In this document: positions 1 to 62,631 of the stretch, piece by piece
Numbering within the stretch: position 1 is the first letter of the stretch
Layout of the letters: every line of letters starts with the position of its first letter
Source of the DNA: Candidatus Liptonbacteria bacterium
GTDB taxonomy: Bacteria > Patescibacteriota > Minisyncoccia > UBA6257 > 2-01-FULL-56-20
Assembly: GCA_016182105.1 (NCBI GenBank)
Contig: JACOXZ010000010.1
Span: 1 to 62,631, forward strand
DNA length: 62,631 nucleotides
Direction: 5' to 3'
Program-made: the position numbers and the translations under genes
Notes under the pieces: model-generated
The model's input: the letters and a program-made list of their open reading frames with translations, nothing else
What the model was told of the DNA's origin: nothing
Databases searched by the model: none

Positions 1-749
1 TCGTAAGCCTCAAGAAGAACAGCGCCCGCCCCATCGCCAAGGATAGGGAACATGTTGCGCGAGAATGGATTTACGGTCCTGCTCATCACGTCCGCGCCAA
101 TAACAAGATACAGCCCGCCTTCGCTTTGGGCAATAGCGCAGGCGGCCCGGAGCACAACCACAAAGCTTGAACAAGCGGCGGTGCCGTCAATAAAAGGCAT
201 ATCTGGCAGGTAGCGCTTGCCTTTTCCGTTTATGCCTAGCTTCGCGCTCACGATCGCAGCCATGGGCGGCGTCTGCGGATGGTCTGGGGTAACAGTCGCG
301 ACGAATATCCCCCTCACCTCGCACGCCTCTACTCCCGCGGCCGCAAGGACGTTATCGGCGGCCTCCGAAGCAAGGTCGCTAGTTGCGACATCCGGCTTCG
401 CGAAAAGCCTCGAGCTTATTCCGGTGTGGTCTTCGATCCACTCATTGCTCGTTTCTGTATCCCCGAACACGAATTCCTCGAGGAGCACGGTGCGATCCCT
501 AGAGTCATCTATGTTCGGCATCCGGCCGTATTTCTCCAAGAACTTCGCTTCGTGCCGCTCGCGGTGAGGCGCGGCGATAGGATCTCCTTTCCACCATTCT
601 GGGAACATCGGGAGGTCAAACCAGTTCCGCACCACAGCTCGATTCCCTTCGAGTATTGTAACAATTTCTTCGTTTGTGACGCGCCGGAGATTTTTCCCTT
701 CTTCAGCCTTGTCCACATCCACGATTCTCACATCAAACGATTTCGGCAT
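1..749 (-). CDS. FabH/KAS III-like condensing enzyme, partial (C-terminus lies beyond window start)
   Basis: Own minus-strand translation from ATG at 749-747: MPKSFDVRIV...IEDHTGISSRLFA...DGTAACSSFVVVL...GADVMSRTVNPFSRNMFPILGDGAGAVLLEAY. The Cys context and the GDGAGAVLL motif are typical of FabH-type thiolase-fold enzymes. The ORF runs off the edge, so it is absent from the ORF track. Confidence 0.7.
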   Translation of the reverse strand, partial: MPKSFDVRIVDVDKAEEGKNLRRVTNEEIVTILEGNRAVVRNWFDLPMFPEWWKGDPIAAPHRERHEAKFLEKYGRMPNIDDSRDRTVLLEEFVFGDTETSNEWIEDHTGISSRLFAKPDVATSDLASEAADNVLAAAGVEACEVRGIFVATVTPDHPQTPPMAAIVSAKLGINGKGKRYLPDMPFIDGTAACSSFVVVLRAACAIAQSEGGLYLVIGADVMSRTVNPFSRNMFPILGDGAGAVLLEAY

Positions 750-869
750 TATCAACTCCTTCGTTATGAGTTTTCAATTTACGTTTTCCAGCTAGAAGAT
801 ATACTAGCAGGAACAACAAAAAATTAAAAGGCGATCACGTACCGAATCGGGTTAAGTGCCCGCCCGATA

Positions 870-1118
870 CTAGGAAAGATGTTTAGAAACGAGTTTAGTC
901 ATTTCAAACATATTGACAGTCGCTTTGCCATCGAATACCTTCTTCAAGTTTTCATCGGCATTGATATTTCGTTTGTTTTTGGGATCCTGAAGATCGTGCT
1001 CTTTAATGTATACCCAGAGCTTTTTAACAACTTCCGACCGAGGCATTGGTCCTTCACCGACTACAACAGCTAGTTCAGGACTGATATTCACTGGCTTCAT
1101 AAACGCAGAATTTGGCAT
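870..1118 (-). CDS. SWIB/MDM2-domain protein
   Basis: 82 aa. ISPELAVVVGEGPMPRSEVVKKLWVYIKEHDLQDPKNKRNINADENLKKVF...MFEMTKLVSKHL matches the SWIB domain pattern along its whole length. Confidence 0.85.
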   Translation of the reverse strand: MPNSAFMKPVNISPELAVVVGEGPMPRSEVVKKLWVYIKEHDLQDPKNKRNINADENLKKVFDGKATVNMFEMTKLVSKHLS

Positions 1119-1205
1119 ATATTTTTAATGGTTTGTTTATTTGGACTTTTATTTATTAATAATACCTCATTCCCCGAAAAAGGAAAGGTGATTGGCGGCA
1201 AATAA

Positions 1206-1234
1206 TTGACTTATCTTTACGCTTATGATATAAA
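1206..1234 (+). promoter_or_regulatory. sigma70-type promoter for the 1289 ORF
   Basis: TTGACT-17 nt-TATAAA, about 55 nt upstream of a strong AAGGAGG RBS. Confidence 0.5.
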
Positions 1235-1288
1235 TCCCTTATTGTCCTTTGACATTAAAAAACCACAAAAACCCTAAAAGGAGGAATA

Positions 1289-1618
1289 ATGTGCCAGATT
1301 CAGTATGTCTTGGTCGTAGCAAACGAGGCAGCCGAAAAGTTCATCAACGAAGTGTCGCGCAGAGGAATGTCCCTTGGAGTGGCCGTTTATGTTCTTAGCG
1401 CTGGTAAAAGACACTATCACGACCCCAGGTATAAATTCAAAGCAATCTTCATCACTGGGGAATCCGGTGTCCGCTTCATGGAGGAAATCCTCCAAACTCG
1501 ACCCAACCAGGACGAAATTCTCTCGGGCCTAAGTGTAAATCAACCGCTCCCCCGCCTCGTCGGCCGACTCCTGCCAAAAAGAGAGCAGCCCGCAAAGCCG
1601 GAAGTGGCTTTAGGGTGA
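1289..1618 (+). CDS. hypothetical protein
   Basis: 109-aa ORF with an AAAGGAGGAATA-ATG RBS, followed by a terminator. No family recognised. Confidence 0.55.
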   Translation: MCQIQYVLVVANEAAEKFINEVSRRGMSLGVAVYVLSAGKRHYHDPRYKFKAIFITGESGVRFMEEILQTRPNQDEILSGLSVNQPLPRLVGRLLPKREQPAKPEVALG

Positions 1619-1635
1619 TCACGCGCAGGTTTGTA

Positions 1636-1665
1636 AGCCCCGGTGCCTAAATCGGGGCTTTTTTA
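1636..1665 (+). terminator. rho-independent terminator
   Basis: AGCCCCG-N10-CGGGGCT hairpin followed by TTTTTT. Confidence 0.7.
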
Positions 1666-1772
1666 TTCTAGTCAAACAATAGAAAATGTTGTCTGGCGGA
1701 GGCGAGAGGATTCTCCGCCAGAGGCGGATGCGCCTCGGGAGCAGAACCTAATATCCGCTTTCTCCCGCACAA

Positions 1773-1863
1773 AGCGGAAAGGGTGGGATTCGAACCCACG
1801 GTACCATTTCTGGTACACAGTCTTTCCAGGACTGCCGTTTAAACCACTCACGCACCTTTCCGC
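1773..1863 (-). tRNA. tRNA-Ser(GGA)
   Basis: Minus-strand GCGGAAAGGTGCGTGAGTGGTTTAAACGGCAGTCCTGGAAAGACTGTGTACCAGAAATGGTACCGTGGGTTCGAATCCCACCCTTTCCGC. It has a 7-bp acceptor stem, anticodon loop CT-GGA-AA, a long variable arm and a GGTTCGAATCC T-loop. CCA is not encoded. Confidence 0.85.
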
Positions 1864-1995
1864 TTTAAGCGGGATTGCGATTTCCTAAGCTTATTCTAAT
1901 CGCTAAGGAAATCGGGAACAAACGAATCGCACTAGCCTGCCCCGCATACAGCCCCGTTGCTGTGCGGGGCGACGCCTCCAAAAACCAAATCAATT

Positions 1996-2895
1996 CTACG
2001 TCATTCCCCGCAAGGCCGCAATTCTTTCCTCAACGGGCGGGTGGGTTTGGAAAAGCTTGTGAAACCAAGAGGTTTTGGCTTTGCCCTTGAATGGGTCGTC
2101 GAGCCACAGGTGCGCGGTGGTATTATTCGCAACCGCCATCGGCGTCGTGTCTTTGGAAATCTTTTCGAGCGCCCGGGCGAGGCCTTCTGGGTAGCGCGTA
2201 AGCAAGGCACCCGATGCATCCGCCAGAAATTCGCGCCGCCGCGAGATCGCAAGCTGGATTAGTTTAGCTGAGATAGGCGCCAAAATCGAGAGCACGATGC
2301 CAACAACGAGAAGTATCGCGCCGGCGTTCCCGCGGCCGCCACTGCGCCGCCGGCCGCCCAAAAACATCGAGCGTATAAACATATCCGAGAGAATCGCGAT
2401 GAATCCGACCAAAACCACAGCCACGGTCCCAACAAGCATATCTCGGTTCCCAATATGCGAAAGTTCGTGAGCGATCACCCCTTCGAGTTCCGAACGATCG
2501 AGGCGCCGGATGAGCCCTTCGGTCACCGCAAGAACGGCGTGCTTAGGGTCACGGCCAGTCGCAAAAGCGTTCGGCGCCTCCTCAGGGACTAGATAGACCT
2601 TCGGCATCGGGAGCCCGGCCGTGATCGTCAAATTCTCGACGACATTCCAGAGCTCGCGGTGGGACTCGCGCGTGGCAGGTGTGGCCCGCGTCATTTTCAA
2701 AACGATTTTGTCCGAATACCAATAACTCAAGGCGCTCATAAAGACGCTGAAGAAGACCGCGATGTAGAGGATCGAGGGGTCGGCGTACGCTTGGGCAAAA
2801 ATCCAGCCAATCGCGATCACGACCACGAAAAACCCGGTGAACAAAAACCAGGTTTTGCGAATATTGGAATCTTTGTATGTGTAAAGAGAGGCCAT
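1996..2895 (-). CDS. htpX: M48-family zinc metalloprotease HtpX
   Basis: 299 aa with N-terminal TM helices and the HELSHIGNRD (HExxH) motif, in typical HtpX layout. Confidence 0.9.
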   Translation of the reverse strand: MASLYTYKDSNIRKTWFLFTGFFVVVIAIGWIFAQAYADPSILYIAVFFSVFMSALSYWYSDKIVLKMTRATPATRESHRELWNVVENLTITAGLPMPKVYLVPEEAPNAFATGRDPKHAVLAVTEGLIRRLDRSELEGVIAHELSHIGNRDMLVGTVAVVLVGFIAILSDMFIRSMFLGGRRRSGGRGNAGAILLVVGIVLSILAPISAKLIQLAISRRREFLADASGALLTRYPEGLARALEKISKDTTPMAVANNTTAHLWLDDPFKGKAKTSWFHKLFQTHPPVEERIAALRGMT

Positions 2896-2933
2896 TGTTA
2901 GCCACTATCATAACGAGAAAACGACCAACGCGT

Positions 2934-3479
2934 CTAGAATTGAACTTTAACTACTTCCCGCTCCGCGCCGGAGGCCGCTTCAAAAAACTTCTCTTCGCGG
3001 AAGCCGAATGTGTCGGCGATGAGGTTCGTGGGGAAAATCTGGATTTTGGTGTTCAAGTCGCGGACAGTTTCGTTGTAGAACCGCCGCGCAGCCTGCATCT
3101 TGTTTTCGGTGTCCGCGAGTTCCCTCTGGAGGTCGAGGAAATTAGCGTTGGCTTTCAAGTCAGGATAGTTTTCGGAAACCGCGAGGAGGGTTTTTAGGGT
3201 ATTCGAAAGCATATCCTCCGCGCGCTGCTTCTCTAAGGCGTTCCCAGCCGCGCCCATCGCCTGCGTCCGCGCCTTGGTCACATTCTCGAGCACGCCTTTC
3301 TCGTGCTTCGCATAACCCTTCACGGTTTCGACGACATTCGGAATAAGGTCGTACCGCCGCTTCGACTGCACATCAATATCCGAGAGCGCCTCTTTTGCAC
3401 GGAGGCGGAGTGTGACCAACCGATTGTACGTAAAAACGAGCCAAAGAACGATTGCAAGAAGTATCCAAAAGAACCACAT
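2934..3479 (-). CDS. lemA: LemA family protein
   Basis: 181 aa with an N-terminal TM helix, then YNRLVTLRLRAKEALSDIDVQSKRRYDLIPNVVETVKGYAKHE, typical of LemA. Confidence 0.85.
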   Translation of the reverse strand: MWFFWILLAIVLWLVFTYNRLVTLRLRAKEALSDIDVQSKRRYDLIPNVVETVKGYAKHEKGVLENVTKARTQAMGAAGNALEKQRAEDMLSNTLKTLLAVSENYPDLKANANFLDLQRELADTENKMQAARRFYNETVRDLNTKIQIFPTNLIADTFGFREEKFFEAASGAEREVVKVQF

Positions 3480-3516
3480 AGTACCTTTATTATATCATCG
3501 GCGAGTCACGAATCAA

Positions 3517-3548
3517 ATAAAAAGCCCCGCCGTTAAATTGGCGGGGTT
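3517..3548 (-). terminator. rho-independent terminator after thyX
   Basis: Minus sense: AACCCCGCC-AATTTAAC-GGCGGGGC followed by TTTTTATTT. Confidence 0.6.
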
Positions 3549-3552
3549 ATTA

Positions 3553-4338
3553 TCAAACCTTGCTGTGCTCGGTCTTGTACCACGGCAATCCATCCACCAT
3601 CTCGATGGTATAGTCGCCGAAAAGGTTGGGGTAACGTTTCGTCACGATCTCTCCGACTTTACCGAAGACGAGGCGGATTTCTTCCTCAGCGAATTTGTCT
3701 GTTCTCGCTTCAAGAACCCAGCGAATCGTTCTGGGGTTTGCCGACCAGCCAATCGTGGTCGCAAGGCCATCAGGAGCCAAGCGACGCATTGCCGAAGTGA
3801 TAACCTTCTTCCGGTGCATAGGAACACCGGGGTCGTCGAGCTTAAAATGTTCGGCCAATTCGACCTGAAGCGATTCAAGCTCTCTGAAGGTCTGCGCAAA
3901 AATCTCCACCGCTTCCTCGTCTTCTCGTATGGCTGTCGGCAACCACTGGCCAAGGTCGTCAAGCCGAACAAACCGGAGACTCTCTTGGGAGATAGCGACT
4001 CCGGGGCGGTGGCGCACCAGTTCGTGCGTGAAGACTCGGCTCACATCGGCGAAGATAAAATTAATAACCGGATGTTCGATGACCGAACCGTGCTTCACGT
4101 CAAGGATGTTGCCTATGTACTCCGCGTTCTCCTTGCGTACCTTGAGGACGTTCGGGTTCATCCCCGGTTTCCAACTTCGGTAGCAGAGGCGCCCATACAC
4201 CTCGATGATCCGTTCTATATCGGTTGGAGCGTCAGACTTCCACTCCGGAGCGCCGACGTGGTTCAGGTAGGCCCGAAGGCCTTCTTCAATAATCCTAGTT
4301 TCGCCAATGAGGTATACCTGCGGTTCAACTTTTCTCAC
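3553..4338 (-). CDS. thyX: FAD-dependent thymidylate synthase ThyX
   Basis: 261 aa. HELVRHRPGVAISQESLRFV contains the ThyX RHRxxS...S signature. GTG start preceded by AAAGGAGGAG. Confidence 0.9.
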   Translation of the reverse strand: MRKVEPQVYLIGETRIIEEGLRAYLNHVGAPEWKSDAPTDIERIIEVYGRLCYRSWKPGMNPNVLKVRKENAEYIGNILDVKHGSVIEHPVINFIFADVSRVFTHELVRHRPGVAISQESLRFVRLDDLGQWLPTAIREDEEAVEIFAQTFRELESLQVELAEHFKLDDPGVPMHRKKVITSAMRRLAPDGLATTIGWSANPRTIRWVLEARTDKFAEEEIRLVFGKVGEIVTKRYPNLFGDYTIEMVDGLPWYKTEHSKV

Positions 4339-4379
4339 AACTCCTCCTTTTTTCGATTTTCAAGTGCTTACTAACCCCC

Positions 4380-4448
4380 TCGACAAGCTCGGGGTAAACT
4401 GCCCCTACCCTACACCAAAAACCGTCCTTCGACAAGCTCAGGACAAGC
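4380..4448. repeat. direct repeats of (T)CGACAAGCTC(G/A)GG upstream of thyX
   Basis: CGACAAGCTCGGGG at 4381-4394, CGACAAGCTCAGG at 4430-4442, and a partial GACAAGC at 4442-4448. Confidence 0.7.
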
Positions 4449-4473
4449 CCCTCGTGCAAGGATTTACAAGAAA

Positions 4474-5478
4474 TTAGAAATTTAATTTTTCAATATTTTT
4501 TAATATGAAATCCTTATAGGTTTTAGAATCTTCTAGTTTTACTGAATTATTGACTGATAAATTATGTAGAGAGACTGCCTGAATTGCCGCACTGTATATA
4601 AAATAAAATAATTCGTGGTCTTCATTTAAAGATCCATAATAATCCTTATATCCCTGAATAAAGGCTTTAGAATACTTTTCTCCCATCAAAATAAAAATAT
4701 CTGTAGCTGGTCTATAAATATTTATCCACGGAGAAACAATCATCCAATCTTCTTTTGGGGGATAAATATCCAAAAAAAACATCTTTCTATCTTGATAGAA
4801 AATATTATCGGAATGATTATCTAAAGAAACTACATATTTTGATTTATCGAAATTAAGGAAATACTCTTTTCTTTTTTCTAAATATTCTCGTAAAACTTTG
4901 ATTATTTCGTCTGTCTTTTCTTTCGTAAAATAATCGGGAGCAGAATACATCCAATCTTTTAAATCATCAAATCTTCTTTGGAAAATATCATAATAACTTT
5001 CATGGGTTTTTGGTTGGTGGGAATATAGATCAACGGCTTTTGTTTGCTGGAATCCCATACTTCTAAAATCCATTTCCGTTAATGATTTTTCATGCAAAAG
5101 ATGGCTGAGATTATATTTCAAATCAATCCTCTTCATTTTCATAACAACATCTTCAGCGCTATCAACATTATTGGTAACTACAACCTTACCATCGGCAATA
5201 TTTACCCCATAAACGTTCAAATAAACGTCAGGACTGAAATAATTATTCTCAAAAAAATCTGATTTATAAAAATCTATTCTTGTTTTTCGATCAGCTAAGT
5301 TCCTGAAGTGGTCGTTAAAAAACGCATTATCCCTTTTGCAAATTTTATATACGGTTTTGGGAAATAAAAATATCTGTGAAATTTGAGTTTCTATACGTTT
5401 AGGAATTAACCCTTTTTCTTCAATATTTTCTATCTTACCCTCTAAAAATGAATTGATAATTTTTTTATAATTCTCCAT
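4474..5478 (-). CDS. hypothetical protein, aminoglycoside-phosphotransferase (APH)/kinase-like fold
   Basis: 334 aa and very AT-rich. LDNHSDNIFY resembles the APH catalytic loop (D....NIF) and FFLDIY resembles the following metal-binding D motif. Assignment is tentative. Confidence 0.45.
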   Translation of the reverse strand: MENYKKIINSFLEGKIENIEEKGLIPKRIETQISQIFLFPKTVYKICKRDNAFFNDHFRNLADRKTRIDFYKSDFFENNYFSPDVYLNVYGVNIADGKVVVTNNVDSAEDVVMKMKRIDLKYNLSHLLHEKSLTEMDFRSMGFQQTKAVDLYSHQPKTHESYYDIFQRRFDDLKDWMYSAPDYFTKEKTDEIIKVLREYLEKRKEYFLNFDKSKYVVSLDNHSDNIFYQDRKMFFLDIYPPKEDWMIVSPWINIYRPATDIFILMGEKYSKAFIQGYKDYYGSLNEDHELFYFIYSAAIQAVSLHNLSVNNSVKLEDSKTYKDFILKNIEKLNF

Positions 5479-5483
5479 ATCTA

Positions 5484-6236
5484 CTATTTTTCAACAATAA
5501 ATTTTCTTTTTCCTTTATCGAATATAATATTATCTTTCCGTTCACCACGAAATTCAGCAGAAATTTTCGTTTCCTTACGAACAGAGTCATAGTCGAAAAA
5601 GATACGCATTCCCTCGCCATATCTCATTCCTTGTCCCTCTTCAACCTTATAGCCAAAAATATCCTCCATAACGGGATTTAAAAACTCGAAATGACTAGCT
5701 CCGATAATATGGAGCTTTTTGTTTTCGAGCTTGGCGTGTCGTGCAAGGTAATCAATCGCATTAAAGACACGTCCGGCTCGTTCCCGTACTTCCGGCTGAC
5801 TTTCAAACTTATCGCTTTTTTCTTGAAATCGCGGATCTCGTGCATATGTAACGTCAAATGGACTCTGCTGCGCCTCAAATTCTTTAAAGAGCTCGGTAAA
5901 ATATTCCTTGTCTTTCTGATCGAAATTGCGCATTGAGGAAATAGCTGACTTCTTATGTATATCAATACCTCTCTGATCTAATACCTCCTTCAAAATCTCC
6001 GAGGATCCCTGAGCTCGGCGCGCCGGAGAACTCCATAAAACAACAATCTCTTTTTCGGGATCGATTCCCTCAACAATTTTTTCGGCGCTCTCCCTCACTT
6101 GTTCCTCTCCCTTCTCGGTTAAATCTCTTCCTTCATTCGTGTAAGCAGATTGACCATGACGAAAAAAATCCACGATAACCTCATTGACTTTAGGCTCCGA
6201 CTCCCGACTTTCAGTAAACCATTTTTCTTGTTCCAT
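5484..6236 (-). CDS. histidine phosphatase (phosphoglycerate mutase-like) family protein
   Basis: 250 aa. DFFRHGQSAYT (RHG motif) near the N-terminus and GASHFEF (second His) later. AT-rich like its neighbour. Confidence 0.7.
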   Translation of the reverse strand: MEQEKWFTESRESEPKVNEVIVDFFRHGQSAYTNEGRDLTEKGEEQVRESAEKIVEGIDPEKEIVVLWSSPARRAQGSSEILKEVLDQRGIDIHKKSAISSMRNFDQKDKEYFTELFKEFEAQQSPFDVTYARDPRFQEKSDKFESQPEVRERAGRVFNAIDYLARHAKLENKKLHIIGASHFEFLNPVMEDIFGYKVEEGQGMRYGEGMRIFFDYDSVRKETKISAEFRGERKDNIIFDKGKRKFIVEK

Positions 6237-6276
6237 TGCTTCACAGTTATTCTACTCCAAAACTCGTCGCTACAAC

Positions 6277-6299
6277 AAAAAACCCGCATCTCGCGGGGC
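6277..6299 (-). terminator. rho-independent terminator
   Basis: Minus sense CCCGC-GAGAT-GCGGG followed by TTTTTTG. Confidence 0.5.
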
Positions 6300-6317
6300 T
6301 TCCTTTTACTTTTTACT

Positions 6318-6359
6318 TTACTAAAATTATACTGACGGTCGTCAGTATAATTTTAGTAA
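6318..6359. repeat. perfect 19-bp AT-rich palindrome (4-nt spacer)
   Basis: TTACTAAAATTATACTGAC-GGTC-GTCAGTATAATTTTAGTAA, at the right border of the AT-rich island. Confidence 0.85.
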
Positions 6360-6374
6360 GTTTTTCAATACACC

Positions 6375-6408
6375 AAAAAGCGAGCTGTTGGTCTCAAGAC
6401 AGCTCTCG
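6375..6408 (-). terminator. rho-independent terminator of groESL
   Basis: Minus sense GAGCTGT-CTTGAGACCA-ACAGCTC followed by GCTTTTTGG. Confidence 0.6.
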
Positions 6409-6523
6409 GAGCCCCGACGGGCTTGGTGTCGCCTGAGGCGACCCATTGGGGCGAGAGCGCAAGCGGGCGGACACCGCAGGAGTGGCCGAACCGGTGGTGT
6501 CGAGAGGCCAACAGCGAGCGACC
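6409..6523 (-). other. GC-rich, multi-hairpin 3' region directly after the groEL stop (unassigned structured RNA candidate)
   Basis: Local stems AGCCC/GGGCT, GTCGCC/GGCGAC and GACACC/GGTGTC, plus a long-range GCTGTTGG (6385-6392) / CCAACAGC (6508-6515) pairing. Confidence 0.3.
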
Positions 6524-8179
6524 CTAATAGTCCTCTCCCATCGGCGGCATACCCATACCTCCGCCTCCCATTCCTCTCTCCTTCTTCTCGGGTATATTCG
6601 TAACCGCCGCGCCAACCGTAAGGTAGTTAGCCGCCACAGAAATAGCATTCATGAATGCGGTCTTCACGACCTTCAAGGGGTCAATGATGCCTGCTTCCTT
6701 TAAGTCTGCAATCTTGTTCGTCATGGCGTTAAAGCCTAGCCACGGTTTGGACTGCGCTTTTTGCATTTTGAGTTCACTAATAATTTTACTTGGCGCCTCA
6801 CCGCTGTTTACAACAATCGCAGTCAAAGGCGCCTCGAGTGCGCGGCGGAGGATCATTGCGGCGGTTTGCTTCACGGTTACACTATCGCCTTTCGCTTCTT
6901 CCATCGTCGAGATCACATTGAAGAGCGCGATGCCGCCGCCGGGGACGATGCCCTCCTCCATCGCGGCGCGGGTTGCGTGAACGGCGTCCTCAACGCGTTG
7001 TTTCAATTCTTTCTGGGCAGACTCGGTCGGCGCGCCAACTTTGATGACTGCCACCCCGCCCGAGAGCTTGCCCAACCGCTCCTGGAGTTTTTCTTTATCA
7101 AAATCAGAGTCGGTCTTTTTGATCTGCGCCTTGATCTGCTGGACGCGAGCCTCGATATCGTTCTTTGCGCCCTTACCGCCCACGATTGTCGTATTATCTT
7201 TATTCGCAATCACTTTATGCGCGTGGCCGAGGTCGGCGACTACCACATTCTCGAGTTTCTTGCCCAAATCTTCCGAAATGAAGTTCGCGCCAGTTACAAC
7301 TGCGACATCCTGCAACATCTCCTTCCGTCGGTCGCCGAAACCCGGGGCCTTGACCGCCAAAACATTGAAGACGCCGCGAAGCTTGTTCACGACCAAGGTT
7401 GCGAGCGCTTCGCCCTCAACTTCGTCGGCGATAATCACAAGGTCTTTTTTGCCGCTCTGGACCACCTTTTCCAAAAGCGGCAAAAGCTCGGTGATTGAAG
7501 ATACTTTCTTGTCAGTTACCAAAATATAGGGGTCTTCGAGCACGGCTTCCATCCGCTCCTGGTTAGTGATCATATAGGGCGAGACGTAGCCGCGGTCAAA
7601 CTGCATCCCCTCGACCATATCATAGGAGTTGCCGATGGTGTTCGAATCCTCGATCGTGACCACCCCTTCCTTGCCAATTTTCCCCATCACTTCAGAGATC
7701 AAGCGGCCGATCTCCGGGTCTTTGGCTGCCAAGGTTGCCGACTCCTCAATTTTCTTATTGTCGTTAATGAGCTCGCGCTGGGATTCAAGTTTTTTCACGA
7801 CCTCGTTTGCAGAATGCCTAAGCTCTTCCGCAAGCTGAATCACGTTAAATCCCTTCTCGCGGATTGCCTTTTCGCCTTCGTCAATCATCGCGTGTGCCAA
7901 AACGACAGAGGTCGTGGTGCCGTCACCGACATTATCATTTGTTTTCTCCGCTGCCTGCTTTATGAAATCCGCGCCGAGGTTCTCGTATTTCTCTTCAAGC
8001 TCGATTTCTTTTGCAACTGTCACGCCGTCGAAGGTAACCTGCGGCGCTCCATAGCCCTTCTCGATCACAACCGCGCGGCCACGAGGGCCTAAAGTCATCC
8101 GGACCGCCTCCGCGAGCTTATCTATTCCTTTCTTTAGCGCCGCTCTGGCACTTTCGTTAAAAAGTAGTTGTTTTGCCAT
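6524..8179 (-). CDS. groEL: chaperonin GroEL
   Basis: 551 aa. AKQLLFNESAR...TLGPRGR...DGTTT... with a C-terminal GGGGMGM tail. Confidence 0.97.
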   Translation of the reverse strand: MAKQLLFNESARAALKKGIDKLAEAVRMTLGPRGRAVVIEKGYGAPQVTFDGVTVAKEIELEEKYENLGADFIKQAAEKTNDNVGDGTTTSVVLAHAMIDEGEKAIREKGFNVIQLAEELRHSANEVVKKLESQRELINDNKKIEESATLAAKDPEIGRLISEVMGKIGKEGVVTIEDSNTIGNSYDMVEGMQFDRGYVSPYMITNQERMEAVLEDPYILVTDKKVSSITELLPLLEKVVQSGKKDLVIIADEVEGEALATLVVNKLRGVFNVLAVKAPGFGDRRKEMLQDVAVVTGANFISEDLGKKLENVVVADLGHAHKVIANKDNTTIVGGKGAKNDIEARVQQIKAQIKKTDSDFDKEKLQERLGKLSGGVAVIKVGAPTESAQKELKQRVEDAVHATRAAMEEGIVPGGGIALFNVISTMEEAKGDSVTVKQTAAMILRRALEAPLTAIVVNSGEAPSKIISELKMQKAQSKPWLGFNAMTNKIADLKEAGIIDPLKVVKTAFMNAISVAANYLTVGAAVTNIPEKKERGMGGGGMGMPPMGEDY

Positions 8180-8187
8180 TGTTTTAG

Positions 8188-8478
8188 TTAGCCGATGATG
8201 GCTAGAATATCATCCTCATCTCCGACCAAGTATTTTTTCCCTTCGATTTCGATCTCATCCGGCCCGTACTTTTTAAAGAGCACCATGTCGCCGGGCGCGA
8301 CCGACATCGGCATCCGCTCGCCATTGTCCTTCACCTTGCCGGGGCCGATTGCCAAGACCTTGCCGCGGATGGGTTTCTCCTTGTCCGCCGTGTCGGGAAT
8401 CACAATTCCTGACTTCGTCATTTTTTCTTCGTCGACCGGTTCGATAAAAACGTGGTTTGAAAGTGGTTTGAAGTTCAT
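8188..8478 (-). CDS. groES: co-chaperonin GroES
   Basis: 96 aa. KPLSNHVFIEPVDEEKMTKSGIVIPDTA...GKVLAIGPG, 8 nt upstream of groEL. Confidence 0.95.
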   Translation of the reverse strand: MNFKPLSNHVFIEPVDEEKMTKSGIVIPDTADKEKPIRGKVLAIGPGKVKDNGERMPMSVAPGDMVLFKKYGPDEIEIEGKKYLVGDEDDILAIIG

Positions 8479-8537
8479 AACATTACGTGATTTATAACCT
8501 AATAACTAATTAGACCTTCGACTGTTAATGTTAAGAA

Positions 8538-8565
8538 ATTTTAGCGGAAACCGCCAGCGTGTCAA
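8538..8565 (-). promoter_or_regulatory. sigma70-type promoter of groES-groEL
   Basis: Minus sense TTGACA-16 nt-TAAAAT, about 60 nt upstream of the groES ATG. No CIRCE inverted repeat seen. Confidence 0.65.
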
Positions 8566-8710
8566 CCCCGTCACCAGATCGAGCCCTGCAACGCCTAAAC
8601 GCTTTCCCTATTTAATCGATTCCTCGCTGAAAATAGTCTATTTTATTGAAAAACTCTATATTTCCTTAGGCGTTGTGGAAAGCGAAGGGCTCGGCTCGGT
8701 GCGGGGTCAA
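8561..8710. repeat. 150-bp inverted-repeat module A (CCCCG...CGGGG termini, TCAA flanks) abutting the groES -35
   Basis: GTCAA-CCCCGTCACC...GGTGCGGGG-TCAA, with inner complementary pairs CGAGCCC/GGGCTCG, ACGCCTAA/TTAGGCGT and CGCTTTCC/GGAAAGCG. Confidence 0.7.
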
Positions 8711-9635
8711 GAGCCCGCCTTATTAATTTCTTCGTAGATATTCAAAACCGCTTTTACGGCATCCCCGGCCGAAATATTGTTCTGCTTGTAGAGCACGTCT
8801 GTTACGTCCCCCACTGCCCAGATGCCGGGCGCGGAGGTTTTCTGTGTTTTGTGGTCCACCACGATTTCGCCGAACTTATTTAGCTCCGCCATTCCCGCGA
8901 GAAAGTCCGTGTTTGGAATAGAGCCGATCTCAACGAAAACGCCTTGGAGATCGAGTGTTTTCTCTTCTCCCGTCTTACGATCTTTATACTTCAGGCCCGT
9001 CACGAACTTATCGCCCACAATTTTTTTCGTCTCGACCATCATCATAATGGTAACCTTGCCGTCCTTCTTCTTGATTGTTTCCTGTGTAATAGGATCGCCG
9101 CGGAGTACGTCTGTATACTCCATAAGATAAATCTTCGAGGCATACGGCAGGAGATCGAGAACGGCCTCAAGACCAGCATTCCCGCCACCCACGACTGCAA
9201 CCACCTTGTCCTTAAAAATCGGCGCGTCGCACGTCGAACAATAAGCGACTCCCCGGCCGTCTCGAGTTCTTTCTCGCCCGGGATGCCGAGCTTGCGCCGA
9301 CGGCTGCCGGTCGTAATTAAAAGATATTTCGTTTCAAAAGTTTTCCCGATTTGAGTTTTCACTTTGAAACCGCTCTGGAACTTTTCGACCGCCGAGACGA
9401 TGTCGCCCTCAATAATTTCAATACCTTCCTGTGCTCGGAGGTGATCCTCAAGCATTTTCGCGAAATCAAAACCGGAGACGGATTTCGTCCCAATCCAGTT
9501 TTGGATATCGGCGGAAACCAGGGACTGTCCGCCCCACTCTTCGGTTATGAGCAATGTTTTTATTTTCTTTCTGGCCCCGTAGACTCCCGCCGCTACTCCA
9601 CCCGGACCGCCTCCTATGATAATAAGGTCGTACAT
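8707..9635 (-). pseudogene. trxB: thioredoxin-disulfide reductase (TrxB) interrupted by a 1-nt frameshift near 9253-9263
   Basis: The N-terminal ORF (MYDLIIIGGGPGGVAAGVY...GIPGEKELE) and the C-terminal frame (GRGVAYCSTCDAPIFKDKVVAVVGGGNAGLEA...) are contiguous only after a -1 shift just upstream of the CSTC redox motif. Confidence 0.8.
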
Positions 9636-9656
9636 GGTTTAAAGGTGAGACTAGGT

Positions 9657-9743
9657 TTATTGCGGGAGTTGTACGGGGCGGGCCGCATAGACGCCGGCAG
9701 CCACGCCGCCGGGACCGCCGCCAACAATCACTAAATCATACAT
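9657..9743 (-). pseudogene. decayed duplicate of the trxB 5' end
   Basis: Minus-strand ATGTATGATTTAGTG... = MYDLVIVGGGPGGVAAGVYAARPVQLPQ*, versus trxB MYDLIIIGGGPGGVAAGVYGARKK. Confidence 0.6.
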
Positions 9744-9749
9744 ATTAAA

Positions 9750-9812
9750 TTATTGAGGTTGGCGAGCCTCGCCTCTGGCGGGCCGCCGATTATTTATTAT
9801 TAGATCATACAT
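9750..9812 (-). pseudogene. second, more degraded trxB 5' remnant
   Basis: ATGTATGATCTAATAATA... = MYDLIINNRRPARGEARQPQ*. It begins 6 nt after the glutaredoxin stop. Confidence 0.4.
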
Positions 9813-9817
9813 TCCGT

Positions 9818-10060
9818 TTAAATTTTGATATCCAAAGCTTTGGCGAGGGCGCTCCGATCAAAGCCCACAAAGATCTCGCCGTCAATATCAATCACTGGCA
9901 CTCCCAGCTGATGTGACTTATTAACCATGTCCTCGCGAGCCTTAGGGTCGCTTGCCACATCGCTCTCTTCATATTCAATGTTGTGCTTTTTAAATAGTTC
10001 TTTGGTCATCTTGCAGTAAACGCAGGAAGGGGTGGTATATATTTTAACTTTTTTGTCCAT
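9818..10060 (-). CDS. glutaredoxin-like protein (NrdH/YruB type)
   Basis: 80 aa. KIYTTPSCVYCKMTKELF (CxxC motif) and GVPVIDIDGEIFVGFD. Confidence 0.85.
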   Translation of the reverse strand: MDKKVKIYTTPSCVYCKMTKELFKKHNIEYEESDVASDPKAREDMVNKSHQLGVPVIDIDGEIFVGFDRSALAKALDIKI

Positions 10061-10075
10061 AAATATTATTTGGAT

Positions 10076-10240
10076 TCAAACGACCTTTTTCTCGAAGATC
10101 GCCCAAGCACTTAGAAGTACTATTAAGACTCCGGAAATGACATTGCTCCACTTCATCAAGCTAATGCTTGAAAATCCCAAGACCCATGGAGAAATAATGA
10201 TCCAAAAACCGGCTATAAGCTCTACCCATCTTGAAGTCAT
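10076..10240 (-). CDS. SPW-repeat small membrane protein (54 aa; not in ORF track)
   Basis: Own translation MTSRWVELIAGFWIIISPWVLGFSSISLMKWSNVISGVLIVLLSAWAIFEKKVV*, with the characteristic ISPWVLGF / WSNVI.G motifs. Confidence 0.6.
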   Translation of the reverse strand: MTSRWVELIAGFWIIISPWVLGFSSISLMKWSNVISGVLIVLLSAWAIFEKKVV

Positions 10241-10246
10241 AAATTA

Positions 10247-10274
10247 ATTTTATTGAAGATATTTCTTTCGTCAA
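10247..10274 (-). promoter_or_regulatory. sigma70-type promoter, probably giving a leaderless SPW-grx-trxB transcript
   Basis: Minus sense TTGACG-16 nt-TAAAAT, then only 6 nt (TAATTT) before the ATG at 10240. Confidence 0.6.
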
Positions 10275-10420
10275 CCCCGTCACCTTAGAAAGATTTCGTT
10301 TTTCAAAACGCTTTTTGCCAAAACACGGTTTCTACTTTTTAAAAATCTGATTTGCGAATGAAGAACGTCCTCTCAAGAAAAACGGCTGGCGCTCACATCT
10401 TTCTAAGGTGCGGGGTCAAC
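10270..10420. repeat. 151-bp inverted-repeat module B abutting the -35 of the SPW/grx/trxB promoter
   Basis: GTCAA-CCCCGTCACCTTAGAAAGAT...ATCTTTCTAAGGTGCGGGG-TCAAC. The arms are 19-20 bp with one bulged T. Confidence 0.75.
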
Positions 10421-10459
10421 AAAAAAATCCCCCCCGATCACGGTCGGGGGGGATTTTTT
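10421..10459. terminator. bidirectional rho-independent terminator
   Basis: AAAAAAA-TCCCCCCGA-TCACGG-TCGGGGGGA-TTTTTT. Confidence 0.75.
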
Positions 10460-10467
10460 GACTTTTC

Positions 10468-10638
10468 CTAGCGTCTGAACGACTGCCTCATTGAACGGTG
10501 GCAGTCGCGGCACAGAAGCTGATCCAAGCGATTCGGATCAGGATTGAAAGGCAAGCTTTCGATCTTCGCTCCGCACTTGGAACACTTCCAATCACCCTTG
10601 AACTCCTGACGCGGGGGTCGATTATCTTGATAATCCAT
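10468..10638 (-). CDS. CxxC-x17-CxxC zinc-ribbon small protein (56 aa; not in ORF track)
   Basis: Own translation MDYQDNRPPRQEFKGDWKCSKCGAKIESLPFNPDPNRLDQLLCRDCHRSMRQSFRR*. The KCxxCG...LPF.PD......C..C pattern is that of the CxxC-x17-CxxC domain family. Confidence 0.7.
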   Translation of the reverse strand: MDYQDNRPPRQEFKGDWKCSKCGAKIESLPFNPDPNRLDQLLCRDCHRSMRQSFRR

Positions 10639-10650
10639 AAACTTTTTATT

Positions 10651-10690
10651 ATTTCGCCCTTTATGTTAACTTAGCTTACCTGGGCGAAAT
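10651..10690 (-). promoter_or_regulatory. 9-bp inverted repeat spanning a candidate promoter of the zinc-ribbon gene
   Basis: ATTTCGCCC (10651-10659) / GGGCGAAAT (10682-10690). Minus sense TTAACA-16 nt-TAAGTT lies between the arms. Confidence 0.35.
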
Positions 10691-10741
10691 GTTAAAAAAA
10701 ACAAGCCCCAGCGCTAATTTAAACTATCTGTAAGTTTATTC

Positions 10742-11458
10742 TTATTTCAAAATACTGTCAATAGCGGCCTTAAATTGAGCGTAGGGAAGGGCGCCAATAA
10801 GCTTTTGGCTGTTAACAAAAGTTGTTGGCGTTGAGTTTACGCCCAGGGCTCTTGCGTTATTATTATCTTCTTCCACTTGTCTTGCATATTTTTTGCTATC
10901 AAAACAGGAAGTAAAGGAAGAATTATCGAGCTTAAGTTCGCTGGCTAATTTAAGGAAAAGGTCTCGATTTAAGTTGCCGTTGTTTTCACGGCCGTCTTTT
11001 ATTTCGGTTTCATAAATAGCGTCATGAAAGGCCCAGAACTGCTTCTGATCTTTGGCACATTCAGCCGCCTCTGCGGCGGCAGTTGACTCTGGCCCAAGAA
11101 AGGAGAAATTCATAAAAACCATTTTTACCTTGCCGGACTTAATGTAATTTTCCCGTAAAGGAATTTCCACCTGCTCAAAAAACCGACCGCAAAAAGGGCA
11201 CTGATAATCGCCGAATTCAATCAAAGTCACCGGCGCCTTGGGGTCTCCCAAGATTACATCGCGATCTGAAGTTTTTAGATTAGAGGTTTCTTTGATAGTG
11301 GCTAACTGGTCAGAGTCTTCTTTACCAACGTCACTAACGCCACCCGTGCTTCGGCTCCCAACTAAATAGACAATCGAGCCGGAAATTAAAATTGCCGCAA
11401 CAAGAATGCTCGCTGGCAAGAGATAGTCTCGTTTCTCTTTGTTCATTTCTCCTTCCAT
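10742..11458 (-). CDS. DsbA-family thiol:disulfide oxidoreductase, membrane-anchored
   Basis: 238 aa with an N-terminal TM helix and FGDYQCPFCGRF (CPFC active site). Confidence 0.85.
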   Translation of the reverse strand: MEGEMNKEKRDYLLPASILVAAILISGSIVYLVGSRSTGGVSDVGKEDSDQLATIKETSNLKTSDRDVILGDPKAPVTLIEFGDYQCPFCGRFFEQVEIPLRENYIKSGKVKMVFMNFSFLGPESTAAAEAAECAKDQKQFWAFHDAIYETEIKDGRENNGNLNRDLFLKLASELKLDNSSFTSCFDSKKYARQVEEDNNNARALGVNSTPTTFVNSQKLIGALPYAQFKAAIDSILK

Positions 11459-11470
11459 AAATTAGCCTTA

Positions 11471-11498
11471 ACTCTAGCATATAAAATTCTTGGGTCAA
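11471..11498 (-). promoter_or_regulatory. sigma70-type promoter of the dsbA-like gene
   Basis: Minus sense TTGACC-16 nt-TAGAGT, 12 nt before the ATG. Confidence 0.5.
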
Positions 11499-11641
11499 CC
11501 CCCACACTAATAGTGGTTTGCGAAGCTAACTGCATTCCATGGTTAAATTCAAACAACCTGATTTTTCCCGAAAAACCTTGTTGCTTAGGCCTAACTCTGG
11601 CTTCGTCTAGAATGCCTAACCACTATTAGTGTGGGGGTCAA
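11494..11641. repeat. 148-bp inverted-repeat module C abutting the dsbA-like -35
   Basis: GTCAA-CCCCCACACTAATAGTGGTT...AACCACTATTAGTGTGGGGG-TCAA, with perfect 20-bp arms. Confidence 0.8.
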
Positions 11642-11698
11642 GCACGGCTAAATTGCTAAAATATGCTAAAAATGTAAACTTAAAGAAAGTGGAAAAAT

Positions 11699-13081
11699 GT
11701 GAACGGGCTTTCTCTTAAAGAGAAGGCTTTATTATTAAAGCTGATGTCTAAAGATAAATGCAAGATTCTCATCCTCCTCTTCGGAGACATAGTCGTCCTC
11801 TACTTGGCGCTCTTCCTAACGCTCGCCATCCGCTATGGAAGTTTCTTTTTTGAAGCTTTCACTAATTTTCACGCTCGGCCTTTCTCGATCGTTTTTGCTT
11901 TATGGATCGCGGTCTTCTATATCGCTGGCCTCTACAATCTCCGTCATCTCCGCAACGGTTTTGACTTTCAAAAGAACTTGGCCTTGACCTTGGGCATAAA
12001 CGCCTTGATCGCCGTTTCTTTCTTCTACCTTATCCCGATCTTTGGCATTGCGCCAAGAAGAAATCTTTTCATCTTTCTTGTTATCTTCGCAGTCGTCCAA
12101 TTTTATTGGCGCCGTTTTTTCAATAGATCAGCCGCAAGCGGCGAGGCTCCAAATAAAGTACTCCTCGTTGGGAACGGCGGGACCGCCGAGGAGATCTATA
12201 AAACCATTACCTCTAATCCCCAGCTAGGATACGAAATAGTCAAATGGGAAAAGGAAGAAGAGGTTAACCAAACCATAAATAATTTAAAATCGCTTCTAAA
12301 AGAACATCGGGTTAATCTCGTTGTCGTTCCCAGGCATCTCAAAAAAAACGAGAGATTAAGTAAAAAACTTTATGAACTCCTCTCCATGGGCATAGAAATA
12401 AGAGATCTGCCTAATTTTTATGAATTGATTTTCCAAAAAATTCCGCTCTCTGACCTTGAAGAAACGTGGTTTCTCGAACACCTGGCTCACGGGCATCAGC
12501 GTTTCTACGACCAGCTAAAACGCGGCGGCGAATTTCTCTTGGCCTTAATTTTAGGCTTAGTCCTCTTACCCTTAGAATTATTGATCGCTATATTAATAAA
12601 AATCTTCTCGCCTGGCCCGGTGATTTACCGACAAAAAAGAGTAGGCAAAAACGGCCTGGAATTCACCCTCTACAAATTCCGAACCATGAAAGTTGACGCT
12701 GAAAAAGACGGCCCTAAATGGTCAAAACTTAATGACAAGCGATCGACCGCAATCGGCCACCTGCTTCGCTTTACCCACTTAGATGAACTGCCCCAGCTTT
12801 TAAATATCCTCAGGGGCGAGCTTTCCTTTGTTGGGCCAAGACCGGAAAGACCGGAGTTTGTCTTAAAGCTCCGCGAAGAGATCGCTCATTACGATATTCG
12901 GCATTTAATTAAACCGGGCATTACCGGCTGGGCCCAAATTAACCATCGCCATGAAGCTTCAGTCGAAGATACTCACGAAAAACTCCAGTACGACATTTAC
13001 TATTTAAAAAACCGCTCGCCGGTCCTCGATATGTCAATAATTTTAAAAACTTTTAAGAACTTTTTTGCCGATTCGTCTTAA
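11699..13081 (+). CDS. polyprenyl-phosphate glycosyl-1-phosphate transferase (WbaP/EpsB-type priming sugar transferase)
   Basis: 460 aa with N-terminal TM helices. PGPVIYRQKRVGKNG..F.LYKFRTM...LDELPQLLNILRGELSFVGPRPERPEF. GTG start. Confidence 0.9.
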   Translation: MNGLSLKEKALLLKLMSKDKCKILILLFGDIVVLYLALFLTLAIRYGSFFFEAFTNFHARPFSIVFALWIAVFYIAGLYNLRHLRNGFDFQKNLALTLGINALIAVSFFYLIPIFGIAPRRNLFIFLVIFAVVQFYWRRFFNRSAASGEAPNKVLLVGNGGTAEEIYKTITSNPQLGYEIVKWEKEEEVNQTINNLKSLLKEHRVNLVVVPRHLKKNERLSKKLYELLSMGIEIRDLPNFYELIFQKIPLSDLEETWFLEHLAHGHQRFYDQLKRGGEFLLALILGLVLLPLELLIAILIKIFSPGPVIYRQKRVGKNGLEFTLYKFRTMKVDAEKDGPKWSKLNDKRSTAIGHLLRFTHLDELPQLLNILRGELSFVGPRPERPEFVLKLREEIAHYDIRHLIKPGITGWAQINHRHEASVEDTHEKLQYDIYYLKNRSPVLDMSIILKTFKNFFADSS

Positions 13082-13091
13082 ATAACACTTA

Positions 13092-13793
13092 CTACCACTC
13101 TCTAATCGCTTTTTCCCAGCGTTCTAAGTTTCCGCAATCAAACCAGCGACCGTTTTCTACTTTGTAGCCAAGAAGTTTTCCTTCAGATGCAATTTTGGGA
13201 AAAACGTCGTTCTCAATCATCAGGAAGTCCTTAGTTAAGTCCGCGTAATCAAAAACTGTGGGCTCCAAAATATAAAGTCCGGAAGAGATAAATTCCGTGG
13301 GAGGATTCTTTGGCTTCTCCAAAAATTCTCTGATGTGGTGGCCATTTATCAGAGGGACCCCGTATTCTTCCGGATTCGGAACCTTAACTAAGGCTATGGT
13401 TGCCACTGGTGAGTGGGCTTCGTGAAAGTTCTTCAGGGCGCTTAAGTCAAAGTCCTTGAGTTCGTCGCCGTTCGAGAGAATGAATTTCTCATTGCCGATC
13501 CAGCCGCGCAGATGCTTAAGGTACCCAAAGGTTCCGCTTGGTTGATCTTCGAAGAATATGGTAATCTTCTCATCGGGCATCTCGCCCCTCCACGTTTTCT
13601 GCCAACGCGAAAAATCCGCTTCATGCGCTCGACTCACCACAACTCCAATCTCGTGAATCCCGTGGCGCGTAAAGAGATCTACAAGATGATTTAAGATGGG
13701 TTTTTTCTTTACGGTAAGAAGCGGCTTGGGGATCTCGTATGTAACTGGCCGAAGACGCGTTCCTAATCCTCCAGCCTGAATAATTGCCTTCAT
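13092..13793 (-). CDS. sugar-1-phosphate nucleotidyltransferase
   Basis: MKAIIQAGGLGTRLRPVTYEIPKPLL N-terminal signature. Confidence 0.85.
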   Translation of the reverse strand: MKAIIQAGGLGTRLRPVTYEIPKPLLTVKKKPILNHLVDLFTRHGIHEIGVVVSRAHEADFSRWQKTWRGEMPDEKITIFFEDQPSGTFGYLKHLRGWIGNEKFILSNGDELKDFDLSALKNFHEAHSPVATIALVKVPNPEEYGVPLINGHHIREFLEKPKNPPTEFISSGLYILEPTVFDYADLTKDFLMIENDVFPKIASEGKLLGYKVENGRWFDCGNLERWEKAIREW

Positions 13794-15301
13794 TGGCTCA
13801 TATCTTAAAACAAATGTTTAAAAAGGTAAAGTTGTTTCTTTTTGAAAATCGGACGCTTCGCCAGACGATTGCTAAAAATACTTTCTGGCTCACGGTCTCG
13901 AACGTCGGCGGCAGACTACTCAGAGCCGTAATCATCATCTATGCCGCGCGAGTCTTGGGAGCGAGCGGCTGGGGCGTTTTCTCTTACGCCATAGGGCTTG
14001 TAGCATTTTTGACAATCCTTGCTGATTTCGGGATCAATCCCGTTCTCATCAAGGAGACAGCGCGAACCAACGACCCTGTCCGACGAGCCAAAATTATTTC
14101 CACCTCATTTTTTTCCAAGCTAGCCCTAATCTTTCTCGGCATCCTTATCGTTATTTTCATTGGCCCCCAATTAAGCAGAATAGAAGAAGCAAAGACTATC
14201 CTTCCTTTAATTTCCCTGGTTCTGCTTTTTGATGTGCTTCGAGAATTTGGCTCTTCCATAATTAAAGCTCTTGAAAAAATGGAGGTTGACGCCCAGCTTT
14301 ACCTCCTTACTAATCTGGCTGTTGTGGCTTTCGGCTTCACCTTCCTTAAAGTTTCTCCAACCGTTCGCTCATTCAGTTACGCTTATGTCTTTGGCACGGC
14401 TTTAGGCGCCTCAGCAACATTTTACGTCTTACGAAAACAATTTCAGGGCCTTTTCTCTAATTTTACTGCCAAGCTTTTAAAACCAATCTTTACCTCAGCC
14501 TGGCCATTTGCGATCTCGGCGGTTTTAAGCGGACTCATGATCAACACCGATATTTTAGTGATCGGCTTCTTCAAATCAGCTGAAGATGTGGGATTTTACT
14601 CGGCGGCGCTCCGGCCAATCCAGCTCTTTTACTTATTACCTTCCATCATTGCCACAAGCGTCTTCCCGGCCTTCGCGCGACTGGCTAAAAAAGAAGATGA
14701 AAAACTCCGCCGAGTCCTCGAACGACTCATGGGCCTGACTTTTCTTATCTCAATTCCTCTCGCAATTTTCGGGGTGATCCTCGGCTCGGAGATTATGACC
14801 TTTCTTTTTGGCCAAAGCTATCATGGGGGCGTTTCTTCATTTCAGATTCTCACGCTTACCATGCTTATAAACTTCCCGGCGGTAATTTTAAGCAACGCGA
14901 TCTTCGCTTACGACCGGCAGAAATCCTTGGCTATCTTTGCCGCAGTCGGCGGGATTTCCAATTTAATTTTTGATTTTCTCTTGATACCTTTCTTTGGAAT
15001 TGTTGGCTCGGCCTGGGCCACGTTTGGCGCCCAGTTCTTAAGCAATGCTTACCTCTGGCGAACAATGAAAAAAATAAATGATTTTCGAATTTTGAGTTCT
15101 CTTAAGAAAATCTTTATCGCTTCCCTCTTTATGGCTGGAGTCGTCTTACTCCTTAAGATTTCTGACTTCCATCTTTTGGGAATTCTTGCCTTTTCTTCAA
15201 TTAGCTACCTTATTGCCATTCTTTATTTAAAAGAACCTCTCCTTAAAGAAATAAAATTGACTCTTCGGCCCGTTACGAACGGAGAAATACAAAAGTTCTA
15301 A
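13784..15301 (+). CDS. Wzx-like polysaccharide flippase (MOP superfamily)
   Basis: 505 aa and polytopic. RQTIAKNTFWLTVSNVGGRLLRAVIIIYAARVLG. The real start may be the downstream MFKK. Confidence 0.8.
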   Translation: MPSLAHILKQMFKKVKLFLFENRTLRQTIAKNTFWLTVSNVGGRLLRAVIIIYAARVLGASGWGVFSYAIGLVAFLTILADFGINPVLIKETARTNDPVRRAKIISTSFFSKLALIFLGILIVIFIGPQLSRIEEAKTILPLISLVLLFDVLREFGSSIIKALEKMEVDAQLYLLTNLAVVAFGFTFLKVSPTVRSFSYAYVFGTALGASATFYVLRKQFQGLFSNFTAKLLKPIFTSAWPFAISAVLSGLMINTDILVIGFFKSAEDVGFYSAALRPIQLFYLLPSIIATSVFPAFARLAKKEDEKLRRVLERLMGLTFLISIPLAIFGVILGSEIMTFLFGQSYHGGVSSFQILTLTMLINFPAVILSNAIFAYDRQKSLAIFAAVGGISNLIFDFLLIPFFGIVGSAWATFGAQFLSNAYLWRTMKKINDFRILSSLKKIFIASLFMAGVVLLLKISDFHLLGILAFSSISYLIAILYLKEPLLKEIKLTLRPVTNGEIQKF

Positions 15302-15311
15302 CAATTAACCT

Positions 15312-16142
15312 TCAGGGTCTCGAGAAAAAATTTTTTTTGAGTTTCGAGAGAATCGGGTTAGTAAATCGCCTCAAGACATAAGGAAGGCAGGAGTAAAGAT
15401 AATAGGTGAACGCCAAAAAAAGGGCGGGGTTATAATTCGGGTATTTATTTTTGTAGCGGCGCACGATTTTCAAGGCCGAATAAGCCGTCCCTTTCTGTTT
15501 TGAAAAAGAGCTGCCGCGGCCCCACATTAAGTAATAAACGAAATATTCTTGGAAATTGTGGAGTTTGCCGGCCAAGCCCAGCTTCAGCCAAAAATCCCAG
15601 TCAGCGAACTCCGGCAAGGTTTCATCATAAAAACCGGTTTTCTCGGCCGTTTTCCGTCTAAAGAGCGAGGTTGAATTAACCATTGGATTCGCAATCAGCG
15701 CTCGCTTTTTAATATCTTCGTCCATTTCTGGTTTAAAGAAACGTCCGCCTTCGCGGCCGTCTTTATCAATAACGATAAAACCGCCGCCGCAGCCAACGTA
15801 TTCCGGATTTTTATCAAGAAATTCAACTTGTTTTTTTAGCTTTTCTTCACTTGCCCACGAATCGTCATCGTCAAGAATGGCGATGTATTCCCCTTTTGCC
15901 TGTTTTAAGCCAAAATTAGAGACTACGGCTATTCGGCCAACGTGCTCTCGCCTAAAATAGCGGATTCGGATTTCTTTTTTTGCCCACTCCTTGACCACAC
16001 GTTCGGTGGCGTCAGTTGAACCGTCGTCAACAACAATAATTTCCCAATCTCGGAAAGTCTGTTCAATAACACTCTCGATCGCGCGGCCGATAAGCTGGGC
16101 GCGGTTCCAAGTGACGATTAAGACGCTGACTTTGGGTGACAT
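15312..16142 (-). CDS. glycosyltransferase family 2
   Basis: VSVLIVTWNRAQLIGRAIESVIEQTFRDWEIIVVDDGSTDAT. Confidence 0.9.
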   Translation of the reverse strand: MSPKVSVLIVTWNRAQLIGRAIESVIEQTFRDWEIIVVDDGSTDATERVVKEWAKKEIRIRYFRREHVGRIAVVSNFGLKQAKGEYIAILDDDDSWASEEKLKKQVEFLDKNPEYVGCGGGFIVIDKDGREGGRFFKPEMDEDIKKRALIANPMVNSTSLFRRKTAEKTGFYDETLPEFADWDFWLKLGLAGKLHNFQEYFVYYLMWGRGSSFSKQKGTAYSALKIVRRYKNKYPNYNPALFLAFTYYLYSCLPYVLRRFTNPILSKLKKNFFSRP

Positions 16143-16172
16143 TGAAACTCAGAGTAGCAGAAAAAACTTTAT

Positions 16173-16201
16173 TTGACAAAAATTAGAAGCTATGATAAGA
16201 T
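16173..16201 (+). promoter_or_regulatory. sigma70-type promoter
   Basis: TTGACA-17 nt-TAAGAT upstream of the 16247 ORF. Confidence 0.6.
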
Positions 16202-16246
16202 AGGGGAAGTTCTTTAAAAACTGAGAACTTTAACATAGGAGAGGTC

Positions 16247-16408
16247 ATGCTAACATCAATATTTCATAGCCCAATTTTCTGGGTTGTTACTAGTATTTGT
16301 GTCGTGATTCTCGCGATAGTCGTCTACTCAGCTTGTGTTCTCGGCGGCCGAGCAGATGACGCCTCGGAACGTCAGCTCCACAATGCCGTGAGAAAGAACG
16401 GCAAGTAA
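16247..16408 (+). CDS. small membrane protein (53 aa; not in ORF track)
   Basis: AGGAGAGG RBS. MLTSIFHSPIFWVVTSICVVILAIVVYSACVLGGRADDASERQLHNAVRKNGK*. Confidence 0.45.
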   Translation: MLTSIFHSPIFWVVTSICVVILAIVVYSACVLGGRADDASERQLHNAVRKNGK

Positions 16409-16449
16409 CACTTGCCAAAACCAAAAACCCTTATTAAAAAGGAGGGGGA

Positions 16450-16692
16450 ATGTACCCATTATTCAAACTCATCGACAAGGCCGCCACCTGGTTCATAGGT
16501 ATCGTGCCAGTCGAAATCAACGTCGCGGTATTCATTATCATGCTGGTGTTGCTGTTCTTCATCCGGAAGCTGGTGCGGCAAGAGGAAGCTCCAAAGCGGT
16601 CGTCCGGTCACCAAGAACGGGTGAAGTACTCGTGTTCATCCCGAATGGTATCGTCGCGAAAGGTACTAGTATCGGAGACGGCGATAAGATAA
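16450..16692 (+). CDS. hypothetical membrane protein (possibly frame-disrupted; see findings)
   Basis: AAGGAGGGGGA-ATG RBS and one TM helix. A second frame stays open to 16763. Confidence 0.4.
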   Translation: MYPLFKLIDKAATWFIGIVPVEINVAVFIIMLVLLFFIRKLVRQEEAPKRSSGHQERVKYSCSSRMVSSRKVLVSETAIR

Positions 16693-16780
16693 TTATTGCC
16701 ATGCAAGACAACATGTACTTCATCGGCGAACCGCCGGAGGCCTACGCCGGAACCAAAGAATGAATCTCGTACGCCTTAAA

Positions 16781-16815
16781 AGCCCCTATCTTTTCTAAGA
16801 TACGGGGCTTTTTAT
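16781..16815 (+). terminator. rho-independent terminator
   Basis: AGCCCCTATC...GATACGGGGCT followed by TTTTAT. Confidence 0.7.
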
Positions 16816-16824
16816 TACTTATAT

Positions 16825-16853
16825 TTGACAAAAAACTTCGCTGATATTATAAT
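16825..16853 (+). promoter_or_regulatory. consensus sigma70 promoter
   Basis: TTGACA-17 nt-TATAAT. Confidence 0.75.
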
Positions 16854-16914
16854 TTAGCCGCAATTTTACAAGTGAATAAGATTTAAGCGCAAATCATAAA
16901 CGAAAGGAGATGTA

Positions 16915-17355
16915 ATGAACGGACAGGTACTCGCGCTCCTCGCGTTATCAGCACTCTGCTTTACCTCATGGCCTTTTCTCATGAGCCAGAGCCGGCTGCA
17001 CTATGTGATTGCGGCGTTCATCTTGAATGCCATATCGGCAATCGTATTTATGCCGTTCCTTAAAGAAGCCGCGCGCAACAGCAGCTTCACAAAAACGGCG
17101 ATCCTCTGGGGACTGGGTGCGGGGCTCTTAAACGGCCTTGGTCACTATTTCTACCAACAGGTAGTCGCAGGGCCAACTGAACCGTCGCGATACATCACCG
17201 TAGTCCTGGTAATGATGGTGGTGATCGCCGTTGGCATTTCGTTCGGCTTAAGCCTTACGACCCTACAGGCGCACGCCACAGAACCGTTCACGGTGAAGAA
17301 AATCATCGGGGCACTTTTTGCGATTTTTGCGATCGTGCTCTTAACACAAAAATGA
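16915..17355 (+). CDS. small 4-5 TM membrane protein (DMT/EamA-half-like)
   Basis: 146 aa and hydrophobic throughout, with an AAAGGAGA RBS. No specific motif recognised. Confidence 0.5.
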   Translation: MNGQVLALLALSALCFTSWPFLMSQSRLHYVIAAFILNAISAIVFMPFLKEAARNSSFTKTAILWGLGAGLLNGLGHYFYQQVVAGPTEPSRYITVVLVMMVVIAVGISFGLSLTTLQAHATEPFTVKKIIGALFAIFAIVLLTQK

Positions 17356-17367
17356 AAGTAGGAAAGA

Positions 17368-18234
17368 ATGGAAGAAAACAATATTGTTGTAACGCAACAA
17401 CCTGGAGGCATATGTACTGCAGCTGGCGGAACCAGAAAAACCGTAAAACTCTCAAGACCGTGGCAAACCCGAATTAAAATAAACCCTGAAACGTGTCCAT
17501 TTGAGAAACCGGAAGAACAGGAGATCGTAAAAACATACGATTTCGGCGGCGTTTGGATGAGGCTGAAAAACCTCTACACGCCGTTCCCCTACCACGAACT
17601 CATCGTCCCAGAAACATGCTGGGACGAAGAACGACTACGTTCCTTAGGCGGAATAGTAGAACTTGTTACGGCCCTCGACATTGCCGTTAAAGTAATCGAG
17701 GAGCGTAGCGAGAACAAGATTATTATGGGCGTCCACGTCGGCCCACTCGCTGGTCAAAATCAGGGACATCTTCATTATCACCTACTCTCGCCCGACCTCG
17801 CCAAAGATGAATCTCCCCTTCTACTTGGTGGCCGAGCAAGTGAGGATGAAGTTCACGGGTATACCCAAAGCAACGAACACCTTACTATCCTTGAGTCAAG
17901 CGGTGTCAAGGTGGTGGCTGGAGGACATCGAGTCGGTCAATGTTTCCTTGTCCCTAAAGAACCTTTTGCTGGAATTACGGCTTCGGGTTCGCTGGGAGAA
18001 AGCCTGAGTCGAGTGATCGATCTTTACGCCGAGCGATTCCGGAGTACTGAGGGGTTCGCACCTGATTACATGATCGGCCTGATGTTTCGAGAGAAAAAAT
18101 TCCGCTACGGATTTTATCTCCCGATCTTGAACCACTGGGGTACAACCGAGTATTTCGCCCTTTTTGGTGAAGAACCGGTGATCCTCCCGTGGTCGCATGA
18201 AGTGACTGTAGGGCATCTACAGAGAAATCAATAG
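17368..18234 (+). CDS. HIT-superfamily, GalT-like nucleotidyltransferase/phosphorylase
   Basis: 288 aa. GQNQGHLHYHLL (HxHxH-type histidine triad) and an upstream ETCPF motif. Two-lobed length similar to GalT-type enzymes. Confidence 0.55.
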   Translation: MEENNIVVTQQPGGICTAAGGTRKTVKLSRPWQTRIKINPETCPFEKPEEQEIVKTYDFGGVWMRLKNLYTPFPYHELIVPETCWDEERLRSLGGIVELVTALDIAVKVIEERSENKIIMGVHVGPLAGQNQGHLHYHLLSPDLAKDESPLLLGGRASEDEVHGYTQSNEHLTILESSGVKVVAGGHRVGQCFLVPKEPFAGITASGSLGESLSRVIDLYAERFRSTEGFAPDYMIGLMFREKKFRYGFYLPILNHWGTTEYFALFGEEPVILPWSHEVTVGHLQRNQ

Positions 18235-18239
18235 AATAT

Positions 18240-18270
18240 AAGCCGTACGACTTCGTACGGCTTATTTTTT
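18240..18270 (+). terminator. rho-independent terminator
   Basis: AGCCGTACG-ACTTC-CGTACGGCT followed by TATTTTTT. Confidence 0.7.
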
Positions 18271-18293
18271 AGTTTTTCTATAAGATCATGCCC

Positions 18294-19058
18294 TTAGAAC
18301 ATCTGGGGCTGTTTCGAATACCATTGCTTAGCGAACTCATAACGCTCTGGAGAGCCAATATCTAGGGTGTCTCCTGGCGAAAGGAATCCGTAAAGCTTAT
18401 TGCCGGATCCAAGCAGCGCGGGAATAATTTCCGAATCCAAGCTTTTGGACGTATTTGGAGGAATAAAATCTAAAACTCTTTTTGAAATCACATATAAACC
18501 TGAGTTGGCAAAAAGCTTGCTGTTTAATTCATTAATGTGGTGGGGGCGAAAATGCCATTTTATAATTTGGTTATTTTTAGTATGGATTTCTGCAATATCT
18601 ACATTTTGGAGATTATCTGATTTGTTAAGGATAACGGTAAGTATAGAATTTCTATCTTGATGAAATTTTAGAATTGGACGAAAGTCTGTAAAGTGAACTA
18701 TGTCGCCGTATGCAAGTAAAAAAGTATCTGACAGGGATGGGGCAGCTTTTTTTATGGCTCCAGCAGTGTTTAATAAAAGATTAGTTTCATCGCTGTAAGA
18801 AATATTGACTCCTAAGCGAATGCCGTCTCCAAAGTACGATGTAATCTTCTCTGGTGAATAGTGAAGATTGATAATAAATTGGTTGAATCCCTGGTTTCTA
18901 AGTAGTCGGATGGTATGTTCTAGAAGAGGAAGTTTGTCTGCAATGGGCATCATGACCTTAGGGAGACCGTTAGCAACAGAACTTAGACGAGTACCAAGAC
19001 CAGCACCTAAAATCATAACTTTATATTTGGAGTAGTCGATCTGGATTTCGGGATTCAT
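18294..19058 (-). CDS. sugar-1-phosphate nucleotidyltransferase
   Basis: MILGAGLGTRLSSVANGLPKVMMPI. AT-rich. Confidence 0.8.
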   Translation of the reverse strand: MNPEIQIDYSKYKVMILGAGLGTRLSSVANGLPKVMMPIADKLPLLEHTIRLLRNQGFNQFIINLHYSPEKITSYFGDGIRLGVNISYSDETNLLLNTAGAIKKAAPSLSDTFLLAYGDIVHFTDFRPILKFHQDRNSILTVILNKSDNLQNVDIAEIHTKNNQIIKWHFRPHHINELNSKLFANSGLYVISKRVLDFIPPNTSKSLDSEIIPALLGSGNKLYGFLSPGDTLDIGSPERYEFAKQWYSKQPQMF

Positions 19059-19063
19059 TTTTA

Positions 19064-19789
19064 TTAATTAATACTTTTCAGATAATTCTCAACTTCATTG
19101 ATTTTCTCGATCGTGTCAATCCCCTTCGAATACTCCCTGCACCCATAGCCGTAGAAATTCTTCCCAGCCGCGACAACTTCGGGAAGAAGTTCCTTGCCAA
19201 TTTCATAAAAAGTGTCTTCGGGTATAAAAGAGAGTATCTCTTTTTTAAGGATGAAGACGCCGCGCATACGATGCGCATTGGAATATTTCTCCGTATGTGG
19301 CTTAGAATGGATCTTAATGAATTTCATATCCGCATCGAGCTCAACCACGTCAGCATCAGCGTAGGAATCAGTCAGTTCGGTGCGCTGCATGCCAATCGGG
19401 TCTTTCTTTTTACGAAACGCCTCACTCATCTTTGTATAATCAACCAAACTTAGCATATCGCCGTAGATGACATAAAACTCGTCTCCGATGGTCGGCTCAA
19501 AATTTTTGAGCCCCCCAGCTGTTCCCAAAATCGTCTGCTCAAACGAATAGTGGATGCGTACACCAAACCTCGACCCATCGCCGAAGTAATTCATGATTAC
19601 ATCCGGCAGGTGATGTAGGTTCACGAAAAACTCCCGCACCCCGTGGCGCTTGAAGTACCGAATGTTCCACTCGAGCATCGGTTTTCCTAAAAGCGGAATC
19701 ATGGGCTTGGGAATGGTATCGGTCAGGGGCTTAAGCCGAGTTCCGAGGCCGGCGCAAAGAATCACGGCTTGGGTGATTTTATTTGGCAT
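19064..19789 (-). CDS. sugar-1-phosphate nucleotidyltransferase (HddC-like; heptose-1-P guanylyltransferase candidate)
   Basis: AVILCAGLGTRLKPLTDTIPKPMIPLLGKPMLEW. Adjacent to gmhB and a GmhA-like gene. Confidence 0.75.
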   Translation of the reverse strand: MPNKITQAVILCAGLGTRLKPLTDTIPKPMIPLLGKPMLEWNIRYFKRHGVREFFVNLHHLPDVIMNYFGDGSRFGVRIHYSFEQTILGTAGGLKNFEPTIGDEFYVIYGDMLSLVDYTKMSEAFRKKKDPIGMQRTELTDSYADADVVELDADMKFIKIHSKPHTEKYSNAHRMRGVFILKKEILSFIPEDTFYEIGKELLPEVVAAGKNFYGYGCREYSKGIDTIEKINEVENYLKSIN

Positions 19790-20375
19790 TACTGATAATT
19801 TTTATCGCCTGACTTAGGTTCTTGACTAAAAAATCGGGTCGAATGTGCTTGTATTTTAGGTCTTCACGAGAACCAGGCCCAGTTTTAACTAGGATTGTTT
19901 TGAGGCTTGCTCGCTTACCGGCCACAACATCGATTAATCCATCACCAATGATATAGCTTTGTTTGGGATTGATTCTGTATTTTTTAAGCGCCTTAAGAAT
20001 CATTCCCGGCTCGGGCTTGCGACACGAGCACGCGAGGCGATATCTCCTCATGTCGGCGTTCGGATGATGGGGGCAGAAGTAAACGGCATCCACGCTAGCG
20101 CCCTTTGTCTTGAGCCGCCGAACTAAGACCGCATGAATCCGATCAATCTCCTTAGGGGTCGCGAGGCCGCGCGCGATGACCGGCTGATTAGTGATAACAA
20201 CAACGAGAAATCCTAGTTTGTTAAAAGCTCGGATCGCCCGTGCCACGTACGGCAGGAACTTCAAATCCGCGATGCGCCGCATGAGTTCCACGTGGCGGAT
20301 AATGGTTCCGTCCCGATCCAAAAAGATAGCTCGGAGTTTCCTTAACTTACGCTCGTGCCTCCCAGGGACTCCCAT
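19779..20375 (-). CDS. gmhB: D,D-heptose 1,7-bisphosphate phosphatase (HAD-IIIA)
   Basis: AIFLDRDGTI...CPHHP...CSCRKPEPGM...IGDGLIDV. The start was chosen at an internal Met (the track ORF extends to 20423) and is uncertain. Confidence 0.8.
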   Translation of the reverse strand: MGVPGRHERKLRKLRAIFLDRDGTIIRHVELMRRIADLKFLPYVARAIRAFNKLGFLVVVITNQPVIARGLATPKEIDRIHAVLVRRLKTKGASVDAVYFCPHHPNADMRRYRLACSCRKPEPGMILKALKKYRINPKQSYIIGDGLIDVVAGKRASLKTILVKTGPGSREDLKYKHIRPDFLVKNLSQAIKIISNAK

Positions 20376-20959
20376 TTTCCTTTTTGAGATTGAAACTTCG
20401 GGTGCGAGACAATCAAGTGCCAAATCACTGCCTGAAAGGCCTCGGTGTGCGGGGTGACGTTCTCGCTGTTTATCACAGGCACCACGACGCAGGCATCAGC
20501 GACCTGTTTCGTGTATCCCCCGTCGCGTCCCACCACTCCCAAAATCTTTGCGTGAACCTGCTTAGCGAGTTTTAGGGCCTCTACGATATTCATGCTGACA
20601 TTTTTCTCGGCGTGTCCCCCGCCAACCGAAAAAACAAGAATCGCATCTTTATTGTTGAGATTGCTGCCTTCAAGCCACTTCGCAAACACGGTGTCCCATC
20701 CTTCGTCGTTCACGCGCGCGGTGAGTTCGGCGACATTATCGACCGGGGTATAGGCTTCGATGCCGGCCAGCTTCCTGAAATCGTTTACGGCGTGGCTCGC
20801 ATGCCCTGCTCCGCCGCCCACGCCCAAAATAAAGAGCCTACCTTTTTGCTCGCGGACGCCATTTAAAATCTCAATGACGCGATGAATCGAGCCTTGGTCA
20901 ATCTTGTCGATGATGGCTTTGGCTTCGTTCAGATAACTCTTAATATAGTCCTTATACAT
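20342..20959 (-). CDS. SIS-domain sugar-phosphate isomerase (GmhA-like)
   Basis: RLFILGVGGGAGHASHAVNDFRK...ILVFSVGGG SIS motifs. Confidence 0.75.
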   Translation of the reverse strand: MYKDYIKSYLNEAKAIIDKIDQGSIHRVIEILNGVREQKGRLFILGVGGGAGHASHAVNDFRKLAGIEAYTPVDNVAELTARVNDEGWDTVFAKWLEGSNLNNKDAILVFSVGGGHAEKNVSMNIVEALKLAKQVHAKILGVVGRDGGYTKQVADACVVVPVINSENVTPHTEAFQAVIWHLIVSHPKFQSQKGKWESLGGTSVS

Positions 20960-21687
20960 TACGATTCATATAGGGTGTAGCCGACTTTTTGACCGTCTTC
21001 GTAGAACATTTTCACGGTTTCGATTGAAAGCTCACGATGATCGTAACCGACCATGCCAGTTTTCTTTAAAATTTCGCTGGTCACCGTAATTATGTCGACG
21101 CCAATCTCTTCGGCCTGGTAGATATTCAATAACTCTCGACTGCTTGCCCAGAGCAATTCGAATTTTGGATAAGGCAAAAGGATTTCTTTGGCTTTCTTCA
21201 TAATAGGCATGGGGTCTACACCTGTGTCAGCAATACGTCCGGCAAAGACCGAGACAATGGCTGGAATTTTAGGATTAAGAAATCGAGAAACTGTTTCGAC
21301 TTGCGGCAAGGTTAAAATGGCGGTTACATTCAGTTTTATGCACTGGGAGGATAGTTTTTTTATGAGCTCACCTGAAGATTCGCTGCGGGTGTTAGTGACC
21401 GGGATTTTGACATAGACATTTTCCGCCCATGAATTAATGATTCTCGCCTGCCGCTCCATCTCGTTGAATTCGTCGGAGAAAACCTCGAAAGAGATGGGCT
21501 TGTCTTTTATTTTTCCCAAAACCGATTTGGCAAACCCGACATAGTCGGTTATGCCGGCCTTACGCATCAATGTCGGGTTAGTCGTAAAACCTTTTATGAT
21601 AGGCTCTGCCGCGAGGTCAATCATTGTCTGCGCCTCTGCTCCGTCTGCGAAAATCTTCACCTTTAGCTCATGGGTTGGCTTTACCAT
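20959..21687 (-). CDS. transaldolase / fructose-6-phosphate aldolase family
   Basis: KIFADGAE...GFTTNPTLMRKAG...VYVKIPVT (Schiff-base Lys context). Confidence 0.85.
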   Translation of the reverse strand: MVKPTHELKVKIFADGAEAQTMIDLAAEPIIKGFTTNPTLMRKAGITDYVGFAKSVLGKIKDKPISFEVFSDEFNEMERQARIINSWAENVYVKIPVTNTRSESSGELIKKLSSQCIKLNVTAILTLPQVETVSRFLNPKIPAIVSVFAGRIADTGVDPMPIMKKAKEILLPYPKFELLWASSRELLNIYQAEEIGVDIITVTSEILKKTGMVGYDHRELSIETVKMFYEDGQKVGYTLYES

Positions 21688-21730
21688 TGCTCTTGATATT
21701 ATCTAAAGAGTGCTTTTATGTCAAAGAAAT

Positions 21731-22741
21731 TCACGGCCTCAAGTTCACAACTTTTTTAGATTTAGAAGACTCGTAAATCGCCTCAATAATTTTATTTGCC
21801 GCAAGACCGTCATTGGCGTCGCCGATAATTTTTTCTTTGCCGCTTACCGCTCCCAGAAAATTTCTCCACTCATCTTCCCAACTTGAGTCTTTTAGGAATT
21901 CCAGAGTCTCTATGTCCGGAACCCCGAACTCTGGCTTTCTCTTTCCTATGGTTAAAGTCTCTGGGCCGTAACTCTTTCCTAGACCTTGAACGGCCAAAAA
22001 TCCCTTATCCCCAAAAGCTTCAAAAGAAAAAATGTTCTTCCAGTTGGTGGTACTCACATGAAAAGAAGCAGTAGTGTTTTTGTTTCTCAAAATTACAAAA
22101 GCGTTGTCTTCAAGATCGGTGTTCCAAAATTTCGTTTCGGCAATGCCATAAACCTCATCAAATTCACCAGCGAACCAGCGGCACAAATCGATGAGATGAA
22201 CTCCTTGATCCAAAAGCTCTCCGCCTCCGGAGATGTCTTTATTGAAACGCCACTCTTTTTCCATTCCAAGCCGTCCGCCGTGACCGTAGCGCCCGCGAAT
22301 AAAAAGAATCTTCCCGATAAGCCCTTCGTCAAAAAGTTGTTTCGCCTTAAAGATCGCCGGGTGGAACCGATGATTGAACCCGACTTTGACGATACGTCCG
22401 CTCCCTTCCGCCGCGTGATAAAGCTTCTCGGCTTCTTGGGCATTTTTCCCGAATGGCTTCTCCGCAAGAATATGCTTTCCGTTTTCAAGCGCCTTTAGGG
22501 CAATGGGCAGAAGAAATTTATTTGGAACGGCAATGATTACGATATCTATATCCTTCGAAGCGACGAGGTCTTCCCATCTCTCAAAAATTTGAGAGTGGTG
22601 ATCCTTGGAAAACTCCAGGGCTTTTTTCCTATCAATATCGCTTACAGCGACTAAAACTGCGCCTCCCACGTTCTCTATCACCTCAGCCCGCTTCCCGCCA
22701 ATAAGACCGGCTCCGACAATGCCAACGCGGATAGTTCTCAT
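21731..22741 (-). CDS. Gfo/Idh/MocA-family NAD(P) oxidoreductase
   Basis: IRVGIVGAGLIGGKRAE...ILAEKPF. Confidence 0.85.
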   Translation of the reverse strand: MRTIRVGIVGAGLIGGKRAEVIENVGGAVLVAVSDIDRKKALEFSKDHHSQIFERWEDLVASKDIDIVIIAVPNKFLLPIALKALENGKHILAEKPFGKNAQEAEKLYHAAEGSGRIVKVGFNHRFHPAIFKAKQLFDEGLIGKILFIRGRYGHGGRLGMEKEWRFNKDISGGGELLDQGVHLIDLCRWFAGEFDEVYGIAETKFWNTDLEDNAFVILRNKNTTASFHVSTTNWKNIFSFEAFGDKGFLAVQGLGKSYGPETLTIGKRKPEFGVPDIETLEFLKDSSWEDEWRNFLGAVSGKEKIIGDANDGLAANKIIEAIYESSKSKKVVNLRP

Positions 22742-22853
22742 CCCGTTAGAAGCAGATCGCGATCTAGGCGAATCTGCAGATTTATTTTATCGTAATGACT
22801 ATACATTGATTGATATTCAGAGTTTTTGCAACGAGATCGCGGCTTCTAACGGG
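22742..22853. repeat. stop/start-bridging inverted-repeat element, copy 1 (112 bp)
   Basis: CCCGTTAGAAGCAGATCGCGATC...GATCGCGGCTTCTAACGGG. It fills the whole gap between the stop at 22856-22858 and the start at 22741. Confidence 0.85.
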
Positions 22854-22855
22854 AC

Positions 22856-23683
22856 TCATATTTTTCGGCGCAGAGTATAAAGTTCTGTCTTTGAAATCTC
22901 TTTGATCATTTCTTTATCCCATTTTCTCCAATCATCCCAAACCGCGCTTAGGAACTTGCCGGTAAGTCCATTAGAGACGCTCGAGGCAAGAAAAGTAGAG
23001 AGCTCGGCTGATTTTTCAGGGGCTACGCCGCCATCGGCTTTCTGCTTTAAGAGTTCTTGATATTTGGACTTCCCGACTTTTTTCTCGCCGGCTTTTAAAG
23101 CTTCTTCGAGGAAACTTGTGTTTACAGGACCAGGAGCGATGCAGTTTATATCAATTCCAAAATCTCTGACTTCAGCAGCGATGGTTTCGGTTAAGCGAAC
23201 AATGGCAACTTTTGAGGAATTATAAGCGCTGAAGTTAGGGAGAGGGCCGTCGCCGCCTCCGGAGAAATTAATAATTTTTCCGGATCGATTTTTGATCATC
23301 AAAGGCAGGACTTCGCGGATCATGTGGAAGGTTCCAAAAACATTGATTTCATAAGTTTTTCGCCAAAGATCAACGTCAATCTCTGAGGTGGGGCCGATTG
23401 GACCGTAGATTCCAGCGGCATTAACTAAGATATCGATTTTGCCGAATGTCTTCTTGGCTTCCTCGACTAAAGATTTAACCAAAGCATAATTTGAAACGTC
23501 AGCGGGGAAGACGGCGGGGGCGGGGAAATCTTTCTTCAAGTCAGACCGGGCTTTTTCGAGCTCATCCCTGGATCGAGCCGAGAGCATTACTTTAACGCCT
23601 TCCTTAAGAAAGGAACGGGCAACAGCCAAGCCGATGCCGCGGCTGCCGCCGGTGATCAAAGCAATTTTACCCTCGAGAATCAT
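22856..23683 (-). CDS. short-chain dehydrogenase/reductase (SDR)
   Basis: KIALITGGSRGIGLAVA...YNSSK. Confidence 0.9.
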   Translation of the reverse strand: MILEGKIALITGGSRGIGLAVARSFLKEGVKVMLSARSRDELEKARSDLKKDFPAPAVFPADVSNYALVKSLVEEAKKTFGKIDILVNAAGIYGPIGPTSEIDVDLWRKTYEINVFGTFHMIREVLPLMIKNRSGKIINFSGGGDGPLPNFSAYNSSKVAIVRLTETIAAEVRDFGIDINCIAPGPVNTSFLEEALKAGEKKVGKSKYQELLKQKADGGVAPEKSAELSTFLASSVSNGLTGKFLSAVWDDWRKWDKEMIKEISKTELYTLRRKI

Positions 23684-23687
23684 GGCA

Positions 23688-24998
23688 TTAATTTTTCCGA
23701 CCGATGCCTAAATAGCGAAAACCTGATGCGTTAATTTCTCTTTCTTTATCCCACAGGAAATTGGAGGTGTCAAAAAAAACAGCTTGGGGTTTTACTGAAG
23801 CACCGAGTTTTTTAAAATCCAGATTTTTAAAGACCGGCCAAGGAGTAAGGAGGATTACGGCGTCGGAATCCCGAACAGACTCATAGGGGTCACGAAAGAA
23901 GTCAAAGCGACCAACAATGGAAAGCTCACTCTCGTCCACTTCTGGGTCAGAAAGCCGAAGAGAGGCGCCGGCATCTTTAAGGGCCTGGGCGATTTCTACG
24001 GCTCTTGAACGGCGGAGGGTGCGGGTGCCTGGCTTATAAGTCAAACCTAAAAGAGCAAGCGACTTTCCGTTTAAACCACCTATGGCTCCTGAAATCTTTT
24101 GAATAATTAGGTCTTTACGGGAAAGATTTTTTCTGAATACGCTCGAGATCACTGGAAGCGGCGAGTTAAACTTTTCGGAAGCAGCCACTAAAACTTTAAG
24201 ATCGCGGCTAAGAGTGCCGCCGGAGAAACCCAAGCCGGCATCAAGAAATGCTTTAGGACCAATCCTCGACTCTGAACGGAGGGCTCGAGTCACATCCAGG
24301 ATATCGGCTCCGGTTTTTTCGCAAAGATCGGCAATATCATTAATGAAACTCACTGAAGTCGCGAGGAAGGCGTTTACGGCGTGTTTCGCCATTTCAGCCG
24401 AAGCCGGCGACATTTCCAAAAAATCAGCCTGGAGCTTAGAAAAAATGAGCCGAGCCTCCTTAAAAGTTTCGGCCTCGTAGCCGCCGACCACAATTCGGCC
24501 GGGCTCCATAAAACAACGGAGAGCTTCGCCAAGGCGCAAATTTTCTGGAATATAAAGGTAGGATAATTTTAGATCGGAACGGCTTCGTCTTAAGAAGTCA
24601 CGGATCTCGTCGGAAGTGCCGACGGGAATTTGACTTGAGACAATAAGAAGCGCGGAGGTCGAGAGATAAGGCAGGGATTTCTTGAGGGCATCCCAGATAG
24701 GCGAGAGGTCAACTTCATCGTCTTCGCTTACTGGCGTGTCAAAAGTGAGCCATAAAACATCGGCTTGGCTAATTTCCGAAAAATCAACGGAATAGCGGAG
24801 ACGGCCTTCGGATTGATTTTTTAGGATTAGCTCTTTTAGGCCCGGCTCGGGAAGAGGCGGTTCGCCTTTTTTGAAATTAGCGACGAGCGCCTCGTCTTCC
24901 GAGATGCCGATGACTTCATGGCCCAGCTCGGCAAGACCAGCAGAGTAAATTTCGCCAAGGTGCCAAAGCCCAAGAATGGCGATTCTGAAAGGCTCCAT
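23688..24998 (-). CDS. nucleotide-sugar 6-dehydrogenase (UDP-glucose/GDP-mannose dehydrogenase family)
   Basis: 436 aa. IAILGLWHLGEIYSAGLAELGHEVIG and the typical three-domain length. Confidence 0.85.
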   Translation of the reverse strand: MEPFRIAILGLWHLGEIYSAGLAELGHEVIGISEDEALVANFKKGEPPLPEPGLKELILKNQSEGRLRYSVDFSEISQADVLWLTFDTPVSEDDEVDLSPIWDALKKSLPYLSTSALLIVSSQIPVGTSDEIRDFLRRSRSDLKLSYLYIPENLRLGEALRCFMEPGRIVVGGYEAETFKEARLIFSKLQADFLEMSPASAEMAKHAVNAFLATSVSFINDIADLCEKTGADILDVTRALRSESRIGPKAFLDAGLGFSGGTLSRDLKVLVAASEKFNSPLPVISSVFRKNLSRKDLIIQKISGAIGGLNGKSLALLGLTYKPGTRTLRRSRAVEIAQALKDAGASLRLSDPEVDESELSIVGRFDFFRDPYESVRDSDAVILLTPWPVFKNLDFKKLGASVKPQAVFFDTSNFLWDKEREINASGFRYLGIGRKN

Positions 24999-25004
24999 AA
25001 AATA

Positions 25005-25991
25005 TTAGAAATCAACGAGCACCTTGGATCCTTCAAAATCAAAGTGGTAGCGCATCTCGCGAAGTCCCAATTGCTTCATTATTTCTTTAAATTTCTTGTG
25101 ATTTTTCGGAACATAGAAGGTGAAAAAGCCGCCGCCGCCCGCTCCTGAAATTTTTCCGCCCAAAGCGCCGTTCTCGAGAGCCGTATCGTATATCTTATCG
25201 AAACGCTCATTGGACATCTTACTTGAAGTTTTCTTTTTATGCTGCCAATGGGCGTGGAAAAGACGGCCAACCTCATCTATCTCGCCATCCTCCACCGCTT
25301 CAAGGGTTTCTCGACCGAGTTGTTTTATATAATGCATGCTTTCTATTACTTCTTTCTTCTCCTCGGCCACGGCCCTAGACTGTTCTTCGAGGATATCGTC
25401 CGCGCTCCGCGTGACCCCGGTAAAGAAAATAAGGAGGTTGCGGTTTAAGGCGTCGCTTGTCTCGTCAGAGACATTCGCTTTGCGGACCTTCACGGAGCTG
25501 TCCTTTCCGATCTCGAGGACGGTAAGCCCGCCAAAGGCGGCGAGATAAGGGTCCTGCTTGCCGATAGGACGCTTAAGGATACTCGCCTCCAGTTTAAAGT
25601 CTTCTTCCGCCAAGTCGCGGAGGGGGACGTACTCACGCTTCATCACATGAAGGGCGTGGAGAAGACCAACGGTGTAGCAACTCGAGGAACCCAAGCCAGT
25701 ACCAGCTGAGATATCGGCAATCGAGCTTATCTCAATTCCCTTTTCGATCCCTAGCATCCGGAGGGTCTCTCGGGCAATCTCGTGCTGGATCTCGGATAGA
25801 CGTTCCACTGTCTCTGACTTTGAGTATTTAAGCCGGATCAGGTCGTCGACAACCGGCCGGTTCACGCTCACGAACATATACTTGTCAAGGCCGGCTGAAA
25901 AAATAAAACCGCCGTACTTGGAGTAATAAGACGGCAAGTCCGTACCGCCGCCGCCGAGCGTTACTCGAAAGGGTGTTCTTGTAACTATCAT
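25005..25991 (-). CDS. GHMP-family sugar kinase (HddA-like heptose-7-P kinase candidate)
   Basis: TPFRVTLGGGGTDLPSYY...GTGLGSSS...GKISGAGGGGF. Confidence 0.8.
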   Translation of the reverse strand: MIVTRTPFRVTLGGGGTDLPSYYSKYGGFIFSAGLDKYMFVSVNRPVVDDLIRLKYSKSETVERLSEIQHEIARETLRMLGIEKGIEISSIADISAGTGLGSSSCYTVGLLHALHVMKREYVPLRDLAEEDFKLEASILKRPIGKQDPYLAAFGGLTVLEIGKDSSVKVRKANVSDETSDALNRNLLIFFTGVTRSADDILEEQSRAVAEEKKEVIESMHYIKQLGRETLEAVEDGEIDEVGRLFHAHWQHKKKTSSKMSNERFDKIYDTALENGALGGKISGAGGGGFFTFYVPKNHKKFKEIMKQLGLREMRYHFDFEGSKVLVDF

Positions 25992-26034
25992 TTTAAAAAT
26001 TCAATCTAATAATAAAGTGGAGATTGGGAATTGT

Positions 26035-26970
26035 CTATTTGATATTGCCCTTCTTAAATTCATTTTTGACGTAATCCACCATGCCGCGGAGGCCGTCTTC
26101 TAAATTCGTCTTAGGCAACCAGCCCATCTCTTTGGCGCGCCTATTGTCCGCCAAGCTCGTTTCTGCCCCATCTTCCGGAGCCGGCTTGTGCACGGGCTTC
26201 AAATTCGATCCCATTATTCTTGCCACAATGTCGTAGAGTTCAAGAATCGAGTAATTTTTTCCCGTTCCCAGATTGAACACGCGGTTATCCACGCGGGAAT
26301 CCTTTATGCAAAGCAAATGGAAGTCATTGATGTCGTCCACGTGAATAAAGTCGTACCGCTTTGTGCCGTCGCCGAAAATAATCGGCTGCTCGCCTTTCAA
26401 AAACTTGATGATAAACGCGCTCGCAACTGGAGGAATCGTGCGGCGGTAATCCTGCCGCGGACCGTAGACATTAAAATAGCGAAGGCCGACGGTTTTTAAG
26501 CCATAAAATTGCTGGTATGCTTTCGCGAAAAGATGGTTGCACAGTTTGCTTATGCCATAAAAGGTTTCTGGCATTACTTCGTCTTCCGGCGTCGGCATTG
26601 TTTTTATTTTTTCATACATCGCGGCAGATTCCGCATACACCACCTTTTTCACGCCTGCCCGCCGCGCGGCATCGAAAATATTCGCCGTACCGGTAACGTT
26701 TATATCCGCGGTACCCACCGGATCCTTCTGACAATCAGGGATACAATTTTTAGCGGCTAAGTGGAAAACGAAATCAATGCCTTGGAAGAACGGATAAATT
26801 TCTTTGGAGCGAATGTCTCCATGACGAAGTTCAACTTCTTTCGGAACTTGCTCGGGCACGCCGTGGACCAGCGTGTCAAGACCGACAACATTATGTCCTT
26901 CACCGAGGAGGCGGTCGGCAAGATTGCTGCCGATGAAGCCGGCGACGCCGGTTATAAGAACTCGCGCCAT
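26035..26970 (-). CDS. NAD-dependent epimerase/dehydratase (extended SDR)
   Basis: RVLITGVAGFIGSNLADRL...YGISK. Confidence 0.85.
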   Translation of the reverse strand: MARVLITGVAGFIGSNLADRLLGEGHNVVGLDTLVHGVPEQVPKEVELRHGDIRSKEIYPFFQGIDFVFHLAAKNCIPDCQKDPVGTADINVTGTANIFDAARRAGVKKVVYAESAAMYEKIKTMPTPEDEVMPETFYGISKLCNHLFAKAYQQFYGLKTVGLRYFNVYGPRQDYRRTIPPVASAFIIKFLKGEQPIIFGDGTKRYDFIHVDDINDFHLLCIKDSRVDNRVFNLGTGKNYSILELYDIVARIMGSNLKPVHKPAPEDGAETSLADNRRAKEMGWLPKTNLEDGLRGMVDYVKNEFKKGNIK

Positions 26971-27017
26971 AATAGTTTACAGCGTATAACTGCCTTGCTT
27001 ACGTGTCAAAGAAAAGA

Positions 27018-27905
27018 TCAACCGCGAGCCCTATCAGCACACGCAACAAGTCTTCTCCTTCTATTTAGTAAATAAAGAGCGTGTAAGAATTTCGCGAATA
27101 CATTATCACCCGTCATCAGCTTCCCGAGTACTATCCGCATTTTACGACTTCGCTCCAGCCGTCTTATTTTATATTTTCTAATCTCCGCTTCGTTCATCCA
27201 AGTTTTTACAAGTTGCAAGATGCGCAAATAATCCTCTTGAGACTTTTGCAGATATTGGGGCCGGTTGGTGAAACTCTCGGGGTGGAGACGGCAATAACCA
27301 AGCGCCTTGTTCATATAACAAAAATTTACTTTGCGGTATGCAAATTTTAACCACAAATACTGCTCATCAGCCCAACGATACTCCGGCCCGAAGCCGCCGT
27401 ATTTTTCAAAGACATCTTTACGCACCACCACGCCTAGGGGATTAATAAAATTTGACACGAGCAGTTTCTCGAAGAGGTGCCCCGAAGGGTGTTCCATCTT
27501 AAAATAATAAGTTTTGCCAGGGTCATTGTGAAAAAAATGATAGACTTTGCAGTAACAAAAATCGCAGACCGGATGCGCTTCAAGGTAGCCTACCTGTAGA
27601 GAAAGCTTGTCCGGCAGAAAAAAGTCGTCGGCATCAAGAAGGGCGATATACTTGCCTTTTGCCGCCGCAATGCCGGCGTTGCGAGCAGTTGACTGCCCGC
27701 TGTTCTTCTGGCGGATATACTTCACCCTATGGTCAGAAAACGCGCGCACCGCCGTCTCCGTCTCGTCGGTTGAACCATCGTCAATAATAATGTGCTCGAA
27801 GTTCTGGTATGTCTGAGCAAGAACACTGCGTATTGTATCTCCAAGATAAACTACGGCATTATATGCCGGAGTGATAACCGATACGAGGGGCTTGCCGTTC
27901 TCCAC
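27018..27905 (-). CDS. glycosyltransferase family 2
   Basis: VSVITPAYNAVVYLGDTIRSVLAQTYQNFEHIIIDDGSTDET. Confidence 0.9.
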   Translation of the reverse strand: MENGKPLVSVITPAYNAVVYLGDTIRSVLAQTYQNFEHIIIDDGSTDETETAVRAFSDHRVKYIRQKNSGQSTARNAGIAAAKGKYIALLDADDFFLPDKLSLQVGYLEAHPVCDFCYCKVYHFFHNDPGKTYYFKMEHPSGHLFEKLLVSNFINPLGVVVRKDVFEKYGGFGPEYRWADEQYLWLKFAYRKVNFCYMNKALGYCRLHPESFTNRPQYLQKSQEDYLRILQLVKTWMNEAEIRKYKIRRLERSRKMRIVLGKLMTGDNVFAKFLHALYLLNRRRRLVACADRARG

Positions 27906-27916
27906 CTACCAAAAAC

Positions 27917-29008
27917 TTACTGCATCTCGACTCGTCCCTTTTTTAATTCAATGGGAACCTGCTTCATTTTTAGTTTATCTTCCCACCAACTTCTGTTCTG
28001 TTTGTACCAATCAACCGTCAATCGCATACCGTCTTCGAAAGTCGTTCTCGGCTGCCATCCGAGCGCTGTTTTGATTTTCTTGAAATCGGCGGCGTGGCGG
28101 GAAACCTGACCGGGCCTGTCGCTTGTCGAAACCACCTGTACACCGCCCTTCGCCCCATTTACCGGCTCCACCATCTTCAAAACCAGATTAGCGATATACT
28201 TTATTGACACCCCTCTGCCGTTCCCGACGTTAAACACCTCCCCCACCACCTTTTCAGCAGACGCATGGAGCACGAGGTCAATCGCCCGAGCCACATCGTC
28301 AACATATGTAAAATCTCGCTGGCTTTCACCGGTTCCGTGAACGGTCAGCGGCTCGCCAATAATGCGGCTCGTGATAAAGCGGGGTATAACCTTCTCCGGG
28401 TGCTGGCGTGGCCCGAACAGATTGAACGACCGGATGATGACGCTGGGAATCTGATAACTCATATGGTAGGCGTAGATCAAGCGATCGGCGCCGGTTTTCG
28501 ATGCCGCGTATGGACTTTGGGGATTCAGGGGATGGTTTTCATCTATTAGTTCGCTCTCCGCCGTGCCGTATACTTCGCTCGTAGAAAAATGAATAAATCG
28601 CTCCACCTTGTCGCGGTTGCGGTGGACAGCGGTAGCCACCCGCTCGGTACCTAAGACGTTCGTTTCAAAAAAAATCTCGCCATCGGCGATGGAGCGCGCT
28701 ACATGTGTCTCCGCGGCAAAATGGATTACGTAATCAGCCTTCGCTACAAGATCGTCCACAACTTTTTTATCTCGTACGTCGCCTTTTACAAAAGTAAAGT
28801 TCCGGGACTTCTGAATTTCCTCGGTAATATCCCGCATATCCCCTGCGTAGGTCAGGGCATCCAAAACAACGTAATGGTAGTCGGGGTATTTGCGAAAAAA
28901 ATATGCAAGCACGTTGCTCCCCACAAATCCCGCGCCGCCCGTGATAAGAACAGTCTTGGACTGCGAAGCCATGTTTGTCATTCTACGATTTAAAAATCCG
29001 AGGGTCAA
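27917..29008 (-). CDS. rfbB: dTDP-glucose 4,6-dehydratase
   Basis: TVLITGGAGFVGSN...VVLDALTYAGD...YAASK. The true start is probably an internal Met (MASQSK). Confidence 0.85.
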   Translation of the reverse strand: MTLGFLNRRMTNMASQSKTVLITGGAGFVGSNVLAYFFRKYPDYHYVVLDALTYAGDMRDITEEIQKSRNFTFVKGDVRDKKVVDDLVAKADYVIHFAAETHVARSIADGEIFFETNVLGTERVATAVHRNRDKVERFIHFSTSEVYGTAESELIDENHPLNPQSPYAASKTGADRLIYAYHMSYQIPSVIIRSFNLFGPRQHPEKVIPRFITSRIIGEPLTVHGTGESQRDFTYVDDVARAIDLVLHASAEKVVGEVFNVGNGRGVSIKYIANLVLKMVEPVNGAKGGVQVVSTSDRPGQVSRHAADFKKIKTALGWQPRTTFEDGMRLTVDWYKQNRSWWEDKLKMKQVPIELKKGRVEMQ

Positions 29009-29018
29009 ACGCAGATCG

Positions 29019-29723
29019 CTACATCCCTCGCTCCGCCTCCTTCATCCACACGTCCAAGATTTTAGTTTCGCGGCCCACTAAAGATTTTTCCAAGATGCGA
29101 CGGATGACCGTATGGTAATCAACGTCCTTCACGACTTTCTTGGCGTAGGCTACAATGTTCGGCAAATTATTGAATCCGAGGGGGCCGAGTTTCTTTAAAA
29201 GTCTTTCTTGCTTTGAGATAAATGTGTCTTTGAGCACTGGGAATTTAGACTCGACATTATTTGAAATTTTCTCGAATCGGAAATCACCATAGCCTAACTC
29301 ACGGAGCACTAAACGGTATTTATTTTCCGACCAGAAATCTTTGTGGTACGCCCAATCGGCCTCGTGAGAACCGAAGATATGGCGAGCGAGCTGGAACTGG
29401 TCGTCAAGGTTTCCCTTCAAGAATTTTCTTGCCGATTCCTCAAAGTCGGGCGTCTCTAAGCGTAAAAGCCCGTCCATCTTGAGCCATTTGTGCCATCGGG
29501 CTAAAAGAAGCAATGCCTCTTGGCGTGAGAAATGCTCAAGGAGATGGTGCGAGCGGATTTCATCCACGCTCTCCGCGGGATAAGACAAATCTCTCACGTC
29601 CGCCTCCACATCAACCTTGGCTTTGCGGACGGTATGCGCCTCGTGGGGAAGGTCGATGTTAATGTAGCCGGGTAGATATTTTTCCTGGCAGCCCAAATGC
29701 AGTTTAATCGGTTTCTGGTTCAT
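29019..29723 (-). CDS. class I SAM-methyltransferase-like protein
   Basis: KLHLGCQEKYLPGYINIDL resembles the LNLGCG...NiD start of Methyltransf_11/23-type proteins. Tentative. Confidence 0.5.
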   Translation of the reverse strand: MNQKPIKLHLGCQEKYLPGYINIDLPHEAHTVRKAKVDVEADVRDLSYPAESVDEIRSHHLLEHFSRQEALLLLARWHKWLKMDGLLRLETPDFEESARKFLKGNLDDQFQLARHIFGSHEADWAYHKDFWSENKYRLVLRELGYGDFRFEKISNNVESKFPVLKDTFISKQERLLKKLGPLGFNNLPNIVAYAKKVVKDVDYHTVIRRILEKSLVGRETKILDVWMKEAERGM

Positions 29724-29726
29724 GGT

Positions 29727-30788
29727 TTAGCTCAATCCGATTTTTGAAAAAATTTTCTGGAAGCGCTTTTCGTAGGTATGATCTTTTATTGTGTGGTTAT
29801 AGGCCGCTTTCGCAATCGCTTCGCGCTCGGCATCGTGCGGCAGGAAACGCTTAATTTTCTCGATAAGCTCCGCGGTTGATCTGTAGCAGACTATCTCTTT
29901 GTCTTCTTTATAGTATTTACCAATATCTTCTGACCAGCCGGAAATCACGAATGCCTGGCAACCGGCGAGTTCAAAGGGACGGGCATGTGTATGAATAGTA
30001 GGAAAATGAAGATATGCCTTGAGATTATCCACGAAGTGAAAATCTGGAACGATGCGGTTCACGGATATCCTTAAAAATAGTCGGCCAATTACTGACGGAT
30101 CCCATAAACTCTTGCGGTCGGTGAGGTTCAAGCAAATTTTACTCCGCCCGAAGATTTTGAGCATTCCTTCGTGCGAGACTTTTCCGTTCGGCCATCCGAA
30201 CCCGAAACATTGAACATTAATACCAGCACGGCGAAGCGCGTCAATCACTTTGGTGCGGCCCGATTTATGCTGGCCCACAAAACTTACATCAATATCTTTT
30301 TTTATCTCAACCGGCTTATAGAACGAGGTGTTGCACGCCCATTGGGAAAGAATGACGTTTTCGTGTCCCGCCACGCGATACCAATCCACTGCGCGCGAAT
30401 AAGTTGTCACAACATACGTGAAATACGGCGGCCAGTGTTTGGAATAATTAAAAAACCGCCAATAGTCATCCGCGAACCAGGCGATACTTTTCGTAATTTT
30501 TTTTATTTCCAGAAGAACACGTGGACTAAGTTCGTCGGTATACATGAACGCGAAAAATAAGTCTGGTTTCTTTGTTTTTACAAGCATGAGCAGTTCATTA
30601 TTAAACTTCTCGCGCCCAACATGAATTATCTGGTCATATGGACACTCTATAACCTCCACGTTCGGCATATTTTTAAGCGTCAGATAAAAATTCTGGTATT
30701 CAAAACTGTTGGCGCGGCGGGCGTCATAATTCTCGTTGCGAATCCCCGCATAAACTATTCTGAGCTTGTTTTGCAAAATCATATTCAA
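29727..30788 (-). CDS. CgeB-like / GT1-related glycosyltransferase
   Basis: 353 aa. DVSFVGQHKSGR...GINVQCFGFGW...KICLNL pattern seen in CgeB/DUF3880-type proteins. Tentative. Confidence 0.55.
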   Translation of the reverse strand: MNMILQNKLRIVYAGIRNENYDARRANSFEYQNFYLTLKNMPNVEVIECPYDQIIHVGREKFNNELLMLVKTKKPDLFFAFMYTDELSPRVLLEIKKITKSIAWFADDYWRFFNYSKHWPPYFTYVVTTYSRAVDWYRVAGHENVILSQWACNTSFYKPVEIKKDIDVSFVGQHKSGRTKVIDALRRAGINVQCFGFGWPNGKVSHEGMLKIFGRSKICLNLTDRKSLWDPSVIGRLFLRISVNRIVPDFHFVDNLKAYLHFPTIHTHARPFELAGCQAFVISGWSEDIGKYYKEDKEIVCYRSTAELIEKIKRFLPHDAEREAIAKAAYNHTIKDHTYEKRFQKIFSKIGLS

Positions 30789-30795
30789 TTGAAAA

Positions 30796-32073
30796 TTAAA
30801 ATCTTGCCCTAAATTTCTCGCGTGGATAAGAATCGGTTTGTCGCAAATATGCGACGAGTGACTTCAATTTTTCGAGAACCATTTCGGTCGTCACGGCCGC
30901 AACGCAAGGAGAGGACATATTATACGGGACACTAAAAGCGCAATGCCAATTGTCGTTGTAGCACTCAGTTCTCTTGTATACCCACATATTTATGTCTTTA
31001 TAGCCATAAAGAACAGAAAGGCCAAATTTCCCGCCGCCGCTAATGCCGAGGGACGGCTTCTTGAGGGCAATTGCGACATGAATCGTCGAGGTGTCGTTCG
31101 CAACGACGAGTGCGCAGTGTTTTACGAGAGCGGTCATCTCACGAAACGACGTTTCGCCAGCCAGATTCTTTGTAGGCGCGCCGCAATTTTCCTGGAATTC
31201 TTTCACGCGCGCGAATTCTCCCCCTGAACCCACGAGTGCTATGTCAAATCCTTCGCCCGCAAGGAATTCTGCTATTTTTAGAAAACGCTCGGCTGGCCAC
31301 GTTCTGCAGGGGGCATTGCAGTTGATATTCAAGACCGCGTATGACTTTGGCTTAAGGCCGAATTTTTGCGTTACCGCTTTCGTTTGCCTATCGGAATCAA
31401 AACCGGGCAATATCGTGGCATAATCCTCTTCTTTGAATCCGGTTGTTGCTTCATATATCGCCACATATTGTTGCAGTATACTGGCCAATGTTCCTTCCTT
31501 TCCCATATCTTCATGAATGGACGGAATCAATTTCGTATAACGCGGCAATATTTTTTCTTTTATAAACTTGAGCTGCTTTTTCTGCTGAACGTCGTGCGGT
31601 TTTTGGAATTCCATCTCCTGACCTTCGTGACCAATGATTTCTTTTGCGCCAACGCCGACCGCAATAATTTTTCCTATAATCTCTGGCACGGTGAAATCGT
31701 GATTGATAACTTTGGAAAAACCGATGCGGCGCAGTTTGTTAATAAATTTAAAGCCGTAAAATGGATCAACAGCGAACTTCTTGTATTGTATGGTTAAAAC
31801 CTCGTCTACGAAGTTTTTAAAAACTTTTTCCATTCCCATTCCATCATTAATAAGCAGGAAAATTTTTATATTGGGAAATTTTTTTTTGTAATGCTTAAGG
31901 ACGGAGGTAAAGATAACGAGATCGCCCATGGCCTCCAAGTTTATGATGAGCATCCTCCCTTCATAACCGGAGGAGTTGACCGGGGCCGCGCGAAGAAACA
32001 AAAGAAATGACCGTAACGCGCCCGCCCCGCGTTTTATAAAAAACTTCAGATAGCTTTCTGTATGTCGAAACAT
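30796..32073 (-). CDS. glycosyltransferase family 9 (heptosyltransferase-like)
   Basis: LIINLEAMGDLVIFTSVLKHYKKKFP at the N-terminus and a C-terminal VGSGGE...NDTSTIHVA pattern typical of GT9. Confidence 0.75.
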   Translation of the reverse strand: MFRHTESYLKFFIKRGAGALRSFLLFLRAAPVNSSGYEGRMLIINLEAMGDLVIFTSVLKHYKKKFPNIKIFLLINDGMGMEKVFKNFVDEVLTIQYKKFAVDPFYGFKFINKLRRIGFSKVINHDFTVPEIIGKIIAVGVGAKEIIGHEGQEMEFQKPHDVQQKKQLKFIKEKILPRYTKLIPSIHEDMGKEGTLASILQQYVAIYEATTGFKEEDYATILPGFDSDRQTKAVTQKFGLKPKSYAVLNINCNAPCRTWPAERFLKIAEFLAGEGFDIALVGSGGEFARVKEFQENCGAPTKNLAGETSFREMTALVKHCALVVANDTSTIHVAIALKKPSLGISGGGKFGLSVLYGYKDINMWVYKRTECYNDNWHCAFSVPYNMSSPCVAAVTTEMVLEKLKSLVAYLRQTDSYPREKFRARF

Positions 32074-32076
32074 TCT

Positions 32077-33072
32077 TTAATCAAGAAAAGGCTTTAAATC
32101 GGAGGGTTGGACAACGGCCGTTCCCCGACGACCAACTACTATTCCACCGGCATGATTTGCCACTTCTGCCGCTTTAAATAGCGGCACACCAGCGCCAAGC
32201 ATAAGGGCAAGAACGGCAACAACCGTATCACCGGCCCCCGTTACATCAAAAACATGTAATGGGCGATTTACAACATGAGCTGCCTTACTAAGCTTATTGT
32301 CGTACGCCGTAAGCCCGTTACTGCCTCTTGTCAGCACCACGGAAGCATTAAGCCGTTTGGAAAGCCGGCGTGCAGCATTAGCCGCCCCTTTGTCGGTCGA
32401 GGTATCAACGCCGGCAAAGAAACGCCCTTCGTTTGCGTTCATGGTAATAGTATTTATACCCTTAAAAAGTCCGATATCTATGCCTTTAAAAGCAAGAGTA
32501 CCCATCTGTGCAATAGGCATGGGCTTTATGTTCGCTACTATCTTCTTCCCCGCAAAACGCTTTTTAATAGCTCTTATCGCGGCTTCCGTAACAAATCCTT
32601 TGGCGTAATCGGATATCACAACCAGATCCTGACCGTGAAGATTTCCCAGAAGACGTACAGCTTTCTTTTCTGTAACCTTCGAGATCTCGCCGATTTTTTC
32701 TCGATCGATTCTTAATAGCAAATGCTGACCTGAAACCGTTCTCACCTTTGTAGAAGTAGGACGCTTCGGCTCGTGCAAGAAACGCGGAACGATGGCACTT
32801 CTACGACAGAGCCCACGAACGAAATCCTCCTCGCTATCATTGCCGACATTACCCATAAGAGTTACCCGGCCACCAAGCGCAGCGATATTTGCCGCGACAT
32901 TCCCGGCGCCTCCTAACGAATATTCACGCGATCTTTCAAGCACTATCGGCACCGGCGCCTCGGGAGAAATCCTCTCGACATCTCCCTGAATGTATAAATC
33001 CAGCATGACATCACCAAAAACGAGAATCTTGGTGGTTTTGAACTTTTTGACTATTTCCTGATATTTTGACAT
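32077..33072 (-). CDS. hldA: D-beta-D-heptose 7-phosphate kinase (RfaE domain I-type PfkB kinase)
   Basis: ILVFGDVMLDLYIQGDVERISPEAPVPIV...TGAGDTV. Confidence 0.85.
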   Translation of the reverse strand: MSKYQEIVKKFKTTKILVFGDVMLDLYIQGDVERISPEAPVPIVLERSREYSLGGAGNVAANIAALGGRVTLMGNVGNDSEEDFVRGLCRRSAIVPRFLHEPKRPTSTKVRTVSGQHLLLRIDREKIGEISKVTEKKAVRLLGNLHGQDLVVISDYAKGFVTEAAIRAIKKRFAGKKIVANIKPMPIAQMGTLAFKGIDIGLFKGINTITMNANEGRFFAGVDTSTDKGAANAARRLSKRLNASVVLTRGSNGLTAYDNKLSKAAHVVNRPLHVFDVTGAGDTVVAVLALMLGAGVPLFKAAEVANHAGGIVVGRRGTAVVQPSDLKPFLD

Positions 33073-33106
33073 ATCATAGACAAAAACTTACTTTTTACGT
33101 CACTTA

Positions 33107-33134
33107 ATAATACAAAAAATCCATAAAAACTCAA
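33107..33134 (-). promoter_or_regulatory. sigma70-type promoter of the 33072-18294 operon series
   Basis: Minus sense TTGAGT-16 nt-TATTAT. It shares the 15-mer TTGAGTTTTTATGGA with the promoter at 37344-37371. Confidence 0.65.
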
Positions 33135-33148
33135 CGAAAATCCGAAAC

Positions 33149-33176
33149 TTGACAATCTGTATACAATAGTTATAAT
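33149..33176 (+). promoter_or_regulatory. sigma70-type promoter of the EEP gene
   Basis: TTGACA-16 nt-TATAAT, then an AAGGGAGGG RBS. Confidence 0.65.
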
Positions 33177-33242
33177 TAAGGAAGATTCGATTGGCGCTTT
33201 CTAGGGTCAAACCGAAAATATTGAAAACCAAGGGAGGGTATT

Positions 33243-34073
33243 ATGTCCATGATTGTTTGGTCGCTCAATGGCGGCCGCTTCGTGGGCAAAACGCCCGACG
33301 AAGAGCCGCAAACGCTGAAGTGGTTGAAGAGTCTTTCGGCGTCAGGAGCAATGATTCCAGATGTCCTGTGTTTGCAGGATTTTCGGGTGTCATTGCTCAA
33401 GTACCTGGGACCTCTGCCGAACTTCCACTTTTCTCCCTGGGCCAATTTTAAGATATGGGGGGAAAAGGAACTCGTGGGTATTTGTATCGCTTCAAGGTAC
33501 CAGCTCAATGACATCTCCATCCACTATACTTGGGGAGATGGCATTGTCCGTGATCTTGAAGGTATCGGTAACGACAGTCAGCGGATCAAACCTGACGATG
33601 TCGCCGACGATCTGGTGCTCAAAACGCAGAACTGTGTCGCCATCGCTTGCTCGATCAATAAAGTCGGTGACCCCAAACCATGGCGCATTGCTACACACCA
33701 CGGGCTGTGGACGCGTAACGGAGTCACAACTCCCGAACAAATGCGAAGCACCGACTCGCTCTGTAAATTCCTTTCCGAGCAAGGTCGGGGGCACGACGGC
33801 ATTGTTTATGCCGCCGACTGCAATCCCGACAAAGAAGGCAAGGTACTCTGCAGATATTCGGAAAGTGGGGGGGGCGATTATTTACCCTCGCACATCAAAA
33901 CAACACTCGCCGCACATCACCCGGCAGCGAAACTCGGCATTAAACCAGACCGCATCATGGCGTGGCCGGACAGTTCCGGCAGGTTCAAGTACGACATTAC
34001 CAACGTCTACGTGGATCCATCGCCCGGCAGTGACCATCTGATGCTTTGCTCAACGGTGAGCAGATATCCTTAA
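33243..34073 (+). CDS. endonuclease/exonuclease/phosphatase (EEP) family protein
   Basis: 276 aa. VLCLQDF near the N-terminus and PGSDHLML near the C-terminus (EEP catalytic motifs). Confidence 0.7.
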   Translation: MSMIVWSLNGGRFVGKTPDEEPQTLKWLKSLSASGAMIPDVLCLQDFRVSLLKYLGPLPNFHFSPWANFKIWGEKELVGICIASRYQLNDISIHYTWGDGIVRDLEGIGNDSQRIKPDDVADDLVLKTQNCVAIACSINKVGDPKPWRIATHHGLWTRNGVTTPEQMRSTDSLCKFLSEQGRGHDGIVYAADCNPDKEGKVLCRYSESGGGDYLPSHIKTTLAAHHPAAKLGIKPDRIMAWPDSSGRFKYDITNVYVDPSPGSDHLMLCSTVSRYP

Positions 34074-34076
34074 GGA

Positions 34077-34115
34077 AAGGCGTTAGTTTTCTTCAGAGAA
34101 CTAGCGCCTTTTTTA
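34077..34115. terminator. terminator hairpin between convergent genes
   Basis: AGGCGTTAGTT...AACTAGCGCCT followed by TTTTTT. Confidence 0.65.
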
Positions 34116-34116
34116 T

Positions 34117-35151
34117 TTACAGAAGAGTTAAATTCGGCGCAAGATGCAATTCCTCAAACGTTAATGCGCGAGTAATAGCTGGCTTATGCATGACGCGCAA
34201 CACTGCATTCGCGATATCCACCTTGGTCGGATAATAGAATTCGGTGAGTGCTGTCGAAGTCGGACAGGGAACATTAGGGCAAGAGAGAGCGCTTGGCGCT
34301 TCCCGCAATTGCAGCGATTTCTGGGCTACTTTGGAGATAATTTCGGATCCGACACTGAATGCGCCGTTCGTAGTGTCTACCGTAAGAAGTCGTCCCGTCT
34401 TCCGCATCGAAGCAAAAATCGTTTCGTAATCAACTGGGTTCAGGGAAACAAGATCGATTAATTCAACGCTCACCTGTTCTCCAAGAAGAGAAAGTGCTTC
34501 GTAAGCGGCAACGAAACCATCGCCGTAGGCGAGAACGGTTATGTCCTTGCCCGGAACCGCCACCTTTGCATATCCCAGAGGTTCGGTGTAAAGCTCGATT
34601 GGCACATCTTGTTTCACTGGGAAGATCCACCGAGACTCCAGCATGACCACGGGATTATTGTCGCGGAGAGCGGAAACTAGGAGTCCCTTTGCCATGCGGG
34701 GCGTTGACGGTATCACCACCTTGAGGCCGAGCGCGTTCCCAAACAATGCGTAGAGCGACTGTGTATGCTGGGGGCCATTGCCCCACTGCCTTCCGACGTT
34801 GATACGGAGCACTATCGGCACCGGATTGCCTCCGCCAAACATATAGTTCCATTTTGCCGCTTGGGTAATTATCTGGTCAGCGGCCAATAAACTGAACTCC
34901 ACTCTGCCATGGTGCACGATAGGCCTAAGTCCATTGATCGCCGCCCCAACGGCCATGCCGGTAAAACCGCCCTCTGAGTCCGGCACGTCGAAAACTCGCT
35001 CGGGATATTTTGACGCGAGTCCGGTCGCAGTACCGTCCGCGGCATTTCTATAGGTAGCACCCAGACCAACGAAAAAAATATTTTTGTCGGCCTCCATCAT
35101 CTGGTCCGTGGCTTCTCTGAGAGCCTCGGTAAATTTTATGATTCTAGGCAT
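34117..35151 (-). CDS. TPP-enzyme E1 beta subunit (transketolase-like pyrimidine-binding + C-terminal domains)
   Basis: 344 aa. VFDVPDSEGGFTGMAVGAAINGLRPIV...VVMLESR. Confidence 0.85.
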   Translation of the reverse strand: MPRIIKFTEALREATDQMMEADKNIFFVGLGATYRNAADGTATGLASKYPERVFDVPDSEGGFTGMAVGAAINGLRPIVHHGRVEFSLLAADQIITQAAKWNYMFGGGNPVPIVLRINVGRQWGNGPQHTQSLYALFGNALGLKVVIPSTPRMAKGLLVSALRDNNPVVMLESRWIFPVKQDVPIELYTEPLGYAKVAVPGKDITVLAYGDGFVAAYEALSLLGEQVSVELIDLVSLNPVDYETIFASMRKTGRLLTVDTTNGAFSVGSEIISKVAQKSLQLREAPSALSCPNVPCPTSTALTEFYYPTKVDIANAVLRVMHKPAITRALTFEELHLAPNLTLL

Positions 35152-35152
35152 A

Positions 35153-35280
35153 CCCCGTAGGAAATTAAATATTTTCCGTTAGCGTCTGACGACCTTGTAG
35201 TGTGTTTGGGGAATGATTTCATATTTGTTGATTTTAGCTTTAGCTCGAAAATATTTATTTTCTCGCTATTTCCTACGGGG
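35153..35280. repeat. stop/start-bridging inverted-repeat element, copy 4 (variant termini)
   Basis: CCCCGTAGGAAAT...ATTTCCTACGGGG (13-bp arms). The upstream stop TAG lies inside the arm and the downstream ATG is 1 nt outside. Confidence 0.8.
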
Positions 35281-36223
35281 CATATAAATCGGTATAAAGA
35301 CTCTCTTTGGGCGGATAAGACGCATTCAGAGCAAAATCAATACTATCCTGAACGGTCTTTTTAATGCCGTCTTCAGCACTTACGATTTCCTGCTCCGAAA
35401 CGCCGCCGTGGAGAACGGCCTGCCTCATCTTCTTTATGGAATCTTTTTTTAATCTGTTCTCTGCGGTATCTTCCTCTCGGTACTCCTCTTCAAAAATCGG
35501 ACCGCTGTGCGCCATATGCCTGTAGGTCATACATTCGAGAACGGCGGGGTGGCCCATCCGTGCGCCAGCTATAAGTTTTTTTGCTTTTCCCAGAACATCC
35601 TCGTAATCATTGCCGTCGGCTTTGACGTATTGAATCCCAAAACCAGTTACGATTCCTTGAACATGGTGCGCGTCCGATCTCCTGTCTTTCAATTTGGAGT
35701 TTGTGGAGAATAAATTATTTTCAACCACCAATATCAACGGTAATTTGAATAATGCGGCGAGGTTAAACGTCTCATATACTATGCCTTCTTCGAAGGCTCC
35801 GTCGCCCAAGAAAACAACGGTCACGTCCGGCTTATTATTGTACTTTTGTTCAAAAGCAGTGCCGCACGCGAGCGGTACTACGCTTCCCAAAATCGGCGTT
35901 GAACCCATAAAATTCACCGATCGATCCATCATGTGCATAGAACCGCCCTTGCCACGGGAAGAACCGTTCTCCTTCCCTAAAAGCTCACAAATCATTTTTT
36001 TTAGATCGCCGCCTTTCGCCAAGTAATGACCGTGGGAACGATGATTGCCTAAAACCTTATCTTCTTTCTTGAGGGCGTCGCAAACGCCGACGGCTACCGC
36101 CTCTTGGCCAATGTAGAAATGGACGAAACTCATGATCTTCTCTTTCAGATATAGCGCGACCAGTTCTTCTTCCGCCGTCCGTATCAGGAACATTTTTTTG
36201 TAGGCCTCGAAGAGCGTGTTCAT
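35273..36223 (-). CDS. TPP-dependent dehydrogenase E1 alpha subunit
   Basis: 316 aa. GQEAVAVGV...GKGGSMH...VVFLGDGAFEEGIVYETFNLAALFKLPLILVVENN. Confidence 0.85.
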   Translation of the reverse strand: MNTLFEAYKKMFLIRTAEEELVALYLKEKIMSFVHFYIGQEAVAVGVCDALKKEDKVLGNHRSHGHYLAKGGDLKKMICELLGKENGSSRGKGGSMHMMDRSVNFMGSTPILGSVVPLACGTAFEQKYNNKPDVTVVFLGDGAFEEGIVYETFNLAALFKLPLILVVENNLFSTNSKLKDRRSDAHHVQGIVTGFGIQYVKADGNDYEDVLGKAKKLIAGARMGHPAVLECMTYRHMAHSGPIFEEEYREEDTAENRLKKDSIKKMRQAVLHGGVSEQEIVSAEDGIKKTVQDSIDFALNASYPPKESLYTDLYAP

Positions 36224-37266
36224 TGGTTCTCAAAATCGATCATAATACGATTCGCCTTGCCTTGCCGCATCATCTGAATGGCGTCATTTATGTTATCTAA
36301 CGTCGTGCGGTGCGTAATAAGGTTATCGATATCTAATGAGCCGGCTTTGAAAAGTTTTACATAGCGCGGAATGTCTTTGCTCGGCAAAAATCCTCCGCCT
36401 TGAGTCGCTCTAATGGTCTTGCCATCGCTTACGCCGAATAGATGGTTCGGGTTCTTTATCTCTATACTCTCCCCCGGCTTCACGAAACCGACTAAAACGT
36501 AGCGTCCACCATTGCCGAGAAGCGGAATGGTATCCGTAATACTTCGCGCATTCCCGGAGGCATCGAAGATAACATCAATGTCTTTTATGCCAAGCTCGCG
36601 CTGCGTCGCTTCCGAAATATTTTCCCTAGCGGCGTTGATGAATAAGTTGCCGTGTAGCGATGCGACTATGTCTTTTTTGTCCTCGAACACATCAACACCT
36701 ATGATAGGGCTCGCGCCCGCTGAAAGAGCGGCCTTAATCAAACAGGCGCCGAGGCCCCCGAGGCCGACAACCATAACGCTTTCGCCGGACCGCACCCTCG
36801 CTTCGTTTAGAACAGTGCCGAGCGCCGTCGAGAGACCGCAGCCAAGGAGTGCGCAAAAATCATTCGGAACCTCGCGTGGCACTGGAGTAATACGATTTTC
36901 CGACACAATTGAATACTCGCTAAAAGTCGTTGACTTCCCGCTTCGTATGGTTTTTCCTCTAAACACATAGGTGGGAAAGTCGGCTTCAATACCGTCACCT
37001 TTGCGCCAGTGTATAACCACCTTATCGCCCTTCTTTACTTTTGTGACACCCGCACCCAAGTTTTCCACGATGCCACACCCTTCGTGGCCCAATAAATGAG
37101 GAGTGAATTTCGCATTATTTCTGTTGCCCGCAATTTCATGGAGCTGTGTGCCGCAAATACCGCTCACAAGTATCTTCACGAGCACTTGTCCGACGGCGAG
37201 GTCGCCAAGCCCTACATCCGCCACGGTCAAAGGGGCGTTTATTTTCTCCAATACAGCGGCTTTCAT
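36220..37266 (-). CDS. zinc-dependent alcohol dehydrogenase (MDR family)
   Basis: GICGTQLHE...LGHEGCGIVENLG...VVGLGGLG. Confidence 0.85.
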   Translation of the reverse strand: MKAAVLEKINAPLTVADVGLGDLAVGQVLVKILVSGICGTQLHEIAGNRNNAKFTPHLLGHEGCGIVENLGAGVTKVKKGDKVVIHWRKGDGIEADFPTYVFRGKTIRSGKSTTFSEYSIVSENRITPVPREVPNDFCALLGCGLSTALGTVLNEARVRSGESVMVVGLGGLGACLIKAALSAGASPIIGVDVFEDKKDIVASLHGNLFINAARENISEATQRELGIKDIDVIFDASGNARSITDTIPLLGNGGRYVLVGFVKPGESIEIKNPNHLFGVSDGKTIRATQGGGFLPSKDIPRYVKLFKAGSLDIDNLITHRTTLDNINDAIQMMRQGKANRIMIDFENQ

Positions 37267-37343
37267 GCGCGTATTTTATTTGTTTTTATAGATTAACTTC
37301 TATTGCAAAGACGAGTATCTTTGTAGTCTTGAACTTTTCGACT

Positions 37344-37371
37344 ATTATACAAGGAGTCCATAAAAACTCAA
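37344..37371 (-). promoter_or_regulatory. sigma70-type promoter of the ADH-E1alpha-E1beta operon
   Basis: Minus sense TTGAGT-16 nt-TATAAT. Confidence 0.7.
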
Positions 37372-37474
37372 GTTTTTTCAGGTCCGGTTCTAATCATTTC
37401 CGCTCCTGTGCGCTTTTAATCTGGATCAATTTATACCAAACTTCAAATAAAATTAAATATGCTGAAAAACTTTT

Positions 37475-38266
37475 ATGGTTTCTAAAAAGATTCTAAAAAA
37501 TAAAATAAAGCAGGCCTTCCCTTTTTTGACCCCCGCCTACCGTTTCCTCAAATACGGGGTTAGGATCATGCGCTGGGTTCCAACATATGACGAGGATGAT
37601 TTAATTACAAATCACCTCTGCGATTTTTTAGAGGACGACCGCTTTATTAAAAGCCTTGCAACGACAGAAAAAGAAGGGCATCTTCAACTCGGCTATGTGG
37701 TGAGATGGCGGCTCTATACAGCCTGCTGGGCGGCAGATCACGCGAAAAACCTAGACGGAGATTTCGTGGAGTGCGGTGTGGCATATGGCGCAACAAGCCG
37801 CATGATTATGGAGTACATCGGCTTCAAAAATATAAGTAAGAAATTTTATCTCCTGGATACGTATGAAGGATTGGATGAGCGATATCTTTCTCAAGACGAA
37901 CGCTTACGTCTAGTAGAGTATAAAAAAACAGGAAGCTACCCCTACACGTCGGCCATGTATCCATTCGTAAAAAAGGCGTTTGGCTCATTCCCTAACGTAA
38001 CTATCGTAAAAGGAGCGGTACCTGAAACCTTGGGACAGGTGAAGTCGGAGAAAATAGCATATCTACATATTGATATGAACTGCACCGTGCCGGAAATAGC
38101 GGCGGCTGAATACTTCTGGCCCAAAATGGTGAAGGGGGCCGTAATGCTTTTGGATGACTACGGATTCGCCCGGGAACAGCACGACGCGTTCGACAAGTTT
38201 GCCAAAGAAAGGAGCATAGGCATTCTTTCCCTGCCTACCGGGCAAGGGTTGATGATAAAGCCCTAG
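37475..38266 (+). CDS. TylF/MycF-type O-methyltransferase
   Basis: ECGVAYGATS...LLDTYEGL...VKGAVPETL...YLHIDMN...LLDDYGF. Confidence 0.8.
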   Translation: MVSKKILKNKIKQAFPFLTPAYRFLKYGVRIMRWVPTYDEDDLITNHLCDFLEDDRFIKSLATTEKEGHLQLGYVVRWRLYTACWAADHAKNLDGDFVECGVAYGATSRMIMEYIGFKNISKKFYLLDTYEGLDERYLSQDERLRLVEYKKTGSYPYTSAMYPFVKKAFGSFPNVTIVKGAVPETLGQVKSEKIAYLHIDMNCTVPEIAAAEYFWPKMVKGAVMLLDDYGFAREQHDAFDKFAKERSIGILSLPTGQGLMIKP

Positions 38267-39246
38267 GCGGTTTTTATCTTGTCGTACCAATAATCCAAAA
38301 GTTTCCTTAGGGTCTCCTCAATGGAAATCTTGGGAGCCCAGCCGGTGAGATTCCTGCACTTTGAAGTGTCGCAAATCTGGACCGGAATATCGATGGGCCT
38401 CACTAATTTGGGATCCACTCTTTTTTCCACTTTACCCGTGAGCCCCTCCATCGAGAGCATCTTATCCAGAACCTCACCAATCGTGTATGGCGTATCTCCG
38501 CCAACGTTGTAGGCTTCTCCGGGAGAAAACTTCTGCATTAAAAGATAATAAGCCTTAACGCAATCCGTCACGTCCATAATGACCCGTTTGCTTGATAGGG
38601 TTCCCACGTTAATGACCGGATCCTGAAATCCTTTTTTGACGCGCACGATCTGGTAAGCATCCGAGGAAATTGAAAAGTTCTTGCCCCGCCTCGGACCAGT
38701 ATGAGAAAACGCTCGTGTGACAAAAAAAGGCAATTTAAGAGATCTGGCCCTTTCCCGAACATAGGTATCGGCCGCGGCCTTGCTTATGCCGTAAGGATTC
38801 ACCGGATCTATGGGAAATTTTTCGTTAATTGGTCCGGCAGATTCCGCGGGCGCTCCGTATACTTCTGACGTGGAACAAAACATCAATTTGCAGGCCGGCT
38901 GATATTCGGCTATCGCTTCCACAACGTTCACGGTTCCAACCGCATTAGCCTCGAAAGTTCCTCTCGGGTCGACAAAGCTCGTCGGCGGATGACTTTGGGC
39001 CGCCAAATGGAAAACTCCGTCAAAACGATTGTTCTTAAAAACTGCGTCGGTTAATCCGCGGCTGGTTAAATCTCCATATAAAAATTTGATCTTGTTGTAA
39101 TTTTTATCCGGGACTACGTCAAGGATGTCGGCTTCCATGCCGTTAGAAGAACGAACCAAACCGTAAACTTCGTGGTTTTCTTGAACCAGTAAATTCGCCA
39201 AATGTGGTCCGGCAAAGCCGGTAATTCCGGTTATTAAGTACTTCAT
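38263..39246 (-). CDS. GDP-mannose 4,6-dehydratase / GDP-4-keto-6-deoxymannose reductase-like SDR
   Basis: MKYLITGITGFAGPHLANLL...HLAAQSH...YGISK. Confidence 0.75.
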   Translation of the reverse strand: MKYLITGITGFAGPHLANLLVQENHEVYGLVRSSNGMEADILDVVPDKNYNKIKFLYGDLTSRGLTDAVFKNNRFDGVFHLAAQSHPPTSFVDPRGTFEANAVGTVNVVEAIAEYQPACKLMFCSTSEVYGAPAESAGPINEKFPIDPVNPYGISKAAADTYVRERARSLKLPFFVTRAFSHTGPRRGKNFSISSDAYQIVRVKKGFQDPVINVGTLSSKRVIMDVTDCVKAYYLLMQKFSPGEAYNVGGDTPYTIGEVLDKMLSMEGLTGKVEKRVDPKLVRPIDIPVQICDTSKCRNLTGWAPKISIEETLRKLLDYWYDKIKTA

Positions 39247-39288
39247 TTGTCAAATAATATCACAATTTCAACCGGAATGCAAGAAGGT

Positions 39289-39867
39289 TCACGATTTTTC
39301 ATCGACGAACTCGCACCAGATGTGATAGATAAGTTCATGTATTTCCTGGATACGCGCAGTTTCTTCGGTCGGAACAATAATCGCCGCATCAACAACGTTT
39401 TTCAAATCTTTCCCCTTGCCACCGGTAAGCGCGATAATTTTTAAACCTTTCTTTTTAGCTGCCTGGATCGCGTTCAATATATTCTTGGATTTTCCACTTG
39501 TCGTGAAAACGACCAAGATATCTCCACTATTACCAAGCGCCTCAACTTGTCTCGCAAAAACATTTTCAAAACCGTAATCATTACCGATTGCCGTTAAAGC
39601 CGAGGTATCGACTGTGAGGGCGACTGCCGCGAGCGGTGGGCGGTCATCTTTATACCTGCAGACCCACTCAGCCGCCAGGTGTTGCGCGTCTGCGGCCGAC
39701 CCGCCATTGCCGCACGCTAGTATTTTACGCCCGGCATTTACAACCCCGAGCAACATCTCCGCGGACTTTTGGATTTCCGGTAAAAGCTGCGCCAGACTTT
39801 CTTCAACAGTTTTTGCGTGCCGGAGAAAGGCCTCCCTAATAATTGGATTCGGACTGTTATTTTGCAT
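39289..39867 (-). CDS. gmhA: D-sedoheptulose 7-phosphate isomerase
   Basis: ILACGNGGSAADAQHLAAE...VFTTSGKSKNIL...IQEIHEL. Confidence 0.9.
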   Translation of the reverse strand: MQNNSPNPIIREAFLRHAKTVEESLAQLLPEIQKSAEMLLGVVNAGRKILACGNGGSAADAQHLAAEWVCRYKDDRPPLAAVALTVDTSALTAIGNDYGFENVFARQVEALGNSGDILVVFTTSGKSKNILNAIQAAKKKGLKIIALTGGKGKDLKNVVDAAIIVPTEETARIQEIHELIYHIWCEFVDEKS

Positions 39868-39921
39868 AAAAAGGCTTGAAACTATTGATTTATTAGAGGA
39901 TACTTCTATATATAAAATACC

Positions 39922-40401
39922 ATGAAAAAAGCGAAAGTTAGAAGCCTCGGTGAAATCGCAAAAATAGCCAAGCGTGCAAAGGATAAAGGATTAAAAGTCG
40001 TAACTACGAACGGCTGCTTCGACCTCATTCACGTCGGCCACATAAGAAATCTGGAGCGCGCCAGGTCGCTCGGAGATGTTCTTATAGTAGGAATAAATTC
40101 GGACAGCTCGGTCAAGAAACTCAAGGGTAAAAATCGTCCGATCATAACGGCAATAGAGCGGGCTGAGGTTATAGGATCGCTCTCATCGGTCGATTATGTA
40201 TTTATTTTCGCGGATCTCGCGCCGACCAGATGGCTCGCCAAAGTAAAACCAGACGTCCACGTAAAGGGCGGGGATAGAAAGATCCATGAAATACCGGAAA
40301 GGCACTTACTAAAAAAAATCGGCGCAAAACTGATATTCCTCCCCATCAGAAAGGGCAGGTCAACATCCGCCTTGATCGAAAAAATAAAAAAATACGCCTG
40401 A
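39922..40401 (+). CDS. hldC: D-beta-D-heptose 1-phosphate adenylyltransferase (RfaE domain II-type)
   Basis: VVTTNGCFDLIHVGHIRNLERA...VGINSDSS. Confidence 0.9.
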   Translation: MKKAKVRSLGEIAKIAKRAKDKGLKVVTTNGCFDLIHVGHIRNLERARSLGDVLIVGINSDSSVKKLKGKNRPIITAIERAEVIGSLSSVDYVFIFADLAPTRWLAKVKPDVHVKGGDRKIHEIPERHLLKKIGAKLIFLPIRKGRSTSALIEKIKKYA

Positions 40402-40428
40402 GATAGACGTGTCTGATGAGAGTCGCCC

Positions 40429-41211
40429 TTATTTCTTAAAGTAAAGATTTCGGGATTTGACTTTATATAGTATATGGCCGGATCTCAAAAGAGCGCCAGC
40501 AATTTCAGAATAATCCTCGCAATGCTTTGGCAGATGAAGCTCTATAACAATATACTGACTCTTTTCTAATGTTTTAATGGCCCCGCTTAATACCGGTTCT
40601 TCAAAGCCTTCGACGTCAATCTTAAGTAAGTCTATTTCTTTAATATCTTTAATTTCCTGGATATCGTCGAGGCGCCGCATTAGAACTGTGCGCTTCGTCT
40701 TTCCCCGGGTGCTCGTCAAAGAATTCGAGCTGTCCATGGTGCCGTCGTAGCTGATGTCAATATTCTTATTCTCATCCCCCAGGGCGCAATCAAAGTACGA
40801 TATCGTTTTGTATTTCGATAAGCGATCCTGCGCCGCCAAAATACACTCCTTCATCATGTCAAAGGCATAATAACGCGTATTGGGATTGAGGCGCATCCAA
40901 TATTCCGCGACTAAGCCCGTATTGCATCCCAAATCAACGATCACCGGACTGCTTTTTGACTTTAAGCGGCTGATATACGCGGGTTCGAGTACGTCTCCGT
41001 AAATGAAATCGTCAACGTAAACCGATATTTCGCTTTTCTTTTTGACGCGAATTCCTTCGGGAGTAGAAAATGGAAAAAATAATTTGGTCTGGCGCGGAAA
41101 GAAGCAACTCAACACAAGCTTGGTCCTGTTTGCAAGATCGAATTTATTACTCACAACGGCTACCTTGGCGGTGTCGCGGATTTTATTTTTTATTTTGGTT
41201 AATATGGACAC
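40429..41211 (-). CDS. FkbM-family methyltransferase
   Basis: VIVDLGCNTG...LLKIDVEGFEEPVLSGA. Confidence 0.8.
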   Translation of the reverse strand: MSILTKIKNKIRDTAKVAVVSNKFDLANRTKLVLSCFFPRQTKLFFPFSTPEGIRVKKKSEISVYVDDFIYGDVLEPAYISRLKSKSSPVIVDLGCNTGLVAEYWMRLNPNTRYYAFDMMKECILAAQDRLSKYKTISYFDCALGDENKNIDISYDGTMDSSNSLTSTRGKTKRTVLMRRLDDIQEIKDIKEIDLLKIDVEGFEEPVLSGAIKTLEKSQYIVIELHLPKHCEDYSEIAGALLRSGHILYKVKSRNLYFKK

Positions 41212-41216
41212 TTTCT

Positions 41217-42149
41217 CTAAGATCCACGTTTTTTCTTAAGAAATCTCGTTATGGATAATGCGATCTTATCAGGCGAGAGGCCGTATGTATCCCGCAAATA
41301 GTCCTGCGAACCGATGCGTGCTGGATAAACATCAGGAGCGCCCAACCTCATGAGCGTAGAATAAGCACCCTTCTCTGCCAATACTTCGGCAATCGCGCTT
41401 CCCAGACCGCCTATTACGTTGTGCTCCTCAAGACTGACGATCAGGCGGCACTCCGCTCCGATTTTTTTTATGAGCGCCGCATCAACGGGTTTTACGCTGG
41501 AAGCGCCGATTAATCTGCAGTTTATTCCCTTTTTATAAAGAATCGCGGCCGCAGCAAAGGCATTTTGCATCAGGGAACCGGTTCCGAATATCGCGACATC
41601 GCCTTTATTTGTGAAAAGTGAGAATTTCCCCAATGAAAACTTCGGCGGCTTTTTGAAAATATTCTTCTCCCCAGCCTTGCCAAGCCGTATATACATGGGA
41701 CCGCGGTAGCGCACGGCAAAATCTACAACCGCTTCGGTTTCTAAGGGATCAATTGGGACAACAACCGCCATATTGGGCAACGCTCGCATGATTGCCATGT
41801 CTTCGAGGGCCCAGTGCGTGACACCCATGTGTCCATAAGAAAACCCTCCGCCGACGCCGACAATGCGCACTGGAAGGTTATGGTAAACAACGTCATTGCG
41901 TACTTGTTCAAATGCCCGCATAGAAGCAAAAGTGGCGATAGAATAAGCAAAAACGGTCTTGCCCGCGAGCGCCATGCCCGCCGCAACCCCTATCATATTC
42001 TGCTCGGCGACGCCGGCGTTCAGGTACTGTCCGGGAAAATTATCTCTAAGCGGCTCAAACGCAGAATAGCCGAGGTCGCCAGTAATGAAAATGATATTTT
42101 TATCTTTTGTGAGCGCGCGAGAGAGCGCTCTTTGAAACGCAATTCTCAT
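41217..42149 (-). CDS. split transketolase, C-terminal (pyrimidine-binding) subunit
   Basis: LNAGVAEQNMIGVAAGMALAGK... Confidence 0.85.
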   Translation of the reverse strand: MRIAFQRALSRALTKDKNIIFITGDLGYSAFEPLRDNFPGQYLNAGVAEQNMIGVAAGMALAGKTVFAYSIATFASMRAFEQVRNDVVYHNLPVRIVGVGGGFSYGHMGVTHWALEDMAIMRALPNMAVVVPIDPLETEAVVDFAVRYRGPMYIRLGKAGEKNIFKKPPKFSLGKFSLFTNKGDVAIFGTGSLMQNAFAAAAILYKKGINCRLIGASSVKPVDAALIKKIGAECRLIVSLEEHNVIGGLGSAIAEVLAEKGAYSTLMRLGAPDVYPARIGSQDYLRDTYGLSPDKIALSITRFLKKKRGS

Positions 42150-42979
42150 AATGATGCATTAACCTCTTTTATCGCCTGCTCTAATAGATCGTCGGTAGGA
42201 TTTTTATAATGCCAGTCAATAGTATCTTCCATAAAAGAAACACCCTTCCCTTTTACTGTATGAGTGATGAGAACGCTCGGGTGGCCTTTACGAAAAGGAA
42301 TGGTTGATAACGCCTTTTCGAGTGCGGCAACGTCGTGTCCGTCCACCTCCTTCACCGACCAGCGGAATGATTCCCATTTTTTGGCGAAAGGCTCCAAATC
42401 CATCACGTCTTTCACGCGCCCGAAACTTTGAATTTTATTGTAGTCCACGATAACCGTGAGATTATCCAGGCCCCACTGGGCAGCGGCGAGGACCGCTTCC
42501 CACGTAGACCCCTCATCGCATTCGCCGTCGGAAAGGATCGCGAATACGCGATGGGATTTTTTGTCGTACTTCGCGGCCAGTGCCATGCCCAGAGCCAAGG
42601 GCAAACCATGACCCAAAGATCCGGTCGCCGCCTCAAGACCGAAAGATGGCTTATAGGTCAAATGAGCTGGGAGAAAACTACCATTCTTAGTATATTCATT
42701 CAAAAATCTAGGCGGCAGCAAACCATATTCCGTTAGCGCCGAGTAAAGCGCCAAACTGCCATGGCCCTTGCTTAAAATCAGCCTATCCCTTTTTTCGAAG
42801 CCGGTCCCGCGCTTGGCCAAAAATTTCAAAATCCCGCCAAAATACAAAACCGTCAGAATCTCCACCAAAGACAGGCAAGATCCGATATGCGGCGTTTTCG
42901 CGCGATGGGAAACAATTAATATCTTTTTTCGTATCGCGGCAGCTTCTTTCTTATAAAATTTTAATGATCTACGCTTCAT
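42146..42979 (-). CDS. split transketolase, N-terminal (TPP-binding) subunit
   Basis: SKGHGSLALYSAL...GSLGHGLPLALGMA...ILSDGECDEGSTWEA. 4-nt overlap with the C-terminal subunit gene. Confidence 0.85.
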   Translation of the reverse strand: MKRRSLKFYKKEAAAIRKKILIVSHRAKTPHIGSCLSLVEILTVLYFGGILKFLAKRGTGFEKRDRLILSKGHGSLALYSALTEYGLLPPRFLNEYTKNGSFLPAHLTYKPSFGLEAATGSLGHGLPLALGMALAAKYDKKSHRVFAILSDGECDEGSTWEAVLAAAQWGLDNLTVIVDYNKIQSFGRVKDVMDLEPFAKKWESFRWSVKEVDGHDVAALEKALSTIPFRKGHPSVLITHTVKGKGVSFMEDTIDWHYKNPTDDLLEQAIKEVNASL

Positions 42980-43979
42980 ATAAATTCATATTTCTCTTAA
43001 ACCAATCCACCGTCAACTCAAGCCCGTTTCGCAAACTCGTTTTCGGCGCCCAATTTAATTTTTTCCTTACAAGTTTTGTATCCGCAACCCAACAACTGGT
43101 ATCAAAAGAACGGGATATTTTTTTATCCCAGACAGGCTTAATATCCACGCCGATAATATTTTTTATTATGGAGAAAATTTCCGCGAGATTTGTCTGTTTG
43201 CCAGTGCCAATATTGAAAATTGCTCCAGTAGAAGGATGAGCGGCGGCAAGAAGAAAGGCGCTCACCACATCGTCGATAAACACGAAATCTCTGACAACAG
43301 AAGGCGTTGAGAGATGCGGCCTTCTTTTTTTTATAAGAGAAACTATGAGGTTCGGCACTAAACGGCCGAGTGGTTCATAAAAACCGTAAGCGGAAAATGG
43401 CCTCAGGGTTACTATCGGCACCTTTCGATTTAAAGCGAGATATCGGCCGTAAAGCGTCGCCCAGGCCTTACTCGCTCCGTATGCGGTATTAGGGTCAAGC
43501 ATGTCGGCTTCTCGCATCGGCTTTTTTTTCGTTCCGTACTCCGACGAGGTTCCGGTATTGATAAAGACGTCGAATCCTTCCCCTAAACAAGCTTGCATTA
43601 AATTGAAAGTGCAAATAATATTCGTATCTATTATCTCCTGTTCGTCGTACTGTTCTTGTGGATAAGCTCCGTGCGTTGCCAGATGAAAAATTGTTTTTGG
43701 TTTTATTTTTTTTATAAACCGATTCGTCGCTAGTGGATCCCTCAAGTCGATAATGTACGTTGATACGACCCTCAAAAGATCGTCGATCCTCCAGGTACGG
43801 GCGTTTTTCCGCAGGATGACATAAACCTTTTTCGGTTGCGCTTCGCGCACAAGCCGCCGCAAAAGATTCGAACCCACAAAACCACTCGCGCCGGTGATTA
43901 AAACCGGGGTGGAAAACTTTAATGACTTGGCTTCGAAACCCATTCGTTGCATTTTAATGCCGCGCGAAAGCGAGGTCAA
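42969..43979 (-). CDS. NAD-dependent epimerase/dehydratase
   Basis: PVLITGASGFVGSNLLRRL...YGASK. The track start is TTG at 43979; internal ATGs at 43952 and 43943 are alternatives. Confidence 0.8.
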   Translation of the reverse strand: MTSLSRGIKMQRMGFEAKSLKFSTPVLITGASGFVGSNLLRRLVREAQPKKVYVILRKNARTWRIDDLLRVVSTYIIDLRDPLATNRFIKKIKPKTIFHLATHGAYPQEQYDEQEIIDTNIICTFNLMQACLGEGFDVFINTGTSSEYGTKKKPMREADMLDPNTAYGASKAWATLYGRYLALNRKVPIVTLRPFSAYGFYEPLGRLVPNLIVSLIKKRRPHLSTPSVVRDFVFIDDVVSAFLLAAAHPSTGAIFNIGTGKQTNLAEIFSIIKNIIGVDIKPVWDKKISRSFDTSCWVADTKLVRKKLNWAPKTSLRNGLELTVDWFKRNMNLYEA

Positions 43980-44006
43980 TGCGCCGCTAACGCGCGCGAA
44001 GCTTTA

Positions 44007-44278
44007 GAACCCATCTCAAAAATCCCTTCGGCCGCGATATAGGCAAATCTTTCGCGGCGCAAGAAGCAAGGACGAAGGTGTATCCTATGATACTCCGAGT
44101 CCGAAGCGACGTGGTGCCGCGAAAGATTGGCCATATCCCCAGGGGGTTGCGGAGATTTTCTTCTCCCACTACGTTGCGGCTTCGTCGGAGTGGCACAAGC
44201 CACACATTCCTCGCCGCGCCTTGCGTAGAGAAGAAAATCTCTCGCAACGCGGCTAGAAGGGATTTTTGAGATGGGTTC
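44007..44278. mobile_element. E1: 272-bp structured (MITE-like) element bounded by terminal inverted repeats
   Basis: Perfect 22-bp terminal inverted repeats GAACCCATCTCAAAAATCCCTT / AAGGGATTTTTGAGATGGGTTC. Internal 14+5 bp helix GTTGC-g-GAGATTTTCTTCTC / GAGAAGAAAATCTC-tc-GCAAC. Homologous to E2 in reverse orientation. Confidence 0.75.
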
Positions 44279-45215
44279 GAATAAAAGTTTTCAATCTTTT
44301 ATAGATAATCCATACGCCCCAGACGACCGGATAAATACCGTATTTCTTCGCGAAATAAATATCCATAATCTTTCTGTATTTTCTGCGCTTCCACGGAGTT
44401 TTGTTGATGTAGTAAACATATTCCGGCTGATAGGGAAGCGCTGAGAGAAAATACCACGGTTTTCCGCCGCCCGCGAAGTGGACAACGAGCGGATCGGGTT
44501 CGTTGTAGGGATATGCCCCTATGGGTATCGCGGCGGCTATGAGATTGTATTTTATGCCAAGCTCTCTGTAGTCGCCCGCAAACACAAGGTTAAGAGCGTC
44601 TTGCTCGTGATATCGCAACTTGTCCGGATACTCATAGATCAACCTGTGAAGTTTTTCTTCTATGCCGCGCTTTCTCCAAAGCTCCAAATCAACAAGAAGC
44701 ATTCCGACACTGAAATACGCGGACTCTTGCGACGCAATGGGCCAATTGATGTCTTTGCGCAGCTTTTTCAAATGCCCCTGTCTTTCTTCTTGCTGACAAT
44801 CCGCGATTGCTCCTATTGTTTTCCTGCCCAGGTCCACGTTAAATAGTTCGGAAATATCCCCTCGAATCACCACGTCAACTTCAAGATTGATTACCCTGCG
44901 ACATGTAGGGGGAAGAAAACGCCCCAAATAAACGCGGTGAAAGGCCTCTACTGGAGCGTGAAATCCCTTAGACAAATCACCAAGCGGCAGTCCTTGGTAA
45001 AGCTTTTTATCAGGAAGAACATAGTTTATCGTAAATCCATATTTCTTCTCCAGAGTCTCCAATCGCTCTTTATTTTTTGCTGATATTCCAAAATCTACGA
45101 CGTAAAGGCTTATCGGGTAATCCCCTTTTTTGTTTTCGAAAAGAGAACACAAGGCAACCCCAAGGAGCATGGCGTAATTATCATTCGTGGCAAAAACAAC
45201 AGATACTTTTTCCAT
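44253..45215 (-). CDS. glycosyltransferase family 8
   Basis: VSVVFATNDNYAMLLGVALCSLFENK...NLEVDVVIRGD. Start taken at MEKVS. The last 8 codons (RTHLKNPF*) lie in the E1 terminal repeat. Confidence 0.85.
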   Translation of the reverse strand: MEKVSVVFATNDNYAMLLGVALCSLFENKKGDYPISLYVVDFGISAKNKERLETLEKKYGFTINYVLPDKKLYQGLPLGDLSKGFHAPVEAFHRVYLGRFLPPTCRRVINLEVDVVIRGDISELFNVDLGRKTIGAIADCQQEERQGHLKKLRKDINWPIASQESAYFSVGMLLVDLELWRKRGIEEKLHRLIYEYPDKLRYHEQDALNLVFAGDYRELGIKYNLIAAAIPIGAYPYNEPDPLVVHFAGGGKPWYFLSALPYQPEYVYYINKTPWKRRKYRKIMDIYFAKKYGIYPVVWGVWIIYKRLKTFIRTHLKNPF

Positions 45216-45237
45216 TTGCTTAAAAATTATAATAGTC

Positions 45238-46098
45238 CTACACCTTATACCAGACAAACAAACGGAGAAGTGCCACTAGATTCCAAAATATAAGTTTAAT
45301 TCTGTCCCACATCTTTAAAGATTTTAAGCGCAATATAAAGATCATATTCGGGAAGTAAAGCGGTGAAAAAAACAACACAAACCTGACTTTGATATTGGAT
45401 AATACGCGTTTAATTCGCATAGACACACGTGGATTGGGATCAAGAACAAAAATTTTGGTGCGCTTATAAAAAAGAATTTCGTCGACGAGGGTAAAATGTC
45501 CCCTGACCAAACAGCGAAAAAGGAAGTCATACTCAAGAAATGGCTTGTCAATAAATTTACAATCAACAATTTTCTCGCGCCTCCAAACTCCATACGTCAT
45601 GTTGCCCTTTCCCCCAAGAATTGTAAGCAGAATAAATTCCTTGAGGCGTCCGTACAGATCCTTCTTAAACGTGAAAAATAATTTCGGATCTTCTTTTTGT
45701 GTCCTGCCTAAATCGTCGAAATGCATGAGTTTAGATATGGCAGCAATCGCTTCCTTGTCCGCATCCAAGGCGGCTATACATCTTTCCACGAAAGTCGGCG
45801 CCCGCTTATCATCGTCCGAAGCCCATATAAAATACTCACCTCTGGCATTTTTTTTGAGATATTCGAAGTTTCTGGCGTGGCCTATATTCGATCTCTGCCG
45901 TATATATTTTATACGTCGGTCCTTTTTCGCGTATTCCTCGCAGATCCGCGGAGTGTCGTCGGTAGAGGCGTTATCGGATATAACCAGCTCAAAATTTCTA
46001 TACGTCTGCGCAAGCAGCGAATCCAATGCCTCGCGCAAATAAGATTGCCCGTTATGCGTAGCTAAGCCGATGCTTACCAATTTTTCTTTAGAACCCAT
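45238..46098 (-). CDS. glycosyltransferase family 2
   Basis: MGSKEKLVSIGLATHNGQSYLREALDSLLAQTYRNFELVISDNASTDDT. The start ATG at 46098 and the GGAGG RBS lie inside the E2 terminal repeat. The track ORF extension to 46242 is read-through into E2. Confidence 0.85.
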   Translation of the reverse strand: MGSKEKLVSIGLATHNGQSYLREALDSLLAQTYRNFELVISDNASTDDTPRICEEYAKKDRRIKYIRQRSNIGHARNFEYLKKNARGEYFIWASDDDKRAPTFVERCIAALDADKEAIAAISKLMHFDDLGRTQKEDPKLFFTFKKDLYGRLKEFILLTILGGKGNMTYGVWRREKIVDCKFIDKPFLEYDFLFRCLVRGHFTLVDEILFYKRTKIFVLDPNPRVSMRIKRVLSNIKVRFVLFFSPLYFPNMIFILRLKSLKMWDRIKLIFWNLVALLRLFVWYKV

Positions 46099-46366
46099 CT
46101 TAATAATACCTCCAGCCCGCGTTGCTGGCGATTTTCTCGTATCCGCAAGGCTTGTCGAGTGAGCTGTGCTTGATGCACTGCGATCGAGGCGTAACGCAGC
46201 GGGACGGGAAAATCGCCGCAACCCCAAGGGGGATATGGCCAATTTCCGCAGTACCGGCGTCGCTTCCTCCTCGGAGTACCACAGGAGGGTACACTTTCGT
46301 CGTCGTTCCTTGGTCTTGCAGAAATTGGCTCATATCGCGAGCGGAGATATTATTAAGATGGGTTCT
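46091..46366. mobile_element. E2: 276-bp structured (MITE-like) element bounded by terminal inverted repeats, inverted relative to E1
   Basis: Terminal repeats GAACCCATCTTAATAATACCTCC / GGAGATATTATTAAGATGGGTTC (1 mismatch). Internal helix GTTGC-t-GGCGATTTTC / GAAAATCGCC-GCAAC. The core GGGGATATGGCCAAT is the reverse complement of the E1 ATTGGCCATATCCCC. Confidence 0.75.
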
Positions 46367-46384
46367 GCCTTGGTCCATAAAAAG

Positions 46385-47116
46385 CTATCTGACTCTCCTT
46401 AAAAATCCTCCAGGCGCGGCGGTAATTAGAAGTTTATTTTCAATATCCCTATCGGCGACAAAATTTTTATGTTTCTTTAAAAATTCCCGGACGGCAGTGG
46501 CCGGATTATTCCCCTTGCCCCACGGGCGGTCTTTTACCATCCCTGTTGGCAGATACTCGACGATGGTATCAAAGACAATAATATAGCTTCCGCGGCTCAC
46601 GAACCGCGAGTAAAGTTCAAGTTCCTGTAAAACGTGCGCGGACGTATGGCTGGAATCCAGGTAAACCAGGATTTTTTTCTTGCCGCGGGTCAAACCTTTA
46701 ACGCGGGCGATGACTTTGGCATCAATAGAGGATCCTTCGATCATTTTAATTCTTTTGAACATTCGGTGCTTTTCGATCTCGATCCTGTTATGGGAACGGA
46801 TATCAATATCAACCCCCAAAACCCGGCCATTGCCGCCGATAAGTTCCAGCATTGACGCCGAAAAAATCAAAGAGCCGCCGCGGGCAATTCCTGTTTCAAT
46901 AATCAAATCGGGTTTCACCTTCCAAATGATCTCTTGGAGCGCAATGATGTCTTGCGGATACTGGATAATCGGCCTTCCCAGCCAGTCAAAATTATAGGAG
47001 TAACGGCCGCGGATGGAACCAACCATAAAATTGGCGGCAACTTTTTTGAGCTTCCTATCGCGAGACAATTTTTTGAGGTTTAGGCGTCGCTCACTCTCAA
47101 ATACGGGATCTTTCAT
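46385..47116 (-). CDS. CmcI (cephalosporin hydroxylase)-family methyltransferase
   Basis: YSYNFDWLGRPIIQYPQDIIALQEIIWKVKPDLIIETGIARGGSLIF. Confidence 0.8.
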   Translation of the reverse strand: MKDPVFESERRLNLKKLSRDRKLKKVAANFMVGSIRGRYSYNFDWLGRPIIQYPQDIIALQEIIWKVKPDLIIETGIARGGSLIFSASMLELIGGNGRVLGVDIDIRSHNRIEIEKHRMFKRIKMIEGSSIDAKVIARVKGLTRGKKKILVYLDSSHTSAHVLQELELYSRFVSRGSYIIVFDTIVEYLPTGMVKDRPWGKGNNPATAVREFLKKHKNFVADRDIENKLLITAAPGGFLRRVR

Positions 47117-47985
47117 TTAGATAAATTAAGAAATTTGAAATAAGCCATTAACCCCTCTTCCCAAGGAGGAAGAATGATTCCTAATTTTTTAGCCCTAACA
47201 TTCTCTAAGACGGAAAACTTTGGCCTTCTAATTTTACCGTCTCCTCCGCCCCTATCAACCGGTAAAACTTTCCTATTCACCCCCCAGATCTCAAAGATTT
47301 TTTTCGCAAATTCATACCAACTGCAATATCCTTCGTTAACAAGGTGATAGATACCGGCACCGGCGCCGATCTTTAAAAGCCTGAGACTTGCTTCTGCCAA
47401 ATGCTCCGCGTACGTCGGATTCGCGATCTGTTCAGAGCTAACCTCAATAACGTCTTTGCCTTCGGCCTCTTTTAATATGTTTAAAACAAAGTTCCCGCCT
47501 TTGCTTCTGCTACCCGTCTTACCGCCGTATACGCCGCAAGTTCGCAAAATAAAAGTTCCGTCCGCATATGAATTCAGCGCTCCGTATTCGCCGGCGAGTT
47601 TTGATACACCGTAAGTCTGAAGCGGTTTTGGGCAATCTTCTTCTCTGTATGGCTTATTTTTTTCTCCGTCAAAAACATAGTCCGTGCTGTACGTAACAAA
47701 AGAGACGCCGAATCTTTTTGTTGCTTGGGCCATTTTTAAAACTGCCACAAAATTCAGTTCCGCGGCCAAATACGGTTCTTCCTCGCATTTCGAAACGATG
47801 TTATACGCGGATGTATTAATTAAAACGTCCGGCTTAAATTTCTTGAGACAGGCGAGAACCATAGATTCGTTACGAGCGTCGAGAACCTGCCTTTCGGGAG
47901 CTGTGACCTCAAAACCGAAATCATAAGCCCGCCTTAAAATAGCGCTCCCAAGTTGGCCGGTCCCGCCAATCAATAAAATTTTCAT
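47113..47985 (-). CDS. RmlD-family NDP-4-keto-sugar reductase
   Basis: MKILLIGGTGQLGSAI...YGVSKLAGE. Confidence 0.8.
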   Translation of the reverse strand: MKILLIGGTGQLGSAILRRAYDFGFEVTAPERQVLDARNESMVLACLKKFKPDVLINTSAYNIVSKCEEEPYLAAELNFVAVLKMAQATKRFGVSFVTYSTDYVFDGEKNKPYREEDCPKPLQTYGVSKLAGEYGALNSYADGTFILRTCGVYGGKTGSRSKGGNFVLNILKEAEGKDVIEVSSEQIANPTYAEHLAEASLRLLKIGAGAGIYHLVNEGYCSWYEFAKKIFEIWGVNRKVLPVDRGGGDGKIRRPKFSVLENVRAKKLGIILPPWEEGLMAYFKFLNLSK

Positions 47986-47986
47986 A

Positions 47987-49060
47987 CTAACTAAAAAATG
48001 AATTTATTTGCTGGTCGGTGATATGAATTACATCTTCTCCGTTATAAAAACCCCGATACCAATCGAGAGTCATTCGGAGCGCCTTATCAATATCAAAACT
48101 CGCCCGCCAATTAAGCAATTTTCTCGCTTTATCGCTGTTCAATCTAAGTACATGCTCTTCAAATTTACCGGCATCTTTTTTGACTGAATACGATCCTCTT
48201 CCCAATATTCCAAAGGTTTTCTCTAATAGTTCTTCTACCGATAAGAAATTTTCGGCGTTCGGCCCGAAATTCCAACCCCCTGAAAATCTTTTTTTGCCTT
48301 GGTAAAGTTCACGCGCAAGTAATAAATAACCGCGGAGTGGTTCAAGGACATGTTGCCAAGCCCTCACATGGCCGGGGTTGCGGATTATGACCTTTCCGTC
48401 ATGCTCAAAAATACTTTTTACGATATCCGGCAGCAAACGATCTTCGGACCAATCACCTCCGCCTATCACATTTCCGGCTCTCGCAGAAGCAACCAGAGTT
48501 TTATGGCTGACGCCGTAATCTTGAACGCCGAAGAAAGAGCGGGAGTGGGAATCGATCACTATTTCGGCCGCGACCTTACTCGCACTGTAAGGATCGCGAC
48601 CGCCGAGTTCGTCTTCTTCTTTGAAAGCGCGGCTCAAGCGTTTATTCTTATAAACCTTGTCGGTGGTGATGATAACGGCCGACCTGACCCTTCCGTATTC
48701 CTTTATGGCTTGGAGTAAATTCGCCGTGCCCATAATATTCGTCTCAAGAGTATACAAAGGATCATCGTAACTTCTCCGCACCAAGGGCTGTGCCGCCAAG
48801 TGAAAAACTATCTCCGGTTTTTCTTTTAAAATTATTTCTTTAAGTTTCTTAAAATTCCTAACATCGGCGAAATGGTTGCTGAGTTTGTATTTCAAGCGCA
48901 ATAAGCCGAATAGATTCGGGCGCGTTTCGGGCTTAAGTGCGACTCCTGAAACTTTCGCGCCGCAGTTCAATAAAATCCGAGCAAGCCAAGCCCCCTTGAA
49001 ACCGGTGTGTCCGGTAACCAAAACTCTTTTTCCTTTATAAAAATCTTTAATTCCCTTCAT
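47987..49060 (-). CDS. rfbG: CDP-glucose 4,6-dehydratase
   Basis: GKRVLVTGHTGFKGAWLARIL...YSASK. Confidence 0.85.
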   Translation of the reverse strand: MKGIKDFYKGKRVLVTGHTGFKGAWLARILLNCGAKVSGVALKPETRPNLFGLLRLKYKLSNHFADVRNFKKLKEIILKEKPEIVFHLAAQPLVRRSYDDPLYTLETNIMGTANLLQAIKEYGRVRSAVIITTDKVYKNKRLSRAFKEEDELGGRDPYSASKVAAEIVIDSHSRSFFGVQDYGVSHKTLVASARAGNVIGGGDWSEDRLLPDIVKSIFEHDGKVIIRNPGHVRAWQHVLEPLRGYLLLARELYQGKKRFSGGWNFGPNAENFLSVEELLEKTFGILGRGSYSVKKDAGKFEEHVLRLNSDKARKLLNWRASFDIDKALRMTLDWYRGFYNGEDVIHITDQQINSFFS

Positions 49061-49796
49061 GTTTTGGGTGCGGTGTATTGTCTTTTTCCCAAACCGCCCA
49101 GGGCCTCTCGTTTTCCCATAATTTATTCAATTCCTCCATCTCCAAATAAGTATCCATGGGTTTCCAAAAACCTTCGTGCCGATAAGCCGCCAGGTTTTTT
49201 TCTTTGATAAGTTTTGGGAAGATGTTTTCCATCGTTCCCTCGTCAAAATAGTTAAAAACATCTCTATTGAAAACCATGAAACCGGCGCTCACGTAATCGT
49301 GGATCAGCGGCTTTTGATAAAAGCCTGTAACCAGATGATTTTCTTTGTGAACATTTATCAGACCGTATTTTGAATGCGGATGGGCGCCGGTTATGGTCGC
49401 TAAGGTCTTCCTCGTTTTATGAAAATCCACCAATTTGCCTATATTTACATCGGCAACTCCGTCGCCATAGGTAACCATGAAAGAATCTCCTTTAATGTGC
49501 TTACTTGCTTTTAAAATTCTCTCACCCGTCAAACTTTCCTCGCCCGTGTCCGCGAAAATAATATTGAAACGACCCTTGTCTTCGGGGAAATTATTTTCAT
49601 CAAAAAAATAATCGCGGATCATCCATCCCTTATAGCCCAAGGCCAAAATAAAATCGCGAAATCCATAATGGGCATAGATTTTCATAATATGCCATAGAAT
49701 CGGCTTGCCGCCGATCTTGACCATCGGTTTTGGCTTAAATTCCGTCTCCTCTCTAAGACGAGTGCCCTTGCCACCGCAAAGAATGATCGTCTGCAT
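49047..49796 (-). CDS. rfbF: glucose-1-phosphate cytidylyltransferase
   Basis: MQTIILCGGKGTRLREETEFKPKPMVKIGGKPILWHIMKIYAHYGF..FILALGYKG. Start taken at the internal Met. Confidence 0.9.
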   Translation of the reverse strand: MQTIILCGGKGTRLREETEFKPKPMVKIGGKPILWHIMKIYAHYGFRDFILALGYKGWMIRDYFFDENNFPEDKGRFNIIFADTGEESLTGERILKASKHIKGDSFMVTYGDGVADVNIGKLVDFHKTRKTLATITGAHPHSKYGLINVHKENHLVTGFYQKPLIHDYVSAGFMVFNRDVFNYFDEGTMENIFPKLIKEKNLAAYRHEGFWKPMDTYLEMEELNKLWENERPWAVWEKDNTPHPKHEGN

Positions 49797-49848
49797 AGAA
49801 AAAACACTACGAGAAAATACGAGAAAATGCAAGATTTGGCTTAAACTT

Positions 49849-50412
49849 TTACATCCAACCCGCCGCCGTTTTTTTTATAAATTCCTTGAAACTTTGAGCT
49901 TTCGCGTCTCGTTCCGAAATCATTGCCGGTTCTTCTATGGGCCATTTAATCCCTAATCCCTGATCGTTCCACTTTATAATGCCCGAGTTTTCTGGCATAT
50001 AATAGTTGTCCATTTTGTAGTGGACAGTGCAATTATCAGCGAGCGCCTGGAAGCCGTGCGCAAATCCTTTGGGAATAAAAAACATTTTCTTGTTTTCTTC
50101 AGAAAGTTCCTCGGCAACCCATTGCCCGAATGTTTTCGAGCCATTTCGCAAATCTACTGCCACGTCATAAATCGCGCCCCTTACGCATTGGACGATCTTT
50201 CCCTCGGCCCCTGGCTCTCTTTGAAAATGCATGCCACGGATGGTTCCTCGCTTTTTCGTAAAGGAAACATTCGCGTGCACGATATCAAACGAAAGCCCTT
50301 CACGCTCCAATTCTTCCTTAGCAAAAATCCGGGCGAAGTAACCACGTTCGTCCTCTTTAACCTCGGGCTCGATCACATAAAGGCCTTCAATTTTTGTTTT
50401 TCGAAATATCAT
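49849..50412 (-). CDS. NDP-4-keto-6-deoxyhexose 3,5-epimerase (RmlC cupin)
   Basis: VIEPEVKEDERGYFARIF...IRGMHFQ...GFAHGF. Confidence 0.85.
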   Translation of the reverse strand: MIFRKTKIEGLYVIEPEVKEDERGYFARIFAKEELEREGLSFDIVHANVSFTKKRGTIRGMHFQREPGAEGKIVQCVRGAIYDVAVDLRNGSKTFGQWVAEELSEENKKMFFIPKGFAHGFQALADNCTVHYKMDNYYMPENSGIIKWNDQGLGIKWPIEEPAMISERDAKAQSFKEFIKKTAAGWM

Positions 50413-51632
50413 ATGATCTTTATCTCTGGTATCGGCACGATGAACCTTCCTCCTCCTTTTTTGTATTCGTGAAGCTCCTTCATATTAACCACCTCGTGAG
50501 TGATGTTCCAACAGAGCACGAGGAGATAATCGGGATGCCTTTTATAAATCTCATCTAGGGAATGCACGAGAAGATGTGTTCCTGGAGTGTATAGGCCCTG
50601 TTTTGCCTTGGAATAATCGACGATGAAGTCCAAAAAATTACTCCCTATCCCGAAATAATTCAGTAATATGTTCCCCTTCGCCGGCGCACTGTAGGCGGCA
50701 ACCGACTTGCCCTCGCCTTTAATTCTCGTGAGCAGGGAAGTCAGTTCACTCTTTAGGCGAACCGCATTCTCTTCTATCTTTTGATATGTCTCAATTTTAT
50801 CAAATCCAGCCTTCATCTCTTGGGCAAGAATATCCTTAACTGCGTTTGTCTTCGAAAAAGTCCCAGGATGCGAAGCAAATATACGAAGCGATCCGCCCTG
50901 CGCCCATGTCGTTTCGGCATCGTATAACTCAAGGCCTGCGTTAGTAAACAGGTTAGTGAGCGCGAGCAGCGAATAATAAAACACATGCTCGTGGTAGATC
51001 GTATCGAACTTGTTTTCCGTGAGTCCCTTGATATACGGAAATTCGAAGATAGCCGTTCCCTTCGGCCTCAAGACCATCTTTACACCCGTGAGGAAATCAA
51101 CTATCTCCGGCACATGAGCCAAAACATTCGCACCAAAGACGATATCCGCACAGATGTGTTGCTCAAGCACGAACTTTCGCGCGAGCGCGGCATTGAAAAA
51201 TTCGGGGACGGTTGGAATGCCTTTTTTATTTGCGGCCTCCGCGATATTTTTCGCCGGATCCACGCCAAGCACCTTAATGCCTTTTTCTTTAAAGAACTGG
51301 AGCTGTGCCCCGTCGTTTGAGGCGATCTCAAGCACTAAACTTTGCGGAGTAAGGGAAAACCTTTCCGTAAGGTAATCTGCCGTTTCCTTGCAATGCGCGA
51401 GAAAGGCGCTCGATACGGAAGAAAAATAAAGATAGTGCCGAAAAAGATCTTCAGGCGGGACGGTTTTCATGAGCTGTACCAAGAAACACCGCGAGCAAAA
51501 GCCGACGCTCAAATCGAACTTTTTCTCAGAAGAAATTTCCTCCTTTTTTAAAAAAGAATTTACGAGCGGCATATCGCCCAGCGAGAAAAATTTGGTGATT
51601 TGGTTTCCGCAATTTCTGCAATTTCTATTCAT
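50409..51632 (-). CDS. NDP-hexose C-methyltransferase (TylCIII-like; zinc-ribbon + SAM MT + C-terminal domain)
   Basis: CRNCGN...LGDMPLVNSF...FCSRCFLVQL at the N-terminus and a 407-aa three-domain length. Confidence 0.8.
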   Translation of the reverse strand: MNRNCRNCGNQITKFFSLGDMPLVNSFLKKEEISSEKKFDLSVGFCSRCFLVQLMKTVPPEDLFRHYLYFSSVSSAFLAHCKETADYLTERFSLTPQSLVLEIASNDGAQLQFFKEKGIKVLGVDPAKNIAEAANKKGIPTVPEFFNAALARKFVLEQHICADIVFGANVLAHVPEIVDFLTGVKMVLRPKGTAIFEFPYIKGLTENKFDTIYHEHVFYYSLLALTNLFTNAGLELYDAETTWAQGGSLRIFASHPGTFSKTNAVKDILAQEMKAGFDKIETYQKIEENAVRLKSELTSLLTRIKGEGKSVAAYSAPAKGNILLNYFGIGSNFLDFIVDYSKAKQGLYTPGTHLLVHSLDEIYKRHPDYLLVLCWNITHEVVNMKELHEYKKGGGRFIVPIPEIKII

Positions 51633-51737
51633 GGATTTTATTTGTAATCCCGGGCGTTAGCCGAATTCCTTTTAAATATATCACTCGCCATCGTTACCGC
51701 ATAATGCTCCTTATAAATTTAATGCTAGAATAACTCT

Positions 51738-52871
51738 ATGGACGCTGTCTATAAAAAATCACTTGAGTTTCATAAAAAACACGGTGGAAAATTGGAAACT
51801 CGGAGTAAGGTGCCGCTCAAAAACGCCGACGATCTTTCGCTTGCCTACACGCCGGGCGTTGCCGAGGTTGCGCGCGCGATCAGCAAAAATAAAAACGAGG
51901 TCTATGATTATACGCTAAAACGCAACTCCGTAGCCGTCGTCTCCGATGGCTCCGCGATCCTTGGATTAGGAAATCTAGGCTCACTCGCCGCAATTCCAGT
52001 GATGGAGGGCAAGTCTATTCTTTTCAAAGAACTCGCCGGCATTGACGCGTTTCCCATCTGCCTCGATACGCAAGACGTGGATGAAATCGTGCGCACCGTA
52101 AAAAATATCGCTCCGGTATTCGGCGGCATTAATCTTGAGGATATTTCAGCACCACGCTGTTTTGAGATAGAAAAACGCCTAAAAAACGAACTGGACATTC
52201 CGGTAGTTCACGATGATCAATGGGGCACATCAATCGTAGTCCTTGCTGCCATTGTGAATGCCATAAAACTTAAAGGAGTAAAAAAAGAAAGCGTGAAAAT
52301 CGTGGTGAATGGCGCCGGGGCCGCTGGTACGGCAGTCGCGAAAATCCTTGTTTACTACGGATTCCCCGATATTACGATCTGCGATAGCCGGGGAATTATC
52401 TCTAGAGAACGCAAGGACCTTAACGAATCAAAGATTGAACTCGCACATCTTACGAATAAATCCGCGGGGAATCTTGAATCGGCGGCCAAAGGAAGCGACA
52501 TATTGATTGGCGTAAGTAAAGCGGACCTGTTTACTTCAGCAACGATTCAGGGCATGAATAAAAAACCTATCGTGCTTGCGCTCGCCAATCCAATCCCTGA
52601 AATAATGCCGGATGAAGCTCTGGCGGCTGGCGCATTTATTGTCGCAACAGGAAGATCCGGCTCCATAAATCAAGTGAATAATTCTCTTGCATTCCCGGGA
52701 ATCTTCCGCGGAGCGCTGGATAATAAAGTGAAGCAAGTAACGATGACTATGCTCGTTCGTGCAGCAGAAAATCTAGCCTTCTGTGTCACAAATCCCGCAC
52801 CAGACAAAATTCTTCCTCTTCCGCTCGACAAAACTGCTGTCCTAGCGGTCGCGCGTGCTATCAAAAACTAA
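51738..52871 (+). CDS. NAD(P)-dependent malic enzyme (short form)
   Basis: LSLAYTPGVAEVARAI...VVSDGSAILGLGNLG...NGAGAAG. Confidence 0.9.
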   Translation: MDAVYKKSLEFHKKHGGKLETRSKVPLKNADDLSLAYTPGVAEVARAISKNKNEVYDYTLKRNSVAVVSDGSAILGLGNLGSLAAIPVMEGKSILFKELAGIDAFPICLDTQDVDEIVRTVKNIAPVFGGINLEDISAPRCFEIEKRLKNELDIPVVHDDQWGTSIVVLAAIVNAIKLKGVKKESVKIVVNGAGAAGTAVAKILVYYGFPDITICDSRGIISRERKDLNESKIELAHLTNKSAGNLESAAKGSDILIGVSKADLFTSATIQGMNKKPIVLALANPIPEIMPDEALAAGAFIVATGRSGSINQVNNSLAFPGIFRGALDNKVKQVTMTMLVRAAENLAFCVTNPAPDKILPLPLDKTAVLAVARAIKN

Positions 52872-52883
52872 TTAACCGAATTA

Positions 52884-53609
52884 TTACGCGTATTTTTTGT
52901 TAGCCAACCTATACCGCTCTGGGGTACCAATATCTATAAGCTCTCCTTCCACGGGAAAACCGTACATTGCGCCACCTACAAGCTTCGGAAAAAAATCATT
53001 CTCCAGGGAAAACGGCCCTTCCGGCATGAGCTCGAATGACTTTTTCTCCATAAGATATACGCCCGCATTCATGAAGTGTGTTCTATTTTCGTTCGCCTTT
53101 TCATTAAACCCGCCGATTTTCCCATCTTCCTTCAAAAATACGGCGCCGTAGTCCTTTTCTTTTCGCGGCCTGGCGAGTACTACTGTGGCCAACGTATTTT
53201 TCTTTTTATGAAAATCGTGGAGCTTATGCAAATCTATTCCACCCTCTATCCATGAATCTCCGTTCATCACGAAGAAGTGGTCACTTGTTATTTTGGATTC
53301 AGCGTTCTTTATTGCTCCTCCCGTGCCGAGAGGTTTTTCTTCTTCGGAAAAAACTATCTCTCCCCACTCGGAATGTTTGATTTTCTTATGCAGAATGTAG
53401 TCTATAACTTGTTCCTTAAGATGCCCGACACATAACACCGCTCGTCCTACGCCTTGAGAAAATATCCTATCAAGAAGGGTTCCCAAAAACGGCTGGCTTC
53501 CGACCTTCATAACCACCTTCTGGCGTCCTGGCAGAATACCCTGAAGCCTGGTGCCTAACCCCCCGCAAAGTACAACGGCATCTATATTTTTTAAAAAATT
53601 TTGGTTCAT
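52884..53609 (-). CDS. sugar-1-phosphate nucleotidyltransferase (second HddC-like)
   Basis: AVVLCGGLGTRLQGILPGRQKVVMKV. Confidence 0.8.
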   Translation of the reverse strand: MNQNFLKNIDAVVLCGGLGTRLQGILPGRQKVVMKVGSQPFLGTLLDRIFSQGVGRAVLCVGHLKEQVIDYILHKKIKHSEWGEIVFSEEEKPLGTGGAIKNAESKITSDHFFVMNGDSWIEGGIDLHKLHDFHKKKNTLATVVLARPRKEKDYGAVFLKEDGKIGGFNEKANENRTHFMNAGVYLMEKKSFELMPEGPFSLENDFFPKLVGGAMYGFPVEGELIDIGTPERYRLANKKYA

Positions 53610-53621
53610 TGATGGAACGGC

Positions 53622-54638
53622 CTACTCGAGTCGAATCGGCGCTCCGTAACTATCCGTCGGGTCAAAGTGGATAATTTGGCTTCCCGCGCGCTCAAATTGA
53701 AAAGGAACGTGAAGAAATTCTCCCAATTTTTTCCGTATGGCAGGTTGAATCTCCGGCTCCGCGAAAAGCAGCATAAACCCGCCTCCGCCAGCGCCTAAAA
53801 GTTTTCCGCCGATAGCGCCGGCTTCGCACGCCGTTCTATACATCTCATCGATATGCGGGTTTGTGATCTTCGAGGAAAGCCCCTTTTTTAGCTGCCAGGA
53901 TTCATCTAGGAGCTTGCCGAAATCCTTAAGATCCTCGGAAGCGCTCAATACTTTCATCGCCTCTGGGACCAGAGCCGCCATCGCGCGGAGCTCCTTTTCT
54001 TTATTTTTTGTATTCTTAATCTGTTCAGCGGCAATATCCGACGCATCACGCGAGAAACCAGTAAAAAAAAGCATCAGGCGGCCCTGAAGGGCCTCGAGCT
54101 TCTCCGCTGTGATGGCCAATGGTGTTACCCTAACTTTTTCCGGACCACCGAACTCTATTTTATTCAAACCTCCGTGGGCAACCGCAACCTGATCTTGGGA
54201 CCCCACATTTTCTTTGATAAGATTCTGCTCCACGTGGATCGCATCCTTGGCAAGCTGCTGCTTTGATACAAGCTTGCCTTGAAGACCATAGAGCCCATGG
54301 AGGAATCCTACGGTAAAAGCCGAGCTCGAACCAAGCCCAGACATTGCTGGCAAATCAGAATTGTGCTGCATCTCGATCCCACCCCTCATCTTCATAAACT
54401 TAAGACACTCACGCACCGAGGGATGCTTGATCTCTTCTATCGTTTTCGTGTGCTCTTGCACCGTATAACGTATCTGGTAGTTATGCGGGAAAAACGGCGG
54501 AAGATACCTGCACGTAATATAGCAATACTTGTTTATGGTGGTTGAAAGCACCATGCCGCCGTTTTCTTCTGCCCACGACGGATAATCTGTGCCGCCGCCG
54601 AAAAAGGAAACGCGAAATGGAGTCTTGGTAATAACCAT
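53622..54638 (-). CDS. GHMP-family sugar kinase (second HddA-like)
   Basis: TPFRVSFFGGGTDYPSW...MSGLGSSS...GKLLGAGGGGF. Confidence 0.8.
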   Translation of the reverse strand: MVITKTPFRVSFFGGGTDYPSWAEENGGMVLSTTINKYCYITCRYLPPFFPHNYQIRYTVQEHTKTIEEIKHPSVRECLKFMKMRGGIEMQHNSDLPAMSGLGSSSAFTVGFLHGLYGLQGKLVSKQQLAKDAIHVEQNLIKENVGSQDQVAVAHGGLNKIEFGGPEKVRVTPLAITAEKLEALQGRLMLFFTGFSRDASDIAAEQIKNTKNKEKELRAMAALVPEAMKVLSASEDLKDFGKLLDESWQLKKGLSSKITNPHIDEMYRTACEAGAIGGKLLGAGGGGFMLLFAEPEIQPAIRKKLGEFLHVPFQFERAGSQIIHFDPTDSYGAPIRLE

Positions 54639-54676
54639 AATAGTAAAAACAATATATCCTTAACCACTCTGGAATG

Positions 54677-55954
54677 TCAAAAAACGGAGGATGGCTGTTC
54701 TTTCGGGTTAAGCTTGAGGAGCAATATGCCAAAAAATACTCCGAGCGTGAACCACAAATGGCGGAATAGGAAAGCATCGGCGAAAAATATATCGAGAAGA
54801 ATAAAAATTGCCGCCGCTATCCATGCCATTTCGCTATCTTGCATCTCAATTCTTTTTTCTCGAAAAACGCGGAGTGCGCTGTTACCCAATCTAAAAATAA
54901 AAAATAAAAACAATATGAATGCCCCTAACCCTCCATACACAATAACCTCGAGATAGCTGTTAAATGATTGGTGGTTGAAGCGCTCGACAATACCCGCGCC
55001 TAGATCTACGAAGGGAGCATCAGGGGTGGCAATGACGAGTCCGAGACCGAAAGGTTTACTAATAAAAAATGGGGTAGTTTTTATCCAAATCTTTGTTCTA
55101 ATCTGATTCTCAAGGGGACTTTGCGCCAGGGTTGTGATACGATGGGCCGTTCTTTGAAAAGCAACTCCATTTTGTGCCGCAAGAAGCCCGTACCCCATAA
55201 GGAAAGCGAATATAGTGATACAGAGAATACGCAGCGCTTTCTTCTTTTTGCGTTCCTTTAGGAGCGCAAAGAGACACCAGGCGACGATACCGAAAGGCAA
55301 AGACACCCAAACAGACCGCGTCGCGCTCCAAAGAATGAAATTCGCGATCATGCCCAACCAGAGCCCAAGAACAACTCTCTCTAATCGTTTTTTTGACTCG
55401 AGAAATAACCCTATCCCCGCAAAGAACACGACCCCCATCCAAAGTCCGAAAATAATCGGGTTCTCTTGGAATATTCCTCCGAGGCGACCCCCGGATCCTA
55501 CGGAAATAAAAATATTTTCATTATATGGCCCGTCGAAATAGACAGGAAGCATAACCAATGTTGATATCAAAACCGCCCTGCTTATATACCTAACGAGAAT
55601 CGGGTAACAATATACAGCAATTGCAATGGATATAAATACAAAAGAGTTGAAGAGGAATCTGGCGTAATTAAGTACGATATAATAACTCATCGCAATACCG
55701 TAATTAAAGTAATTAAATATTTGACCAGCTATAAAAAGACAGAAAAGACCGCCTAAAATAAGGCAATATGGCCGGAGAAACGGCCATATGGTTTTTAGAG
55801 ATTTTATCTTAGTTGCAATTGCCAACAGCGCTAAGGCAAGAACAATATCAACCAGTTGCGGCGAACGAGGCATTCGAATAATAAAAAAAAATGCGGCGAT
55901 CGATACCGCTCCGATGATCCATCGGGAATCTTTATTCATAAAAAAATTATCCAT
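54677..55954 (-). CDS. polytopic membrane protein, O-antigen ligase/polymerase (Wzy)-like
   Basis: 425 aa with about 10-12 TM segments, inside the glycan cluster. No strict motif verified. Confidence 0.5.
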   Translation of the reverse strand: MDNFFMNKDSRWIIGAVSIAAFFFIIRMPRSPQLVDIVLALALLAIATKIKSLKTIWPFLRPYCLILGGLFCLFIAGQIFNYFNYGIAMSYYIVLNYARFLFNSFVFISIAIAVYCYPILVRYISRAVLISTLVMLPVYFDGPYNENIFISVGSGGRLGGIFQENPIIFGLWMGVVFFAGIGLFLESKKRLERVVLGLWLGMIANFILWSATRSVWVSLPFGIVAWCLFALLKERKKKKALRILCITIFAFLMGYGLLAAQNGVAFQRTAHRITTLAQSPLENQIRTKIWIKTTPFFISKPFGLGLVIATPDAPFVDLGAGIVERFNHQSFNSYLEVIVYGGLGAFILFLFFIFRLGNSALRVFREKRIEMQDSEMAWIAAAIFILLDIFFADAFLFRHLWFTLGVFFGILLLKLNPKEQPSSVF

Positions 55955-55997
55955 TCACGAAGACAGTATACAGTTTAACAAATTATGAATTTCTTTT

Positions 55998-56936
55998 TTA
56001 TTGAGACGAAAGTTCGCGCACAATGCTTTTATAGTCAATGTCCATTGCGTCTGAAACAGGATTCAGCCAGTTATCTCCAAGCTTACGTTTTATGAAAATA
56101 TCTTTTTTAAGACTGATGCCGCGCGCGGCTGCGAGCAAAGAAAAACAGGATAAATTCTCGCTTTTGCTGTCGTCGAACACGACTAGCTTTCCTGTTTTGC
56201 GTACGCTCCTCAAAATCGGCTCCCAGTCAATAGGAGTCATATAGCTTACATTAAAAACCGCGGGTTTCAAGCCGGTTTGTTCCATTTCGAGGCCGAGCTG
56301 CCAGCCGTACGGGAAGGAAAAATTAAAAGTGACGATCGTCGCATCGCTACCGTCCCTATACTGCACGAACTTCATATCCTTGTCCGCAAGGATCGGCTCT
56401 CCGGGATCGATAATATCGTCTTTATACATCCTCTGACTGAAACTTATAATGCGGAATCCGGGTCTGCCAAAATGGATGTCGATGATTTTCTCTGTGTCAT
56501 ACTTATTGGTAACCGCGTAGCCATCAATCCTCGCCATAGAACAAAAATCCGCGAAGTTATTGGAACTCGACTGTGGCCCTTCATATCCCATATCAACCGT
56601 GACTGGCAATATCGTGAATGAGCCCTTAGCGTGCTTGCTATTTCTTATGATGTTATAGGTGTTAACCAGCTGATCAATGCCCAAGAAAAGAAAATCAAGT
56701 TGTTTCATGAAGAATGCCGCCTTCCCGCCGCCAAGCATCACGCCGAACCCAAACCCGACAAGCGAATTCTCGGTGTTTGTCGTATTGATGATCATGCCCG
56801 TCTCTTTTACCGCAAATCCTTTCGTAAAACCGCTGATACGGGAGCCGGCGCTAACGTTCTGACCATAAACCACGAGTCCGTCGTGCGAACTGACCGCATT
56901 ACGCAGAACCGCGTTGACGTGTTCAAGATATTTCAT
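55998..56936 (-). CDS. divergent E1 beta-like (transketolase C-terminal-like) subunit
   Basis: 312 aa. NTTNTENSLVGFGFGVMLGGGK, in the position of the E1-beta EagfvG motif. Follows an E1-alpha-like gene. Confidence 0.65.
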   Translation of the reverse strand: MKYLEHVNAVLRNAVSSHDGLVVYGQNVSAGSRISGFTKGFAVKETGMIINTTNTENSLVGFGFGVMLGGGKAAFFMKQLDFLFLGIDQLVNTYNIIRNSKHAKGSFTILPVTVDMGYEGPQSSSNNFADFCSMARIDGYAVTNKYDTEKIIDIHFGRPGFRIISFSQRMYKDDIIDPGEPILADKDMKFVQYRDGSDATIVTFNFSFPYGWQLGLEMEQTGLKPAVFNVSYMTPIDWEPILRSVRKTGKLVVFDDSKSENLSCFSLLAAARGISLKKDIFIKRKLGDNWLNPVSDAMDIDYKSIVRELSSQ

Positions 56937-57034
56937 CCCGTTAGAAAATTAACAAACATAGTTTTATTGTTGGATTAATTTGCTGATTAAGTGTTTTCTT
57001 GTGGTAATTCATATCTCTTTAATTTTCTAACGGG
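56937..57034. repeat. stop/start-bridging inverted-repeat element, copy 2 (98 bp)
   Basis: CCCGTTAGAAAATT...AATTTTCTAACGGG (14-bp arms), between the stop at 57037-57039 and the start at 56936. Confidence 0.85.
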
Positions 57035-57036
57035 AT

Positions 57037-57960
57037 TCATGCTATTTCTTTTTGGAGCGCGGTAAATTGCCTGCGCGCGTCCTCTTCTAAGACCGACTGG
57101 TCAATGTGTTTTGTGAGAACAAATATCGGATCTTCGTCGCTCTGTTTAATCAGGGGCCATTCATTCAAGGCAACTTCCGGAGCAGGACCAGAGTGATAGT
57201 TAATGAACTCGCCTTCCGGAAACTCCGGAGAACTTGGCAGGCGCCGTTCACCGAGCGTGGCCACCCTCACTTCAACGCACGCTGGCGCTCTATCCTCTAT
57301 AGTAAACTTCTTAATGTCCTTTAGGGTATCTATGTAACGATACGGGTCATTGCCCTCAAGATGGATGTAGCGGATGTTCATAGATTTTGCGAGAAGAGAG
57401 AGGTCAATATGGCAACGCCTCTGGTCAATACGAGTGGACATGGACCACTCATTGTTCTCTATCAAAAAAATGACAGGGAGTTTCATACTTTGCGCCATGA
57501 GTATATTTTCGTAGAATGACCCCTCTTCTATGGCACCGTCCCCCCCCATAACGATGGTCACGTTCTTTTTGCCGGCTACCTTACCAGCCATCGCGAGGCC
57601 CACCGCGACCGGAAACTGATTGCCAAGGATGCTTGATGTAAAAACAATATTCCTTTCTGGGTTTAAAAGATTCATTGAGCCGGAGTGTCCGGCATTGAGT
57701 CCCGTCGGCTTCAAAAAGTATTCGTCAAGAATTGGACGCAGCTTCCCCGCGCGGGCGAGATTATAAGCTATGTTGCGGTGCGTGGGGAGCAAGTTGTCAT
57801 CCTTTTCTAAAATCTCGCTCACAGAAACCGCGATAGCCTCATGACCCAGCGCAAGGTGAACAGACACCTTAAGTTTTTTGGCTTTATACTCTTCGTTCAC
57901 GATCATCTGACTGATACGCAAACGAATAATCTCTTCAGCAATTTTATTTTTTGAATTCAT
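57037..57960 (-). CDS. TPP-dependent E1 alpha-like subunit
   Basis: LGHEAIAVSV...GHSGSMN...IVMGGDGAIEEGSFYENILMAQSMKLPVIFLIENN. Confidence 0.8.
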   Translation of the reverse strand: MNSKNKIAEEIIRLRISQMIVNEEYKAKKLKVSVHLALGHEAIAVSVSEILEKDDNLLPTHRNIAYNLARAGKLRPILDEYFLKPTGLNAGHSGSMNLLNPERNIVFTSSILGNQFPVAVGLAMAGKVAGKKNVTIVMGGDGAIEEGSFYENILMAQSMKLPVIFLIENNEWSMSTRIDQRRCHIDLSLLAKSMNIRYIHLEGNDPYRYIDTLKDIKKFTIEDRAPACVEVRVATLGERRLPSSPEFPEGEFINYHSGPAPEVALNEWPLIKQSDEDPIFVLTKHIDQSVLEEDARRQFTALQKEIA

Positions 57961-57964
57961 CTCG

Positions 57965-58864
57965 TTAAGATCCGAGCGTGCTTGTATAGGGATCGATGGT
58001 CTTTATGCCTTCTTTAAAACCGATCTCTGGTTTCCATCCTAAAAGCTCCTTTGCTTTTTTATTGGAAGGGTTGCGCATATTCGCATCGTGAGGATTCGAT
58101 TCTATAACCTTCACTTTTTTATGAAACAGCTTCTCGCTTTCACTTACAACATCCCCCATCGTTATCATCTCATCGCCTGAAAGATTGAATATCTGAAAAT
58201 CGTTCCTGCCAAAAGCCAGACGGATGCCTCGAGCAATATCTACGACGTGTACAAAGCGGCGGCCTGACTTACGGGAACGCATAAGCGTCACGGTGTCATT
58301 GCGCTTTACGTCATCCGCGACAGATTCCACGGCACACCAATCATCTTTGCGGGGCCCGTAGACAATAGCAAAACGTAAAATAGTTACCGGGATGAATCCA
58401 CGCTTATATTGCTCGCGAAGGTTCGCTTCGCTCACGAGCTTTGAAAGCGCATATTCGGAGGTGTGGCCTGTGATATCAATGAACGAATCTTCATCTTTTT
58501 CTTCATCACCCACGAATTTCTCATATACCCATTCGCTTGAAGGAAATATGAGTTGTTTCGCTTTTTTCGCCTGGGCTATGCGCATCACATTCAGGAGCCC
58601 CATAACATTCGTCGCGAAACATTCATACGGCTTGCCGGCGCACTGGCTGTCGCGCGAAAGTGCGGCAAGATGCACAATCGCGTCTGCATCTTCTGGAAAA
58701 CTATCGGCAATTGCAGAATCTCTGACGTCACCGATCTTAAACCCGTAAGAAAGTTCATTCTTCTTAAGAAGATCGAAGCCAATAACTTCAATGCCCTCCC
58801 TCAAACATTGTCTAACTAGCTCTGTTCCTATGAAACCCTCAGATCCGGTTACGATGATTTTCAT
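57965..58864 (-). CDS. NAD-dependent epimerase/dehydratase
   Basis: MKIIVTGSEGFIGTELV...YALSK. Confidence 0.85.
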   Translation of the reverse strand: MKIIVTGSEGFIGTELVRQCLREGIEVIGFDLLKKNELSYGFKIGDVRDSAIADSFPEDADAIVHLAALSRDSQCAGKPYECFATNVMGLLNVMRIAQAKKAKQLIFPSSEWVYEKFVGDEEKDEDSFIDITGHTSEYALSKLVSEANLREQYKRGFIPVTILRFAIVYGPRKDDWCAVESVADDVKRNDTVTLMRSRKSGRRFVHVVDIARGIRLAFGRNDFQIFNLSGDEMITMGDVVSESEKLFHKKVKVIESNPHDANMRNPSNKKAKELLGWKPEIGFKEGIKTIDPYTSTLGS

Positions 58865-58984
58865 CCCGTTAGAAGCAGATCGCGATCAACACGATTCTGC
58901 AAGGTTATTTTATGGCAACGATTATGCATCGGGTAAAATTATAGTTTTAACAATTTTAACAAAGCGATCGCGGCTTCTAACGGG
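58865..58984. repeat. stop/start-bridging inverted-repeat element, copy 3 (120 bp)
   Basis: Its termini are identical to copy 1 (23 nt on the left, 20 nt on the right). The upstream ORF stops at the TAG inside the arm (58977-58979). Confidence 0.85.
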
Positions 58985-59864
58985 ATTCATAGTCACGAAT
59001 TGTTTTTTTAATTCCTGTTTTTATATCAACCAGCGGACGCCAGCCGAGATCTCTACGTATATTTTTGAGCCCCGCATAGGCTGCATTCTGAAGTTTCCCG
59101 CGCGATGTACGGAAAAATGCGTTGTAATATTCCCTACTCGCTCCCATTTCTTTGCAGACCATCTCTGCGATGTCTCGCACAGGCGTGAGGTGGCCCGAGC
59201 CCAGGTTGTAAGTCGCACGACCCTTCCCACGCAGGGCGGCATCTGCAAACGCCCGCGCCACATCCGACACATATATGAAATCACCCTGTGCGAGCGGATA
59301 CTTGAGCCGAAGCGGAACATTTCCTAGAACGGTGCGCATTATGTATGGTATAAGTGAGCCGGTCCTTTGTCCATATCCATAAGGGTTGAAGGGACGCAGC
59401 CAGATAAAATCCATATTTCTTTCCTTCGCAAGCTCCTCTCCCATAAGATGAAGGGCGTGTTTCGCTGCTGTAAACGCAGTCACTGGCGTAATGCTCATTT
59501 CCTCGTTAAGCTTGCCGATGCTCTTCCCGTATTCAAAAGAGCTTCCAGCCGCAACTATTTTCTTACAGCCGATATCTGCAAGAGCGGAAAAAATATTAAG
59601 ACTTCCCTCAAGGTTTTTCACGCTTTGTGCGTATGAAAAATCGGGAATGCCTTCCCAGGCGAGATGAACCGCAACGTGAGGCTTGAATTTTTTAAGCCGC
59701 CCTTTCCATTTCGCGATGTCAGAAAGATCGCCTTTTATAAAATCGATGCCGCGCTCCTGATGGTTTTTGCGGGAGAGCACAAGCAGACGATGCCCCCGTT
59801 TTTTAAGTTCTTGAATCGTGTAACGGCCTATAAAACCAGTGCCTCCAGTCACGAATACCCTCAT
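58977..59864 (-). CDS. NAD-dependent epimerase/dehydratase
   Basis: MRVFVTGGTGFIGRYTI... Confidence 0.85.
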   Translation of the reverse strand: MRVFVTGGTGFIGRYTIQELKKRGHRLLVLSRKNHQERGIDFIKGDLSDIAKWKGRLKKFKPHVAVHLAWEGIPDFSYAQSVKNLEGSLNIFSALADIGCKKIVAAGSSFEYGKSIGKLNEEMSITPVTAFTAAKHALHLMGEELAKERNMDFIWLRPFNPYGYGQRTGSLIPYIMRTVLGNVPLRLKYPLAQGDFIYVSDVARAFADAALRGKGRATYNLGSGHLTPVRDIAEMVCKEMGASREYYNAFFRTSRGKLQNAAYAGLKNIRRDLGWRPLVDIKTGIKKTIRDYESR

Positions 59865-59868
59865 TAAA

Positions 59869-60828
59869 TTAAATATTCGCGAAATCGTTTCGTTTGATAA
59901 CCTGATACCCTTTAATAAGTTCGGCGATGCCCTCTTGGAGCGAAACCTGCGGTTTGAAACCGGTTTTTTCTATTTTTTCGTTACTTACAATATAGTTACG
60001 CTTGTCTTTGTCTTCTCCTATTTTTGACTCCAGAAAAACGAATTGTGGGATTTGTTTTTTGATTTCTTCACACAGTTCCAGTTTGCTCAAATTTGCATCG
60101 GAGAGACCGACATTATAGGCCTGGTTTTTCATGGCATCAAAATGCTCCATGCAATGCATAAACGCGGCCGCGACATCGCGTATGTGAATATAATTTCTCT
60201 TGAAATGCGGCTCGAAGAGCACCACGACACCGTCATTTATCGCACGATAAACAAAATCATTCACCAAAAGGTCTAGGCGCATGCGCGGGCTGATTCCAAA
60301 TACCGTTGCGAGACGAAGGATAATCGCATTCCCCTCTTCAAGCAGCTCACGCTCCGCCTGCACCTTGAGCTTGCCGTAGAGCGAGACTGGATCAAGCGCA
60401 CTTGTCTCATCGCAAAAGGCTACGCCCTCAGCCATACGGCCATATCCGCTGTTCGTGTTTGGGAAAATAACCTTCTGGGACTTATCGCGGAGGCGCAAAA
60501 TCATCCGAAGCGCTTCGAGATTCACGGTGCGCGCGGCGACCGGGTCTTTATCGCAAGCGGGGGCTCCTACTATGCACGCTAGGGGAAATATAAAATCTTT
60601 TCCTTTCAAATGTTCGGCGATTAACTTATCGTCCCGTGCGTCGCCTCGGATGACGGTCAGCGTCTTGAAATTGCAGACGTCGAGAAGCGAGGTCTGTCCA
60701 TACATAAAATTGTCTATCGCTGCAACTTCGTGTCCAGCACGCAAAAGCTCCGGCGTAAGTATTGAGCCAATATAGCCGGCGGCGCCGGTCACAAGAATTT
60801 TTCTAGGAGACATACTTTCCTTGTTCAT
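59869..60828 (-). CDS. NAD-dependent epimerase/dehydratase
   Basis: KILVTGAAGYIGSILTPELL...YGKLK. Confidence 0.85.
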   Translation of the reverse strand: MNKESMSPRKILVTGAAGYIGSILTPELLRAGHEVAAIDNFMYGQTSLLDVCNFKTLTVIRGDARDDKLIAEHLKGKDFIFPLACIVGAPACDKDPVAARTVNLEALRMILRLRDKSQKVIFPNTNSGYGRMAEGVAFCDETSALDPVSLYGKLKVQAERELLEEGNAIILRLATVFGISPRMRLDLLVNDFVYRAINDGVVVLFEPHFKRNYIHIRDVAAAFMHCMEHFDAMKNQAYNVGLSDANLSKLELCEEIKKQIPQFVFLESKIGEDKDKRNYIVSNEKIEKTGFKPQVSLQEGIAELIKGYQVIKRNDFANI

Positions 60829-61318
60829 CTCTCTGCGATAGCAGGGGGTTTTTTATTGGCCACCAGATCTTGAACTTGGGATCGTCGTAACGCACGGTGA
60901 ACTGTCCCTTCGATTCGTAGTACTCCGACTGTTTATAGTGAAAAATAATCTTGTCGGTAAGCGCGAGGTGCCCATTCGCGAACTTCGGCGGCACAAGCAC
61001 CTGAAAGTGGTTTGTGTCAGAGAGGGTAAAAGATTCCCACTCACCGTACTGCGGAGAACCCTCGACAACATTAAGGACTACAAAATAGAATCTTCCATGC
61101 TTGCAATCAATCAATTTCCACGTTTTGTCGTCGCCGTGCAAGCCCCGAAGAACATATTTTGAAGAAACGGAGTAGTCATCCGCCACAAAATCAACCTTAA
61201 TGCCGTTTTTAAAGTAAAGGTTCTTGTTGTATGTCTCGGTATAACTACCCCGGAAATCCTCGAAGGTATCGGGCTTCACAAGAATCACGCCGTCCAATTT
61301 TGTTTTAACGAATTCCAT
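60803..61318 (-). CDS. RmlC-like cupin sugar epimerase
   Basis: LDGVILVKPDTFEDFRGSYTETY...LRGLHGD...FANGH. Confidence 0.8.
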   Translation of the reverse strand: MEFVKTKLDGVILVKPDTFEDFRGSYTETYNKNLYFKNGIKVDFVADDYSVSSKYVLRGLHGDDKTWKLIDCKHGRFYFVVLNVVEGSPQYGEWESFTLSDTNHFQVLVPPKFANGHLALTDKIIFHYKQSEYYESKGQFTVRYDDPKFKIWWPIKNPLLSQRDEQGKYVS

Positions 61319-62427
61319 TAGAAATATGACTCAAAAATCTCTATCATCTCGCTCACATAATGTTCTTGGCTTAAGGCGTACGCCGCAGGAGAAGATATCC
61401 ACACATTAATATTCTTAATATACTCATTATAGGTGTTTTCGTCCATAGCGCGGAGATACTCGTCAAGACGGGCAAAGTCACAGCCGAATCTGCGGAAATC
61501 GATAAAGCAATTCGCCGGGAATATATTCTCGATGTCTGGAGCGCCCCAATAGACGGGCACGGCGCCGGAGTAAAGCGAATCGCTCATATACTGCACGTTG
61601 CCTCCGAGATAACAATTCTCAAAACACAAAGAAAACTTATATTGCTGCATCGTCTTGAATTTGTCGTCGGGCGCGCCACGCCAGGAATTCTTCACGGCTT
61701 CATCATACTTGTGCGTGTAGCGGACGGGCTTGTCCCAGCCATAACCATAGAGGTCGAAATCGGGATAGCGCGAAAAATATTCTACGGCACGTAACCGGTC
61801 GAGGTACCCTTCGCGATTCACGAAATTCGGCATCGGCTTCACCGAATTCCAGAAATTCACGTACAGGCGGCGGAGCCAATGAACGCGGGCGTTCCGCTGG
61901 ATAAGAACGAGAAATTTTTTATTATGGAAATCCGGCCGCACTTCGCGAACGCGCGCATAATAAGGGTGGGGGGTGCACTGCGGGTGAAATTGGCTCGTGG
62001 GCGAAACCCAAGTCTTCACGCCTCGCATCACGACCGAGTGGTCGAAATAACTTGTAAGCCGCGGCAGATTCCAGTAAAAACGGCAGGCATAAAGCGGGTT
62101 CTCGGAGCTTCTAATAAGCGCGAGTTTCACCCCGGCTTTTCGTAGTGCAAAGGATACGCTCATATCCGCGTCATCGCGCTCGCGCACGCAGATCGCCTTA
62201 GGCTTCGGTTCGGGTAGTGCGAAATAAACGTCCGGAGTGACAAACTGAATCCCTTTCTCGAGGCATTTTTCGTAAAAATACAGAAACGAGTAGTGATACC
62301 ATTTTTCTTTCACAATGCTCTTATCGAATGCCGCGTTCTCCCGGGCATACGGCCCGATGATGTCGTAGACGACGAGTTTTCTCCCCTCAATAGAAACCTC
62401 CATATTATAATGTGCGTTATGCTCCAA
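61318..62427 (-). CDS. GT10-like (alpha-1,3-fucosyltransferase-like) glycosyltransferase
   Basis: KFSLCFENCYLGGNVQYMSDSLYSGAVPVYWGAPDI parallels the GT10 FENs..gYvTEK...g.vPiYwG motif block. Confidence 0.6.
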   Translation of the reverse strand: MEHNAHYNMEVSIEGRKLVVYDIIGPYARENAAFDKSIVKEKWYHYSFLYFYEKCLEKGIQFVTPDVYFALPEPKPKAICVRERDDADMSVSFALRKAGVKLALIRSSENPLYACRFYWNLPRLTSYFDHSVVMRGVKTWVSPTSQFHPQCTPHPYYARVREVRPDFHNKKFLVLIQRNARVHWLRRLYVNFWNSVKPMPNFVNREGYLDRLRAVEYFSRYPDFDLYGYGWDKPVRYTHKYDEAVKNSWRGAPDDKFKTMQQYKFSLCFENCYLGGNVQYMSDSLYSGAVPVYWGAPDIENIFPANCFIDFRRFGCDFARLDEYLRAMDENTYNEYIKNINVWISSPAAYALSQEHYVSEMIEIFESYF

Positions 62428-62631
62428 ACTGACCGACGAAATACTGATACGTCTTCCGCAACCCCTCCTCGGGCTCTATGGTATGCTTCCAGCCTAAAGC
62501 GTGCAACCGGCTTACATCTAAAAGTTTACGCGGGGTGCCGTCGGGTTTCGATGCATCCCACGCTACCTCTCCTTCAAATCCGACAATGCGCCGGATCATC
62601 TCGCCGAGCTCTTTGACGGTCATATCGCTCC
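62417..62631 (-). CDS. fcl: GDP-L-fucose synthase, C-terminal part (N-terminus beyond window end)
   Basis: TVKELGEMIRRIVGFEGEVAWDASKPDGTPRKLLDVSRLHALGWKHTIEPEEGLRKTYQYF. The reading frame is open to the window edge. Confidence 0.85.
   Translation of the reverse strand, partial: SDMTVKELGEMIRRIVGFEGEVAWDASKPDGTPRKLLDVSRLHALGWKHTIEPEEGLRKTYQYFVGQFGA

Follow-up and report, generated by a model that had tools for sequence, protein, structure and literature searches.

Three hairpin modules in the 62.6-kb window (the whole stretch of 62,631 nucleotides that we analyzed) abut the -35 boxes of proteostasis and thiol-redox promoters. In our judgement the modules are, with high probability, non-autonomous MITE-type mobile elements, each an almost fully self-complementary hairpin of 139-141 bp that inserted at the TTGA of a promoter that already existed. 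The original prediction had left a choice between a MITE with a preference for TTGA and a shared stress-responsive cis-module. The MITE is borne out by empty sites in related genomes, by at least 53 copies with a 4-bp target-site duplication (TSD) of which TTGA is the commonest type, by insertions into RNA genes, and by the lack of conservation at orthologous promoters. The stress module is contradicted by the promoters of relatives, which do not have it, and by copies elsewhere that precede rpoB, tuf, rplC and other genes. The three copies in the window are ordinary members of their family, and the habits of the family are the interesting part.

All three modules were present where they had been predicted, between copies of TTGA and with the ends and promoters described. 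Read in the direction of the genes, each has the form TTGA-CCCC..arm...arm..GGGG-TTGAC(A/G/C)-N16-TA(A/G)A(A/G)T, which on the plus strand appears as TCAA-CCCC...GGGG-TCAA. The first element, M1, occupies positions 8566-8706 (141 bp, minus strand) between plus-strand TCAA copies at 8562-8565 and 8707-8710, and belongs to the GAGCCGAGC/GCTCGATCT sublineage; it was recognized with a covariance model and by folding. M2 occupies positions 10275-10415 (141 bp, minus strand) between TCAA copies at 10271-10274 and 10416-10419; it belongs to the TTAGAAAGAT/ATCTTTCTAA sublineage and was recognized by the covariance model, by folding and by its empty sites. M3, at 11499-11637 (139 bp, minus strand), lies between TCAA copies at 11495-11498 and 11638-11641 and is of the CCCCCACAC.../...GTGTGGGGG sublineage, with a perfect 21-nt stem. 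The TTGA pair around each module forms a direct repeat of 4 bp on either side of an inverted-repeat element, which is the signature of target-site duplication. On the minus strand, the distal copies of the duplication are those at 8707-8710 (M1), 10416-10419 (M2) and 11638-11641 (M3). The distal copy of M1 contains the stop codon of trxB (TGA, 8707-8709), and that of M2 lies, in gene sense, directly 3' of the terminator of a zinc-ribbon gene (10422-10459).

The ends of the element are CCCCGCACC...GGTGACGGGG, and the conserved ends can also be written CCCCGCACC...GGTG(A)CGGGG. The arms had been described as complementary over 9, 19 and 20 bp. Their complementarity was confirmed, and the figure of 9 bp for M1 was too short: its arms are approximately 21 nt long with one bulge and a 4-nt patch of wobbles and mismatches. 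The arms of M2 have at least 19 complementary nucleotides with one bulged base, and those of M3 are perfectly complementary over 21 nt. On either strand, all three modules fold better than shuffled sequences (z = -4.2 to -8.0). They are non-coding, and the only open reading frames that overlap them are spurious.

M1, M2 and M3 are independent insertions from three sublineages. They have little in common beyond their ends and are 62-67% identical among themselves, whereas M1 is 82-83% identical to two copies from other organisms (L125_5158 and L145_2859), indicating that the three did not arise as local copies. Local hopping was considered as the cause of the cluster and rejected, since the copies come from different sublineages. 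A covariance model built from 52 copies, two of which were M1 and M2 themselves and the rest copies from other genomes, recovered M1 with 120 bits (E = 5e-25), M2 with 65 bits (E = 2e-12) and M3 with 24 bits (E = 0.002), and found no further copies in the 62.6-kb window. A search of Rfam gave no match over the modules even at E≤5, and a single tRNA in the window at the gathering threshold.

The proximal TTGA of each module is the beginning of a promoter on the minus strand. The groES promoter (TTGACA-N16-TAAAAT, 8538-8565) scored 11/12 in a promoter scan and begins, at 8562-8565, with the proximal TTGA of M1. The promoter of the SPW/grx/trxB unit (TTGACG-N16-TAAAAT, 10247-10274; score 10/12) begins with the proximal TTGA of M2 (10271-10274). 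The promoter of the dsbA-like gene (TTGACC-N16-TAGAGT with a TG before the -10 element, 11471-11498; score 9/12) begins with that of M3 (11495-11498). These three promoters were among the four best matches in the scan of positions 8100-11900. The minus strand of the region at 8.1-11.9 kb carries groEL, groES, trxB, grx, an SPW-domain gene, a gene for a 56-aa zinc-ribbon protein and the DsbA-like gene, beyond which lies a divergent sugar-transferase gene, with M3 between the divergent genes. Downstream of M1 are groES (8188-8478) and then groEL (6524-8179). The unit downstream of M2 consists of the SPW-domain gene (10076-10240), grx (9818-10060) and trxB (8707-9635), the last of which is frameshifted and appears as two overlapping frames. 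The gene downstream of M3 encodes a DsbA/Thioredoxin_4 protein (10742-11458). The SPW start codon is 6 nt past the -10 element, so this mRNA is predicted to be leaderless. In the trxB-groES interval there is no terminator other than M1, and M2 sits after a canonical terminator.

There are approximately 12 TTGAC-type promoters in the window; three carry the element and nine do not. Three of four adjacent promoters are occupied, by different sublineages, an arrangement with a post hoc probability of about 0.02 if all TTGAC promoters were equal targets. As predicted, the interval between promoter and groES in the window has no CIRCE/HrcA operator (TTAGCACTC-N9-GAGTGCTAA). This operator is present at groES in two relatives, L003 and L176. 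The best named matches to GroEL were from Colwell-, Lipton-, Jorgensen- and Wolfebacteria, within the Parcubacteria/Paceibacterota part of the CPR. There were no exact-protein matches to the GroES, glutaredoxin or zinc-ribbon proteins of the window.

The promoters pre-date the insertions. Using GroEL and DsbA homologues, we retrieved syntenic contigs from relatives and compared them with the window. In two of these relatives (L192 and L194, with DsbA proteins 87% and 82% identical to that of the window), the M2 site consists of the zinc-ribbon gene, the same terminator, and the sequence TTTTTG-TTGAC(T/G)-N16/17-TAAAAT-TAATCT-ATG leading into the SPW gene, with a single TTGA and no element. At the M3 site, a third relative (L193) reads ..GGCAATCTGGCCGCTC-TTGA-CCCGCTAACTTTATATGCTAGAGT.. 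into dsbA, and is colinear with the window on both sides of its one TTGA. The dsbA promoter has one TTGA and no M3 in all three of these relatives. The sequence of the window is thus that of the relative plus the element and a second TTGA, so M2 and M3 both have exact empty sites. For M1, the relatives obtained have a different trxB-groES spacer, which leaves this module without a clean empty site. L001, whose GroEL is 94% identical, has the same groES promoter (TTGACACGTTACAGGTTTCGGCTAAAAT) with no element, no CIRCE and unrelated DNA upstream of the TTGA. In more distant relatives (L003, L174 and L176), the groES, trxB, SPW and dsbA promoters have the form TTGACx-N17-TAnnnT and none has a module; the orthologous SPW promoter of L174 has a single TTGA.

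The element is dispersed among many lineages of the CPR. One genome per GTDB species was scanned with the pattern CCCCGCACC-N105-135-GGTGACGGGG, which gave mostly chance matches in GC-rich genomes. Among the matches listed, at least about 13 were real CPR copies, told by their extended complementary arms. The MAGs with true copies, again among the matches listed, were from Wolfebacteria, Harrisonbacteria, Sungiibacteriota (two copies), Saccharibacteria (four MAGs) and Parcubacteria, together with a 'Patescibacteria' MAG from Hainich. A more specific pattern that ignored the flanks found 52 copies in metagenomes, on contigs of 39-58% GC, and many of these came from the same groundwater samples as the closest relatives of the window. 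De-duplication left at least 53 unique copies from MAGs and metagenomes together; a locus had two at most, and copies resembling M3 occurred in L142. A pattern of the 9 and 10 terminal bases matched viral contigs 12 times, always by chance in GC-rich sequence, and no real copy was among these matches. A search for an autonomous partner, as matching ends 0.3-4 kb apart around a gene, gave only chance pairs in the window and approximately 65 CPR loci.

Insertion of the element duplicates 4 bp of the target. An exact direct repeat of at least 4 bp flanks 43 of the 52 metagenome copies, compared to 0.2 expected by chance, and the repeats of the other nine are off by one base. Over the 53 unique sites the duplicated sequence has the form Y-W-D-R: position 1 is always C or T, position 2 mostly T or A, position 3 never C, and position 4 always A or G. 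TTGA-type repeats were the most common (approximately 21, plus four TCAA), followed by CAAG/CTTG (11); other 4-mers were CAGG, TATG, CGGG, CTGG and CTAG. A small size without coding capacity, terminal inverted repeats, a duplication of fixed length, empty sites (here those of M2 and M3) and dispersed copies are properties of MITEs, and all were observed.

As a family, these elements tend to lie against a -35 box. The sequence TTGAnn-N15-19-TAnnnT begins at the repeat on the right flank in 17 of the approximately 21 TTGA-flanked copies, and an equivalent promoter lies on the left, on the other strand, in three. The resulting 17:3 orientation (binomial p ~0.003) places the bulge-bearing arm next to the -35 box. 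Symmetric cut-and-paste movement followed by neutral survival does not predict this bias. The genes behind these promoters in other genomes include rpoB (two independent insertions), tuf, rplC, rplJ, secE, and genes for a sigma70-region-4 protein, a DksA-type zinc finger, a SIS protein, a nucleotidyltransferase, a class II aminoacyl-tRNA synthetase, one DsbA and several unknown proteins. Copies were also found in terminator loops and RNA genes. The association with promoters is real, but it is a property of the target. The neighboring genes are functionally diverse and therefore do not make up a stress regulon; copies elsewhere show the lack of relation to gene function that the original prediction had named as evidence against its stress module.

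Several copies had inserted into RNA genes and carried an RNA gene of their own. At positions 1770-1911 of L035, the element encloses an intact tRNA-Gly(CCC) and has interrupted the anticodon loop of a resident tRNA-Gly(CCC), the halves of which still make a perfect cloverleaf. The same arrangement with tRNA-Gly(UCC) was found at positions 2796-2936 of L041, where a second, ordinary copy with the repeat CGGG lies in the acceptor stem of the same outer tRNA. In both loci the repeat around the tRNA-carrying element is (C)CAAG. The uninterrupted sequence of a tRNA loop is known, so these cases are independent evidence that the flanking repeat was created or brought by the insertion. At positions 660-837 of L143, an element encloses a complete 5S rRNA (80.8 bits). 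This element and an ordinary copy lie in tandem inside a resident 5S gene, which they split; when the inserts are removed, the resident gene aligns to the inner 5S over its full length. Of 27 RNA genes checked in the CPR loci, four were enclosed by inverted repeats: the three described and a 5S rRNA in L169, where the flanking repeat has different ends. The cargo genes lie in the same polarity within the same arms. We suggest that an insertion into a single-copy RNA gene would survive only if the element brought a working copy, and that from then on the element could not be lost.

An insertion at TTGA accounts for the arrangement at the three promoters of the window. In these compact genomes, TTGA between genes is usually where a -35 hexamer begins. 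Its duplication preserves an intact TTGACx -35 box, still 16-17 bp from the -10 element and flush with the proximal end of the insertion, and adds a spare TTGA at the distal end; at M1 the spare copy provides the stop codon of trxB. The element may be mobilized in trans, probably by a DDE-type transposase whose staggered cuts lie 4 bp apart and whose target logic is like that of IS5. Since we found no autonomous partner in the window or the CPR loci, it is the duplication that points to this class of enzyme. Copies would persist at promoters because a gene-dense genome offers few other sites that can take an insertion without damage. Effects on the promoters, if any, would be side effects: the DNA upstream is moved away by 145 bp, read-through RNA could form a hairpin, and a cruciform could be extruded.

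These observations could belong to something broader, and we entertain one such proposal only tentatively. The element may be part of a CPR-wide superfamily of hairpin transposons specialized for the punctuation of genes (the TTGA of -35 boxes, ATG starts, and ATGA overlaps of stop and start), in which a 4-bp duplication, sometimes with a terminal base or a TAG from the arm, rebuilds the signal on both sides. Such elements would move as folded single-stranded DNA, and the derivatives that carry a tRNA-Gly or 5S rRNA gene would become indispensable by splitting the resident copy, a form of addiction by gene replacement. If this were true, single-stranded movement would explain the bulge, the covarying arms and the orientation bias.

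It is also conceivable, although we think it unlikely, that elements of mobile origin were later exapted, as an insulator or terminator that stops transcription coming in from the upstream gene, an RNase III processing site, or a supercoiling-sensitive cruciform that adjusts strong promoters, and are kept in one orientation by selection. Exaptation would explain the orientation bias at promoters. Copies are often near highly expressed genes (groES, rpoB, tuf, ribosomal protein genes and secE), M1 fills an interval that has no other terminator, and Correia elements provide a precedent for such effects (PMC2649163). However, M2 is already behind a terminator and M3 is between divergent genes, so there is no consistent need for such a function, and close relatives do without the element. 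In addition, no run of T follows the hairpin, and there is no strand-specific G.U signature of a function at the RNA level.

The structure of the family bears on how the element might move. In the alignment of 52 copies, the terminal 9/10 bp and a single bulged base are invariant, both being fixed by the search patterns, and there are compensatory changes in the helix next to the terminal base pairs. The arms vary between sublineages while their complementarity is kept. Farther inside, the blocks run in the order X, Y, X', Y', with the blocks on the 5' side complementary to those on the 3' side, an order that makes both helices impossible in one simple hairpin. An H-type pseudoknot of the two was rejected, as linkers of 1-3 nt cannot span stems of 8-9 bp. 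The X and Y helices are thus alternatives. Helix X is paired in 75% of cases, compared to 44-63% in slid controls, and helix Y in 66%, compared to 31-52%; both have double-sided changes. On direct reading, M3 has the same arrangement of blocks with different sequences. RNAalifold, applied to a MAFFT alignment, recovered only the outer stem. In X and Y together there are 70 G.U and 79 A.C cells, and this near equality gives no sign of selection on one RNA strand. The covariation fits folding of single-stranded DNA on both strands, or neutral template-switch repair within quasi-palindromes, which is an established mechanism. Arms that diverge and yet stay complementary, together with two mutually exclusive inner helices, are unusual for inverted repeats bound by a transposase.

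Several of these features would be expected if the element moved as a single-stranded hairpin and its enzyme were not of the DDE type but an HUH/Y1 transposase (like those of IS200/IS605 or RAYT) or a tyrosine recombinase, with the 4-mer as a recognized or carried core. All pattern-matched copies have a one-base bulge 5 bp from the tip (the pattern required it, and the 5S-carrying copy in L143 is without it). The arms covary instead of keeping one sequence, and the equal numbers of G.U and A.C are in line with a role for both DNA strands or for no RNA strand. The orientation is biased relative to an asymmetric target, and targets are often hairpin loops, such as the anticodon loop of a tRNA or the loop of a terminator. 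We regard this kind of movement as a live variant of the main account, but an unlikely one. Near-identical copies have different 4-mers (TTGA at M1 and (C/T)GTG at L125_5158) without a matching change in the terminal 20 nt, which fits the duplication of an arbitrary YWDR target better than a guide and core. To our knowledge, IS200/IS605 elements have neither long-range inverted repeats nor duplications, and no HUH gene was seen nearby in a light search.

A structured RNA gene or RNA-level element (a non-coding RNA, a ribozyme or an intron-like insert), with the long closing stem as a processing helix, would account for the stable folds, for compensatory changes in several helices and for the bona fide tRNA-Gly and 5S genes enclosed by the same arms in the same polarity. 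We consider this very improbable, given the lack of any Rfam match, the equal G.U and A.C in the variable helices, and the support from RNAalifold for the outer stem only. The promoter-adjacent copies precede the promoter and lack one themselves, and duplications and empty sites show that DNA was inserted.

The least tenable reading is a shared stress-responsive module that, through an operator, looping or a cruciform, co-regulates the proteostasis and thiol-redox promoters in place of CIRCE/HrcA: three of four adjacent promoters (groESL, SPW-grx-trxB and dsbA) carry the element, groES lacks CIRCE here and has it in relatives, and another copy adjoins a DsbA-like gene in a Saccharibacteria MAG (L100), but the same promoters are without the element in relatives, with exact empty sites, L001 has neither CIRCE nor module, copies elsewhere precede genes such as rpoB (twice), tuf, rplC, rplJ and secE or lie in terminator loops and RNA genes, and the three copies are alike in little but their ends.

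We considered and rejected several other identities. The element is not the cis-module of a conserved regulon, as it is absent at orthologous promoters and its neighbor genes are diverse. The TTGA..CCCC sequence has the wrong spacing for a sigma32-type promoter, and GTGACG in the end of the element has the wrong spacing to any -10 for an outward promoter. An integron attC site would have inverted flanks; those of the element are direct (TTGA...TTGA), and direct reading revealed no RYYYAAC/GTTRRRY pair. In Tn3-type ends, GGGG is on the opposite strand polarity. The PATEs of IS200/IS605 do not fit, since a long-range inverted repeat spans the element and its 4-mers vary (TTGA, CAAG, CTTG, TATG, CAGG and others).

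A MITE-type element of this size and form can be compared with several known systems. Correia elements (CREE/NEMIS) of Neisseria are non-coding sequences of 100-155 bp that have terminal inverted repeats and a short TSD and lie beside genes; they form long RNA hairpins, can affect neighboring genes, and have a duplicated target that joins a promoter element (PMC2649163, PMC10969869). They share with the CPR element the small non-coding hairpin, the terminal inverted repeats and the duplicated target inside a promoter element, and are the closest of the known systems in their link with promoters. However, Correia elements duplicate TA and supply -35 and -10 sequences, whereas the CPR element duplicates 4 bp (YWDR), regenerates a -35 box that already existed and supplies no promoter. 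The two have no sequence similarity, and Correia elements are found in one genus, in contrast to the many CPR lineages that have the element described here. We know of no Correia copy that carries a tRNA or rRNA gene.

The CPR element resembles IS5-type MITEs, ERIC, RUP and bcr1 in its size, its intergenic site, its terminal inverted repeats and its lack of coding capacity. A further likeness to IS5-type MITEs is that the duplication has a fixed length and its 4-mer is loosely palindromic; in the IS5 group the duplicated sequence is YTAR (ISfinder family descriptions). In contrast to IS5, with its GGAAGG, the ends of the CPR element begin with CCCC, and no parental IS was found. Its arms covary between sublineages instead of presenting one transposase-binding sequence, and only the 9-10 terminal bp are fixed.

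REPINs were reportedly described by Bertels and Rainey in 2011 as intergenic hairpin doublets. The CPR element resembles these REP (RAYT) sequences in that they are intergenic hairpin doublets of approximately 100 nt with compensatory change in the arms and many copies per genome, and REPINs are thought to move as single-stranded DNA (PMC4690160). However, REPINs have no TSD, have a GTAG-type motif beside each REP hairpin and are tied to a RAYT gene, and none of these traits was observed for the CPR element. The copies in L035, L041 and L143 also recall integrative elements that target tRNA genes, in that they interrupt tRNA-Gly or 5S genes and the cell keeps a working copy. Classical integrative elements are kilobases long and use site-specific recombination to restore the 3' part of the tRNA, whereas the CPR hairpin measures approximately 140-180 bp, brings an entire foreign copy with it, and interrupts the resident gene with a duplication of 4-5 bp. 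We found no description of a MITE-like family from the CPR in the literature that we searched, and a recent review of prokaryotic MITEs makes no mention of the CPR; the family appears to be undescribed.

The CPR, or Patescibacteria, have tiny, gene-dense genomes that are usually described as poor in mobile DNA. The element illustrates how a transposon can live where hardly any DNA is to spare: its targets are short signals, and the duplication of the target restores them. For annotation, such hairpins should not be taken for regulatory modules, small RNAs or assembly artefacts. The elements mark real promoters to the base pair in organisms that have no mapped promoters. Finally, copies that interrupt a resident gene and have a tRNA-Gly or 5S gene as cargo would offer a compact way of replacing core RNA genes horizontally.

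We found that copies of the main hairpin element, the MITE-like family, can carry RNA genes. Three copies on contigs of other genomes or metagenomes contained intact cargo: a tRNA-Gly(CCC) gene (within L035, 1733-1950), a tRNA-Gly(UCC) gene (within L041, 2600-2980) and a 5S rRNA gene (within L143, 440-930). Each lies within a resident copy of its own cargo gene, with a 4-5-bp duplication, and in L041 and L143 the outer, resident gene has been struck again by a second, ordinary copy of the element.

Elements were also frequently found in tandem on one shared 4-mer, in the layout X-TTGA-[E1]-TTGA-[E2]-TTGACA, where E1 and E2 are elements (L152, 775-850; L172, 7521-7584; L169, from 413 onward; and the right flanks of L132 and L143). 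Because the target is recreated by the duplication, repeated insertion at the same site is possible. The stacks include short hairpins of approximately 65-75 bp from other families. GGG(G) is present immediately 5' of the repeat at about 13 of the 53 unique insertion sites of the main element, and a neighboring element does not account for all of these cases (e.g., L145).

A second hairpin family in the window, 100-122 bp long with ends TCCCGTTAGAAG...CTTCTAACGGGA, is represented by copies at 22741-22854, 56936-57035 and 58864-58985, which separate consecutive minus-strand genes in a polysaccharide cluster and are flanked by TGAA/TGAG. The ATG of the downstream gene is rebuilt from the proximal repeat plus the last base of the element, and the upstream gene takes its stop codon from the distal repeat (TGA), except in one copy, where a TAG in the arm serves. 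The arrangement resembles what insertion into ATGA stop/start overlaps would produce. Another hairpin element in the window (CCCCGTAGGAAAT..., 35153-35280) lies between two copies of TATG (CATA on the opposite strand); its proximal repeat includes the downstream gene's start codon, and a TAG in its distal arm terminates the upstream open reading frame. TATG (CATA on the other strand) also flanks copies of a separate family, CCCAGTA... (L035, 6389-6679; L162, 1014-1308 and 6287-6422; L165, 2725-2862; L144, 8343-8478). The target 4-mers appear to be family-specific among the hairpin elements.

Two 278-bp modules in the window (44004-44281 and 46090-46366) have terminal inverted repeats of 24-26 nt (AGAACCCATCT...) and GC-rich interiors, mutually reverse-complementary, with two inner hairpins. 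In both modules the proximal arm holds an ATG and then GGTTCT, and an MGSK start is therefore predicted for both downstream open reading frames. The modules had no obvious target duplication and no Rfam match. There was likewise no Rfam match to the module immediately downstream of groEL (6384-6515), which is 132 bp long and GC-rich, has inverted ends of 18 nt and is bordered by TCGCT on both sides. A comparable GC-rich stretch follows trxB in a relative (L192, about 3760-3900).

In the window, trxB (8707-9635) changes frame near 9204-9260 and is thereby divided between two reading frames that overlap, and an extra short copy of a trxB 5' end (MYDLVIVGGGPGG...) lies just upstream (9680-9745). 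In two relatives (L001 and L192) trxB is a single open reading frame of 306 amino acids. The arrangement in the window reflects a pseudogene or else a mistake in the assembly.

For many TTGAC-N16-18-TAnnnT promoters in the window (e.g., 10247-10274, 21696-21724, 26981-27009, 28980-29008 and 54651-54680), just 6-14 nt separate the end of the promoter from the start codon, which suggests that mRNAs in this genome commonly have a very short leader or none.

Follow-up and report, generated by a model that had tools for sequence, protein, structure and literature searches.

Palindromic mini-elements flanked by 4-bp duplications at start codons and -35 boxes of a Liptonbacteria contig and of other Patescibacteria

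The window analyzed in this work, i.e., the whole stretch of 62,631 nucleotides from a Candidatus Liptonbacteria bacterium, contains seven short palindromic elements at gene boundaries. Three of them (A, B, and C) are found in a redox/chaperone region with genes for DsbA-like, Zn-ribbon, SPW, glutaredoxin, TrxB, and GroES/EL proteins, in this order; the other four (J1 to J4) are inside a 40-kb minus-strand polysaccharide-synthesis cluster, each inserted precisely where one minus-strand gene stops and the ATG of the following gene begins. Spans are given in plus-strand coordinates throughout, the minus strand being the gene strand. The existence of the seven elements, as first described in an earlier note on this DNA, was confirmed. 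All of them were located with inverted termini of the form (T/C)CCCG...CGGG(A/G), the left ends being correct as quoted there, and all were bordered by a perfect 4-nt direct repeat (7/7; the chance of such a match is 1/256 per element). The repeats claimed for the gene strand were also verified: TTGA for A, B, and C, TGAG for J1, TATG for J2, and TGAA for J3 and J4. Terminal inverted repeats had arms of 13-21 nt in the seven cases and end-to-end folding gave a long hairpin for every one. The elements measured 100-141 nt, with only short ORFs inside (up to ~40 codons) and no transposase gene within. The motif that the earlier note had proposed as shared just inside the terminus was found, as TTAGAA, in B, J1, J3, and J4. 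Interiors could be aligned only between J1 and J4 (77-82% identity), those of the other groups being unrelated, and the likeness between A and B was confined to the first 9-10 nt of the termini.

On the minus strand, element A (141 nt, 8566-8706) reads CCCCGCACCGAGCCGAGCCC...GGGCTCGATCTGGTGACGGGG. It separates the stop of trxB from the groES promoter, with plus-strand TCAA at 8562-8565 and 8707-8710. The groES promoter-like site (TTGACA-16-TAAAAT, 8538-8565, minus strand, 11 of 12 matches) opens its -35 box with the proximal repeat copy, TTGA, and is conserved in a relative (L121). Element B (141 nt, 10275-10415; TCAA at 10271-10274 and 10416-10419) reads CCCCGCACCTTAGAAAGAT...ATCTTTCTAAGGTGACGGGG on the minus strand and TCAA-CCCCGTCACCTTAGAAAGAT...ATCTTTCTAAGGTGCGGGG-TCAA on the plus strand. 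It has an intrinsic terminator (10422-10459) on one side and, on the other, the promoter of a gene for a small SPW-family membrane protein, whose promoter-like site (TTGACG-16-TAAAAT, 10247-10274, minus strand) likewise opens its -35 box with the target duplication; the ATG of this gene is 6 nt after TAAAAT and its transcript is probably leaderless. Element C (139 nt, 11499-11637, minus strand; CCCCCACACTAATAGTGGTT...AACCACTATTAGTGTGGGGG; plus-strand TCAA at 11495-11498 and 11638-11641) separates the divergent sugar-transferase and DsbA-like genes. The promoter-like site of the latter (TTGACC-16-TAGAGT, 11471-11498, minus strand), with TG before the -10 box, is kept in relatives without the element. 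The three best promoter-like sites between positions 8400 and 11800 were precisely these, with -35 hexamers beginning exactly at the base that adjoins A, B, or C. Outside the window, same-type copies of A were present in metagenomes, near-identical termini of B in three Hainich groundwater contigs, and the terminus type of C recurred in four loci. The window belongs to a Patescibacteria/Paceibacterota MAG, and its GroEL was 94% identical to groundwater contig proteins and ~73-82% identical to Colwell-, Lipton-, and Paceibacterota proteins.

In the polysaccharide-synthesis cluster, J1 (114 nt, 22741-22854, minus strand; TCCCGTTAGAAGCCGCGATC...GATCGCGATCTGCTTCTAACGGGA) extends from the stop of an SDR gene to the start of a GFO/IDH/MocA oxidoreductase gene and is flanked by TGAG (CTCA on the plus strand). 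Its terminal A together with TG forms the start codon of the oxidoreductase gene and, as read from the sequence, its internal ORF MYSHYDKINLQIRLDRDLLLTG terminates on the ATGA at the start of that gene. J2 (128 nt, 35153-35280, minus strand; CCCCGTAGGAAAT...ATTTCCTACGGGG) lies between the E1alpha and E1beta genes; here the start codon is carried by the duplication itself (TATG, plus-strand CATA) and the stop of the upstream gene is now a TAG within the left terminus of the element. No second copy of the J2 terminus type appeared in the fetched loci. J3 (100 nt, 56936-57035, minus strand; TCCCGTTAGAAAATTAA...TTAATTTTCTAACGGGA) separates a second E1alpha/E1beta pair, and J4 (122 nt, 58864-58985, minus strand), which belongs to the J1 subfamily, is found between two NAD-dependent epimerase genes; both are flanked by TGAA (plus-strand TTCA). 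The internal ORF of J4 (MHNRCHKITLQNRVDRDLLLTG) terminates on ATGA. Taken together, the terminal ORF closes on ATGA or at TAA in J1, J3, and J4, and the corresponding frame of J2 stops only 14 nt beyond the ATG of the gene. An exact-protein look-up with E1beta retrieved an identical occupied copy of J3 in Logan SRR12113430 as the only match; the same look-up with GroES gave no match. The Pfam domains of the genes in the window start at residues 1-6. Some orthologs appeared 5-6 residues longer.

Orthologous loci were obtained through close homologs of E1beta and DsbA. For four elements (B, C, J3, and J4), clean empty sites with a single copy of the 4-mer could be identified in relatives, and they corresponded exactly to the sequence predicted by the earlier note, namely a conserved -35 TTGAC (B and C) or an ATGA stop/start overlap (J3 and J4); the presence/absence polymorphism that the note had suggested looking for was thus met for these four. 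The J3 site was clean and empty in both L126 and L128 (...AAATAGCATGAAATATCTGG...), reading ...AAAGAAATAGCATGAAATATCTGG in L126 vs. ...AAAGAAATAGCATGAA-(100 nt)-TGAAATATCTTG in the occupied window. For J4 the empty site of L126 (...GACTATGAAAATAATAG) is to be compared with ...GACTATGAA-(122 nt)-TGAAAATCATCG. The B site was clean and empty in L129 (...ATTTTTGTTGACTAGAG...TAAAAT...ATG vs. ...TTTTTTTGTTGA-(141 nt)-TTGACGAAAG...TAAAAT in the window), and so was the C site in L129 and L130 (CTCTTGACCC...TATATGCTAGAGT vs. GCTTGA-(139 nt)-TTGACCCAAG...TATATGCTAGAGT). As for A, the relative L121 presented the same groES promoter without the element and with different DNA upstream; because of this rearrangement its empty site was not considered clean. 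At the J4 position, the element of L123 to L125 belonged to another subfamily (TCCCGTTAGAG...) and was flanked by TGAA as well, and L128 had a third, degenerate one; three different elements in three lineages and an empty site in a fourth indicated a hot spot struck repeatedly. Moreover, four near-identical copies occupied four start codons within 5 kb in L087, and tandem double insertions at one start codon were found in two other loci. These results showed that insertion is precise and that the presence of the elements differs between close relatives.

The distribution of the junction family was determined by scanning the GTDB species-representative genomes with the pattern TCCCGTTAGAA-N(75-105)-TTCTAACGGGA. 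At least 119 genome stretches, nearly all of them from Patescibacteria/CPR, carried the exact 22-base terminus pair, as compared to ~2 stretches expected by chance according to our own estimate. Hosts among the matches listed included Saccharibacteria, many Parcubacteria/Paceibacterota groups, Levyi-, Doudna-, and Kerfeld-bacteria, and Kazan, together with a few bins labeled Omnitrophota, Planctomycetes, or Gammaproteobacteria. The same pattern gave no matches in 2.9 million viral contigs, so that carriage by phages is unsupported. Copies outside the window were 83-131 nt long. Among the matches listed, the family was located at start codons in about a hundred other Patescibacteria genomes: in 116 of 130 copies, the ATG that the terminal A forms with the flanking TG was the start of an ORF of 60 codons or more, when only 0.37% of positions open such an ORF. 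The outer 11 nt were identical in these 130 listed copies across phylum-level lineages while the interiors diverged, so a function for the host could also be involved.

Flanking repeats behaved in the other genomes as the earlier note had anticipated. A perfect 4-nt repeat was present in 78 of the 116 gene-oriented copies listed, clearly above shuffled pairings (mean 28.8, maximum 40), the commonest being TGAA (45 copies), TGAG (12), and TGGA (11). The base before the left copy of the repeat was A in 76 of these 78 listed copies, and the reconstructed target logo was ATGRR in AT-rich surroundings, with SD-like 4-mers in just 10 of the 78. This showed that the junction family hits start codons within A-TGRR, the duplicated TGRR and the terminal A of the element rebuilding the ATG. 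The remaining 38 of the 116 oriented copies listed lacked a perfect repeat; some copies without repeat nonetheless keep ...CGGGA-TG at the gene start, a hint that either the junction is under selection or the left copy has decayed. Among the listed copies, the upstream gene ended at the left-terminus TAG in 12 of 116, as in J2 of the window. Element lengths modulo 3 were distributed as 50/35/31 over the 116 listed copies, so that a restriction to one reading-frame class is only weakly borne out. The genome scan demanded T...A termini, and therefore the first base of a possible 5-nt duplication is biased; without this requirement 9 of 12 copies found followed the same pattern, and copies ended in G made GTG instead.

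None of the conditions under which the earlier note would have been refuted was fulfilled when they were checked, and its interpretation is supported. Two of its ideas, however, had to be qualified in view of these data. The proposal that the original site is always functional punctuation, either a -35 TTGAC or an ATGA/ATG start, held at the empty sites, whereas across genomes the junction target was ATGRR and the ATGA overlap accounted for only 16 of the 116 copies among the matches listed. In turn, the proposal that insertions regenerating a promoter or start codon are those surviving selection is insufficient alone for the 89% start-codon occupancy among the matches listed; an intrinsic target preference is therefore needed as well.

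For the promoter-associated group, a metagenome scan with the A/B termini yielded 122 matches. As 101 of them were GC-rich chance matches, filtering by complementarity of the inner arms was necessary, and 21 true family members were retained in this way. Their flanks were T-initial, AT-rich 4-mers. In about nine of the 21 copies the TTGA flank begins a TTGAC-type hexamer, and several of these, plus one TTGCAT case, had a -10-like hexamer 16-18 nt downstream; two copies were just upstream of the extended -10 box (TGCTAAAAT) of apparently leaderless genes, and one was at a start codon. These data showed that the CACC/CACAC-ended families often hit the TTGA of a -35 TTGAC, which is left intact beside its -10 box. 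A few flanks of this family matched over 5-6 nt, and the duplication length may thus not be uniform. Either orientation with respect to the promoter was observed, as expected if no constraint at the RNA level acts upstream of the transcription start.

Junction copies followed a different rule as regards orientation. Their outer termini were symmetric and their interiors, once trimmed of the terminal repeats, were oriented with the gene (55 in the same vs. 6 in the opposite direction). An ATG-initiated ORF of at least 15 codons stopping within -10 to +1 of the gene ATG was present in 67 of 116 copies (58%) among the matches listed, vs. 20 of 116 when the interior was reverse-complemented and 23 of 116 when it was shuffled (17-20%); its stop was either the right-terminus TAA, 4 nt before the ATG, or the ATGA overlap. 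In addition, the frame of the first native ATG crossed the whole element in 28 of 84 copies vs. 9 of 232 control frames. This suggests translational coupling across the insert, on statistical grounds only, with 42% of the copies lacking such an ORF and in the absence of expression data. Coupling by termination and reinitiation, inferred as it is, would account both for the continued translation of a gene severed from the sequences before it and for the survival of a single orientation. In the largest subfamily the structure consisted of an outer helix, a 4-nt bulge, an inner helix, and an AT-rich core; the bulge, on the arm nearest the gene, was a conserved ATCT/ACCT/TCCT motif, and compensatory changes were seen in the inner helix (CGCGATC/GATCGCG, CGCGGTC/GACCGCG, CACGATC/GATCGTG). 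The folding energy was nearly the same for the sense and antisense strands (-35.5 vs. -34.5 kcal/mol), with alike counts of G-U pairs. This strand symmetry indicates that the palindrome belongs to the DNA and is not an RNA structure specific to one strand, and it makes the strand-asymmetry test for RNA-level selection uninformative.

The termini of all these groups could be ordered in a graded series (TCCCG-TTAGAA, TCCCGCACCTTTAGAG, CCCCGCACCTTAGAAAG, CCCCGCACCGAGCC, CCCCCACAC), and they aligned with intermediates into the common consensus that the earlier note had considered necessary. The four copies of L087 (TCCCGCACCTTTAGAG...CTCTAAAAGTGCGGGA), at start codons and flanked by TGAG or TGAA, link the groups, with the CACC terminus of A and B joined to the target and the TTAGA motif of the J family. 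In other loci, copies of the CCCCCACAC type, similar to C, occupied start codons as well as TAAA or TTAT sites. Features common to the whole set are a size of 100-141 bp, (T/C)CCCG...CGGG(A/G) termini, an extended imperfect palindrome, and a 4-bp target duplication. The claim of a single superfamily is consequently supported by termini, repeat length, size, and intermediates, but no enzyme common to the groups has been shown.

Regarding this enzyme, Pfam/NCBIfam searches on all sizeable ORFs of the window revealed no transposase domain, in agreement with the earlier note. A long autonomous element with the same termini was sought in 1.7 Mb of related loci, considering both unpaired termini and termini 220-4000 nt apart; none was found, every match being either two separate copies or a GC-rich stretch that matched by chance. 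No recurrent transposase-like neighbor appeared among clusters of 449 ORFs (at least 250 aa, loci with GC below 0.52), which were judged by representative sequences without a Pfam scan. Rfam 15 gave nothing on any element at the gathering threshold or at E values up to 5, tRNA-Ser being the only gathering-threshold match in the window. A published description of the elements was not found by searching by sequence and topic, subscription literature being outside our reach.

Several explanations other than plain transposition were considered. The elements could be mobile DNA retained for host use, as translation-initiation regulators, operon RNA-processing or stability sites, or promoter insulators, with termini that a host protein binds too. 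The invariance of the outer 11 nt in many CPR lineages against diverging interiors would fit this idea, and so would the strong orientation bias of the interiors, the enrichment in terminal ORFs, the bulged motif with its compensatory inner-helix changes, and the ...CGGGA-TG junction sometimes kept without repeat. However, orthologous genes of close relatives work without the element, the same site is taken by different subfamilies, and there is no association with a gene class, neighbors ranging from sugar-nucleotide enzymes to housekeeping genes; besides, selection against harmful insertions would produce the orientation bias and the terminal ORFs just as well. We consider retention for host use unlikely, without discarding it.

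Two other readings fared worse. REPIN-like hairpins moved as single-stranded DNA by a single-copy HUH enzyme (RAYT or IS200/IS605-like) would account for the long near-perfect hairpins with a bulge distinguishing the two arms, for the arm complementarity maintained by compensatory changes, for the wide distribution at low copy number, and for the lack of any linked transposase or autonomous element in our searches. Mobility of the IS200/IS605 and REP/RAYT types is not known to create target duplications. Such a mechanism is disfavored because 4-nt duplications accompanied all seven elements of the window and 78 of the 116 other copies among the matches listed, with single-copy empty sites; nor was a conserved GTAG-like 5' tetranucleotide present, and we regard this possibility as quite improbable. 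Least credible of all is a vertically inherited cis-regulatory RNA or an attC-like recombination site whose repeats are part of the motif. The gene-boundary position inside a variable polysaccharide-synthesis cluster, the size of 100-141 nt with bulged bases as in integron attC sites, and the superficial resemblance of GTTAGAA/TTCTAAC to attC core sites speak for it. Against it, the flanking 4-mers depend on the locus (TGAA, TGAG, TGGA, TTGA, TATG, TAAA) and are single in empty sites, the GTT...AAC order is opposite to the RYYYAAC...GTTRRRY of attC, and there was neither Rfam match, strand asymmetry of folding, nor conservation of interiors. Both the attC-like and the regulatory-RNA readings were rejected because empty sites exist that lack only the element, the adjacent gene being present.

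We therefore favor, with considerable confidence in the full model including its inferred steps, that the elements are MITE-like non-autonomous DNA transposons forming one superfamily widespread in Patescibacteria/CPR. The definition of a MITE is fulfilled in every testable feature except a known autonomous parent. According to this model, a trans-acting transposase, inferred and as yet unidentified, would move the elements by a 4-nt staggered cut of the target, probably with preference for T-initial, AT-rich 4-mers; one possible mobilizer, as a lead only, would be a piggyBac/IS1380-like DDE enzyme. Insertions elsewhere in these compact genomes would be purged by selection. Copies at start codons would be tolerated because their interior, in fixed orientation, is inferred to carry a short reading frame ending TAA-CGGG-ATG or on ATGA; ribosomes may cross and unwind the hairpin in this frame, and termination-reinitiation coupling would then let them start again at the gene. 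Copies at promoters, located ahead of the transcription start, would need no particular orientation. A bolder version remains tentative and, to our judgment, rather less probable than its negation: that the integration machinery itself reads the punctuation (ATG, TTGAC) and that the start-codon branch of a CPR-wide superfamily has a built-in relay reading frame for ribosomes. If this were true, punctuation-reading elements could spread through the operons of compact genomes at almost no cost, and they might be co-opted as portable translation-initiation or regulatory modules.

Genomes of CPR/Patescibacteria are small, with densely packed genes, and mobile DNA is considered scarce in them. An abundant mini-transposon family shared across lineages lives precisely at gene boundaries, the only spare space of such genomes, and a transposon that targets and restores start codons and -35 boxes would clearly exemplify adaptation to stay invisible to expression. 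From a practical point of view, gene callers could be misled, as upstream genes may end inside an element (e.g., J2); at the same time, the elements mark true start codons and promoters in organisms for which experimental data are almost absent. They also create hot spots of variation within surface-polysaccharide clusters and indicate a transposase that is still to be identified. A relay frame acting in the proposed manner would be a compact natural device coupling translation across a strong hairpin.

With respect to known systems, the elements resemble bacterial MITEs such as the Correia/NEMIS elements of Neisseria in their length (~100-150 bp), absence of transposase coding, terminal inverted repeats, short target duplication, many dispersed gene-adjacent copies, and insertion polymorphism between strains. 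In Correia elements, the junction of terminus and target can create expression signals. In contrast, the elements described here target ATGRR starts or the TTGA of -35 boxes with a 4-bp duplication, not TA, rebuild the signal that they split, and span many CPR lineages rather than one genus, with no known parent insertion sequence. The canonical piggyBac end is CCCTAGAAAGATA, which the terminus of B (...TTAGAAAGAT) resembles. Termini starting with CCC and a 4-bp target duplication, both met in our elements, are also shared with piggyBac/IS1380. Variants of piggyBac with TCAA, TATG, and TAAA duplications have been reported, with IS1380 used as the prokaryotic outgroup (PMC10813416). The targets found by us are ATGRR, TTGA, TAAA, TTTA, and TATG, the TTAA of piggyBac was not among them, and searches of the window, the 1.7 Mb of loci, and neighboring ORFs revealed no transposase bearing these termini, whether DDD/DDE or of any other kind; the resemblance is thus only a lead.

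REP/REPIN-RAYT systems also consist of short extragenic palindromes forming long hairpins, with modest copy number and no transposase in or beside the copies. REPINs, however, are not known to leave target duplications or to be associated with start codons or -35 boxes, whereas the present elements have clean, locus-dependent 4-nt duplications with matching empty sites. The palindromic elements of Rickettsia (RPEs) are likewise mobile palindromes of ~100-150 bp in small compact genomes, and they survive where gene function is undamaged, including within reading frames. RPEs are nevertheless mostly inserted in frame inside genes, becoming part of the protein, while ours are immediately upstream of the ATG at a defined target motif, with only one case of in-frame read-through. 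As compared with integron attC sites, the core order is reversed (GTTAGAA...TTCTAAC) and the empty sites lack the element only. In summary, the elements differ from MITEs, REPINs, RPEs, Correia elements, and attC sites in their targets, in the regeneration of the signal they split, and in their distribution over multiple CPR lineages.

In L011 (7673-7895) and L091 (6503-6720), two loci from other genomes or metagenomes, two different elements were found in tandem at one start codon, with nothing between them but the 4-nt repeat that they share. Such an arrangement would be expected from a second hit on the regenerated ATGAA. Locus L143 presented a compact nested hairpin of ~75 nt (outer stem CCCGTCACTAAAGAAGTAG...CTACTTCTTTTAGTGCGGG, inner stem TCCCCCACATAATATTTATGTGGGGGA) in two copies, at 1150-1225 and 1845-1914, which bracket a gene of 153 aa as a direct repeat. 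This hairpin may belong to the same superfamily, either as a composite or as a nested member. The copy at about 2091-2231 of L204, which belongs to the family defined by the termini of elements A and B, displayed inverted flanks (GGTCAA / TTGACC) and no direct repeat, together with a good outward-facing promoter on each side (TTGACC-17-TATACT/TATTAT).

The trxB gene and its 5' region (8707-9817, minus strand) were compared with those of L121, a relative (94% in GroEL) that has the same groES promoter without element A. Relative to L121, an insertion of 2 nt (GA) divides trxB of the window between two reading frames, represented by ORFs 9042..9635 and 8707..9204; either the gene is a pseudogene or the assembly is in error here. 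The window also carries 177 nt more than L121 between the stop codon of the glutaredoxin gene and the ATG of trxB, and this additional stretch contains two incomplete copies of the 5' end of trxB (ATGTATGAT...). After one of them comes CCCCGTACAAC..., possibly a scar left at that start codon by the activity of an element. On the other side of the gene, the trxB-groES spacer of L121 (1272-1966) presented, in the place occupied by element A in the window, an additional minus-strand ORF of 93 aa and a tandem repeat of ~50 nt (about 1370-1470).

Two copies of a GC-rich element of 278 nt were located at 44004-44281 and 46090-46366, both at gene junctions of the glycosyltransferase cluster, where they overlap small ORFs without family matches. 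The element has inverted ends of 24-26 nt (GAACCCATCT...AGATGGGTTC) followed by TAAAG, and roughly half of the positions were identical in the alignment of the two copies. Neither copy had a flanking repeat, and no match to either was obtained in Rfam. They may be inserted elements of a second type or, alternatively, a structured RNA.

The tRNA-Ser(GGA) gene (1774-1861, minus strand) lies inside a 20-nt inverted repeat (1763-1874) that extends 12-13 nt past both tRNA ends and whose termini, TCCCGC...GCGGGA, are similar to those of the elements. A perfect 20+20-nt palindrome (TTACTAAAATTATACTGACG / CGTCAGTATAATTTTAGTAA) at 6318-6359, upstream of the groEL region, remained unexplained. The GC content of the stretch 4001-6000 was 0.37 vs. 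about 0.46-0.50 in its surroundings, and the 334-aa ORF that it contains (4474..5478) had no match in Pfam or NCBIfam; this stretch may be foreign DNA.

The -10 sequence TAAAAT occurred at promoters of the window (10247-10252 and 8538-8543) as well as in L193 and L139. In several cases the ATG was placed only 6-7 nt downstream of this -10, which suggests that leaderless mRNAs exist in the lineage of the window.

Follow-up and report, generated by a model that had tools for sequence, protein, structure and literature searches.

Small inverted-repeat elements at start codons in a Candidatus Liptonbacteria genome: a widespread family of probable non-autonomous DNA transposons

Inverted repeats between genes of the window

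The window, by which we mean the whole stretch of 62,631 nucleotides of Candidatus Liptonbacteria DNA analysed here, carries four inverted-repeat elements on its minus (mRNA-sense) strand, flanked by genes for an SDR protein and a Gfo/Idh/MocA oxidoreductase, two split E1 alpha/beta pairs, and two epimerases. Copy 1 (22741..22854; 114 nt) lies between the SDR gene (22856..23683) and the Gfo/Idh/MocA gene (21731..22741), copy 3 (56936..57035; 100 nt) between an E1_dh gene (57037..57960) and a transketolase_C-like gene (55998..56936), and copy 4 (58864..58985; 122 nt) between the two epimerase genes (58977..59864 and 57965..58864). These three share the canonical arms TCCCGTTAGAA…TTCTAACGGGA exactly and end in T..A; copies 1 and 4 belong to a 'CGCG' subfamily, and the interior of copy 3 is AT-rich. 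The fourth copy is a variant (35153..35280; 128 nt), situated between the E1-alpha (35273..36223) and E1-beta (34117..35151) genes, with C..G ends and the arms CCCCGTAGGAAAT...ATTTCCTACGGGG of a sister family. Exact matches to the 11-mer TCCCGTTAGAA occur six times in the window, all of them in the arm pairs 22741/22854, 56936/57035 and 58864/58985, against about 0.03 expected by chance (62.6 kb, both strands; our own arithmetic). An inverted-repeat scan found perfectly complementary arms of 13, 18 and 14 nt in copies 1, 3 and 4, and 13 perfect pairs, or 16 nt at 94%, in the variant. Folded as RNA, the four copies reach -37, -42, -23 and -32 kcal/mol, with z-scores against shuffled sequences of -4.9 to -6.2.

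A 4-nt direct repeat brackets every copy: TGAG at copy 1 (22855-22858 and 22737-22740), TATG at the variant (35281-35284 and 35149-35152), where the whole ATG is duplicated, and TGAA at both copy 3 (57036-57039 and 56932-56935) and copy 4 (58986-58989 and 58860-58863). At copies 1 and 3 the upstream gene stops at a TGA which ends 1 nt before the arm, and at copy 4 and the variant it stops at a TAG within the 5' arm. The downstream ATG takes its A from the last base of the 3' arm in copies 1, 3 and 4 (ORFs 21731..22741, 55998..56936 and 57965..58864), the A of the start codon at copy 1 thus being the element's own last A; the ATG of ORF 34117..35151, downstream of the variant, begins 1 nt past the arm. 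The original prediction had described four such copies with perfectly complementary arms, 4-nt direct repeats, stop and start codons placed in this manner and both flanking ORFs left intact, and all of this was borne out when the sequence and the ORF table were read again. It had also held that deletion of the element plus one repeat would restore an ATGA overlap at copy 1 and the variant and a start-overlapping junction at the other two; an ATGA overlap is indeed restored, but at copies 1 and 3, the variant giving instead an 8-nt overlap (ATGCCTAG) and copy 4 an overlap of 23 nt.

Two related elements with C..G ends, neither assigned to a strand, are intergenic. The first (10275..10415; 141 nt; arms CCCCGCACCTTAGAAAGAT / ATCTTTCTAAGGTGACGGGG) directly follows a terminator-like hairpin and has the 4-nt repeat TTGA in a GTTGAC site; the second (11499..11637; 139 nt) has different arms (CCCCCACACTAATAGTGG...) and the 4-nt repeat TCAA in a GTCAAC-like site, and so bears the same signature of insertion as its relatives. 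Searches of the window and four element-bearing loci against Rfam 15 at the gathering threshold returned tRNAs only, and an exact look-up of the protein of one of the window's own genes gave no record. The octamer GCGATCGC, present inside two copies, suggested the cyanobacterial repeat HIP1; this was rejected, as it occurs once in the window against two expected by chance.

Family size, anatomy and host range

Further copies elsewhere, which the original prediction had proposed looking for, are plentiful: a genome scan with the exact-arm pattern, using one genome per species, found at least 120 loci, and the sister family to which the variant belongs has at least 120 metagenome loci of its own. 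The counts below for the canonical family refer to a sample of 141 copies among the matches listed, which is biased in that exact 10-nt arms and a gap of 72-102 nt were required, and in which the start codons of the sampled genes were inferred solely from ORFs. Hosts among the matches listed are mostly Patescibacteria (CPR), e.g., Saccharibacteria, Paceibacteria, Kaiserbacteria and many others, together with Omnitrophota, Planctomycetota, deltaproteobacteria, Thermodesulfovibrionales and others; among the element-bearing contigs of the non-CPR hosts are some of 141 kb to 1.24 Mb (the latter deltaproteobacterial), which cannot be mis-binned CPR fragments. The closest relatives of the window come from Hainich groundwater samples (H41, H43 and H51).

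The elements are about 50-145 bp long, with copies of 51-145 nt on record here, and without conserved coding capacity, the ORFs that open at a relic ATG on their left flank stopping at variable positions. Terminal inverted repeats of 11-22 bp begin YCCCGTTAGAA... in canonical copies and CCCCGTAGGAAAT... in copies of the sister family, the pairs of ends being YCCCGTTAGAA / TTCTAACGGGR and CCCCGTAGGAA / TTCCTACGGGG; pairing is exact over a core of 11 nt in each arm and, apart from one small asymmetry, continues to around 22 nt. A further pair flanks the CCCG...CGGG core, T..A in 74 and C..G in 59-60 of the 141 listed copies, and interiors vary strongly between subfamilies. The target-site duplication is 4 bp and mostly has the form T-N-N-A/G for canonical elements and Y-A-T-R for those of the sister family; among 140 listed copies it is perfect in 87 and of 14 different kinds, the commonest being TGAA (36), TAAA (18), TGAG (10), TGGA (6) and TCAA (6). 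The base just outside the duplication tends to match the terminal base of the element, for both types of end. Longer duplications of 5 or 6 nt were considered and rejected: the sixth base matches in 19 of 85 cases, and C..G copies at ATG sites contradict both models.

An autonomous element with these inverted repeats was sought in about 2 Mb of loci and none was found, nor any pair of the repeats 400-4000 bp apart. Among viral contigs the canonical pattern had two matches, both the same identical palindrome in an unrelated context and devoid of duplications, and carriage by phages was consequently rejected. Our literature search found the arm sequences in no relevant paper, no paper on MITEs in CPR bacteria and, reviews included, no account of a MITE that has start codons as its target and restores them; the terms 'start codon' and 'stop codon' are absent from a 2024 review of MITEs.

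The four inverted repeats of the window are thus copies of a very widespread and undescribed family of tiny mobile elements. They end in inverted repeats, duplicate 4 nt of their target and are scattered in many copies that lack conserved coding capacity, and so have every structural attribute of a MITE except a known parent element, in keeping with the MITE-like insertion originally suggested. The best explanation, and in our judgement a probable one, is that they form a superfamily of non-autonomous DNA transposons (MITEs) whose canonical T..A form inserts at start codons.

Position relative to start codons and genes

In 76 of the 141 copies among the matches listed, the base that follows the element (the one after CGGG) opens a long ORF. 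Placement at a start codon is strongly tied to the type of end, being seen in 64 of 74 T..A copies vs 11 of 60 C..G copies among the matches listed; for CPR hosts alone the numbers of start-codon and other copies are 48 and 8 for T..A, 6 and 22 for C..G (Fisher p = 1e-8). To the left of the element a relic of the original start remains, in the form ATGAA, ATGAG or ATGGA, and its ATG is intact (left six bases ATGxxT) in 54 of the 76 start-codon copies; in the other 22 it has gone, having become for example ATT or ATA, or ATAAG in locus L122, and the gene is still present. Eight of the 11 C..G start-codon copies are bounded by the relic ATGAA to their left and by GTGAA to their right, from which it follows that the terminal base belongs to the element and that the duplication is of 4 nt (TGAA). 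C..G copies away from starts lie in intergenic GTAAAC, GTTGAC or GTTTAC sites.

About 94% of start-codon copies have two purines at positions 4-5 of the gene, against a baseline of about 45% (AA, GA and AG summed, GG not being counted), which indicates a real target preference in addition to survivorship. Since AA opens the second codon in 25-33% of genes, no start context is commoner than ATGAA, and A|TGRR is found at a quarter to a half of all gene starts. Tandem or nested copies also occur, e.g., two elements ATGAAT apart before a single gene in L021.

The target had originally been taken to be a translationally coupled stop-start junction. What is constant across the 141 listed copies is instead insertion into the start codon (A|TG-R-R). 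The upstream stop lies inside the left repeat, marking a former ATGA overlap, in 12 of the 76 start-codon copies, is the TAG of the arm in 5, and falls 1-12 nt before the element in another 12; the upstream ORF ends 13-200 nt away in 34, and 13 have no upstream ORF on the same strand. The filling of stop-to-start junctions is therefore a by-product, seen only where genes originally overlapped, in about 17-29 of the 76 copies. The element and its duplication carry stop codons of their own: a TAG and a TAA in the 5' and 3' arms respectively, and a TGA in the duplication. Of these, the TAA closes the short ORF that begins at a relic ATG in 15 copies, and the overlapping TGA does so in 5. In 24 of 76 copies the relic ATG is preceded at a distance of 4-12 nt by a TATAAT-like box, which indicates that the target was a leaderless gene; set against a baseline of 19-21% this is a modest excess only, and we do not regard leaderless genes as enriched among the targets.

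Nor is the link to sugar operons general, as the window alone had led the original prediction to suppose. Among the matches listed, the 76 downstream proteins fall into 123 Pfam families, most of which occur once, and an association with sugar genes was rejected on these grounds; the downstream genes are housekeeping genes, including topA (DNA topoisomerase I), atpA/D (ATP synthase alpha/beta), ftsW, ClpP, UvrD, PGK, class I and II tRNA synthetases, FtsK, SecDF and four PilC-type proteins. As some of these are essential, insertion must be compatible with expression. Homologues of the genes flanking the copies in the window are absent from the genome loci listed, at least 120 in number.

The lack of a Shine-Dalgarno (SD) sequence at the four downstream genes of the window, also predicted, is real but not special to them: in a crude scan an SD-like motif is found at 8% of gene starts in the window and in CPR loci vs 28% in non-CPR loci, and its absence thus characterises the genome as a whole. 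The opposite distribution is seen for a -10 box lying 4-12 nt before the start (19-21% vs 5% in non-CPR loci). An SD sequence precedes the relic ATG in only 9 of the 76 copies, and such motifs inside the element are scattered. As for an internal promoter, copy 4 has one weak match (9/12) and copy 1 none, which is no better than in shuffled sequences.

Empty, refilled and decayed sites

Comparison of orthologous junctions shows that the elements move, that they insert recurrently and that they decay. The clearest case is the junction of copy 3, which in the window reads ...GAAATAGCATGAA[element]TGAAATATCTTGAACAC and in the related genome L254, whose neighbouring protein is 77% identical, is empty (...GAAATAACATGAAATATTTGGAACAC, …ACATGAAATAT…) with a plain ATGA overlap. 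Removal of copy 3 together with one TGAA yields exactly the empty site of L254, thereby confirming the boundaries of the element and supplying the orthologous empty site with an intact overlap that the original prediction had said should be sought. At the junction of copy 1 an element is present in the closer relatives L124 and L122, the syntenic operon of L127 has none, and in L129 a member of the sister family occupies the start codon of the same gene. The site of copy 4 contains, in L252 (91% identity), an element from another subfamily, whose interior is unrelated and whose arms show a compensatory change, and in L254 a decayed copy with two arm pairs broken. Elements at the same site are 84-91% identical vs 60-76% at 4-fold degenerate sites of the flanking genes; this comparison should be considered with caution, since with recurrent insertion at one start codon the elements at a site need not be orthologous.

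A transposase acting in trans would move the elements; from the 4-bp duplication and the CC ends, a DDE enzyme like those of IS1380 or IS5 may be guessed. The canonical T..A form splits a start codon after its A, at sites of the form A|TG-R-R. Duplication copies TGRR, the last A of the element remakes ATG, and C..G copies remake GTG. The left duplication keeps a relic ATGA, so that at former ATGA overlaps the upstream TGA stop survives; upstream frames close within a few codons, given the TAG and TAA of the arms, and no fusion protein is made. In gene-dense genomes poor in SD sequences and rich in leaderless genes such an insertion would be close to neutral, and target preference and survivorship together would concentrate copies at start codons.

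How translation starts at the base of a hairpin of -23 to -42 kcal/mol can be proposed only by inference. In the mRNA the arms would fold into a hairpin with the stop and start codons at its base. The helicase of the ribosome reaches some 11-13 nt ahead of the P site, and a ribosome finishing the upstream ORF, or a short ORF begun at the relic AUG, might melt the outer helix of 11-13 bp and thus expose the rebuilt AUG for SD-independent initiation or reinitiation. RNase III cleavage is known in Correia elements and in the processing sites of phage T7; cutting of the bulged stem by RNase III would be a candidate route to the AUG in promoter-proximal or leaderless targets.

Strand-specific features and alternative explanations

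Within the 'CGCG' subfamily, which includes copies 1 and 4 of the window, the start codon is at the end with the 4-nt bulge in 33 of 36 cases and at the reverse end in none. A symmetric cut-and-paste transposon does not predict such a bias, and some strand-specific constraint must therefore also act. The asymmetric bulge (AUCU, ACCU or UCCU) is conserved on the gene-proximal strand, 13 bp above the base, and the partner in a short, local 3' hairpin covaries with it (GCAGAT/ATCTGC, ATAGAT/ATCTAT, ATAGGG/TCCTAT), the mean best match being 4.4/6 vs 3.85 ± 0.105 in shuffled sequences. Changes from A-U to G-C in the arms are compensatory in several copies, e.g., those of L252, L040 and L082.

Such signs raise the possibility, which we consider rather unlikely, that the element, or at least its T..A 'CGCG' subfamily, is a selected functional RNA module whose mobility explains its spread only. 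The roles that could be proposed for such a module are an RNase III-type processing site at the 3'-side bulge, a stabiliser of the mRNA 5' end, or SD-independent coupling or initiation. The orientation locked to the downstream gene, the bulge retained on one strand with a hairpin partner that changes along with it, the compensatory arm changes, the identity between elements in excess of that at 4-fold degenerate sites, and the tolerance of the element at essential genes would all be explained in this way. However, interiors are highly variable between subfamilies, the AGG-hairpin-CCGTA subfamily occurs at start codons in both orientations, the copy of L254 persists with its broken arm pairs, and orthologous genes work without any element. 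Paired changes in the arms are moreover equally expected from inverted repeats bound by a single transposase. In a strand test for selection on the RNA, G·U and A·C mismatches on the sense strand of the core arms number 8 vs 4, which is not significant; farther in, bulges and common descent confound the counts. There is also no consistent promoter and no Rfam family.

A further reading, which we offer as a speculation on the unlikely side, is that the T..A elements are mobile, home to start codons and, once transcribed, provide in their hairpin a portable module that actively serves expression. The outer helix of 11-13 bp would hold the upstream stop, or the 5' end of the mRNA, against the rebuilt AUG, and the orientation-locked bulge and the 3' hairpin would direct processing or SD-independent initiation or reinitiation; if true, this would explain both the seats on essential genes and the fact that one subfamily is never reversed. 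In a stronger version of this reading, the integration machinery would recognise start-codon DNA, or structures at transcription starts, beyond the pentamer itself.

We think it very improbable that the elements are sites for a tyrosine recombinase, similar to integron attC or to dif/lox, that mark gene cassettes. The arms GTTAGAA / TTCTAAC do resemble attC core sites, and a length of 50-145 bp with conserved ends, a variable centre and a one-sided bulge is reminiscent of folded attC; a circularised element would have an 11-4-11 inverted-repeat junction like that of dif or lox, and the copies of the window lie between co-oriented genes. However, attC sites have an R'' box (RYYYAAC) 5' and an R' box (GTTRRRY) 3', in arrays beside an integrase and attI, and in our elements GTTAGAA is 5' and TTCTAAC 3'; because this order is the reverse, with the GTT/AAC ends facing outwards, they are not attC sites. 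The 4-nt flanks differ from site to site, as target duplications do, where a fixed crossover core would be expected, the flanking genes are core housekeeping genes and not cassettes, many copies are solitary and at promoter-proximal genes, and the empty site has no arms to which a recombinase could bind.

Least credible of all is a translational-bypass ('hop') cassette like T4 gene 60 or the mitochondrial byp elements, in which ribosomes would initiate at the relic AUG and hop to the AUG-R-R beyond the hairpin, such cassettes having matched take-off and landing codons inside a single ORF, on either side of a gap with a hairpin: identical pentamers (ATGAA, ATGAG, ATGGA) do flank a stable hairpin in most start-codon copies, and in leaderless targets it is the relic AUG, not the real one, that keeps the original promoter and 5' end, but duplication of the target fully accounts for the matched flanks, the relic ATG can be dispensed with (22 of 76 copies have lost it and kept the gene), the flanks of C..G copies differ (ATGAA vs GTGAA), and take-off at the first codon leaves no room for a nascent-peptide signal.

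Implications

Returning to a superfamily of start-codon MITEs as the favoured explanation, its confirmation would reveal a transposon that splits a start codon, mends the split by means of its own last base and has stop codons in its arms, all of which would let it live in the densest bacterial genomes known, even at essential genes. Its presence in the CPR and in several other uncultivated phyla points to a widespread transposase and to gene flow among these groups. Hundreds of genes that lack an SD sequence and have a strong hairpin whose last base is the first of the AUG amount to a natural experiment in initiation, and the poorly understood SD-independent and leaderless initiation in the CPR becomes directly testable. 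There is in addition a problem of annotation, in that 'intergenic gaps' of 100 nt, relic starts and spurious short ORFs will mislead the gene callers applied to metagenome-assembled genomes.

Comparison with known systems

Safe-site transposons such as Tn7, which inserts at attTn7, use dedicated target-selection proteins and have one site per genome. The present elements are similarly concentrated where insertion is harmless; their 'safe site', however, is the short sequence A|TGRR. REP/BIME sequences can be set aside, being imperfect palindromes of 20-40 nt associated with RAYT and lacking target duplications, whereas the elements described here are 50-145 nt long and have 4-nt duplications.

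A close resemblance in the general plan of the element is to Chunjie, a MITE of Geobacter uraniireducens (Chen et al., 2008), which according to the accounts given of it sits in an operon without disturbing it (PMC3184786; PMC10969869) and measures 178-235 bp, with inverted repeats of 21 bp and direct repeats of 9 bp, in one species (PMC3184786). As far as these accounts describe it, Chunjie too is short and non-coding, with terminal inverted repeats, direct repeats, many copies, a stable hairpin and empty orthologous sites; the family described here differs in its length of 50-145 bp, its 4-bp duplications, its occurrence in several phyla, and its landing on and rebuilding of start codons. 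REP2 of Neisseria and certain inverted repeats of Borrelia are found immediately upstream of genes and supply the ATG (PMC3184786). However, these carry a promoter and ribosome-binding site and are not transposon-like, whereas the present elements contribute no more of the start codon than its first base and have no consistent promoter or SD sequence. Rickettsia palindromic elements (RPE) are likewise mobile palindromes which persist in compact genomes and leave the host gene functional (PMC10969869), but they insert in-frame and are translated within the protein, whereas the present elements lie outside ORFs and have stop codons in their arms.

At the level of the transcript, the Correia elements of Neisseria and the ERIC sequences of enterobacteria are hairpin-forming MITEs which, like ours, are co-transcribed with neighbouring genes. 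Correia elements (CREE) are confined to one genus and have 26-bp inverted repeats, a TA duplication, an IHF site and promoter elements. Our elements are not Correia elements: the sequences are unrelated, the arms differ, the duplication is of 4 nt and not TA, and Correia elements are not known to be placed at start codons. Correia hairpins are nevertheless substrates of RNase III that change the stability and expression of the downstream mRNA and, by analogy, are most likely the RNA-level counterpart of the bulged stems described here.

Insertion sites and flanking bases

Among all canonical copies of the MITE-like element, the base which flanks the 4-nt duplication on the outside tends to match the terminal base of the element itself, an A generally lying beside elements with a T..A terminal pair and a G beside those with a C..G pair; this match was also seen in copies located away from start codons. 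Tandem or nested copies were found in four of the fetched loci (L021:7674-7895, L093:434-642, L150:3371-3627 and L190:3773-4029), and in some cases no more than 6 nt (ATTCAT or GTATGC, for example) separate one copy from the next. In these arrangements a start codon that was regenerated by an earlier copy has been hit again by insertion.

Within the window, two separate split gene pairs encode the alpha and beta subunits of TPP-dependent, transketolase-like E1 enzymes (34117-36223 and 55998-57960). Both are surrounded by nucleotide-sugar gene clusters and in both (2/2) the alpha|beta junction is occupied exactly by an element, these being the sister-family copy at 35153..35280 (-) and copy 3 at 56936..57035 (-), respectively. 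In L252, a close relative, the site matching copy 3 (L252:4100-4150) lacks the element but is not cleanly empty either; a 32-nt piece is found there, with TCCC at its start and two occurrences of the 10-nt direct repeat AATCCCTCAA within it, from which the downstream protein gains five N-terminal residues. This piece may be the scar of an excision or deletion. At the SDR|Gfo junction, the site of copy 1 in the window, a 30-nt insertion, CCCTCGGGACTGAGTCCTCGGGACGAATG, which includes the direct repeat CCTCGGGAC, is nested in the 3' part of the element in L122 (3984-4012) and also in L121 and L123. The relic start codon at this element has changed from ATGAG to ATAAG, with the stop of the upstream gene retained as TAA.

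Other repeats in the window

Two further GC-rich elements of roughly 278 bp (window 44004-44281 and 46090-46366) share inverted ends of 24-26 nt, GAACCCATCT...AGATGGGTTC, and have additional inverted repeats in their interiors. Both sit between co-oriented genes or overlap their starts and are followed by TAAAG; no obvious target duplication was found at either. They look like a separate repeat family or a structured RNA. The element at window 10275-10415 is directly adjoined by a perfect 16-bp hairpin (10422-10459; AAAAAATCCCCCCCGA...TCGGGGGGGATTTTTT) with a G/C core and flanking A and T runs, which resembles a bidirectional intrinsic terminator.

Start signals of the host genomes

A crude scan of the window and the Patescibacteria (CPR) loci L001-L120 found an SD-like motif at only ~8% of gene starts and a TATAAT-like box 4-12 nt upstream of ~20%, so these genomes appear to be SD-poor with abundant leaderless genes. 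The corresponding figures for the non-CPR loci, from the same kind of crude scan, were 28% and 5%.

Follow-up and report, generated by a model that had tools for sequence, protein, structure and literature searches.

Ribosomes read through Rickettsia palindromic elements (RPEs) in frame. In Magnusiomyces mitochondria, byp elements are passed over by translational bypassing, from one to the other of two matching codons that the insertion has created. Correia elements duplicate TA. The hairpins of Correia elements (CREE/NEMIS, Neisseria) are cleaved by RNase III, and ERIC elements of enterobacteria change RNase E sensitivity (PMC10969869, PMC2649163). Among the DDE transposons, piggyBac targets TTAA, with the variants TAAA, TCAA and TATG, and its terminal inverted repeats (TIRs) begin with CCCTT and similar sequences; its prokaryotic relative, IS1380, duplicates 4-5 bp (PMC10813416). 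Little termination-reinitiation coupling is left in E. coli and Haloferax once stop and start are about 20 nt apart in linear sequence (PMC10666635). Here we describe two hairpins at E1 alpha/beta gene junctions in a contig of Candidatus Liptonbacteria bacterium (62,631 nt, the whole stretch of DNA analyzed, hereafter the window), which very probably are mobile insertions and not tied specifically to E1. Judged from sequence, each of them is one copy of a non-autonomous, MITE-like family of transposable elements.

All genes and elements under discussion are on the minus strand. The two inverted repeats (35153-35280 and 56936-57035) fill the intervals from alpha stop to beta start in two E1 pairs, alpha-1/beta-1 (35273-36223, Pfam E1_dh, and 34117-35151, Pfam Transket_pyr and Transketolase_C) and alpha-2/beta-2 (57037-57960, E1_dh, and 55998-56936, Transketolase_C). 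Copy 1 (35153-35280) is 128 nt long and has the ends C...G. Its arms are CCCCGTAGGAAAT (35280-35268) and ATTTCCTACGGGG (35165-35153), and a repeat finder extends the repeat to 16 nt with 94% complementarity (35150-35165 with 35268-35283). The alpha-1 stop TAG (35275-35273) lies within the left arm, and the beta-1 ATG (35151-35149) begins 1 nt past the right arm. Copy 2 (56936-57035) is 100 nt long with the ends T...A, and its 18-nt arms, ATCCCGTTAGAAAATTAA (57036-57019) and TTAATTTTCTAACGGGAT (56952-56935), are 100% complementary. The alpha-2 stop TGA (57039-57037) adjoins this helix, whose pairing ends with the first two bases (A and U) of the beta-2 AUG (56936-56934). RNA folding of the sense strand gave -37.9 kcal/mol for copy 1 (z = -5.2) and -25.0 kcal/mol for copy 2 (z = -4.7), with 0 of 200 shuffles as stable in each case; in both cases the predicted helix either encloses the alpha stop or begins directly behind it, and it reaches into the beta AUG. 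The original prediction had placed an inverted repeat exactly between alpha stop and beta start at both junctions, with a helix that sets the two codons at its base, and the arms, coordinates and fold geometry agree with it. Its limits for the first element are correct, while those for the second (56937-57034) are 1 nt short at each end. After insertion, the linear gap from stop to start is 121 nt for beta-1 and 100 nt for beta-2. An exact-protein lookup for beta-1 returned no record. The closest named homologues of both beta subunits are from 'Patescibacteria group bacterium' MAGs, and the gene order of the window is that of a Hainich groundwater contig, at 74-77% nucleotide identity; the genome is by these signs probably one of the Parcubacteria/Paceibacteria type within Patescibacteria.

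Both hairpins are flanked by target-site duplications (TSDs) of 4 bp. On the sense strand the copy 1 junction reads ...gatttaTATG-CCCCGTAGGAAAT...ATTTCCTACGGGG-TATGcctaga, in which the TATG read from sequence on the left (35281-35284) is repeated on the right (35149-35152), where it includes the beta-1 start ATG (35149-35151). The copy 2 junction reads ...atagcATGA-ATCCCGTTAGAAAATTAA...TTAATTTTCTAACGGGAT-GAaatat; the left TGAA (57036-57039) includes the alpha-2 stop TGA (57037-57039), and the right TGAA (56932-56935) forms the beta-2 ATG (56934-56936) together with the terminal A of the element (56936). Two further copies were found in the window. The third (58864-58985, 122 nt) lies between two NAD-dependent epimerase genes and has the TSD TGAA at 58986-58989 and 58860-58863; the stop of the gene upstream of it (epimerase, 58977-59864) is now the TAG of the arm (58977-58979). 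The fourth (22741-22854, 114 nt) lies at the junction of a short-chain dehydrogenase gene and a GFO/IDH/MocA oxidoreductase gene, with the TSD TGAG at 22855-22858 and 22737-22740. The terminal sequence (A)TCCCGTTAGAAGC closes these two copies as well, and the interior of the fourth is 70% identical to that of the third (random pairs of copies, 55 +/- 5%). Both share an operon with the E1 copies and stand at junctions unrelated to E1. In all four copies, which lie within 62 kb and have the TSDs TATG, TGAA, TGAA and TGAG, the arms are 13-18 nt long and perfect or near-perfect.

Homologous loci have these sites empty. Alignments of the window to all nine fetched homologous loci (L001-L009) stop at 35145/35278, and the alpha/beta junction has no element in six distinct homologous E1 loci (0/6). 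The closest homologous locus for copy 1 (L001, beta 92% identical) has the empty site tatATGCCTGA, with an alpha/beta overlap of 8 nt; the overlap in L006 is 11 nt, and gaps of 1 nt and 10 nt were found in L002 and L130. For copy 2, L133 and L134 have the empty site gcATGAaatat, a simple ATGA overlap. Each empty site equals the occupied site minus the element and one TSD, in L001 and L006 for copy 1, in L133 and L134 for copy 2, and in L133 for copy 3. That the hairpins are insertions, as had been proposed, is thus borne out by empty homologous loci and flanking TSDs, and the suggested comparison with homologous E1 pairs gave overlapping or abutting genes, including the predicted ATGA. At the epimerase junction, the empty site of L133 reads gactATGAaaat, and the upstream gene there extends 26 nt into the next gene. 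Related copies occupy the same position in L130 and L134; their interiors and that of the window copy are no closer mutually than to other members of the family, so that orthology of the three is not demonstrable. The copy in L134 (1546-1690) is decaying, with the right arm TTCTAATGGA and with TAA instead of TGA as the upstream stop, and both flanking genes are intact. Full integrity of the arms is therefore seemingly not needed.

The junctions are accounted for by the way in which the element inserts. At beta-2, it went into an ATGAA stop/start overlap, where the left TGAA preserves the alpha-2 stop and the right TGAA, with the terminal A of the element, remakes the ATG. At beta-1, it went into tTATGcc, where the alpha/beta overlap would have been 8 nt, as in L001; the right TATG preserves the beta start, and alpha-1 now stops one codon later, at the TAG borne by the arm (CCG TAG). 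The insertion alters the C-terminus of alpha-1 from ...DLYA* to ...DLYAP*. In five copies with the ends C..G (L022, L024, L040, L093 and L112), the left copy of the target is ATGAA and the working right copy is GTGAA; the first base of the working start codon is therefore donated by the element. The exact placement from stop to start is attributable to the choice of site and the mode of insertion, a 4-bp TSD made at the start codon, and not to selection at E1. For annotation, the hairpins of the window should be read as insertions outside E1 biology, which have altered the C-termini of alpha-1 and of the product of the epimerase gene 58977-59864.

Other genomes and metagenomes, chiefly of Patescibacteria, yielded more than 250 copies with conserved arms. 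The copies are 100-130 bp long (92-129 bp as measured in the first family), with an AT-rich interior that contains no ORF, and their TIRs read YCCCGT(T)AG(G)AA, that is, YCCCGTTAGAA or CCCCGTAGGAA. A genome scan with the pattern CCCGTTAGAA-N(70-100)-TTCTAACGGG obtained at least 120 loci; those listed are mostly from Patescibacteria MAGs, and some are labelled Omnitrophota, Planctomycetota, Desulfobacterota and others. In the first family, 133 copies were scored (the 120 genome loci listed and the window). The base before CCCG is complementary to the base after CGGG in 97% of the 133 (T..A or C..G), and these bases therefore belong to the element itself. The flanks follow R-TNNA-Y, and the central 4-mer is the same on both sides in 82/133. 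The TSD consensus is TNNA, with TGAA/TTCA, TAAA/TTTA and TGAG as the commonest forms. A metagenome scan with the copy 1 variant (CCCGTAGGAA...TTCCTACGGG) obtained at least 120 loci of a sister subfamily. Among the metagenome loci listed, 18 copies can be aligned to copy 1 from end to end, with identities of 72-78% and conserved interior blocks. In the second family, 91% of copies have C..G ends, the TSD is YATR (TATA, CATA, TATG or CATG), and the 4-mer is identical on both sides in 67 of 112 copies. Apart from an autonomous partner, the window copies have the features by which a MITE is recognized: TIRs, a fixed 4-bp TSD, small non-coding dispersed copies and empty sites. Going by MAG labels alone, the spread crosses phyla, which is unusual for a MITE.

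Copies from the same locus can be much closer to each other than random pairs (0.95, 1.0 and 0.74 vs 0.55 +/- 0.05), which is consistent with proliferation within genomes. In about 1.5 Mb of fetched loci, the search for an autonomous element, one in which these TIRs enclose a transposase gene, was negative, and the 20 window ORFs scanned with Pfam include no transposase. A candidate for a full-length IS with the TIRs of the family, in L065, is actually a DNA polymerase III alpha gene. One subfamily (L015-L130, 28 copies, including 22741-22854 and 58864-58985 of the window) has a conserved asymmetric internal loop, with CGC in the 5' arm and T in the 3' arm, and beyond it a second, covarying stem of 7 bp; its orientation to the downstream gene is constant (28/28). 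In a sister subfamily with a local hairpin beside one arm, both orientations occur. Tandem elements that share one TSD, or copies with a duplicated right end, were also observed (L030:7674-7895, L152:3371-3627, L193:3773-4029, L112:956-1053 and L129:3873-3900), and their arrangement suggests repeated insertion at one hot spot or beside an existing copy. Literature searches on the TIR sequence, on start-codon MITEs and on MITEs of Patescibacteria returned no description of the family and no paper on any MITE that rebuilds start codons, and the terms 'start codon' and 'stop codon' are both absent from a 2024 review of MITEs.

A known class of another kind might instead account for the hairpins: integron attC sites, for instance, or REP-type hairpins, or a structured RNA already described. 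The arm motifs GTTAGAA and TTCTAAC do resemble the core and inverse core of attC, and short versions that consist of the hairpin only are present in L073 and L102. In attC, however, the inverse core RYYYAAC comes first (5') and the core GTTRRRY last (3'). The order here is GTTAGAA...TTCTAAC on both strands, the reverse of attC, and attC was rejected for this reason. No integrase was found among the window ORFs scanned, and a search of Rfam 15 gave no match to the elements at gathering score or at relaxed thresholds (E <= 10), with nothing better than E ~1; the sole Rfam hit of the window is a tRNA gene (1775-1861, minus strand). Since the 4-bp flanking duplications and the empty sites indicate transposition, we regard membership in any such class as most improbable. 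The hairpin-only versions of the family arms (CCCGTTAGA...TCTAACGGG) have loops of 3-35 nt (L073:1263-1290, L102:3953-3979, L029:1796-1850 and L062:6508-6553), and the closing helix thus occurs without the 100-nt interior as well.

Other repeats were observed in the window. Two MITE-like elements with different TIRs (CCCCGCACCTTAGAAAGAT and CCCCCACACTAATAGTGG), at 10275-10415 and 11499-11637, bracket a DsbA-like thioredoxin gene (10742-11458); each has a TTGA duplication, which is followed by TTGAC(G/C), resembling the -35 box of the promoter of the next gene. Two related 278-bp elements (44004-44281 and 46090-46366), with TIRs of 24-26 nt (TTAGAACCCATCT...) and GC-rich interiors, stand in inverted orientation on either side of GT8 and GT2 glycosyltransferase genes (44253-46242), in the manner of a composite unit, and the ORFs beside them, listed with TTG starts, may be truncated. 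Short palindromes are present at 6318-6359, 10422-10459 and 18232-18271. Among them are a 20-bp inverted repeat without mismatches, its arms 2 nt apart (TTACTAAAATTATACTGACG), and a G/C-rich stem between runs of A and T that resembles a bidirectional terminator (AAAAAATCCCCCCCGA/TCGGGGGGGATTTTTT); the third of the palindromes sits between convergent genes.

Copies of the family are strongly associated with start codons. In the first family, CGGG is directly followed in 72 of 135 copies by an ORF that has 80 or more codons or runs off the end of the locus, and in the second family the ATG of a gene lies 0-2 nt past CGGG in 37/125. An ORF of 80 codons or more follows at 62 of the 80 junctions with RTG(A/G)A (78%), compared with an expectation of 24% (p = 2e-23), which was taken from equivalent non-coding pentamers of the same loci with the elements removed (268 against 835) and relies on crude gene calls. 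Copies away from start codons are chiefly on TTGAC, TTTAC or TATAAT strings, which resemble -35/-10 hexamers. The genes just downstream of elements encode 105 distinct proteins, with matches to 152 Pfam families, and they include ATP synthase alpha and beta, SecD/F, ribosome recycling factor (RRF), GrpE, Mur ligases, topoisomerase I, aminoacyl-tRNA synthetases, ClpP, FtsW and PGK. The only E1 beta subunits among the 105 are the two of the window itself (0/102 outside the window). With downstream genes so diverse, and E1 beta confined to the window, there is no preference for E1.

These counts bear on the proposal that the helix is a selected, E1-specific bridge, which would keep the two subunits at 1:1 by reinitiation across the helix foot. 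Its geometry fits, with the stop at the 5' foot and the AUG at the 3' foot, and if coupling survives at these junctions a bridge would be required, as a linear distance of about 20 nt nearly abolishes it (PMC10666635). That both E1 junctions of the window were hit has a chance of about 0.006, a rough and post hoc figure (3/27 eligible RTGRA starts x 1/19 eligible YATG starts). From these two hits the original prediction had drawn a function at E1, which is not supported: the same family occupies two window junctions unrelated to E1, and E1 beta is found 0/102 times among downstream genes outside the window. Additionally, none of the six distinct homologous E1 loci has the element, and the hairpin shows no sign of better preservation at start codons than elsewhere. 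We reject E1 specificity on the non-E1 copies, the outside genes and the empty E1 loci taken together, and selection of the helix as an E1 bridge is accordingly very unlikely.

The accumulation at start codons is better understood from the host genomes. In gene-dense, SD-poor and often leaderless-looking genomes, the start codon would be one of the few places where an insertion spares both neighbours, and copies presumably pile up there because insertion leaves both neighbouring genes intact. The enrichment exceeds the prediction of simple tolerance, and active targeting of start codons, or a function, may act beside it. From the sequences alone, this is an element family common in Patescibacteria and other groundwater lineages, with many copies in the Hainich wells, and essential genes are among those whose start codons it directly occupies. 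Such elements could be used as markers of strain-level variation, possibly of precise excision.

Since essential genes lie downstream of many copies, the downstream gene is presumably still translated, and some route of initiation must exist. Shine-Dalgarno (SD) sequences are nearly absent from the gene starts of the window, and none was seen upstream of either beta ATG. The observation in the original prediction that the beta AUG has no SD is therefore true, but it is the norm in the window and not a trait of the beta genes. In several window genes, such as 38263-39246, 2934-3479 and 54677-55954, a -10-like box precedes the ATG by 6-10 nt, and SD-less starts with such hexamers suggest leaderless or short-leader mRNAs. 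In the folded RNA, some bases of the downstream AUG, which has no SD, are paired at the helix's 3' foot. A ribosome that finishes the upstream frame, or that starts at the duplicated left AUG, would unwind the left arm; the right arm would thereby be released together with its AUG, until then kept by the helix within a helix width of the stop. A terminating ribosome covers about 12-15 nt downstream, and as the stop is in or next to the left arm, the outer helix would then have to melt. Among short ORFs from the left ATG, 18 of 51 extend to the right arm, which we count in favor of unmasking, and only 1/51 is open in frame through the entire element. We also count in its favor that two frames of the right arm are closed by stop codons right at the ATG, one by a TAA that lies 7 nt upstream and the other by the TGA of ATGA. 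We prefer unmasking combined with proximity coupling as the translation mechanism, for the whole family rather than for E1, and hold this preference tentatively.

No sign of selection on the RNA helix itself was seen. The arms are 95% paired, and 9 of 21 pairs have changed on both sides (compensatory); this cannot serve as proof of RNA selection, as co-evolving transposon ends would yield the same pattern. At arm positions that are not Watson-Crick pairs there is no bias to G-U on the sense strand (6 G-U vs 15 A-C), and the copies at start codons fold no better than other copies, those of one subfamily (the second family) folding worse. Either of these two comparisons could have spoken for a selected helix, and both were negative.

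The main alternative to unmasking is cleavage by RNase III. The element would then be a mobile cis-acting expression module, in which cutting of the hairpin leaves an mRNA with a leader of a few nucleotides, suited to a leaderless-type genome, and makes the insertion near-harmless or useful. The helices are long and near-continuous (18+7 bp, 17+11 bp and, in the asymmetric-loop subfamily, 14+7 bp), cleavage of Correia TIR hairpins is documented (PMC10969869, PMC2649163), and the setting is favorable, with window genes that lack SD, several of which have the -10-like box 6-10 nt before the ATG, and with essential genes downstream of many copies. Copies without an abutting upstream gene also show -10-like boxes, peaking 6-7 nt before the left ATG. 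Greater fold stability at start codons was not seen, which speaks against it, and we consider it possible but less probable than unmasking.

Alternatively, an outward promoter or internal ribosome-binding site (RBS) in the element could drive the downstream gene independently of the upstream one. The AT-rich interiors are rich in -10-like hexamers, but these have no strand bias (86 antisense vs 94 sense). There is one weak sigma-70-like match (9/12 positions) in the copy at 58864-58985, but no sigma-70-like promoter was found in copies 1 and 2. Similarly, AAGGAG-like strings are present inside a few copies of other genomes, but the right arm has no SD-like sequence just before the ATG. The fixed orientation of one subfamily to its downstream gene would also fit a promoter. 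On balance, we think such a signal unlikely.

A more far-reaching reading goes beyond unmasking and proximity coupling. The elements would be a cross-phylum, piggyBac/IS1380-like family adapted to start codons, which inserts at, or survives only at, RTG starts and promoter hexamers, rebuilds the signal from its own base and the TSD, and has a helix across which ribosomes reach the true AUG from the upstream stop, or from the duplicated 5' AUG, over 100-130 nt. We consider this combination improbable. Were it true, nature would itself provide an example of structure-bridged reinitiation, or of bypass at initiation, that is tolerated even before essential genes. In any case, the junctions are a natural experiment on whether translation can start at an AUG under the foot of a strong helix, at least 100 nt past the previous stop, and the limit of about 20 nt for coupling in reporters makes them a sharp test case.

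Comparison with known systems shows likeness on different points. The empty E1 sites are classic coupled subunit junctions of the ATGA/TGATG termination-reinitiation type, with ATGA and with overlaps of 8 and 11 nt. The occupied sites differ from these: stop and start neither overlap nor lie a few nucleotides apart, as linear coupling demands, the linear gaps being 121 and 100 nt, and only the folded helix brings the two codons together. RPEs and Magnusiomyces byp elements share with the present family that they are small palindromic mobile insertions, which persist within coding sequence or at its margin because the host product is still made. The present elements lie at the start codon and not within the reading frame, and we have no evidence for bypassing here.

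By its ends, the family recalls piggyBac/IS1380, with CCC...GGG and a 4-bp TSD whose consensus is palindromic and of the T...A type. The canonical piggyBac TIR, CCCTAGAAAGATA, resembles CCCGTTAGAAAGATA of L011. Unlike piggyBac, the family carries an extra Y...R base of its own outside CCC, and its targets are TGAA/YATR and not TTAA. As no transposase partner was found, descent from piggyBac/IS1380 is only a lead. Correia and ERIC elements and the present family are all 100-150 bp long and non-coding, with TIRs and target duplications; they are often co-transcribed in operons, where the long RNA hairpin formed by the TIRs affects the flanking cistrons. The TIR sequences are unrelated, the present family duplicates 4 bp (TNNA or YATR) where Correia duplicates TA, and Correia and ERIC are each restricted to one bacterial group, while the present family is found, by MAG labels, in several phyla. 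In their presumed action, the elements would nevertheless most resemble Correia and ERIC in operons.
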